Shown here: positions 1 through 32,702 of the stretch, in pieces
How the letters are laid out: every line of letters begins with the position of its first letter
Position numbering within the stretch: position 1 is the stretch's first letter
Assembly: GCA_008636045.1 (NCBI GenBank)
Contig: SNRW01000067.1
Coordinates: forward strand, 1-32,702
Source of the DNA: Streblomastix strix
Lineage: Eukaryota
Direction of reading: 5' to 3'
DNA: 32,702 bases
Program-made: the position numbers and the translations under genes
The notes under the pieces: generated by a model
Databases searched by the model: none
Seen by the model: the letters and a program-made list of their open reading frames with translations, nothing else
Told to the model about the DNA's origin: nothing

Positions 1-721
1 ATAATGATGATTATGATGATGCTATCTTTGAACAAGACGAAATAATATAATACAGAAAAGCAAATTTGTATCTATTTTGCATAAACATTAATACGAAATA
101 TTTAGTGGTATATCCTTTAATAGATAAATCAGCTGCATAAGTAGTTGGAAAATTGTAAAAATTAATTATAAATTGTTACGTAAATTATTTCGGGAGTGGT
201 GGAGAGAAAGGATTTAATGGTTCTTAATTTGCTTTATTTTGTTCAAGAAATAAAATTAATGGTTATTTCACTGATTCAAAGTTCAATAATCATAATAAAG
301 TTGTTGATTCAGTTATTCGTACAATAAGGAATGAATTTAGTTATAAATTTAATTAATTTTCAACAAATTAGTAAATACAAATAATTGTAGATATTTGCAA
401 TAAAACAATGCATCTTGCATTTCAAAATAAATATAGTCCATTTTAAGTTCAATTATCAATAGATTTCAAAAAATATACGTTCATAAATAAAGAAATTAGA
501 GCGATAATTGGTGAGATAAAAATTAGAGAGAATTCTTTCAATTTAAGCAAGAAATATAATTTTAATACATCTTGATATCTAAAAAACATAATAAAAATTT
601 ATGAAATAAAGAAAAAATTTCAATTAATTAGCGATGTTCATTAGATATGTGAATGGTAATGTTTTATGCAGATTATTGAATTATTCATATAAAATAAATC
701 TAATTAAAATAACTTCATATA
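1..721 (+). pseudogene. Degenerate Polinton-type rve integrase, 5' part, truncated by the window edge and split by the 722-19274 insertion
   Basis: TAR=Gln translation gives YLFCININTKYLVVYPL (~69), HNKVVDSVIRTIRN (~291-332) and FNQLAMFIRYVNGNVLCRLL (619-678). These are collinear with the integrase at 8094-9296. Frameshifts are present. Confidence 0.8.
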
Positions 722-1082
722 ACTACTAATTTTAGAGGATATTTGCATCTTTTCTAAAAAGCATAAGCAAATCTTACAAAATAACAGTATCAAAAATCCT
801 CACATTTAAAAATATAAATAGTTATAATATCAATCTTAAAATCTACGAATTTGCAAAATCTTCAAGGACCAACTGGTCGATGCAATAATCGAAAAATCAA
901 CGCAAAAGCACTATTTTAAAGTTAAATTTCAATAAAAAACTAACTTTCTTTGCTCTTAAAAAAATGTGTACTTTAATCAATTTTGTAATACCTTTTAATG
1001 AACAAAGGGTAAATGGTGGTAATAATCGAAGATTATTAGCCCCTTTAAGATATTGATGCAGATAACGAATAAAAATAATCAA
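722..1082 (+). repeat. Left terminal inverted repeat
   Basis: ACTACTAATTTTAGAGGATATTTGCATC... is the reverse complement of 18916-19274. About 5 mismatches in the outer ~215 bp and clearly more in the inner ~145 bp. Confidence 0.96.
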
Positions 1083-1159
1083 AATCTTACAAAATATTAT
1101 TAATTGATTATTTATCTTTAGATAAGTAAATTTTTTTTCATTTTTTTATTTTTATTATA

Positions 1160-4100
1160 AATAGCATTAACCAAATCATTACTATATTCTATATTGAGAG
1201 TATTTAGTTTCTTTACAAGTGAAACTGTTAAATAACTCAAGACTAGAGTGACCTAATTATTGAACGAATTAGGATATCCTAGATACAGATACATTGATAT
1301 ATATTCAATGATGGTGAAAGTTTGTATATTCCCATTAGCAGGCTTTTGTCTTTAAGAGCTAATTGACAAGCATTATGTTTCTCATAGGAAGTAACTATTC
1401 TATCAATAATTTGATTTGAATAATTGCTTCTGGCTATCATATACTTGATTCATATAATAAAGCAAAGTAGTACCAAATCAAATACAGTAGAAAACGGTTA
1501 ATTCGTAGTTGCTCCTTCATCGATTTTCGACATACGAATTACAGTTAATTCGTATCTTCCAATAAAAATTTTAGAAAATTTAAAAATTTTTAAAAAAAAT
1601 TTAAATTTTTACTTCTATTTTATTAAAAAATCATACGAATTAACCGTAGTACGAATTAACCGTAATCTACTGTAATACTTGAAGCTAAAAAATTAATAAG
1701 AGATTCGATAATCTAACGAAGAAGTAATACGATTCATCCATTAACGAATATAAAGAATTTGATATAGTAGAAGAATTAAATAAATTCATTATTTTGAAGA
1801 AGATTAACGTTAACATATTCAATTATGATCAAGATAAAAATTCTATTATTTGAGAGAAAAATAATTGTACTTTAAGATCAAGAATATAAACCTTGATAAT
1901 GACATATAGGAATAAGAATAAATAGAAGAAATACTCTCTATATTTATCATTCTACTAGTTTCGTCCACAAACGACAATTAATACTTTTATCATGTATTCT
2001 ATATAACTAATACAGACTGTTTAACAGGATCAAAATTTTGCCCATACTGTTATTAATAGTCATTTGACCTTAAGGATGATCATTTCAAAAGAAGCAATGA
2101 AAATCATGCTAGTTAATGCAAAATTAATAACGGTAAATAATTAAGAAAGTAAAACTGGGTGAGTAACCGTTCCCACATTGTCCTCATATTTAAAGCAATG
2201 AAACTTAAGCTCATATATTAGCCAAAACAAGAAGCAATAGTTTAAACCATAAGTCTACTTTATAACTTATGATTTTGAAACAGTTGAACGTAGCGTAAAT
2301 AACTATTATGGTAATTCAATTTCTTAAGGTATCTATTATAACTAATGGATATTAGAACTAGTTCAATTATCAGTTGCATCAACTATCAAACTAAAATGGA
2401 GAGAGTAATACTAAAACGATTAACGTAGTAAGAAGATTGATACTTCATTCGGTCCCTCTGCATTAAAGACCATCTATTTTGACATACGTTAAGGCGATGA
2501 TTTTATAACATAATGGATCGAGTAGATATTCGAAGAGGCTAAACAAGTTTCAATAGACAATAAGTATGATAATGACAGAGTTCCATATAAATATAACGTT
2601 TCAATTATTGGTTTCAATTCTAGTAGATTCGATTAAGTTTTATTCTCTAAATACTTGCATAATGATAAATGGATAATTTAAAGTTTCATTGGCAGTTATG
2701 GATGCAGTAAACAGATAGTAGTTGAACATAAACAAACACAGCAACTAATAAATTTTATTGACGCATTGAACAATACTTAGCCAACTGATTTAGACTCATT
2801 TACTGCGGACTTTGAGTCGGATACAAATTAATCAAAAGGGCTATTTCCATATAAAGGTGTATAATATGATAACTATAATTAAGAACTAATCAAATCATAA
2901 CCCTTCTCCATTAAAGTATTTGATTCAATATTGAAAAATAGGAAGATGACTAACGATGAATATTAATTATACTTCAATGATGCTAAAAACTACTCTACAC
3001 GATGGGACTACCTGTAACATTACAATGAATTAGACACATAGATAATGATATAACTGTTAGACAATCTCATTAATTGGTTCTATTAACATAAAGTTGATAT
3101 GCTTAGTTTCATGAGCCTAGCTACTAATGAAAATGCGATTAAATATGCTACAGCATATAAAGATTTCGATTTAAACATTAATTACCCTCAGTAATCAAAT
3201 AAATCAAAGCCTTTCATTCTATCTCAAATCTATTGGAATTCGAAAGTCATAGGATATAACATATTGGACAAATAAAAACATAGAAAGACAAATAATAATA
3301 TAACGATTAATAATTACAATTATTTTAAAGATCTATTCGAACGTTAATCTTGAGTTTTTTGTGGTGATAAATTTACAATGGATAATAAGCCTACTCTAGA
3401 TAGAATTAATAATAAACTACCTCATACTAAATCAAACTGCTAACCTTGTTGCATATATTGCAATCGTTACAAATCGGATAAGGATGAGAAAGTAACGAGG
3501 TTATTTATACAATTTCGTCGATACTATAATATTAATCGTCTTACCTAAACAATTGTAAATGATGAAGTATATTAACTCATTCGTCGTAATATTACTGGTG
3601 GACTATCTAATGTATTGCACCGTTATAATAGAGCAAATATTGATATTATTAAATGATATTATTATAATGAAAACACAAAAACTATAACAGTAATATATAT
3701 AAATCATACTATCTCTCATATCTGCGGAGTAGATTTTAACTCATTATATCCATCTTGTTTCTCATCATAAATTCATCTCTTTTACAAGTACACTAATGGT
3801 ATAATGTATATATGTGGATCAGTAACAGGAATTGTAAAAGATTAAGATAGTGCTAGAAAAGAAATACACTTGGATGATCGATGCACTGATCGAGGACAAC
3901 TATTCATTGCCTAACTGAGGGGACATATTGATGAAAAATACTTTAGTGATTTCGCTAATTGCCCCTCAATTATTTGTAACGTATCATATCAATCAAGCAA
4001 ATCAGTTATCGGGGAATATATGTATGACTAGATGTAATCAGCAGGAGTTAAAACTGATAGATAAGAAAGGAACTTAACTCAGTTATTATCTATTCATAAT

Positions 4101-5155
4101 TAATATATGACTTTTAATTCTTATTACTTATAGTTCTTAATTGATGTTTATCATTTTATAATCAATGATATTAAACAGTTAGTACTGTTTAATAATCATG
4201 CTAAATTTAATATTTTCGTTAACGAATTCATGAATAAATGTATTGAAGCTTTCAAGTAAAAGAATTGTGGATTAGATAAATTTTGTAAGATGATTTTAAA
4301 TGCTTCTTTTGGATCTGATAGTATGAATACTGGGAAATATAATAAAATCAAACTACTAATTAAAGAAAAGAATAAAGAAGTACATACTAAATATTTGTGT
4401 ATGAATGATCGTAAATTAGCGGATAACCTTTAAGCTTTTTAATTTAAACCAAAGAATTGTAAATGTAATACTTGTCTTCAGATAACCTATTTTACACTAG
4501 ACAATGCTACGTATTGGTATCCTAATTTCATGAATAATTTCATATAAAAATATTTGGATATGAATAAGCTTCATTTTGTCGAAAGGGATACTGATTCAAC
4601 TTATTAGGCAATTAGTGGATGATATGTAATTAAAGGTAATGACAATTAATAAGAATATGAAAATAACTTAAATTAAGGTTTCAAATACGTTAACAAGGGC
4701 CAGTAGTTCAATTTTATTTGTGCTAAATACTTCATTCCAACAATATATGTAGATAAATAAGACGAAAAGAAATTATTAGGTTTATCTATCGAAAATGAAG
4801 GAGATGAGATGTTTGCATTAGCTCCCAAAAATTACTATATTCATATATTTAAATGAAATTAGCTGACTGATGTTATCAAACTTAAAAGATTTAATCTTCA
4901 ATAGAACAATATAAACAAATAAGATGTGATTTATAATCTTGTTAATGGAAAAATAACACAACGAACTAATATTCGATTAGGTTAATAATCAGACTAACTG
5001 TAAGAAGAATAATTCTCAAAGTCCTGTTGTATGAATAAGTTATTATCAACTAAGAATGCGCAAACAGGCATACAAACTAAGATGATTGTATTGAAAAATA
5101 GTTAAAGTTGTTTACCATTTATCTATGAATTAACTGCTGATAGTTATTCAGACTG
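1160..5155 (+). pseudogene. Protein-primed family B DNA polymerase (pPolB), with vOTU-like N-terminal region and HNH insert; disrupted
   Basis: Motifs: NNCFW (~1420), YFYHVFYI (~1985), ExoI YDFET (2268), ExoII GFNSSRFD (~2610), KGLFPY, ExoIII HYNELD, RNITGG, VDFNSLYPS (3729), KMILNASFG (4287), DTDS (4587), APKNY. Disrupted by in-frame TGA at 3351, 3654, 4620 and 4854, a frameshift near 2225 and a MITE. Start and stop are approximate. Confidence 0.93.
1485..1672. mobile_element. 188-bp Tc1/mariner(pogo)-type MITE inserted in the pPolB gene
   Basis: TA duplication at 1483-1484 and 1673-1674. 23-bp TIRs CAGTAGAAAACGGTTAATTCGTA / TACGAATTAACCGTAATCTACTG (2 mismatches). Removal rejoins ...VVPNQI|ILEAKKL. 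Confidence 0.9.
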
Positions 5156-5306
5156 CAGATTTCTTTTTCTTCTATTTTTTTTAACCATCTTTTCTTTTAG
5201 GTTCTTTCTATGCTTCTATCTATGCAAGCATTTATTTTTCACTAATGTAATTCTTTTTAATTTTAACTTAATTTACTTTATCAGCTTTTGTTAATACATT
5301 ATTCAT
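5148..5306 (-). CDS. Small Lys-rich basic protein (52 aa), possible DNA-binding/core protein
   Basis: MNNVLTKADKVNQVKIKKNYISEKQMLAQIEAQKEPKRKDGQKKQKKKKSAV*. Starts in a TAAATG context. Confidence 0.5.
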
Positions 5307-5319
5307 TTATATATATGAT

Positions 5320-6280
5320 GGTGTTTTATCTCTAATTTTCAAAACTACTTTCTTCTGAGAGAACTGAATGTTATTAAGAGAATATAATTCCCAATCCATT
5401 GACCCAAGCTTATAATTAATAGCTCAATTCAAATCAATCATTTATTTCGATTATAATTCTTCAATTTATTTTTTTTTTCCTTTTATTTTGTTAACAATGA
5501 GTTTGATGTCATAGATAGACTTTAATTATATTATTGCTAATTATTCAATTATAATAGATTTCTTTAATAATTTGATTAAGATTTAATAATTGTTGGTATA
5601 TTAGTTAAATACATCATTACCAAATTATGTATATTCATATATAGTCTAAAATTCCTTATCTTTTTCATACACTTATTCTTTCTATTTTTTCTGTTCCTTC
5701 TTCGATAATCATTTATCTTTAAAAATTTTCATTCATAAGTTCATATTTATTCGTTAAATCATATGATGGATAACCTTATAACGCATTAAAATTATTTTAA
5801 GGTTATTAATCTTAATAATTATATATTCCTGAAGCAATTTACGCATTAACATTAGATATTTCAACTAACGAAGGATCACCTATTCCAACTAAATTATTAA
5901 TCATATTTTTTTACTCTTACTTATATATCCATCTAATCATATAATAGATTCTAAGCTCATGGACGCATTGATTACATATTTAATGGTTTCTATGATTATT
6001 TTTCATTTCTAAAATCTTCGAGAGTCTTATCCTGTTTATTGAAGAATAAAACTGTATCACTTAGCCCTTTCTATTAATTTAACGATTATTAATATGGATA
6101 ATTATCATTTATAAATTTATCAATCACATGTAATTAATAATTATTTTTATACCCATTAACAACTAATTTATTTAATATATTTGCATATATAACTTTATTA
6201 ATATATCCACTTGTAAAAAGAAGATTTAATCTATTAGTTATTTACAATAATACTTGTTTAGTAGCATTTGCTAGACTCAT
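5320..6280 (-). pseudogene. Hypothetical viral protein with in-frame TGA codons; 3' end approximate
   Basis: MSLANATKQVLLQITNRLNLLFTSGYINK... Its N-terminus is paralogous to the ORF starting at 7515. Confidence 0.55.
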
Positions 6281-6296
6281 TTTTAATTATCTAAAA

Positions 6297-6530
6297 ATGT
6301 ATGTATAAGAATATATGAGATATAGCTAATTCCTATCACCATTACTCTGTTTAGATACTAAATCAGATCCAATGATAGAACAATGATTCATTCTACATTA
6401 ATATAATAAACGATTGATGAAGGAATAATTAAAATATATTATAGAATAAGTATAAGTAAATAGCAAAGATGCATTACTGTTATTGATGATTATGTTGGAT
6501 GACAAAAGATTAAGAAAAATAAATTGTTCA
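6297..6530 (+). pseudogene. Degenerate paralogue of the small ORF at 7530-7760
   Basis: MYVQEYMRYSQFLSPLLCL...IEQ*FILHQYNKRL...LLLLMIMLDDKRLRKIN. It has one internal TGA and has lost the terminal stop. Confidence 0.6.
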
Positions 6531-6559
6531 ATTTCACTCTTATTTTTGATTATCAGAGC

Positions 6560-6971
6560 TTAAACCTATAGTTTTATATTTCTCTTTATCTTATTTTTGT
6601 TTTTAATACTTATATTTTTCAAGTATATTAATTATAGTGATTATATCTTTATCATCTAATTTTACCTTTTAAATTTATCGAATAGCTGTATGTTATAAAT
6701 CAGTGATTGTTTATCTAAATTGTTCAATGATTTAAAATTGTTTTTTTAATATATCTCATTATTCTCTTGATTTATTTTTAGTTTCTTCTATTGTACTATA
6801 TTTCTTAAGTCTTCCACATTTAACACCTTCTTTTCTTTCATATTTACATTTCGGTTTAATCAAAGTGTTTGTGTCAGTCTGCTCTGTAGGTTTTCCACAG
6901 GAAGTAGCTTTACTTTCGGTAACATTAATAGTCTCATTGTTATTCAATTTATTAATTGATTCAATTTTCAT
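6560..6971 (-). pseudogene. AT-hook-like basic protein, copy A; 3' end approximate
   Basis: KYERKEGVKCGRLKKY; paralogue of 7760-8116. In-frame TGA at 6758-6756. Confidence 0.55.
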
Positions 6972-7515
6972 TAGGTAAAAAAGTATATTTATACTTAATA
7001 TCTAATTTTTCTAGATCATTGCTTACCTTCTTAGCGAAATAAATAGGTATTTTAACTTACTATATATCTTTATACAGTTTCAATAATCTATAGATTATAT
7101 TACCATGCTAATACTTCTCGAATATTGCCAACTCCTTAAGTTACCTATGTTATATATTAAATTAATGAGACATCTTTTATAAATCAAGGTGAATCAGTAT
7201 GATATTACCTTTTGTTAATTTTGTTAGTTAATTCTACGACTATTTAACAGCATTTAATTTTCTCATTTAAGATCGTATATATTTATCTTCTAAATTTAAC
7301 TTAATTGGTTACTATGATGATGACTATTGTGGATACTTTTAAACTGTAAAGCTATTAATCATGAATAATTATTAATTACCTTAATAATTATCTTTGCTTA
7401 GTTGTTATTAAATCAAGTATCTAATATAATTATTAGTATACCCACTTAAACCAGCTTGACCTATTTTATTAACTATTTATTATAAAAATGGTTTAGAATC
7501 ATTTTTTAGGCTCAT
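6961..7515 (-). CDS. Chimeric 184-aa ORF: N-terminus of the MSL-family hypothetical protein fused in frame to the integrase C-terminal domain
   Basis: Open from ATG 7515 to TGA 6963-6961: MSLKNDSKPFLQQIVNKIG...PIKLN|LEDKYIRSQMRKL...GNIILIHLDLQK...IPIYFAKKVS...FLPNEN*. Confidence 0.65.
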
Positions 7516-7529
7516 TTAAATTAATTAAA

Positions 7530-7760
7530 ATGTAAGTACAAGAATATACGAGATATAGCTAATTCCTATCATCATTAGACTGTTTAGCTAGTAAATCAGA
7601 TCGAAGGATAGAACTATGTTTCATTCTACGTTAATATAATAAACGATTGAAGATGGAATAATTAAAATAGGTTATAAAATAAGCATAAGTAAACAGTTAA
7701 GAAGCATTATTATTATTGATGACTATGTTAGGTGACAAAAAATTAAGAAAAATAAATTGA
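7530..7760 (+). CDS. Small hypothetical protein (76 aa)
   Basis: MQVQEYTRYSQFLSSLDCLASKSDRRIELCFILRQYNKRLKMEQLKQVIKQAQVNSQEALLLLMTMLGDKKLRKIN*. Conserved with the paralogue at 6297. Confidence 0.65.
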
Positions 7761-8116
7761 ACAGTACTATCTTTTACTTTATTCTATGTCAGTGTCTTTT
7801 TAATCTTATACTTTTTTATTTATATTTATTCTTGTATATTAATTATATTGATTATATCTTATTCTTCTATCTTTACCTTTTAAATCTATCGAATAGCCGT
7901 ATGTTATAATTCGGTGATTGTTTATCTAAATTGTTTATTGATTTCATATTGTTTCTTTTTAAATACGTTTCATTATTATCTTGCATTATTTTTAGCTTCT
8001 TCTATTGTATTATATTTCTTAGGTCTACCACATTTAACACCTTCTTTTCTTTCATATTTACGTTTTGGAGTAATCACCTCATTGTTATTTTATTCATTTG
8101 TTGGTTCCATTTTCAT
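7760..8116 (-). CDS. AT-hook-like (KCGRPKKY) basic DNA-binding protein, copy B, with one in-frame TGA; 3' end approximate
   Basis: MKMEPTNEQ...PKRKYERKEGVKCGRPKKYNTIEEAKNNARQQ*NVFKKKQYEINKQFRQTITELQHTAIRQI. Overlaps the integrase stop. Confidence 0.6.
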
Positions 8117-9296
8117 TAGGTAAAAAAGTATATTTATATTTAATATCTAAATTTTCTAGATAACCACTTACCTTCTTAGCGAAATAAATAGGTATTTTAA
8201 CTTACTATATGTCTTTAGCATTTATGCCGACAGCTTTGCTGATATATAGTTTCAATAATCTACAGATTATATTGCCATGCTAATACTTCTCGAGTATTGC
8301 CAACTCATTAAACTATCTACGCTATTTTTTAAATTAATGAGACATCTTTTATAAATCAAGGTGAATCAGTATGATATTCCCCATCGTTAATTTTGTAAGT
8401 TAATTCTACTATTATTTAATATCATCTAATTTTCTCATTTAAGATCGTATATATTTTCCTTCCAAATCTTCATCCTTATTAATCTAAGTAGGACTATATT
8501 TTAATTCAAAAACATTATGAGGCTTATCATTATAGTATTTAACTATCTGTAACATTAACTTTGGATTAGCCATTTCTTGACCAATAAAAGCATCTCTAAT
8601 GGTTCGAATAACTCTGTTAACTACTCTATTTTTATTTGAGAATTTTGATTTACTCATGTAATACTATATATGAAGAGCTGATAAGAAATCTTATACCATT
8701 TTACTTCCAATAGCACTTTCACCATCAGACCTTATATTAGTTACATGTTACTATTTGATTAATTAAACTAGACACCTTAATATCTCTTCTTATGTTTTAT
8801 TCTTAATCTCATAAACATCAAAGATTTAGGTATTGATATTAATACAGAATAGGTAATCTTGTTTACCAACTCCGTTGGCGTTATAAATAATATCAACAAA
8901 TTCAATTTCTATTTCCCATGATCCTAATGTTTTAGAGAAGTAAGGTCTATAGAATTGCTTTAATGGTTTTGCCCTCCAATTTTATATTTTATTCTATTTA
9001 TCGAATAGATTTGAAATTTACTATTAATTCTCATGAACTAATTTAAGTCCATAAACTTTTTATTATCCTTTGGTGCTAGTTATGCGATATTAATTGAATT
9101 TATCTAGGTATTATTTATATAACTCAGCTACTGTTTTAACATTTCTTACTTTAGAGTCCAAACCTGATTCTGTGAATTATTTTTCTAAGTCATTTGAGAT
9201 AAAATTGGTTTTAAATTAACGATTCGAACTAGTTACAAAGTCTTTCAAACTCAACTTATTTATTTCATAAGCCTTATCATTAATAAATTTGTTCAT
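8094..9296 (-). CDS. Retroviral-like (rve) integrase of Polinton type, 400 aa
   Basis: Uninterrupted under TAR=Gln: RPYFSKTLGSWEIEIEF, YLFCININT, IRSDGESAI, NRVVNRVIRTIRDAF, VKYYNDKPH, then an SH3-like C-terminal region. No chromodomain seen. Confidence 0.9.
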
Positions 9297-9314
9297 TTAA
9301 TTACAAAAATAATT

Positions 9315-9440
9315 TCACTGATAAATCTTCGATTCGCAAACATATTTGATAGCAAAGTTGAATATCTATTTGAATAGATCATGCCAGTTTTTTACGAATG
9401 ATTCAAGTGCCATTATCATAGTCTAATTGAAGATTTCCAT
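9315..9440 (-). CDS. Tiny hypothetical protein (41 aa)
   Basis: MEIFNQTMIMALESFVKNWHDLFKQIFNFAIKYVCESKIYQ*. TAAATG start; fills the gap between its neighbours. Confidence 0.4.
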
Positions 9441-9455
9441 TTATATCACATTAAA

Positions 9456-10458
9456 TCATTGAATATATTACAACTCTAATAGTGAATTGTTATATATGTC
9501 CGTAAACTAATTAGGTATTCTTCTTCCGAAATTATCATACAATTGAAATACAAAGGATCTATTCATTCCCATTAATCCTGCTTGTGATAGCATATTTTAA
9601 CCCCAAAGAACAGGTGCTCCAATTAGATTCTATTTATAACACAAATTCGAAAACCTTACATTGATAATGGTTTACATTATTGATCCCTACTTTTGATTAT
9701 CAACACATATAACTAACATCTGGTGTATTCTAAAAAATTACCAATATAAGGGTAAAAGATAGATATATCCGATAATAATGATTATTAATTATATTTATTT
9801 TTATAGAATCAATCTTATAGTTCAATTATTTTTTCGTTAAAAGAAATTTTAACCAATTGATTAGCATTATTTTAGTTATTACCATCATATAAATCTAATC
9901 CACCTGTTAATTATATATATAAGTTGTTAGATAATACTACACTATCAATATACCAATTTTAATGTGGTTTAGAATTATATTCATTAATAAAAGATGTTAT
10001 ATATTGACCATATTAATTAAAAAGTTAAATATCAGTATATATATCCTTCCATTATTATACATTTAACGCAGGTAATGAACATATCAATCTAACGGGAAAT
10101 GTATTTATGCTATTACTAATTTATTACATTGATGCTGATTATACATTAATTGGTGTAGTATCCGTTTCAGTTAAATTTCCATTTGTTAATGTAATCTATT
10201 TTCTATAATTATATCTTTTATTAATGTTATATGGATAATCACTACCCCACCTTATAGAGGTTCTGTGGTTGATTAAAAGTTATTAGATGAGGGTTCACAT
10301 ATTTTTATTAGACTAAAACACCTACATGCTATAGATAAATAACGATCAAATATCCAATAGTTGTATAAGAAAGCGTCCAAACGTAAATTTGTATAGTTTA
10401 ATGCAGGGCTATATATATCTATCGCGTTATTAATATTTAAACTGTTTGTATTATTCAA
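9456..10458 (-). pseudogene. Putative minor capsid protein (penton), frameshifted
   Basis: C-terminus FVFQLYDNFGRRIPN...LLELQYIQ* resembles the I.L.D..G..I penton ending of Polintons. ~330 codons, beta-rich composition. The start appears mutated (TAATTG) and there are frameshifts. Confidence 0.6.
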
Positions 10459-10943
10459 TTAATTTTATAAGTTTCACTTCACATGTCTGATAATTGGAAA
10501 GAACGAAGTATTTGTTGCTGTTTCATTCTTACTTAACATCGATAGTAATTTATCATTGCAAGAAATGCATTTCTGTCTAAAGAAATTGTGACAACATAAC
10601 CGTAAGAAATTCTTATAAAATGCTTGCTCATATCTCTCGTAATCTATGAATGATTTATTTCAATAGTTTCAATTACAATCACCTTCATTTGACTTTTGTT
10701 CTGAATTATATGTTGATGAAGATGGATAAAACATTAAAATAGTTACAAATTAAGTATGTAAAAATCTAAATTTTAAATTTAAAATTGAATATATTTATTA
10801 AACTTTTAAACTTTTCTAAGAAATATTTTTTTAACCAACAGGCATTTATTCATTGATCATTGTAAAAACTTGGAGACAGTACAAGTGTTGAATTTTTCCA
10901 TTTAAATATTTCAAAATTGAACCATCTGAGATCATTAAAAATA

Positions 10944-11033
10944 ACTGTCTATTTTTTGAAAATTTAGAGTGGCAGCAAAAACGGCCCCAAAGTGGCTGCT
11001 GCCACTCAAAATCGTACTTAAAAAAATAGCAGG
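10944..11033. repeat. GC-rich imperfect palindrome flanked by a 9-bp direct repeat (possible miniature insertion or cis element)
   Basis: Perfect 11-bp stem GAGTGGCAGCA (10967-10977) / TGCTGCCACTC (10997-11007). Outer arms CTATTTTTT / AAAAAATAG. TTAAAAATA at 10935-10943 and 11034-11042. Confidence 0.6.
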
Positions 11034-11074
11034 TTAAAAATACTATTCTTGTGGATCAACGAACTCGTTGATTT

Positions 11075-11480
11075 CAAATTATTTCAAAGCATTAACCTAT
11101 GTGTTATACATATAAGACTATTTATTTGAATCTAGTGCATATATACTATTTATTATAGTATTCATCTTAATTCTAATTCGTGTAAGATACTCAATAGCAT
11201 CTAGTTTAAACGTTCCATTTGAATTCTTAACTTATTGATACAAATTTGGTGCTTTTAAATTATGTCTTAGTTCAATATAATCATCATCATTGAAGAAACA
11301 TAGATTTAAAGGTATATTGTTCATGCTGTTACTTTAAAATTATCTATATCCAGTAGGGGCTTAAGCTATCTATTCAACGTAATCATTTTCGCTATCATTG
11401 TTAATTATTTACGACTGTATTTAAGCTATTTGTTCAAAGCAAAAATAGACTTAGTGTAGATTGAAAGATTGAATATTCTC
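11075..11480 (-). CDS. Hypothetical viral protein (start unclear)
   Basis: Open frame ...APTGYRQFQSNSMNNIPLNLCFFNDDDYIELRHNLKAPNLY...HIGQCFEII* directly downstream of KilA-N. Confidence 0.4.
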
Positions 11481-12297
11481 AATAAATTGACGGTTCTTTA
11501 ACAGTATTTTTGATTGTTTCCATTATTTCATTTGTATTTTAATCATTTGGAATAGTAAATTTAAGGTTTTTCATTTTGATATTTCTATCGTTTAACTTCT
11601 CTTTAATTTCATAATTAGTTATATTAGCAATAGGTAAATTACCAGTGATTAGAGTAGACCTTTTAAATAAAGTTGGTTAATTCTTTAAACAACTTCTATG
11701 TAATCTATGAACTTTGTATTATTTTCCATCAATGTCTTCGATAATGAGTTCAATTGAGTAAACATAATCGTATTATCTATCTTATGGAACTAATCTTGGT
11801 TCCATATGTTATATTGTTTTACTATAGTCAGTGTTCTCACGTTAAAGTTGTTCGATTATTCTATCCTTATTATCATCAAACGTTAAATATGTTAATTACA
11901 TATTTTCGTTACTTAAATCTATTATCTAACTAACATTATGCAAGTATTTTATACTAGTTTTCATACAGATGAAATTGATTAGTTCTTTACATATATGCGT
12001 TCCTCTTACCTCATTATTATATTCATTTACTAGTTAATATTCTAGGGGGAGGGGTTGGCTCATTTTTGATCCAGCCCCTTCATAACTGATAAATTACTAC
12101 ATTTCTCTTTACATTGGTAATCTAGTTAAATTTTTCAATAATTTATTTGTAAAATCCTTTTCATTAATAAGTTGTACTAATTTGGTGGAATTAACGTATC
12201 CATCTTAATCTCTTATCATTATCTCAAATCCATTATATGTTCCGATAGTAAAGATTGCGTTATTGGATGAAATTATAGTTGCTACAAGTTGAGTCAT
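11479..12297 (-). CDS. KilA-N (APSES-like) DNA-binding domain protein, 272 aa
   Basis: GTYNGFEIMIRDQDGYVNSTKL...EVRGTHICKELINFICMKTSIKY, followed by a coiled coil. KilA-N genes are typical of metamonad Mavericks and large DNA viruses. Confidence 0.85.
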
Positions 12298-12381
12298 TTA
12301 TGAAAGTAATAAATACTGAAAAATATACAATCTAAATTTCAAATCATAGCTTTTAAATCATTAATCATTTCATCAATATAC

Positions 12382-12582
12382 TCATTTCTATTTTTCTCCA
12401 ACTTCATCCTTTAATTCCTTTTGCCAATGTAATTTTTAATGTATTCTTTATATTAAAATTTCATTATTTTACTTTGATATTTATCTTAATTATTCATGCT
12501 AATCAAGTAATGAAAATATCGTTTATAATTGTTAATAATGATTGTTAATTAATTTCTATTCTTCTGGTGTGATTTAAGGCAT
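12382..12582 (-). CDS. Small hypothetical coiled-coil protein
   Basis: MPQITPEEQKLINNHYQQLQTIFSLLDQHEQLRQ...; may extend to ~12340 via a frameshift. Confidence 0.4.
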
Positions 12583-12656
12583 TTTTATTAAGATAAAAAT
12601 AATAAATTCAATTTAATAAAGATTTAAAGTAAATTTAGTCTACTTTCTATTGTTAA

Positions 12657-12940
12657 TCAATCAATTATTTTTCTTCCTGTGTTATCTTTTTCAATTATAT
12701 CTTCTATTATATATTGTTTACATCAATTGGATAGATATACTGGTACTATCCGTATTACTTAAAAAACTTGTAGTACTTTGTTTTACCATTTTTAGATTCG
12801 GTTAATTAATAGAATTGTTTGTTGTATAATCTTAGATCATTAAACTTATACTCACCAATCTTATCAACAACCTTACCGTTAGTCATAATATTATACTGCA
12901 ATTAATGGAATTTTTATTTATCTTCTTATGAGTAACTCAT
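12657..12940 (-). CDS. Small hypothetical protein (~90 aa; may contain a frameshift)
   Basis: MSYSQEDKQKFHQLQYNIMTNGKVVDKIGEYKFNDLRLYNKQFY... Confidence 0.4.
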
Positions 12941-12978
12941 TTTAAATTAATGTTAAAAAAATTAAAAAATTATGTTTT

Positions 12979-13191
12979 TCACTATCTCGAACCATTAATG
13001 TATCGATCTACTCCAACGACTATTCGTTACCCTACTCTCATAGCTGCTCTTACACCTGGATGAATCATACTAACAGGTGCAGCTAATGAACCTATAACTT
13101 TATTCAATGTTGGAGCTACCCAACTTGCAGCCTTAGTTGTACCCCCTAATATTTTACTACCGAAATTCTTAAGACCTGACCAAAAACAAAT
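12979..13191 (-). CDS. Adenovirus protein VI-like amphipathic (membrane-penetration) peptide, ~70 aa; start codon apparently mutated
   Basis: xxFWSGLKNFGSKILGGTTKAASWVAPTLNKVIGSLAAPVSMIHPGVRAAMRVGQRIVVGVDRYINGSRQ*. Head-to-head with the capsid gene. Confidence 0.7.
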
Positions 13192-13250
13192 TTATTTTAT
13201 TAAAAAATAATTAAAGTTAACGTTTATGCTGTTTCCTTTTTATTATCTAA

Positions 13251-15215
13251 ATGTCATTTGCATCAAGCGATTATTTGAAACGATTAACTTCAGCGTAACA
13301 TTCGGATTACATTAATTCATAATCAAAATTCTAGGAAATAATGCAGACTCAAACTATTGTAGCATAATCATTTAGTACGTCTAAGTAAAAATTCTTTGAT
13401 TAACCATTAATTCAACTTACGAATGATGGTGCACATTGTACTGGAGCTCCACTTGCAGCAAGAGGTACTGCCACATGTTCATGTGTTAAAACTTGTAAAA
13501 TCAGTTGGTAAATATACACACCAGCAAAAACATTAACGATAAAGGTTAATTTAGTGCAATCTAATGGAGCTGAAGGTTAAGTTTAAAATCGATAAATATC
13601 TAATTATAATGTTATTGTTACAGGATTATGGAATTCACCTTAAACAGTAATAATGGAATCAGGAGAAGAAGAAACGAAGTAGGATTATAACTTTGACGAA
13701 TATATTAGATTTTGGTTAGGTTTCTCAACAGCTTGTGGACCATCTAATTAGATTGTTATATATAAGGATTCATAGAAATTACGGGATATTTCAATATATG
13801 CAAGAGAATAAGCAATAATCTCATCAAACTCATTGACCGATTAATTTACCTCTAATTCTGTAACAGTTTCACCACTTGAAAGTATGGTATAAAATAAACG
13901 ACATTGTGGGATATTTATTGATATACAAGTATTTAAGATTAGAGTTGCAAGTTCTTATTATTATTTGATTCCTTATGACATAATATTTAATGGAGTAATG
14001 GATTTGAACTAATTGAATACTATCTTTAACAACTTTCCTGTATTAACTAAAAATTATGCGTCATTGTGTATTTAATTATGGATGTAAGATTTCTTATAAG
14101 ATTTGAAGATTGTTTGGTTAAATAAATATAACCCAGTAGATAATTCATATATAGCCTATACAATGATTCCACCGGCGATACAGGATATAATTTACTTGAA
14201 AAATAGAGCTGCAGCAGTGGTTTAGGATAAATACAATATTCGATTAGTTAATATAGAAGGTAAACCTAATACAACTACTATACCTACAGCTACTATTAGT
14301 TAAATTAAAATTGCTAAATTTAATGAATTGAACATAAATAATCTATATTTTAATATGGAGAATGAAGGTGTAATTGTTGATATGATTCATAATCAAAGAC
14401 TCGTTAATTTTCCAACATAAGTTCAACATACTTAATCATCTAATTATCCTGCAAGTAATATTGGTGATGGAGGTGGATTTATTTAAACAATAATGTAATT
14501 TGCTAACATCAAGTCTATGTTTGTTACTTTCGCTATGCCATAATATCCTATATGGATCTTCGTTGCTCCGTTCAAAAATATTGATTTGATTATATATTAA
14601 CATCATGTTATTCCAAGTGCTTATCTAGCTTTATCATAAGATGTCAGCGGTTAAATGTTTGATTGTTTCGTTGATTAAGATGTAGTTAATGCATCATCCG
14701 ATTTATATCATTCATTAGTGATTGAAAACCAATATATAGATGATAAGAATTATCCTTATGGAATTGAATATCTTGAAATAGGGGGATAACTTAGACCTGT
14801 ATCAAACCTATTTTATGAAACAACATTATATAATGGTTCTAATGCAATAAAAGTATTCTATCCTAATAAGTTTATGCTAGCATGGAAATTTGCTACTGAA
14901 GATTCATTTATGAGGGGATATAACTTATCTAAGTTAGGAGTAAGAACTAATATATAAGTATAAATTGGATTTAAATCTATAGATAATATATGTTCTGATG
15001 AACCTATAAGATCTGCTCTAATTGATTAAATTGATTTAAAATACTTTAAATCAACTAGATATTATCCAAATGTTAAGAATTCCAAATTTACACCATTAAC
15101 TTATTATCTATGCGATGGAATTGTTCGAATAATGTTTGATGATAACCCAGATCTATAAGTACTATCGTTAGAGGTTATTGGTGAAATAGGAGGTAGTGCT
15201 ATTCGTAGTGGATGA
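13251..15215 (+). CDS. Putative double jelly-roll major capsid protein, 654 aa
   Basis: Fully open 655-codon frame under TAR=Gln (checked codon by codon), beta-rich (IRFWLGFSTACGP, IFNNFPVLTKNYASL, YYLCDGIVRIMFD). It is the longest intact ORF and lies upstream of the packaging ATPase. The fold is inferred from size and context. Confidence 0.8.
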
Positions 15216-15241
15216 AAACTATTTATTTTTATTTAATTTAA

Positions 15242-15673
15242 ATGAGTCAAGACCAATAGAAAGTATTCAAAGCATTAACGACAAAGATAATCAAAGACAA
15301 TTTTAAACAAAAATAAATGAATTTTGTATCATTATTCTTATCAATTTTTAATTATATATTCTACGGAGCTAACTTCTTATTATCTATTATTAGTTTATCG
15401 ATAACAGATCAAACGTAAGAATTAATCAACGTATTTAAAAAACTATGGAGTTATTTTGATGTGATAGTGATTCCAATTAGTATTATAATCTATATTGTTA
15501 AATTCATCTATCATCGTAAAATGAACACAATAAAAAAGGACTAACATTGCAGTTAATATACGATTGATGAGTTATATTAGTTAGTATAATTAGCGATTGA
15601 AAATAAAGATCTTAAATTAGCTTAGCATTATCGATACTTAATTACATTAAAATTAATTAATTAACACAATTGA
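15242..15673 (+). CDS. Membrane protein with two predicted transmembrane helices, 143 aa
   Basis: Hydrophobic segments FVSLFLSIFNYIFYGANFLLSIISLSI and YFDVIVIPISIIIYIVKFIY. Intact; TAAATG start. Confidence 0.7.
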
Positions 15674-15674
15674 A

Positions 15675-16706
15675 ATGAGTTCATCTGAAATAAAGCAAAT
15701 ATAGTTTGATACTTATAATATGCTAGACGAATATAAAACAAAACCACTAACGCCTAAATCTATCTTCCTTATTAACGCAAACCATTATAATGTAGGAGCT
15801 GTTGGAAGTGGTAAAACAACATTAATGAGTAAACTAATTATATTGTATAAACATATAATTAACCTCCAAATATTATACTTCTCAAACTTGCTACAGGATG
15901 AAAGTATGTCATTAAATATGAATGATAAAAATATAACAATTAATAGCATAATTTATAAAGATGCAATGATGTTCTTACCTCAATTCGATGAGATTTAATA
16001 CAAGGTTAAAGAGATATATGCCTATCTGAAATTAAAATAAATGAAAATTATATATAGTAGTGATTATATTAAATAACGCAAATAGAATATATATGTTAGT
16101 AATGAATTAAAGAAGGTTGAAACGAATTAATAATTTACAACTAGAGTGAAAGAGTAATTTAAAATCTATTGGATTGAAACAATTAATGAATATAACTAGC
16201 CTACAAAATTAATATAACAAACTATCCCCTCGTTAGCTTAAAATGTTAGTTATGAGAATAGATTGAAAATAATTGATACATAAGAAATAGACGAAGATGG
16301 AGTATCAATAATTAAACCACTAAAATTACTAATACTTTTAAATGCACGATTATTATCTACATTAATGATCATTGATGATATTGGTTCTAATACAGATATA
16401 TAAAGATATACTTAATAGTTATCTCGTACAATAACTCATCACGTTAGTTATAGTAGACATTCTAATAATACACTATTCTTTGTTACTTAATGGATGTAAT
16501 ACTTGTTTAAAACTGCTCAAATATTATGTCATGTGACAGTCCTTAGGGCTAACCTTGGAAAAAGTGGATTTAAATAGATTTATAATGAGAATAATATAAA
16601 CATATTATCGGAGTAAGAGCTAATGATATTATATAATACATCGAATAAGTATGATTTTATTGCTATTAATAAGTGGTTATAACGATTTGAAATTATTAGA
16701 TAATGA
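15675..16706 (+). CDS. A32/FtsK-HerA family DNA packaging ATPase, 343 aa
   Basis: Walker A GAVGSGKT, Walker B LMIIDD, A32 signature SRHSNNTLFFVTQ. Intact under TAR=Gln. Confidence 0.92.
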
Positions 16707-16755
16707 TATAACTGAAGGATATGGTAAATAAATTTGCTATTATTTTTGGATATAA

Positions 16756-16896
16756 ATGATTTGGGAAATAATTAGTAGTGTCTCGTTAATGATTATAACT
16801 TGCAACAACTTATTAAATTGTGTCAAAATAATATATCAAATAAAAATAGATAATGAAGAGAATAGTGATGAAGTAAGAAATTCAATTTATTCCTGA
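16756..16896 (+). CDS. Tiny protein with hydrophobic N-terminus (46 aa)
   Basis: MIWEIISSVSLMIITCNNLLNCVKIIYQIKIDNEENSDEVRNSIYS*; TAAATG start. Confidence 0.45.
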   Translation: MIWEIISSVSLMIITCNNLLNCVKIIYQIKIDNEENSDEVRNSIYS

Positions 16897-16902
16897 ACTA
16901 TA

Positions 16903-17659
16903 TCAAAATGATTAATTATTAATAGCATATGAATCGCAAACCTAAACACAAAAATCATCAGGTAAATGAATCTATCACATTGTATTAATTATAACATTAC
17001 CATTACGATAAATATGGCAATCAATAGGTATTGCTCCATTCCAACAAATCGGATAACCAATATTTTTTAACTCCAAACAATACAGCACTTAAAGGTATGT
17101 TTCGTGATGTTCCTGTGAATTTAGGTTTTATAGCATTATTAATAATAGAAAACATAGTATATCCTGATTCCGTTAATGTATTCGGATCAGAGTGAATTAT
17201 TTACAGTGATATGTATAATCTACTATTTTATGTTGTTAATGTACTCCATATTCGTTGCTCATACATTCCATAAGAAATTGATGAATAATGTGTATTTTCA
17301 ATTAGTTCATAATCTAATTAATCTTTTTCAATAGAATCTTCATTTGCTAGAAGTAATTAGTTTGCTGTACCATTAGTTTTTATAAATTAATCGGCAATAA
17401 TTGATTGTGTGAATTATTTGTTTTCTGTTATTGTTTGATCTGTATCTAATGTCATTAAATTAGATAAATCAACATCCTTAGTTTTCATGTATTAGCTAAA
17501 GTAAGTAAACAGTTTAATTATCTCTGTTTCAATGAAAGAGATTAATTATTTTTATAGCTTCTCTAATTACTTTACTTCTTCTTATTTTTATTATATCTCT
17601 TGCGGTTATTTTTGTATATTCATTAACTCCTCCTCAACTGGTTCGATTAATGTTTCCAT
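16903..17659 (-). pseudogene. Putative virion fibre / receptor-binding protein, degenerate at the 3' end
   Basis: N-terminal coiled coil, then VDLSNLMTLDTDQTITENKQF...FIKTNGTANQLLLAN (phage tail-fibre-like motifs), then a beta-rich head. Frameshift near 17065 and an in-frame TGA. Confidence 0.6.
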
Positions 17660-17685
17660 TTGATTTAAAAATAAATAGTAAAAAT

Positions 17686-18350
17686 TCACTTATTTCTATT
17701 TTTGGTTTTGGTTCGTCTGACTGTCTAACGAAGTCATTTTTGACTCGATATAGCTTCTCAACTTAGTTCTAAAGAACATTATCAATTACACTAATATTTA
17801 CATTTTTAATTAATGCATCAATTACTTTAACAAGGTCTTTCTTCTTATATTTCTTTGTCATTCATGAATGCGATTACGTTAGTGGTTCCTCTAATACTAT
17901 TTCAATATCATTATCGTATTCTTTTGTGATTAGTGACCAAAATTTAATGAAATTATCACTACTCAATATGAAGTCATCTCCTCGTTTTCTTGATGTAGTT
18001 ACTTTCCAGATACAATCGATAACAAATTTAAGAACCTCTAGATTTGAATGTGCTAAGAAAATATTTTTAACTACTTCCTCTGGTTCAACTTAAGCAGTCT
18101 CTCGTTCTGCTTCTTTGTATTTATTTTTATTGTAATGCTTCTTAGGTCAAACTTCGAGCTATTGTTCATTAATTAACACTTCTTACTTATTTTCTTATTA
18201 TGGAATTGATTAGTTTCTCAAGGCTTAATCAAACGATTATAATCTAGGTTTATCTTCTTCCGATAACTCTTTCTTCATAACTTTAATTTATTTTTTGTGA
18301 TTTACTCATACGGAGCTAATTCCTCTCGATACTTGAAATTATTTAAATCA
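17686..18350 (-). pseudogene. Degenerate hypothetical viral protein
   Basis: Charged reading frames (...KEAERETAQVEPEEVVKNIFLAHSNLEVLKFVIDCIWK...KKYKKKDLVKVIDALI...) broken by TGA codons and frameshifts. Confidence 0.4.
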
Positions 18351-18373
18351 ATTAAAAATTTAATAATTGATAA

Positions 18374-18919
18374 ATGGATAAATCACAAGCCTTAAGAAAA
18401 ATGAAAGAAAATGGAACTACATTCAAAAGCTTTAATGGAGGTTATCTAATGTAAATAGGTATGTATATTAAAATATTTGAAGATGGTTAGAAGATCCCTA
18501 AAGTATTAACATAAGCTTAATAGAATAAGTTGTTATAGATGCCGATAATAAAAGAATAAGACGATTGATTAGTATATCAAGATGATGAAGATGAAAGTGA
18601 AGAAGAATAAGAAACATAAGTTCTAACAGTTAAAAAGAAGGTTAAAGCAATATAAAACTAACCCACTATTAAATATACTACTCTTTAAATAGATCTTGAA
18701 GAGCTAATTAAATTGCGAACTGAAAATTAATTCATCAAGTAATAACATATAGAATCGTAAAAGCAAATTAATAAATATAAGAATAAACTTAAATCAATGA
18801 AATAAGTTAAAAAACCTACAATTAAAGAATTAGTTAAAGAAGAACCTATCGAATAAGATTCACAACCAATTTAATAACAATTTAGTGAAAGATACCTTAA
18901 TGAGTTCGAGTTATATTGA
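18374..18919 (+). pseudogene. Hypothetical acidic/coiled-coil protein (~181 aa) with one in-frame TGA
   Basis: MDKSQALRKMKENGTTFKSFNGGY...DDEDESEEE...YLNEFELY*. The stop abuts the inner edge of the right TIR. Confidence 0.55.
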
Positions 18920-19274
18920 TTATTTTTAATCATTATCTGCATCGTTATCCTAAATGTGCTAATAATATTCGATTATTACCACTATTTACCCTCTGTTCCT
19001 TAAAAAGTATTACAAAATCGATTAAATTAAGCATTTTTTTAAGAGCAACGAAAGTTATTTTTATTGAAATTTAACTTTAAAATAGTGCTTTTGCGTTGAT
19101 TTTTCGATTATTGCATCGACCAGTTGGTCCTTGAAGATATTGCAAATTCGTAGATTTTAAGATTGATATTATAACTATTTATATCTTTAAATGTGAGGAT
19201 TTTTGGTACTGTTATTTTGTAAGATTTGCTTATGCTTTTTAGAAAAGATGCAAATATCCTCTGTAATTAGTAGT
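18916..19274 (-). repeat. Right terminal inverted repeat
   Basis: Ends ...GATGCAAATATCCTCTGTAATTAGTAGT; reverse complement of 722-1082. Confidence 0.96.
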
Positions 19275-19351
19275 CATATTATTGCAAATATATTTCTGAA
19301 AATAAAGTATCTAATTAAAAATATTATGCAACAGAGTTTTTATTTAAGTGA
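19275..19351 (+). pseudogene. 3' end of the interrupted integrase whose 5' part is 1-721
   Basis: Joining through the TSD gives ...LIKITS|YYCKYISENKVSNQKYYATEFLFK* (TGA 19349-19351), which aligns with VKIPIYFAKKVSGYLENLDIKYKYTFL of the 8094-9296 integrase. Confidence 0.75.
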
Positions 19352-20147
19352 AAAAATAAAAAATTATTTATTTATTTATTAATTTTTTATCGAATAATAA
19401 ATAGCAGCAATTGAGTATATCAACGAGATAATCAACGAAGCGACATAAACTGAATCATCGCAAAATGAATCAACCGCAGGCGAAATCTAAGAGATAATAT
19501 CTTCAACAAAACAAGGATGTTTCAAAAGTTAATGATATGCAATTATTGATAATCAAAAATTTTAAAAAAATGATGTTTATTAATGAATCTACAATTGTTC
19601 ATCATTGTCAATTTCATCAAACAAATCATTACAATAATCGGCCAATTAGTCGATGACATTTATTCAATTTCATCAATAAAATTTGATTCGACTGATTCTA
19701 TTAATCATCTTATGCTAACCAAATAAGGTGATACATATCGCTTAAATCATTGATTTGAGCTATAAGTTGTGAGAGAAAAAGAAGCCTGAGCAAACTCGGC
19801 AAACGTGCATCAAAAGTCGCACTGCATAAAAGAATCACATTAATTGTTGAAACAGTGCATATTAATATCTATTTCCATTGCTTAATTTATTGTTTATCTA
19901 TTATTTTACTTCCATAAATTTATTCACGAACAATATTCCATCAATTGTTTTGCAACAATAAAATTATTCGAATATAATAATCAATACAAATAACGATATT
20001 CAACAATTTAAAATCAATAATTTACACAATTTCAGGATTTTGACAATTCTATTCAGTAATCATATATCATCTGTATGTTAGAACCATATGGTTTTCTGGA
20101 CCAAACAATTGAGGTGCTTTTGTCATGTTAGCGCAGACTTATTTTTC

Positions 20148-20477
20148 TCTCACTTCTAAGCAGTGATCTTCTGCAATACGAAGAATAAAGTAGATTGGCT
20201 CACAGATAAAATGAGGAAATCTGGATTTACTGTAGTATCTATGCATGATGGTATGAAATAGAAAAAACGTAATACAATTATGGACAAGTTTAGACGTGGA
20301 GAAGCTAGAGCATTGATCATAACAGATATCTGGGCTAGATAAATAGATGTAAGTCATGTATCTTTTATAGTTAACTATGATATTTCAGAGAATAGAGAAT
20401 TATATATTTATAGAATTTGGAGACTTGGAAGATATGGAAGAAAAGGTGTTGCAATCTCATTTGAGAAATGCCAATGA
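20148..20477 (+). pseudogene. EIF4A3: eIF4A-III (DEAD-box helicase) C-terminal domain fragment
   Basis: [19 protein letters not shown]...TDIWARQIDV...[27 protein letters not shown] and NRELYI are eIF4A3-like. Motif VI is degenerate and no N-terminal domain lies nearby. Confidence 0.85.
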
Positions 20478-20809
20478 AAGGTACTGATTTGATTTGATTT
20501 GAACGGAGTGTGTTTTATTTACTCTTTTATTTTCTTTTCATTTTACAAACAAATAACTTAATAAATATTAATAATGAAAAATTTATTTGTAATCAAAATG
20601 CACAAATGACTTAAACAATTTAATTTATTAGGTATAATAATAAATTCCAAGATTCAATCAGCAAATTGGCTAACAAATACAATCAATATAAACAAATAAT
20701 TATTTGGTGCTCAACAATTTATTAGAGCAAAAACGAAAAGCAAAATTAACAATGTAGTGGAATGTGTAAGGTAATAAACAGATTAAATAATCAGCTTTTA
20801 ACAGTAATG

Positions 20810-21436
20810 AACGACACTTATGATCATTTGCAGATCCTTGGTTAGTAATTCATCTGCCAGCGTGCTTATTCTTCTCTTCGACGACGCTCGGCTGTTTCAG
20901 GGTCTTCAAACCGGTTGATAATGGCCTCTTTAGAGCGACTAGCAGAATCTTACTGCTGATGGTCAAATCCAAACATTCTTACTAAACGAGGCCTTTTCCG
21001 ATTCTGATTTTTGAATATCAAAGAATCGACATCTTCTGCTCCACCGTCGTCTTCTAACTGCTCCTGTGCTTCAAGAATATGCTCTCTGTCATGAATTGAC
21101 CAAATTCCTTAATTAAATTCTGTAAATACATTCCCAATCTCGGCAACGGATTCATTTACAATTTAATCGTTTTCTTGCTTATTCCCGCCGCCTTGGCTGA
21201 TCTCGGGCAATTATTGGCTAAGATTTTGATGCAGCTCTGCAAAATGTTCTGATTCAAACTAATATTGAGAATTGAGAGACTATTCTCGTTCGGAATTCGG
21301 GTTTGGAAGATATTGTGGCGGGAATGCAGGCCTGTGAGGCTGAATGAATGAGAACTGATACGGATCTTGTATTCCAACTCCTGTCTATTTTGATGCTGTT
21401 GTGCTACCGTTCGGCGCGTGAAAAAAGGAATTCATT
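20810..21436 (-). pseudogene. GC-richer, intronless, frameshifted ORF, possibly a retroelement 5'/gag-like fragment
   Basis: MNSFFHAPNGSTTASKQTGVGIQDPYQF...RFEDPETAERRRREEQARW. Composition (more G+C and CpG) differs sharply from the flanks. No diagnostic motif. Confidence 0.35.
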
Positions 21437-21559
21437 TTTGCGTGCGAGTATGGAGACCGATAAGCATTTTCTCATCATTTCAATTTTAATCGTTTTTAGT
21501 TTGTACTAATTTTATGAATTATTTTATTATTTGATATATTTAAACTTTTTGAAGTGCAA

Positions 21560-22990
21560 AGATCAAGATTTCGGAAGAATAAATTTGTCGAATTTATCTT
21601 TCGCTACTAAAATGAATGTCTGCTTTGCAACTGCATGATGCTGTAACCTCTTTGCAGAATAGCACCGTTGCAGGATACTGATGAAGTATGACTATTAATC
21701 AATAATCTCATTCAGGACTAATTTTAATGCAGGTTGAGCATCAAAAGGAGAATTGAATGAATTTGCAGTTGATTTGGATAGATTATCAAGTGAACCAAGA
21801 TAGTTCAATTTTAATTGGTTAACAATTCGTGTAACAACATCTTCTGATTGGATACTCTATACAATTGATGTTCCATTGGATAGTTGTTCGTCTGTTGAAT
21901 TACCATGGATTTATGCTTTATCAATAGCTTTTGATGTTATTGATTCAGGATCAGGAGATTCAATATAACCATTTTATGTGATAAATGCAATACCTTACAT
22001 CAGATTAGCAAATCTTTGTGTGATAATATGAACACTAGAATCAAACTTTTTGGATGAATCTTGTGTTGAATCTTTGGATTTCTTCTTATCAATTTATTAT
22101 AAACTCAGTTAATAATATTATTATAATTACTGATTGACTTCTTTAATGGATGTTGAATGCATATGACTTAATGCTTGAATTCTTGGTTATAAACAATCTA
22201 CTTCTAATTCATGCATATAATTGTCTAGTAAATGAATTTATTCGTGTTTAATTGCTGAAATAAGTCGATTCAGATTCTTTCTTATAATTAATAGAGAAAT
22301 AATATCATATGAATGTGAATTATTGATTAATATCATTTGTTATTACATCTGGTATTTATCATGCTACATCTCCAAGAAGATATTCATTCATTTATGGATT
22401 GATATCTAATTCATTTGTATTTGAACTGGTATTTGAACTAGAACTCGAGATAGATTATTGTTATTATATTTATGTTTATTATAATGTTTATTATTAAGTT
22501 AAGTATCACAATGGACGAACTGCATCTAAAGCCATTCTTGCAACTGCTGATAATATTGAAGGAGAATAATTACTGAATTATTAATATTGGATCTTCATTG
22601 GTCCAGATTCAATTGATTAACTTACATCATCAGGCACTGTTATACGACTAAGAAATGATGAAAATTCATGCGATAATGTTCTTCTGTTCTTTAATTGAGT
22701 ATTCAATTGACCTGTTTAATTCTGTAATTCTCGAATCTCAGATGTTAATCCAGATAGATTCTTTTGGAAATCTAATAGAAGCTCTTATATTTATTTCAAT
22801 ACAGTGTCACAATCTTTGATATCATCATGAAGTTCAAAAAGGAGTTTCTCTTCTTTGAAATCTGGTTTATTAAATGAATAAATGAATAATATAAAAATAA
22901 AATTAAATTAAGCAAACAAACTTCAACAGATTTAGATTCAATCTGATGAATTTCTCTTTCAAGTTGTGGTAGAATCCCTCGTGATATGTT
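21560..22990 (-). pseudogene. VPS52: VPS52-like (GARP complex subunit) degenerate gene
   Basis: LHDDIKDCDTVLKQIQELLLDFQKNLSGLTSEIRELQNQTGQLNTQLKNRR...ITVP matches the Vps52 N-terminal coiled coil. One intron at ~22864-22921; in-frame TGA and frameshifts downstream. Confidence 0.75.
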
Positions 22991-23820
22991 AAATATTTTA
23001 AAAAAGGATTAAATATAAATTTATATCTTGAGTAAAGCACAGAACATCATTTACTGAATTGAAAAATTCGATACTATTTCAAGCATTGGGCAAGGTGTTA
23101 ATGAAATTATTTGATATATAAATAGGTGTTAACCATGCAAATATAAATAATTATTTATTTTAATTGAATTTCGAAACAGTAAACTTATACGATAACACTG
23201 TTTTCTTTGATTGTACTAATGAATATGATAAATAAGCATATAAATAAAAATAAATAATAATAATAATATAATATATATTTTTATCAGCAATATTCACTGA
23301 TTAATTGTTTGGATACCGAGTGGCAAATTATTTATTTTGTTTCAAAGGCGCTAATTTTCCTACACACCCATATATATATTCAACATTCTATATATAAATT
23401 TGCTCATATTTCACTTTTTTATCTTTAGTTTAATTTAATTTATATTTTTTTTACTTATCCATATTGAGCTTTGTTACAGAGATTTATAATTTTGATATAT
23501 TTTGGTTATTTGAATATAATTTTTACATTTTCACATATAATTTATAGTTATTAGTTTCTTATTTCATTTTTTAAATTTAATATATACCCAATTGATATGA
23601 TTAATAATTTAAACATCTCAAAATTCTCAGATGAAATTTTTTTTAAAAAAAATAATTATTATACATAATAAACTATTTAATTTTCTTTTATTTTTATTCA
23701 TTTTTCAATTAAATTAATTCTTGACCAATTAAATGTGTTTAAATAATCATTTTTCACTCAATACAATTGATTTCGAAATGATTAATTTTTTTTATTTTGC
23801 TTTCTCTTTTATTTTCAGTA

Positions 23821-26080
23821 ATGATGGAAGAATCTAGTTTTCATCCTTATTAAAAGGCATTATCTGTTTCGGTGACTGGTGCTGATGTTACTGTATGAAC
23901 ATTTCATATTTCTTTCTTTTTTAATCATTTTATTTATTTTTTAGACAATTATTCCTCGTTTGATCCAAGACCTCGAATCAGATACCATTAATGTATATAT
24001 TCCTGCCTTAAGAGAACTATTGAATATTGTTGTGGATAGTATAAATTAATATTTTTCAATAAAATTTATTTCATATTTTTTTATATTATCTCAAGATCGT
24101 GAAAACAAAGACTTACCATAAAAATACAAATTGATGCCTTTGTTGAACAAATTTGCTGGAAATGTCGAAAAGAATGAAGAATTTGTTTGCAATTATTTAA
24201 TTTTTTTAATTTGATAATTTTCATTTCATTTATTATTCAGGTTCTTAGTACAACAATCTAACATGTTATTGGAGTTCGAAATGGAAGTGATGATAAAATA
24301 ATTCTTGCGGGAGCAGCAATTGAATCTATAATTATTTCATTATTTGTATTTTTATCTAAATTTATTTGTAATTCTATTTATTTGTTTTTGTTATTAATCA
24401 GTCACCAGATGAAAAGACATCAAAATCAGGAAGTAAAACGCTTGAAGAATTAATTGGAGAAAATGAAATAATCAGACATTCACTGATGACAACTGGATTC
24501 ATCTTGAAAATTCAATATGCATTCACAGACAACACAACACCTTATCATGTGAAATGTGAAATTCTTGATATTATATTGAAACTTGTTACAACTGTTGATG
24601 ATCTAAAACTAATTGCATAACTGATTCCAGTTTTGACTGATTTGAATAACAATGGAGAAAAAGAAACAAAAAAGAAAGCAATTAATATTTTGGGAATCTT
24701 AACTGCAAATGGAATCAATTCTCCTTCATCTGAATTTGAATCTGAATTATCAAAAGAAAAGGATGAAAGGATTCAATAATTGGAAGAATAAAACAGAATA
24801 AACGATGAAGAAAGAAATTCGTTAGAAGTTGAAAGTTAGAAATTGAAAAAGGAAATTGAGAAAATCAAACTGGAATATCCTTAAGGTACTAATATTCATT
24901 TATTCATAATTCATTTAATATTGAAATTTTATTTATAATTATTTTTTTCATTTCATTATTTATTACTTATTAAACATATAAAACAATTAATAGTTATTCC
25001 TCATGACTATAATATAATAAATGGATTAACCGGAGTTGGATAAGATATTTTGTTGGACATTCTTTCGTTGATGTTAGATATTTAAGATGCAGTTCAATTT
25101 GTTGGGGTGAACAAAAAAACACTTCAGTTGAAAAACCACGCTCGATTTAGTAAAATAATTGAGACAATTGAAACTTTAGTTAGAGGTGAAAAAAAACAAT
25201 TTTTGAATATTCTTTATTAATTTTTTGTATAATTTAATTTTTTTTTATTTCCACTCTTTTATTCATCATTCAATTAAGGTTATCCTATTGCCTTAATTAA
25301 TTAAGATCAATCTGATTTTGATTTCACTGATATTGATGGTGTCATGAAAAAATTAAGCAAAAAGATTTAATAATATAATGTAGTATCATTGGATTAAAAT
25401 CTTGATGATGGCGTCTGGGAATTAGAAACTGAATTTGACAATAATAGTGGATCAGGTATATAATTAACTAATTTGTTATTAAATCAATTATTCTAATAAT
25501 TGCTTCAGCTGTTGGTATTGTTCGCGATTCATATAATATTCCTTCAGGAATAGTTGTTGCAACTTATGAGCCTCGTTTGATTTTTAAATATTTTTATTCT
25601 AATTCGATTAAATCTTTAACAAATACTATTAGATACATCAAATATGGCTGTATTTTTATCAAGGTTTATTTATTTATTGTTTTATTTTTTTAATAATTAT
25701 TATTTTATAATTATTTGAGTAGTGGTGGATGGGGATATCCTGGAAATGTCTATTATAAAAATTAACCTACAAAAGGATACGTTGGATTCACCAGTAATCA
25801 GAAAGTAAAACTTGAATATGATTCTGGAAAGGGAACATTAGTAGTATTTCATGATGGTGTTCAATAATCTGTCTATTTTACTGGAATCAAAGAGAAAGTC
25901 AGATTCATTGTATGAATGCATATATGCATATAACACAATTATAAAATTATTTATACTCATTTTCTTTATTTGTAGGTGGGGCTTCGGATGAGTGGTTAGA
26001 CATGTATCATTCGGTCTCTGAAGAAACTCGCTTCTCCAACAACTGGACACGTTGCCAATGAATAAGCTGTTAATTGGTGA
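23821..26080 (+). CDS. Multi-intron gene: helical (ARM-like) region, coiled coil, F-box-like motif and C-terminal B30.2/SPRY-like domain
   Basis: GT..AG AT-rich introns separate exons TIIPRLIQDLESD, GVGQDILLDILSLMLDIQDAVQFVGVNKK, GVWELETEF, AVGIVRDSY, KVKLEYDSGKGTLVVFHDGVQQSVYFTGIKEKVRF and SLKKLASPTTGHVANEQAVNW*. Confidence 0.8.
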
Positions 26081-26655
26081 AGAAGAAGATTAAAGGATGA
26101 AATGATGATAAGATAAAATTTTCTATTTCATGAATATGAGTTTATATATAATGTAATTCATTCATTTCTAGTATTTTAAATAATAATAAAACCTCTAAAA
26201 TATTATTAAAAAATTTTTAGTGTATTCTAAATCATTCACATCTTTAGAAAATCAACTTATCAAATTAATATTAAATATTAAATACGTTATCTCTGCTAAA
26301 ATAAATTGAATTTTTAACAGATAAGTTGGTTTCAATTTTCAATGGGGATCTCAATAATTAAATAAATTGCTAAACAATAAAAAATGAGAATTTCATTACA
26401 ATCTTTCTTTTAGATTGAAATATTAATTATTTAAAATTTATTAGATTGAAATAAGTAACAAATAAATATGAAATGAAGTTCATTCATCATGAATAATTCA
26501 ATTTTCTTATTTATATTTCATTCTATTATTAATTATAAAAAATATCATTAAATTATGAATGCAAATTAAATATAATATTATCAGTAAAAATAAGACTTTT
26601 TTAATAAATTAGTTCTGATTATTTTCATGTTTATGTTTTTCTTAGAATTGTTATA

Positions 26656-29600
26656 TCATTAGTGCTTTGGCACCTTTGGGAGCACTTTCAATCCCATAAT
26701 GCTCGAAATAAGGAATAACAAGCGAGGAGAATACAATACAGCTAAATGTCCAACATCTCTGATTTCAAATCTATAATCAGTTAATAAAATAATAAAATAT
26801 ATAAAAATATGAATAAATTAATAAAATTATTTATTCATTACAGTCTCAATATAATTATAGTTAATATTGTTAATATCGGTATAAACCTCGCAGATGCATT
26901 CATCATATCATTAGCTGCACTTACACTTGGAACTGTTCCATCACCATCAATCACAGTGTAAAGCGGATTTAAGCAATTCTCAGATGTAACATCCCACATA
27001 TTCTCAATATGCGTTGCTTTGTCTTTTAATTCACTTCCACATTCATCTGATACAATTAGATTCCATGGTGTTGCTCTCCCAGATCCTATTAATGATATAT
27101 AATATGTAAATAATATAATATATGAATATAAGTAATATAATATATGCAGAAAATATATAATATTAATTATGTCAAATAATTAAAGATGAATTAATAATAT
27201 TAAATCAATGTTAATACCATATATATTTATAAATTCAAATTGATCTGGAGGTGGAAATCTGATTTCTGAATTTTGAATTTCTTCAACTTTTTTCCTTAAT
27301 TCTTCAAGAGATGGATTTCCCCAAAGCAATTTTCCTTTGAAAGGCGCAGACAGGTCGATTTCTTCTTTTATTTTCTCTTCATTTGTTATTTTTTATCCAC
27401 TTTTCTATTCATCATTATTTTATTTCTCTTTCAATATCTCTTATTCATAAGCAGCTTTCAATTATTAAATGGGAGCCATTCCATTCTTTTCTCGTAAGAA
27501 TGTGAAGAAATCTTCTTGTATGTGATTCGGATGGACAAGTCTATTGTCAAGCAGTGTTAAATGACTCGAATATGATGCACTTTTCAGATATTATTAGTGT
27601 ATGTCTGTTTATTGACCTTCAGATTAAGTGTTTTTCATATACCACATAAATCCTTTCTAATGTTTTGTTTTCTATATCATCAAATATTAATTAATATTAG
27701 TTTTTTAAAGTGGAAGGAGATCAATTTTATTGAATTTGTGGTGAGAATCTAATGATTTAATAATTGATTTAGGAAGAAGAGATGAATTAATTTATTATTA
27801 TGAAGATTATAATGAAGATGATTATTGAATGTTTTAAGTGTTTATTTCATCTGTTTTAGATTCATTAGAGTTTATTTCCAATATATTACTTTAATTTATA
27901 TATAAATTCTATTCACATGTTGGCAATGGAAATCCAGGTTTAAAGATAAAATGAATAAGAGAAGGAGCAAACTGTGGATGAATTAAATAGTTCAATTATT
28001 GAACTGAACTAATTCTTGAATATGAAATAAATTTGTCTATATTTGGTGTTATTATTAATTAATTCTATTTATTATCTTTCTTTTCAGTTATATATTTTTC
28101 TTATTCTGATTTATTAATTGGATTTGGTTTATTTTATTAGAATGATTCAAATGGATCTAAAGAATGATATGTAACAGGTGGAATGGCAGGAAGTGATATT
28201 CTTGCAACTAAATCAGAAAATGGGTTTGATTGATTAGATTCATTTTGATTTTCTTTTCCTTTTCCTTTATTTTATTAAGATTTATCAGTATCAGTTTATT
28301 ATGCAGGAGATAATGATTATTAACTTATTTTCTCTTATTATTCATTCTAAATCGTTTATTTCATTTATTCTTTATTGAGTTTTCTTTATTTCTTAAATTC
28401 TTCAATCACTTTCTTTTCTTCATCTCTTTCTGCAGGAAATGTTGGACTGAAATATGGATTTGATCTGTTGGGGAAAAATTAAGGTGAAAATTAACAATAT
28501 TTTGAATTGATTGAAATTGATTGTGTTGACGAATGTTGATTTTAAAGATCAGAATGAGAATAAGATGAGTCAGATTCAGATTAAGAAGATGATGATGATT
28601 ATTAGGAAAATGAGGATGAAGATTATTGAGTTGTATTATGATTGATGCATAATGGAGATGTATTTGTAGTAAGACCGCTTCCACATTCACATTGATAGAA
28701 TAATAATGATGTCTTTTCAAGTTCATGATCAATATCAATTAACCCTTATTTATTATTAGGATCATTTTTCAAATCTTTTTATTTCTCTTCTTCTCTTCTT
28801 TTACGAAATCTCATCAATGCTTCTTTGCTGAATATCGTTTTCTCTAAAATAAATTTATTCATTTTAATTTTTCCTGAATTAATTCCTTCCAACAATTCAT
28901 CTTCATCATCTTATTCTTCATCATCATCATCATTACTTTATTTATTCTTTTCAATTGAAATATTCGTTCCATCAGTTTCGATTTATTTATTTATTTATTT
29001 TCTTTTATCTTTCTCTTATTAACTCAGAACACTAAGACTGTCGTAATCCCAGCACTTGCATTCTGAATCTAAATGGAATCCAAACCATCTCATTTATTCA
29101 TTCCCATGGAATTTGATTCCAAGTTTTGGTGAAAATGGAATTTGAGAATGTGCAAAGAACCAGAATGCACAGGGCATAGTTGTATAGATCATCTGAAATA
29201 CCTGTTTATTTATACATGTAAAAGAAAATATATAATTTAAATAATTTATAAAATTATAAAATTATTAATTTTATTATTATAAGTAATATTAAATAAACAA
29301 TACATGGGGATCAGCAATAATATCAGGAAGCCCATGATTATATCCGAATACAAGTGATTCAAGCAGATGCGACGGACCATTATTAAAAGGGCAAGTTATT
29401 GCTATCCATCTGCGCACATATTAATTCAATGCTTCAGGGTTCATAATGCAGAAGATCTAAAACACAACTCCACCAAGACTGTGTGTTATTACATCAATCT
29501 TCCTACGCCCTGATTTTTCATAGGCCTCTTTTATTCGGTTGAGGAGTCGAGATTGAAATGAAGATTCTGCAAAGAATTGTCTCCAGTCGTATGGAAATCT

Positions 29601-30317
29601 ATAAAATGTATATATTGGGAAATTATATATAATAATATAAGTAATAAAAAATATAATAATATATTTAATAAATATAATAATTAATAAATATAATAATAAT
29701 TTCATTACCCAAATATATTCACTCCAGGAACATAGCCATTATTCTTCAACAATTAAATAACATCATGAAAGTATGCTCTGTCATTTAAAAAATAATAATT
29801 ATGAATAAAATTAATTTGATATGAGAGTATATTAATAAAAAATATAAATAAATAAAATTTAATAATTAAATATGAGAATATATTATTAAAATGTATAAAT
29901 AATTAAACAAACCTATAATCGTGAGGTAATGGGACATCATATGTTAGATATTCCTGAGATCGTAGTCCATAGTCATCTTATGGGGAATATACCTAATATT
30001 AATTTGATAGGCATTCGTATTACCATGTCTCGGGATTCAATCTAAATAAGTAAAATAATAAATAATAAATTAATTGGTAAATACTACACTGAATTCTTTA
30101 TACTTCCCAAAACCATATTTTATCATTTTTTGTTTTGCATTAGTAAGTCGAGGCCAGAATAATTCTGATTTGTTAGTTTTCTTGTTCTATGCATATAAAA
30201 TACTTCCTAATTTAAATTACAGATATTATATAATTTTTAAAATTAATATAGAAATAAAAAACGAATACCAGCAAGACCAGGAATCAGCAACACAGCATTA
30301 TGTATTGTTGAATTCAT
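26656..30317 (-). CDS. LCAT-family acyltransferase / phospholipase A with large low-complexity insertion
   Basis: Exonic motifs AVLLIPGLAG, YFHDVIQLLKNNGYVPG, FPYDWRQ, ITHSLGG (Ser), GDGTVP (Asp) and VGHLAVL (His). Multiple GT-AG introns. ATG 30317, TGA 26658-26656. Confidence 0.9.
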
Positions 30318-31211
30318 TTTTGTTGCTGGAAATTTTGTAAGAAAATGTAAATTTAAATGCATAATAAACAATTGTATAAAATATTATATTTATTATTCTG
30401 TGAAAATTTTGTATAAATAAGATAGCTGCAAAATATGAAATGAAAAATAAAATAGCATTATATGGTATGCATATAGCAAAATTTTGGTTGTAATTTAATA
30501 TATTTGGAAGTAAAACATTTTTTATTGTACAAAATTACAACAAAGGTCCATATTATATTAGTGAAAATGCTGGAAAACTTATTTTCAAGAGTACGTGCCA
30601 CAGATCAATTTATGAAATATAATTATCTATAAAATTAATAGTATACATATGTTTAAAAAAAGTAATGTGTAATTAATTAAGAACACTTCTTCGCTGTGTT
30701 GATTTTTGAAATCTGGAACTGTTAGAAAAATGGAAGTAATTAAATACATAATTGTACAAGAACCATTTAGCAAATGTGATTATTCAAGTATAATTTCATT
30801 CTATAATTCTAAGATATTATTCTCGGGGTTGGAATATGGCTTTGACTTTGCAAGATTCTCTTCCGCCGCTCTACTATACAAAATACTATGTTTACATATT
30901 TAAATATGCGTTAAATATTTTTATTAACTTATTAAATAATTTAATTTCAGGGTTTTAAATCAGTAAAAATAAATACAATCAATTTTATTTTATAAATAAA
31001 AAAATGCGAAATTTACATGATGTGACCATAAAAATTTTAATTTTCGTTGATTATTTAAAATATTGATATAATTGATATTATATTTTCAATAATAAGTATA
31101 TTTAATTACTTTTATATAGATTTAAAATAAATACTCAATTTTATTCTATTTTTTTTTATTGTTTTTCGGGATATTTATTATATATTTTTTTATTAATTGT
31201 AGCACTCTGAA

Positions 31212-32702
31212 ATGGACTATGAAAACATCTTGCGTTCGGTAAGATTCATAGTATTCCTCTTTTTTATATTATGACATAAATTAATGTTATCATATTTATT
31301 TTGCATTCAGCCAATTAGACCTTTAGGTTTTTCATCTTTCTATTTTTTAATAAATAATTATCATTTTAATTACTTATTATAAATTGTAGGCAATGGATCT
31401 TTTGGAATGTTTGCAAACAAAAAGCTTAATACTTTTAGACTTCAAATTTTACTTTTTCTTTTAAAATATTTCAGAGTTTATCTCGCCTATCACATTGAAA
31501 TGGGAATTGTTGCTGTGAAAATTATATAGAAGAATAAATATGATAAACAGGATCGGGAATGGGAATCTGCATTACAAATTACAAAGTATGATTATTTTTT
31601 TAAAATTAAAATTATTATTATTATTTTATTTTTATTTATTATTTTTATTAATTATGATTTTAATTTTAATTTAAAATTATTTTCTTCAGTAAGAAACATT
31701 AGTTTCCATTTATTCTCAAGTATATAAGGTATGATTACTTTTGTTCATGCAATTTAATAACAATGGAGTACGCCAATGTAAAAGTTTGATAAATATTATT
31801 ACTTAATTTATTATTATTCGTATATTTTTATTATAAATATTTCAGACTCTTAATATCATTGCTAAATAACCACATGTTCCTCTACCTTCATATACACTTA
31901 GAGCTTTAATGAAGTAGATCCGTTTGATAATTATATATTTAAGTTTAATATAATTTATTTATTTATTTATTTCTCTTGTAGTTGTTGGGGTAAGTGAAAT
32001 TCACAATGTAAAACTAATTCATCGGTTTGATTTTGAACTTATTTTATAAAATAGATAATTTTTATAATATTTCATAGGGATATAAAGTGTGACAATATCC
32101 TACTTCACAGTCCACCTGGCTCTGGACGTGTTTATGTGAAAATTTCGGATTTTGGCCTTGCTAAGAAAGAAGATTTTTCAAATGAACAAACATATCTCGC
32201 TGGGTTTGTTTTTATTTTTATTTTATTTTTTTTTTCATATTTTGCTAAATTGTTATGTTATTAATTATTATTCTGTAGAACTATTCCTTATTGGGTTTGA
32301 CATTTAATTTTCTTTTGAAAAATACAAAATAAGAAATTAGGATAACTGATTATTAGCAATTTACTATTATTTAAAATATTTTATTATAATAAAAATTTCA
32401 TTCTAATTCATTTTAGGCACCAGAGTTATTCCATAAGAAAATAAATTCAACATAGAAAGTTGATATTTATGCATCTGGAATCATTTTCTTTCGTCTTCTT
32501 TCTCGAAGATATCCTGTTGATGGCAAAAACAAAGTTGAATAGTGCAAGTATGAAAATATATTTATTATTAAAATAATAATTTCTTAATATAGTTACATTT
32601 ACATTTATATTTATTTAAGTTTCATATTATTTCTTAATAAAATAATAAATACATTTATATGTATTTTCTTTTAGGATGTTAGCCAATTTATAAAACATTG
32701 AA
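31212..32702 (+). CDS. Ser/Thr protein kinase, 5' part (runs off the window), highly intron-rich
   Basis: Spliced motifs LGNGSFG, VAVK, MEYAN, IHRDIKCDNILL, KISDFGLA, GTIPYWAPE and KVDIYASG. Confidence 0.93.

Follow-up and report, generated by a model that had tools for sequence, protein, structure and literature searches.

A probable full-length but decayed Maverick-Polinton in Streblomastix strix, from a lineage that appears to use TAA and TAG as glutamine

Introduction

Endogenous viral capsids written in the glutamine code of Streblomastix strix are already in print. Using frameshift-tolerant DIAMOND, Bellas et al. (2023, PMC10120064) reported 820 table-6 capsid matches in S. strix, all in one cluster; their capsids (MMPC_40; ~550-560 aa) were seeded from Trichomonas vaginalis and stand at about 32% to that species. 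The accessible part of that paper describes no S. strix element anatomy, TIR, TSD or peptide. It was the only work to join Streblomastix with Polintons in the literature searched, mostly without subscription papers. For Polintons at large, the accessible part of Jeong et al. (10.1101/2023.08.22.554363) gives a size of 13-25 kb, TIRs of 100-1500 bp and a TSD of 5-8 bp.

We analyzed a window of 32,702 nucleotides from S. strix (assembly GCA_008636045.1, contig SNRW01000067.1, the whole stretch to which positions refer). A first-pass annotation had seen in it a complete endogenous Polinton-like virus in the host's TAA/TAG=Gln code. The novelty that it attached to such table-6 viruses in this host had been forestalled, as far as the available part of PMC10120064 goes, by that publication.

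Results

The element spans positions 722-19274, that is 18,553 bp (~18.5 kb) from TIR to TIR. Repeat comparison placed the left TIR at 722..1085 on the forward strand (first letters ACTACTAAT) and the right TIR at 18913..19274 on the reverse strand (last letters ATTAGTAGT). The outer arms (717-938/19058-19279) are 97% alike and the inner arms (936-1085/18913-19062) 87% alike, with 25 differences between left and right over 364 columns. The termini read ACTACT...AGTAGT and are flanked by CATATA (716..721) and CATATT (19275..19280), a 6-bp TSD whose copies match at 5/6 bases. Repeat length (364 bp), element size and TSD all fall within the Polinton ranges. The uninterrupted target is present in contigs of run X1, one of which connects 714 to 19274 with 6 letters in common, while the right-flank letters were found beyond 720 in 2 contigs; the boundaries and the TSD are therefore correct. 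Runs X1-X3 derive from a single sample, possibly the source of the window itself, so they are not independent evidence, and their summed depth does not equal copy number. Among the loose contig ends listed, no TIR-bounded unit with different flanks was found. Both TIRs and the TSD of the first-pass annotation are thus borne out by the repeat alignment and the X1 contigs. Its word "complete" is apt for the two ends and fails for intactness, given a polymerase pseudogene and an eroded capsid. The insertion target (69..715, forward strand) is a decayed integrase gene from another, related element, 34-35% identical to the element's own integrase (E 3e-17 and 1e-15). The flanks of the element carry interrupted eukaryote-type genes (LCAT, Vps52 and helicase, by Pfam).

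The protein-primed DNA polymerase B (pPolB) expected of a Maverick-Polinton is present at 1281..5150 (forward strand) as a pseudogene of the Trichomonas-type group, with exo and pol motifs still readable; its true start may lie slightly upstream of 1281. The gene is broken in this copy, with frameshifts near 1836 and at 2150-2220 and four in-frame TGA codons (3351, 3654, 4620 and 4854). It also contains a MITE-like, TA-flanked insertion (1485..1672), the 25-nt arms of which, TA included, are 92% complementary, and an inserted HNH/endonuclease VII-like domain (3180..3620, forward strand; PHROG 1035, E 4e-10; Pfam HNH in relatives). The TGA codons stand opposite Cys, Lys/His/Arg, Asp/Asn and a variable column, residues so unlike that no one meaning fits, and TGA read-through was rejected. 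There are 81 pPolB homologues, PF03175-bearing ones among them, with T. vaginalis at 41% identity; a quick tree sets this polymerase in a clade separate from the T. vaginalis Mavericks.

A likely retroviral-type (rve) integrase of 400 aa is encoded by an open frame at 8094..9296 (reverse strand). Its best Pfam match is rve, at E 0.0013 and 19.4 bits, below the 32.6 cutoff; it had no matches in the PDB, and its catalytic positions are possibly substituted. A tandem, diverged duplicate of 7424-8467, comprising the integrase 3' end and small basic ORFs, lies at 6187..7295 (reverse strand; 79-83% alike). The KilA-N protein, 272 aa at 11479..12297 (reverse strand), was confirmed by a Pfam match that passed the threshold (PF04383, E 1e-9). 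A possible ORF of 110 aa (12608..12940, reverse strand) is an open frame without a family match. The P-loop ATPase, 343 aa at 15675..16706 (forward strand) and likely for packaging, has Walker A/B motifs and is 24% identical (E 6e-19) to the ATPase adjoining the capsid in a standard-code environmental locus, L001; family scans gave generic AAA matches, the A32/FtsK class being absent from them. The Pfam scans covered chosen frames only. Read with table 6, open frames of 400, 654, 343 and 272 aa for integrase, capsid, ATPase and KilA-N do exist where they had been proposed. Among 100 order-2 Markov shuffles translated with code 6, open frames of at least 272 codons turned up in 97/100, of 343 in 58/100, of 400 in 20/100 and of 654 in 0/100. 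The capsid frame alone is therefore longer than chance, and open-frame length was dropped as gene evidence.

That frame (13251..15215, forward strand; 654 aa, open but eroded) is assigned, from its predicted fold and its homologues, to a double jelly-roll (DJR) major capsid protein. A first model (pLDDT 51, weak DJR matches) was superseded by one from a deeper alignment (pLDDT 78, pTM 0.83). With the latter, Foldseek gave 203 PDB matches at E<=0.001 (best 7e-11), those listed being all viral DJR capsids or hexons. Against a PBCV-1 capsid chain the model scored Z 17.9 (rmsd 4.2, 353 aligned), and the best 15 rows of the structure comparison were all DJR-type. The double jelly-roll on which the original call hung is thus found in the model, and the element has the major capsid protein of a Maverick-Polinton. 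A profile search with the capsid against PDB sequences gave no matches. There are 177 capsid homologues, and all 120 listed carry the Streblomastix strix name; environmental relatives are 19-28% identical. Nearest to the capsid (P0001) in the Atlas is a 547-aa Preaxostyla cluster (0.97; TM 0.58/0.67), followed by a 583-aa Parabasalia cluster (0.96). No relatives were found in viral contigs by back-translated patterns, which may miss TAA/TAG-coded Gln, or in a first metagenome scan.

Read with table 11, the longest open stretch is 106 codons. TAA/TAG accounts for 37/46 capsid Gln codons and occurs in 24/30 Gln-consensus columns. Gln is the commonest residue at 25/37 capsid TAA/TAG positions across 75 homologues (47-78% identity), many of the columns being 95-100% Gln; because table 6 was also used to translate the S. 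strix homologues, their Gln columns tell that a sense codon is conserved and not what it means. At 34 capsid TAA/TAG columns, no residue is more enriched than Gln (3.1x) in 10 distant relatives. Since the conserved Gln columns are mostly TAA/TAG, the lineage appears to have evolved under the host code; the proposed adaptation is supported by these columns together with the 3.1x enrichment. At the pPolB TAA/TAG columns, 57 other relatives show enrichment of Trp (3.7x), Gln (3.2x) and Glu (2.7x). Trp and Glu being enriched comparably to Gln, part of the TAA/TAG load reflects decay rather than adaptation.

Beside the capsid gene lies a gene of 69 codons for an amphipathic peptide (12979..13191, reverse strand; MG-F-WSGLKNFGS), a member of a conserved family that is pVI-like by motif only. 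The start codon is lost in this copy. The peptide has 11 homologues; it adjoins the capsid model in 4 other copies (consecutive locus tags) and directly follows the capsid in L001. The motif lies at the extreme N-terminus after Met-Gly in 20/25 proteins, and KNFGS is invariant from S. strix to L001 within a shared stretch that is the family's most conserved part. The 9 residues of WSGLKNFGS are identical to two adenovirus pVI chains, although the match covers 12-18 residues at a PDB E of 0.49-1.9 in one search and 0.34-0.66 in a second, and is not significant. Pfam MCPVI (PF02993) matched none of 12 members, and the L001 peptide alone matched cecropin weakly and pVI not at all. The Atlas ranks cecropin (0.78) over pVI (0.75), leads only. 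The hydrophobic moment exceeded that of 96-99% of 2000 shuffles in 3/3 members tested, as would suit an N-terminal amphipathic helix like that of adenovirus protein VI. The pVI-like peptide of the first-pass annotation thus stands as a real conserved family, with its start codon lost here and its pVI match short of significance; the link to pVI, read from sequence, is suggestive.

The remaining virion candidates are less clear. A penton (minor capsid) candidate (9456..11546, reverse strand), its coding broken across several frames, has 93 aa matching an S. strix gene model (41%, E 5e-18) and no Pfam or PHROG match. A 153-aa ORF (15212..15673, forward strand) is a candidate membrane protein: it has one hydrophobic segment or two, peaking at 2.2 and 1.6 on the Kyte-Doolittle scale, and no family match. 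A fibre candidate (16909..17818, reverse strand), frameshifted near 17066, matches an S. strix model (P0325) in two frames and no PHROG or Pfam family. An adenain-like maturation protease was not found: the sole match of the six-frame motif scan fell within the capsid gene, and family scans covered chosen frames. From the "unusually full virion module" first described we therefore keep the capsid protein, the ATPase and the small peptide, and not the penton, fibre and membrane proteins, which lack family matches.

Discussion

We conclude with considerable confidence that a Maverick-Polinton with a DJR capsid, full-length but dead, occupies 722-19274, and that its lineage uses TAA/TAG as Gln like its host. 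The label "Polinton-like virus" holds in so far as pPolB, DJR capsid, TIR and TSD speak for Polinton identity; it does not in the narrow sense, because the element has pPolB and a likely retroviral-type integrase, the two features which we take to tell Maverick-Polintons from narrow-sense Polinton-like viruses. The host would be the oxymonad S. strix, likely of the termite gut. By analogy, active members would copy a linear genome from its TIR ends with the protein-primed polymerase, the integrase would insert the element and leave the 6-bp TSD, and the ATPase would package DNA into capsids. The 69-aa peptide would be a likely internal virion protein, breaching membranes at entry like adenovirus pVI. 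The present copy landed in another such element, within its integrase gene, and decayed afterwards.

What is left is therefore a relic in decay and no intact virus. Open capsid, integrase, ATPase and KilA-N frames and readable polymerase motifs might suggest an intact or inducible copy whose breaks are assembly errors or TGA read-through. That is highly improbable: the TA-flanked MITE, the 25 TIR differences, the lost start codon and a capsid changed at 28/220 conserved columns (2-9 in 12/15 other copies) are atypical of sequencing errors, and the four TGAs lack any common meaning. We find it equally hard to credit that a standard-code virus integrated and later acquired TAA/TAG through AT-biased decay, tolerated as host Gln. 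TAA/TAG at 3/37 capsid positions where the column is a near-invariant Tyr (twice) or Ser, and at pPolB columns conserved as Trp or Tyr, would fit it, as would a pPolB Gln content of 6.4% in S. strix versus 3.2% in other relatives. Against it, Gln is the commonest residue at 25/37 of the capsid TAA/TAG positions, and decay at random would not keep falling on the same columns.

Whether the capsid is wholly known, as a member of Metamonada cluster MMPC_40 within the 820 S. strix matches, bears on novelty. All 820 fell in one cluster by a frameshift-tolerant search, and the nearest Atlas clusters (Preaxostyla 0.97, Parabasalia 0.96) make the capsid at least a neighbor of that group. Even so, we hold membership unlikely. 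The four S. strix representatives given in the accessible material are absent among the capsid matches listed (120 of 177), as are T. vaginalis proteins, which do occur among the pPolB homologues. Of five short motifs of a published representative, four occur in 0/272 proteins and the fifth in 1/272; conversely, seven motifs of this capsid family and the peptide occur nowhere in the part of the supplement examined. DUF4106 was not matched in a scan run without a positive control, and the lengths differ (~650 aa vs ~535-590 aa). No DUF4106 match and no shared motifs or ids linked the capsid to MMPC_40, of which it is a structural neighbor by the Atlas. The ~650-aa capsids probably form a lineage outside the Trichomonas-like cluster of Bellas et al., one that appears undescribed, and the published survey probably missed at least one further large capsid family of S. 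strix. For the peptide, we rate the chances as even that it arose by convergence as an amphipathic helix, or serves as a cement or DNA-binding core protein, with no relation to adenovirus pVI. The match is short (12-18 residues, E>0.3), MCPVI is unmatched in 12 members and the L001 peptide leans weakly to cecropin; on the other side stand the invariant KNFGS, the 9 residues identical to two pVI chains, and the gene's place next to the capsid gene.

The recoded-virus headline being in print, the element call itself is unsurprising. What stays useful is the probable further capsid family of S. strix, with an anatomy delimited by the element's boundaries and code adaptation put to a measured test. 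The capsid lineage and the small, possibly membrane-breaking peptide beside it appear not to have been described before; no pVI-like peptide in metamonad elements was found in the literature searched, mostly without subscription papers and in part seen incompletely. On the prevailing view, adenoviruses derive from Polintons. We advance, as a tentative and somewhat doubtful proposal, an undescribed ~650-aa-capsid Polinton lineage, spanning oxymonad table 6 and standard-code hosts, with a free-standing 69-aa homologue of the pVI lytic helix. If true, adenoviruses would owe their entry peptide to a Polinton protein, seen here in a minimal form that requires no protease. A short conserved peptide that carries the pVI lytic motif and is encoded next to the capsid offers a cheap, direct handle on the origin of adenoviral membrane penetration.

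Among known systems, the S. strix elements of Bellas et al., so far as the accessible part describes them, share the likely host, TAA/TAG=Gln usage, a DJR capsid and many copies; their shorter capsids had no sequence link to ours in our searches. The T. vaginalis Mavericks, pPolB2-class Polintons in the available part of 10.1101/2023.08.22.554363, are alike in pPolB (41%), likely integrase, ATPase and TIR/TSD in range, and unlike in capsid lineage, code, pPolB clade and the protease, not found here. Adenovirus protein VI and the membrane-active 'Macc' core proteins of adinto- and adomaviruses are likewise small amphipathic peptides adjoining the MCP gene (10.1101/2024.03.25.586562, 10.1101/341131, accessible parts). 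Protein VI, however, has 217-266 aa with its motif after a propeptide, whereas ours has 69 aa with the motif N-terminal. The environmental elements L001 and L002 differ in their standard code, higher GC (32-34%) and gene order and orientation, yet they carry a 23% identical capsid with the peptide and ATPase adjoining it.

Boundaries and state of the element

The element proper occupies 722-19274, between the flanks CATATA (left) and CATATT (right), with an inverted repeat pair at 717-1085 and 18913-19279; GC is ~25% across the whole window. It inserted into another element of related type, whose decayed integrase gene fills the left flank from 69 to ~715 and is 34-35% identical to the element's own integrase (8094-9296, minus strand). 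In X1, a sequencing run that is possibly the window's own source, one contig links 714 directly to 19274, with six letters common to both sides, and two contigs pass 720 and proceed with the letters of the right flank. The target is thus present uninterrupted elsewhere, which confirms the ends of the element and the nested insertion, and the terminal inverted repeats (TIRs) and target-site duplication of the first-pass annotation hold. Among the loose contig ends listed, the TIR was not seen with other flanking DNA. The target itself (69-715 and 19275-19350) is covered by many contigs. The termini (722-727 and 19269-19274) read ACTACT...AGTAGT, the reverse of the order AGTAGT...ACTACT found at the ends of many Polintons.

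The description of the element as complete holds for its outline, but not for its content. The TIR arms differ at 25 of 364 columns. The protein-primed polymerase gene (pPolB, about 1281-5150) is frameshifted near 1836 and 2150-2220 and is interrupted by four in-frame TGAs, of which one falls where 54 of 54 other relatives have Cys. It also contains a TA-flanked MITE of ~190 bp (1485-1672), which we take to be Tc1/mariner-like; its ends read CAGTAG...CTACTG, and TACGAATTAACCGT is repeated inside it. The capsid is altered at 28 of 220 conserved columns, compared to only 2-9 in 12 of 15 other copies (14, 16 and 30 in the remaining three). The peptide gene (12979-13191, minus strand) has lost its ATG, the fibre candidate (16909-17818, minus strand) is frameshifted, the penton candidate (9456-11546, minus strand) is in pieces, and 7424-8467 was long ago duplicated as 6187-7295. 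The element is real, well bounded and dead.

Genetic code of the host and the element

All 120 capsid homologues listed among 177 are named Streblomastix strix. The same name is carried by 24 of the 81 homologues of the polymerase and by all 11 of the peptide. These names, with the interrupted eukaryote-type genes of the right flank (LCAT-like, Vps52 and a helicase fragment), make S. strix the likely host. The LCAT/phospholipase-like host gene lies at 26835-29705 (minus strand); its introns are stop-free when read with code 6, so that a spurious frame of 956 aa results. The helicase piece (20088-20477) is an isolated DEAD-box C-terminal fragment (Pfam Helicase_C, E 7.5e-23) whose motif VI looks damaged, and is possibly a pseudogene. 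S. strix is reported, in the part of PMC10120064 used here, to read TAA/TAG as Gln.

Open frames, on which the first-pass annotation leaned, are by themselves little proof, since, of 100 code-6 shuffles, 97 reached 272 codons, 58 reached 343 and 20 reached 400; the 654 codons of the capsid were reached in none. The real test is the position of the TAA/TAG codons. The capsid has 37 of these and 9 CAA/CAG. At 25 of these 37 positions Gln is the top residue among 75 homologues, and of the 30 columns with a Gln consensus, 24 have TAA/TAG. Because these close homologues had been translated with table 6, distant relatives were also used: ten long capsids of 19-28% identity, chosen among the 150 listed of 211 matches that a profile found in 1.84 billion proteins. 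At 34 TAA/TAG columns Gln was the most enriched residue (3.1x) in these ten, which may not all use the standard code; the capsid of L001, an environmental locus, is open in table 11. At the pPolB TAA/TAG columns, enrichment among 57 relatives was 3.7x for Trp, 3.2x for Gln and 2.7x for Glu. These comparisons show a virus lineage adapted, at the family level, to TAA/TAG = Gln, and mark part of the TAA/TAG codons in the window's copy as decay. Gln content is higher in S. strix polymerases (6.4% vs 3.2% in other relatives) and capsids (6.6% vs 4.8%), possibly a compositional drift caused by reassigned AT-rich codons.

Capsid fold and virion module

The double jelly-roll (DJR) fold, on which the first-pass annotation had staked its call for 13251-15215 (plus strand), is predicted by a structure model built from a 90-row alignment (pLDDT 78, pTM 0.83). 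Foldseek against PDB gave 203 matches at E<=0.001 (best 7e-11), the rows listed being DJR capsids or hexons without exception, and VIA-align to a PBCV-1 capsid chain gave Z 17.9 and rmsd 4.2 with 353 aligned. In the S. strix gene model P0093, a capsid of this type is joined to an HNH_3 endonuclease domain (E 3e-8).

The full virion module that had been proposed is retained for the capsid, the P-loop ATPase (15675-16706, plus strand), a relative of which adjoins the capsid in L001, and the peptide as a gene family. The penton, fibre and membrane-protein candidates matched no Pfam or PHROG family; the first presumably carries a penton-like C-terminal motif and the second, we assume, a phage-fibre-like one. 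Within the incomplete coverage of the element, no protease was found.

The peptide, 69 aa long, is a real gene family. Among 25 fetched motif-bearing proteins, the window's copy included, 20 begin Met-Gly and 23 contain WSGLKNFGS. In four other copies it adjoins a capsid model, judging by consecutive locus tags on equally long contigs, and in two gene models it is fused ahead of a capsid. The standard-code locus L001 has a capsid of 23% identity and, between this capsid (upstream) and the ATPase (downstream), an ORF of 68 aa that shares the KNFGS core; the best match of this ORF in the window is the peptide gene (E 0.001). Capsids of the element's type occur in the environmental standard-code loci L001 (1564-5808) and L002 (584-2332); besides capsid, peptide and ATPase, L001 has an ORF of 222 aa that belongs to no family, and a similar Cys-rich ORF (243-273 aa) lies upstream in both loci. 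Adenovirus pre-protein VI made up 5 of 10 and 6 of 9 PDB rows for the peptide, at E 0.34-1.9 only, and there was no Pfam match; Atlas gave cecropin (0.78) and pVI (0.75) as leads only. A membrane-active role is our best guess, and homology to pVI has an even chance at best; the peptide is not counted here as a pVI member. For adinto- and adomaviruses, the parts of 10.1101/2024.03.25.586562 and 10.1101/341131 considered name a class of membrane-active core proteins.

Relation to known elements

Recoded viruses in S. strix are not new: in the part of Bellas et al. 2023 (PMC10120064) considered, endogenous viral elements of S. strix are stated to follow the translation table of their host, and Tables S1 and S4 give 820 MCP hits in a single cluster from T. 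vaginalis seeds, so the headline is already published. The representatives seen there (~550-560 aa) differ from the present capsid: they are absent among the capsid homologues listed and have almost no motifs in common with 272 fetched proteins, and none of seven motifs of the capsid family and peptide occurs in the portion of the supplement covered. S. strix capsids form a well-supported clade with the ten distant capsids outside, none informatively named and all from contigs of <=21.8 kb. Against a separate, unreported lineage, the nearest Atlas clusters are one of Preaxostyla (547 aa) and one of Parabasalia (583 aa), and UniRef already auto-names some members 'Major capsid protein'. On balance we consider it fairly probable that the capsid represents a separate, unreported lineage, one that probably neighbours the Metamonada group. 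The interest lies in this likely unreported lineage and in the testable pVI-like peptide.

The pPolB groups with T. vaginalis-type enzymes (41%), within which it forms its own clade in a quick tree. Its HNH/endonuclease VII-like insert (3180-3620) is also present in T. vaginalis relatives, whereas the Jeong et al. preprint (10.1101/2023.08.22.554363), in the part considered, describes HNH as unique to oomycete and nematode pPolB2.

Follow-up and report, generated by a model that had tools for sequence, protein, structure and literature searches.

A start-less copy of a conserved gene in a Streblomastix strix Polinton-like element, whose product may be a capsid-packaged amphipathic peptide that ruptures the host membrane at entry

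The window analysed here (the whole stretch of 32,702 nucleotides of contig SNRW01000067.1 from Streblomastix strix) contains an 18.5-kb integrated Polinton-like element, within which a small gene for an amphipathic peptide stands head-to-head with the major capsid gene. The features of the element are listed in order along the window, with + and - for the strand and a dot where no strand applies.

716..721,., likely target-site duplication, left copy, 6 bp (CATATA)
722..1085, +, left terminal inverted repeat, starting ACTACT; inverted-repeat matches of 222 nt at 97% and 150 nt at 87%
2202..4622, +, family B DNA polymerase, fragmented over several frames
8094..9296, -, retrovirus-like integrase (rve E 0.0013, under the curated cut-off)
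11479..12297, -, KilA-N domain protein (PF04383, E 1e-9)
12979..13191, -, peptide gene (70 codons) that has lost its start codon; in sisters the product is amphipathic, 69-70 aa long and begins MGFW
13144..13185, -, FWSGLKNFGSKILG, core of the amphipathic helix at the N-terminus, common in part to virophage capsid tails and adenovirus pVI
13192..13250,., AT-rich spacer of 59 bp that separates the divergent genes for peptide and capsid; the match to sister contigs breaks off immediately upstream of where the peptide starts
13251..15215, +, major capsid protein, 654 aa, probable double jelly roll (low-confidence model); ends E[IL]GGxxxxG, no basic tail
15567..16706, +, P-loop ATPase (GAVGSGKTT; weak AAA matches under cut-off), likely for packaging; its start is uncertain
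18913..19274, -, right terminal inverted repeat, terminal letters AGTAGT
19275..19280,., likely target-site duplication, right copy, 6 bp (CATATT)

The element is a Polinton-like virus, integrated and in decay, whose group has been reported from S. strix before; the virus is present many times over in the genome of this termite-gut protist, and its named relatives are from this organism. It has the terminal inverted repeats, placed at 717-1085 and 18913-19279 by the inverted-repeat search, and the target-site duplication (five of six letters in agreement) that are used to recognize Polintons and Polinton-like viruses. Its ends, ACTACT (722-727) and AGTAGT (19269-19274), are presumably the reverse of Polinton termini. 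Genetic code 6 is in use: the 654-codon capsid frame contains 32 TAA and 5 TAG codons and no TGA. Code 11 was rejected, the window being nearly devoid of long ORFs under it and the capsid frame being open only under code 6. The motifs of pPolB, the rve integrase and the packaging ATPase are visible, with Pfam scores under cut-off or none; the polymerase pieces in particular had no Pfam match among the window translations and were assigned by YDFET, DFNSLYPS, KMILNASFG and DTDS, which we take to be family B motifs. No adenain-type maturation protease was found in the window by Pfam or in the translations, a search of low sensitivity on a decayed copy, and a virophage protease profile made from five sequences, likewise of low sensitivity, gave a best E of 0.07; because Pfam missed the polymerase too, the absence of the protease is uncertain. 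In its host label, code 6, integrated state and capsid gene, the element resembles the endogenous Polinton-like viruses of the Metamonada capsid group described from S. strix in the accessible text of PMC10120064.

Several minor features accompany these genes. An internal duplication (6282-7295 and 7515-8467, 86-89% identity) takes in the 3' part of the integrase, and between the integrase and KilA-N genes (9456-11546, -) lie several ORF pieces, one of which may be a penton gene. Outside the element are a further integrase fragment (1-575) and a fragment of a helicase C-terminal domain (20088-20477, +; PF00271, E 7.5e-23), probably a piece of a host DEAD-box gene.

Read under code 6, as it must be, the minus strand from 13191 to 12979 translates as ICFWSGLKNFGSKILGGTTKAASWVAP...INGSRQ*, with a TGA stop at 12979. 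This copy lacks a start codon: ATT TGT, that is Ile-Cys, stands at 13191, where contigs of two studies carry an ATG-GGT start. A C is present at 13188 in 15 and at 13189 in 14 contigs of run X1, in 9 of X2 (the second study) and in 3 of X3; the X4 contigs do not span 13188-13189. The copy differs from sister P0050 at 12 of 69 residues, its helix has a hydrophobic moment of 0.407 as against 0.556 in the sister, and it is very probably dead. The sister value, calculated over residues 2-19, was matched by 31 of 5,000 shuffles and compares with 0.48-0.51 for the pVI equivalents and 0.56-0.59 for virophage tails; the peptide is also cationic (net charge +6). The first-pass annotation had proposed a stand-alone peptide with the helix at its N-terminus, encoded by an amphipathic ORF divergent from the capsid gene across a gap of about 60 bp. 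Our measurements agree with this, and the gene is moreover conserved and its helix strongly amphipathic. The annotation had further called the product Gly/Ala-rich, which describes a sister (32% Gly+Ala) better than this copy (23%), and had expected sister copies to carry an ATG at 13191 followed by Ser; the ATG is there, but the sisters start M-G-F-W and not M-S-F-W. In 55 of 68 sequences the second residue is Gly, and N-terminal myristoylation was therefore considered; the Phe beside this Gly and a Ser placed one position early suit the rules for that modification poorly.

Directly downstream on the same strand is a 110-aa ORF (12608-12940, -) with no Pfam family above cut-off; a sequence similar to it is fused to the peptide in P0074 and P0110, which marks it as a conserved neighbour. 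We also considered that the conservation might be due to an extension of the plus-strand capsid frame, which is open from 12573. This was rejected, since full-length sister capsids begin MSF and the changes in the sisters restore the minus-strand ATG.

That the peptide gene is real is virtually certain. In a sequence search, 14 of 15 candidates were relatives, with E values of 2e-28 to 6e-14, and four clusters held 42 members, 41 of them named S. strix. The frame is kept in the sisters, as the first-pass annotation required: of 52 sister proteins, 38 have a length of 69-70 aa and 34 start MGFWS (within MGFWSGLK), and the differences listed for sister contigs include no indel inside the peptide frame. 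The variant tables, which mix window-specific changes with sister variation, were not used as a selection test. From one subfamily to another, the peptide is roughly on a par with the capsid in sequence identity (56-76% among five subfamily representatives and 56-75% among six capsid representatives, the two sets not being paired by element). In five peptide/capsid pairs the locus tags follow one another and the contigs are equal in length, and antisense capsid text lies upstream in 10 of the 22 longer, mis-extended peptide matches; the head-to-head layout is thus general. Loose ends of sister contigs fall at 13194-13196, within the 59-bp spacer, which we infer may be a shared promoter of the peptide and capsid genes.

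Beyond the close sisters, a wide profile search of 1.84 billion proteins returned 78 matches at E<=0.001. By sequence, these are mostly further subfamilies (MGFFSGLK, MGFFSKIA, MGFFSGIA, MSFWSVLK), together with four short metagenome peptides (P0135, P0137, P0143, P0146) and two fungal-type repeat proteins. These four are short stand-alone relatives, of which P0135, P0143 and P0146 score 28-41 bits; when viral contigs were scanned with P0146, the matches were all short and fell in long proteins unrelated to it, and its Atlas matches were unnamed and weak. No virophage capsid and no pVI is among the 78, so neither link is significant database-wide. The six loci of a metagenome scan comprise three virophage capsid tails and three chance matches antisense to transposase, with no sister element with flanks among them, and Pfam returned no family for the window peptide at E<=1. 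Separately, P0134 and P0148, the latter named fungal, are secreted-looking repeat proteins in which amphipathic units lie between KR or R sites; these units are possibly processed into peptides.

The capsid gene starts with an ATG at 13251, on the strand opposite to the peptide. The relatives listed for its product, at least 120, are all named Streblomastix strix, and some are annotated as major capsid protein. Folded with 66 sequences, the protein gave a model of pLDDT 50 (32 from the single sequence). With this model, Foldseek returned double jelly-roll capsids throughout the 30 matches listed, at a TM of about 0.2, headed by PBCV-1, mavirus and Sputnik (E 3e-4 to 1e-3), and VIA returned such capsids in six of its best seven matches (best Z 6.9, rmsd 4.4, 128 aligned). 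The 654-aa protein is thus a probable double jelly-roll capsid on the evidence of the model; the capsid profile had no match among PDB sequences. Among the matching S. strix capsids, 44 of 45 stop seven residues after GE[IVL]G, and by their sequences these capsids are without a C-terminal tail of the virophage type. The S. strix and virophage capsid cores have no profile similarity, which argues that the two are not close kin. As an observation on its own, the conserved capsid end E[IL]GGxxxxG (15170-15215) recalls the processed end of virophage capsids.

The first-pass annotation had likened the start of the peptide to the membrane-lytic helix of adenovirus protein VI, residues 34-54 of pVI (10.1101/857581). 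The match itself is exact: WSGLKNFGS equals residues 41-49 of pre-protein VI (PDB 9ych) at nine of nine positions, and the peptide has the amphipathic helix with WSG[IL]KNFGS that characterizes pVI. A KA follows at an equal offset in 28 of 36 pVI loci, the hydrophobic moments are similar, and a hydrophobic residue stands where pVI has L40, a residue that reduces lysis when mutated (PMC8310329). A specific link to adenovirus is not supported by closer comparison. The pVI matches have E values of 0.17-4 and are not significant; no PF02993 (MCPVI) match was obtained for the window peptide or, at E<=10, for three sisters, a profile to which a true pVI scores E 3e-66; and past the core the similarity is at shuffle level (z 0.41, equalled by 69 of 200 shuffles), with 4,230 of 6,549 tape-measure windows scoring as well. 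Unlike pVI, the peptide has neither the 33-residue propeptide nor the C-terminal protease cofactor and is 69 rather than about 250 aa long; and whereas pVI is cleaved by adenain at an xGG site, the sister peptides have their starting Met two residues ahead of the core and are complete at 69-70 aa. The peptide is not a pVI by membership, but it probably works like one; common descent with pVI is, on the sequence comparison, possible and rather doubtful.

A virophage capsid tail is the closer match. When viral contigs were scanned with the core, 51 loci were obtained: 36 pVI, 4 virophage capsids, 8 tape-measure-like phage proteins and 3 others. A first viral scan had returned four contigs, all with Sputnik-type capsid genes; Pfam verified three of these and showed penton and protease-like genes beside them. 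Sputnik-type capsid tails open with DFWSGLKNFGSK, immediately behind the GG site at which the mature Sputnik capsid ends, and in the four capsids the tail start reads GG or GSG followed by DFWSGLKNFG[SA]K. The solved Sputnik V20 chain stops at residue 508, which aligns to the GG-type site. In a further search the helix lay behind such a site in 21 of 21 capsids, and capsids fetched by their core alone, not by the motif, bear diverged versions of it. A profile of 23 virophage tails scored five S. strix peptides at 21.8-32.5 bits (best match over positions 2-58), and on controls it gave 8.5-14.2 bits for pVI, 2.7-7.5 for tape-measure-like proteins and 0.3-1.5 for those of fungal type. In the reciprocal comparison, virophage loci reached 4.5-20.1 bits and pVI 6.8-10.7. 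The similarity spans about 55 residues, with a pairwise hhalign E of 3e-11, and the mean post-core score of the virophage tails (17.4) was reached by 33 of 6,549 tape-measure windows and 0 of 2,220 capsid-core windows. The virophage clade was first found via the motif itself. Pfam returned no family for four virophage tails. The Sputnik-type tails with a helix near-identical to that of pVI after GG are L001:5582-5863, L002, L003, L004, L065, L066, L071, L072 and P0053-P0073.

In mavirus, the capsid tail is cleaved at GG motifs and the amphipathic helix of its first fragment has been proposed to serve in endosome rupture (Born 2018, PMC6048507); in the supplement, this fragment has an SF start, a nearby NF and a GYG end, as in Sputnik-type tails. 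The peptide thus resembles the virophage capsid C-terminal domain (mavirus MCPC1; the 87 residues absent from mature Sputnik V20) in being amphipathic and in its xFWSGLKNFGSK start, the latter being that of one Sputnik-type virophage clade. The virophage tail is fused to the capsid, from which the viral protease releases it by a cut at GG, and it continues into a basic segment, whereas the S. strix peptide has its own gene on the strand opposite to the capsid, a Met-Gly start and no basic segment. By these comparisons, the peptide is probably a free-standing counterpart of the virophage capsid tail, and common descent of the two is the reading we favour, with reserve.

The same core could alternatively be a common solution for a cationic helix lying on a membrane surface, arrived at independently in three lineages for the same lytic job. 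Eight of the 51 motif loci are tape-measure-like, one of them keeping eight of nine core residues (two of four such proteins scanned match PhageMin_Tail), and this bears out, for pVI taken alone, the caveat of amphipathic convergence made in the first-pass annotation. In profile comparison the S. strix peptides come no closer to pVI (E 7e-8, 15 columns) than to tape-measure segments (E 1e-8, 30 columns), which themselves stand at z 2.3-4.8 over column shuffles. Two fungal-type repeat proteins pass E 0.001, and in the profile-picked P0134, 58 of 423 windows exceed the virophage post-core mean, so unrelated amphipathic proteins can score well; the nearest named Atlas cluster is cecropin (0.79), a lead only. 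Against an independent origin, the 11-residue FWSGLKNFG[SA]K occurs in only the 4 virophage loci of the 51, and the similarity to virophage tails goes on past the core, through ITKA and a later I(P)HP turn; we regard independent origin as rather unlikely. A GG-x-F site precedes the helix in 36 of 36 pVI and 4 of 4 virophage loci and in 0 of 11 others, but since the proteases are related this is partly expected and is not an independent proof of kinship.

Other roles were weighed for the peptide itself. As an internal capsid protein without lytic function, its helix would sit in the capsomer as an assembly scaffold or chaperone; the mavirus tail has a scaffolding role (Born 2018, PMC6048507), the pre-pVI helix binds hexon (PMC8310329), and the gene adjoins the capsid gene. 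Yet the peptide keeps the aromatic amphipathic N-terminus and lacks the basic end that virophage tails have, and scaffold and lytic roles are compatible. A purely internal role seems improbable. More improbable still is a membrane-active peptide acting outside the virion, whether in release, in killing bacteria or rival elements, or as a host-domesticated antimicrobial peptide: its charge and amphipathicity and the cecropin-like lead would suit such a function, but the sequence shows neither an evident signal peptide nor a pro-region, the tie to the capsid gene is kept across subfamilies, and the best match is a capsid tail.

A membrane-active role in the virion is, on present comparisons, likely, and we lean towards the reading that the window holds a start-less copy of a conserved gene whose product would be packaged in the capsid and would rupture the host membrane at entry. 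Peptide and capsid would be co-expressed from the common spacer, and removal of the Met would leave an N-terminal Gly-Phe-Trp resembling the ends made by protease in virophages (GG/DFW) and pVI (GG/AF). The peptide would be kept inert within the capsomer and freed on uncoating, and after release in a host vacuole or endosome its Phe/Trp face would insert into the membrane and bend it, as the pVI helix does (PMC8310329). By analogy, it is plausible that the peptide needs no protease, uncleaved pre-pVI being able to disrupt liposomes and the masking being done by hexon (10.1101/857581). For the virophage tail, too, membrane activity is a proposal. The first-pass annotation had taken the helix to imply real infectious virions, which this decayed copy does not show; the conservation of the gene suggests past selection for an extracellular stage and is no proof of present virions.

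Small predicted membrane-active virion genes are known from Polinton-type viruses, namely Cupiennin, PLA2X and GasderminX (PMC8502044, 10.1101/341131), and the Macc class, which takes in pVI, is polyphyletic and based on prediction (PMC11071296). Like Macc and the adintovirus Cupiennin, the peptide gene is a small predicted membrane-active gene in a Polinton-type virion module; those belong to animal-associated viruses and are likened to the S. strix peptide by description, not by sequence, and no Cupiennin was recognised among the peptide relatives of the sequence search or the 78 wide-search matches. The peptide is not described in the accessible text of PMC10120064, whose main text contains neither 'amphipathic' nor 'adenovir', and the accessible parts of PMC11161782, PMC12220804 and PMC11296320 mention neither the peptide nor a sequence similarity between virophage tails and pVI. 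A literature search that took in few subscription papers returned no account of the peptide, no stated virophage-tail/pVI similarity and no linking of the three.

The near-identity between the pVI helix and the one that opens virophage tails, both of them right behind a GG protease site, turns a published guess on virophage entry into a specific prediction and provides a candidate origin for pVI. We entertain, tentatively, that the pVI helix, the virophage tail and the free peptide might go back to a single ancestral module with which non-enveloped double-jelly-roll viruses penetrated membranes, and which would have been rewired in three ways: behind a propeptide in pVI, behind the capsid in virophages, and as a free gene in which a start codon replaces the protease cut. 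If true, pVI would have originated in viruses of protists, and an entry mechanism would be at hand for Polinton-like viruses. Being short and kept in dozens of copies and several subfamilies, the peptide offers a cheap and direct assay bearing on membrane crossing by Polinton-like viruses and virophages and on the infectivity of protist endogenous Polintons.

A further amphipathic segment, GFFGKIWDKVVKAWN, was noticed in a protein of about 430 aa from large viral contigs (L073:8001-8036 and L076:8001-8036), where it follows an acidic linker and an ILREA motif; it is likely another convergent helix.
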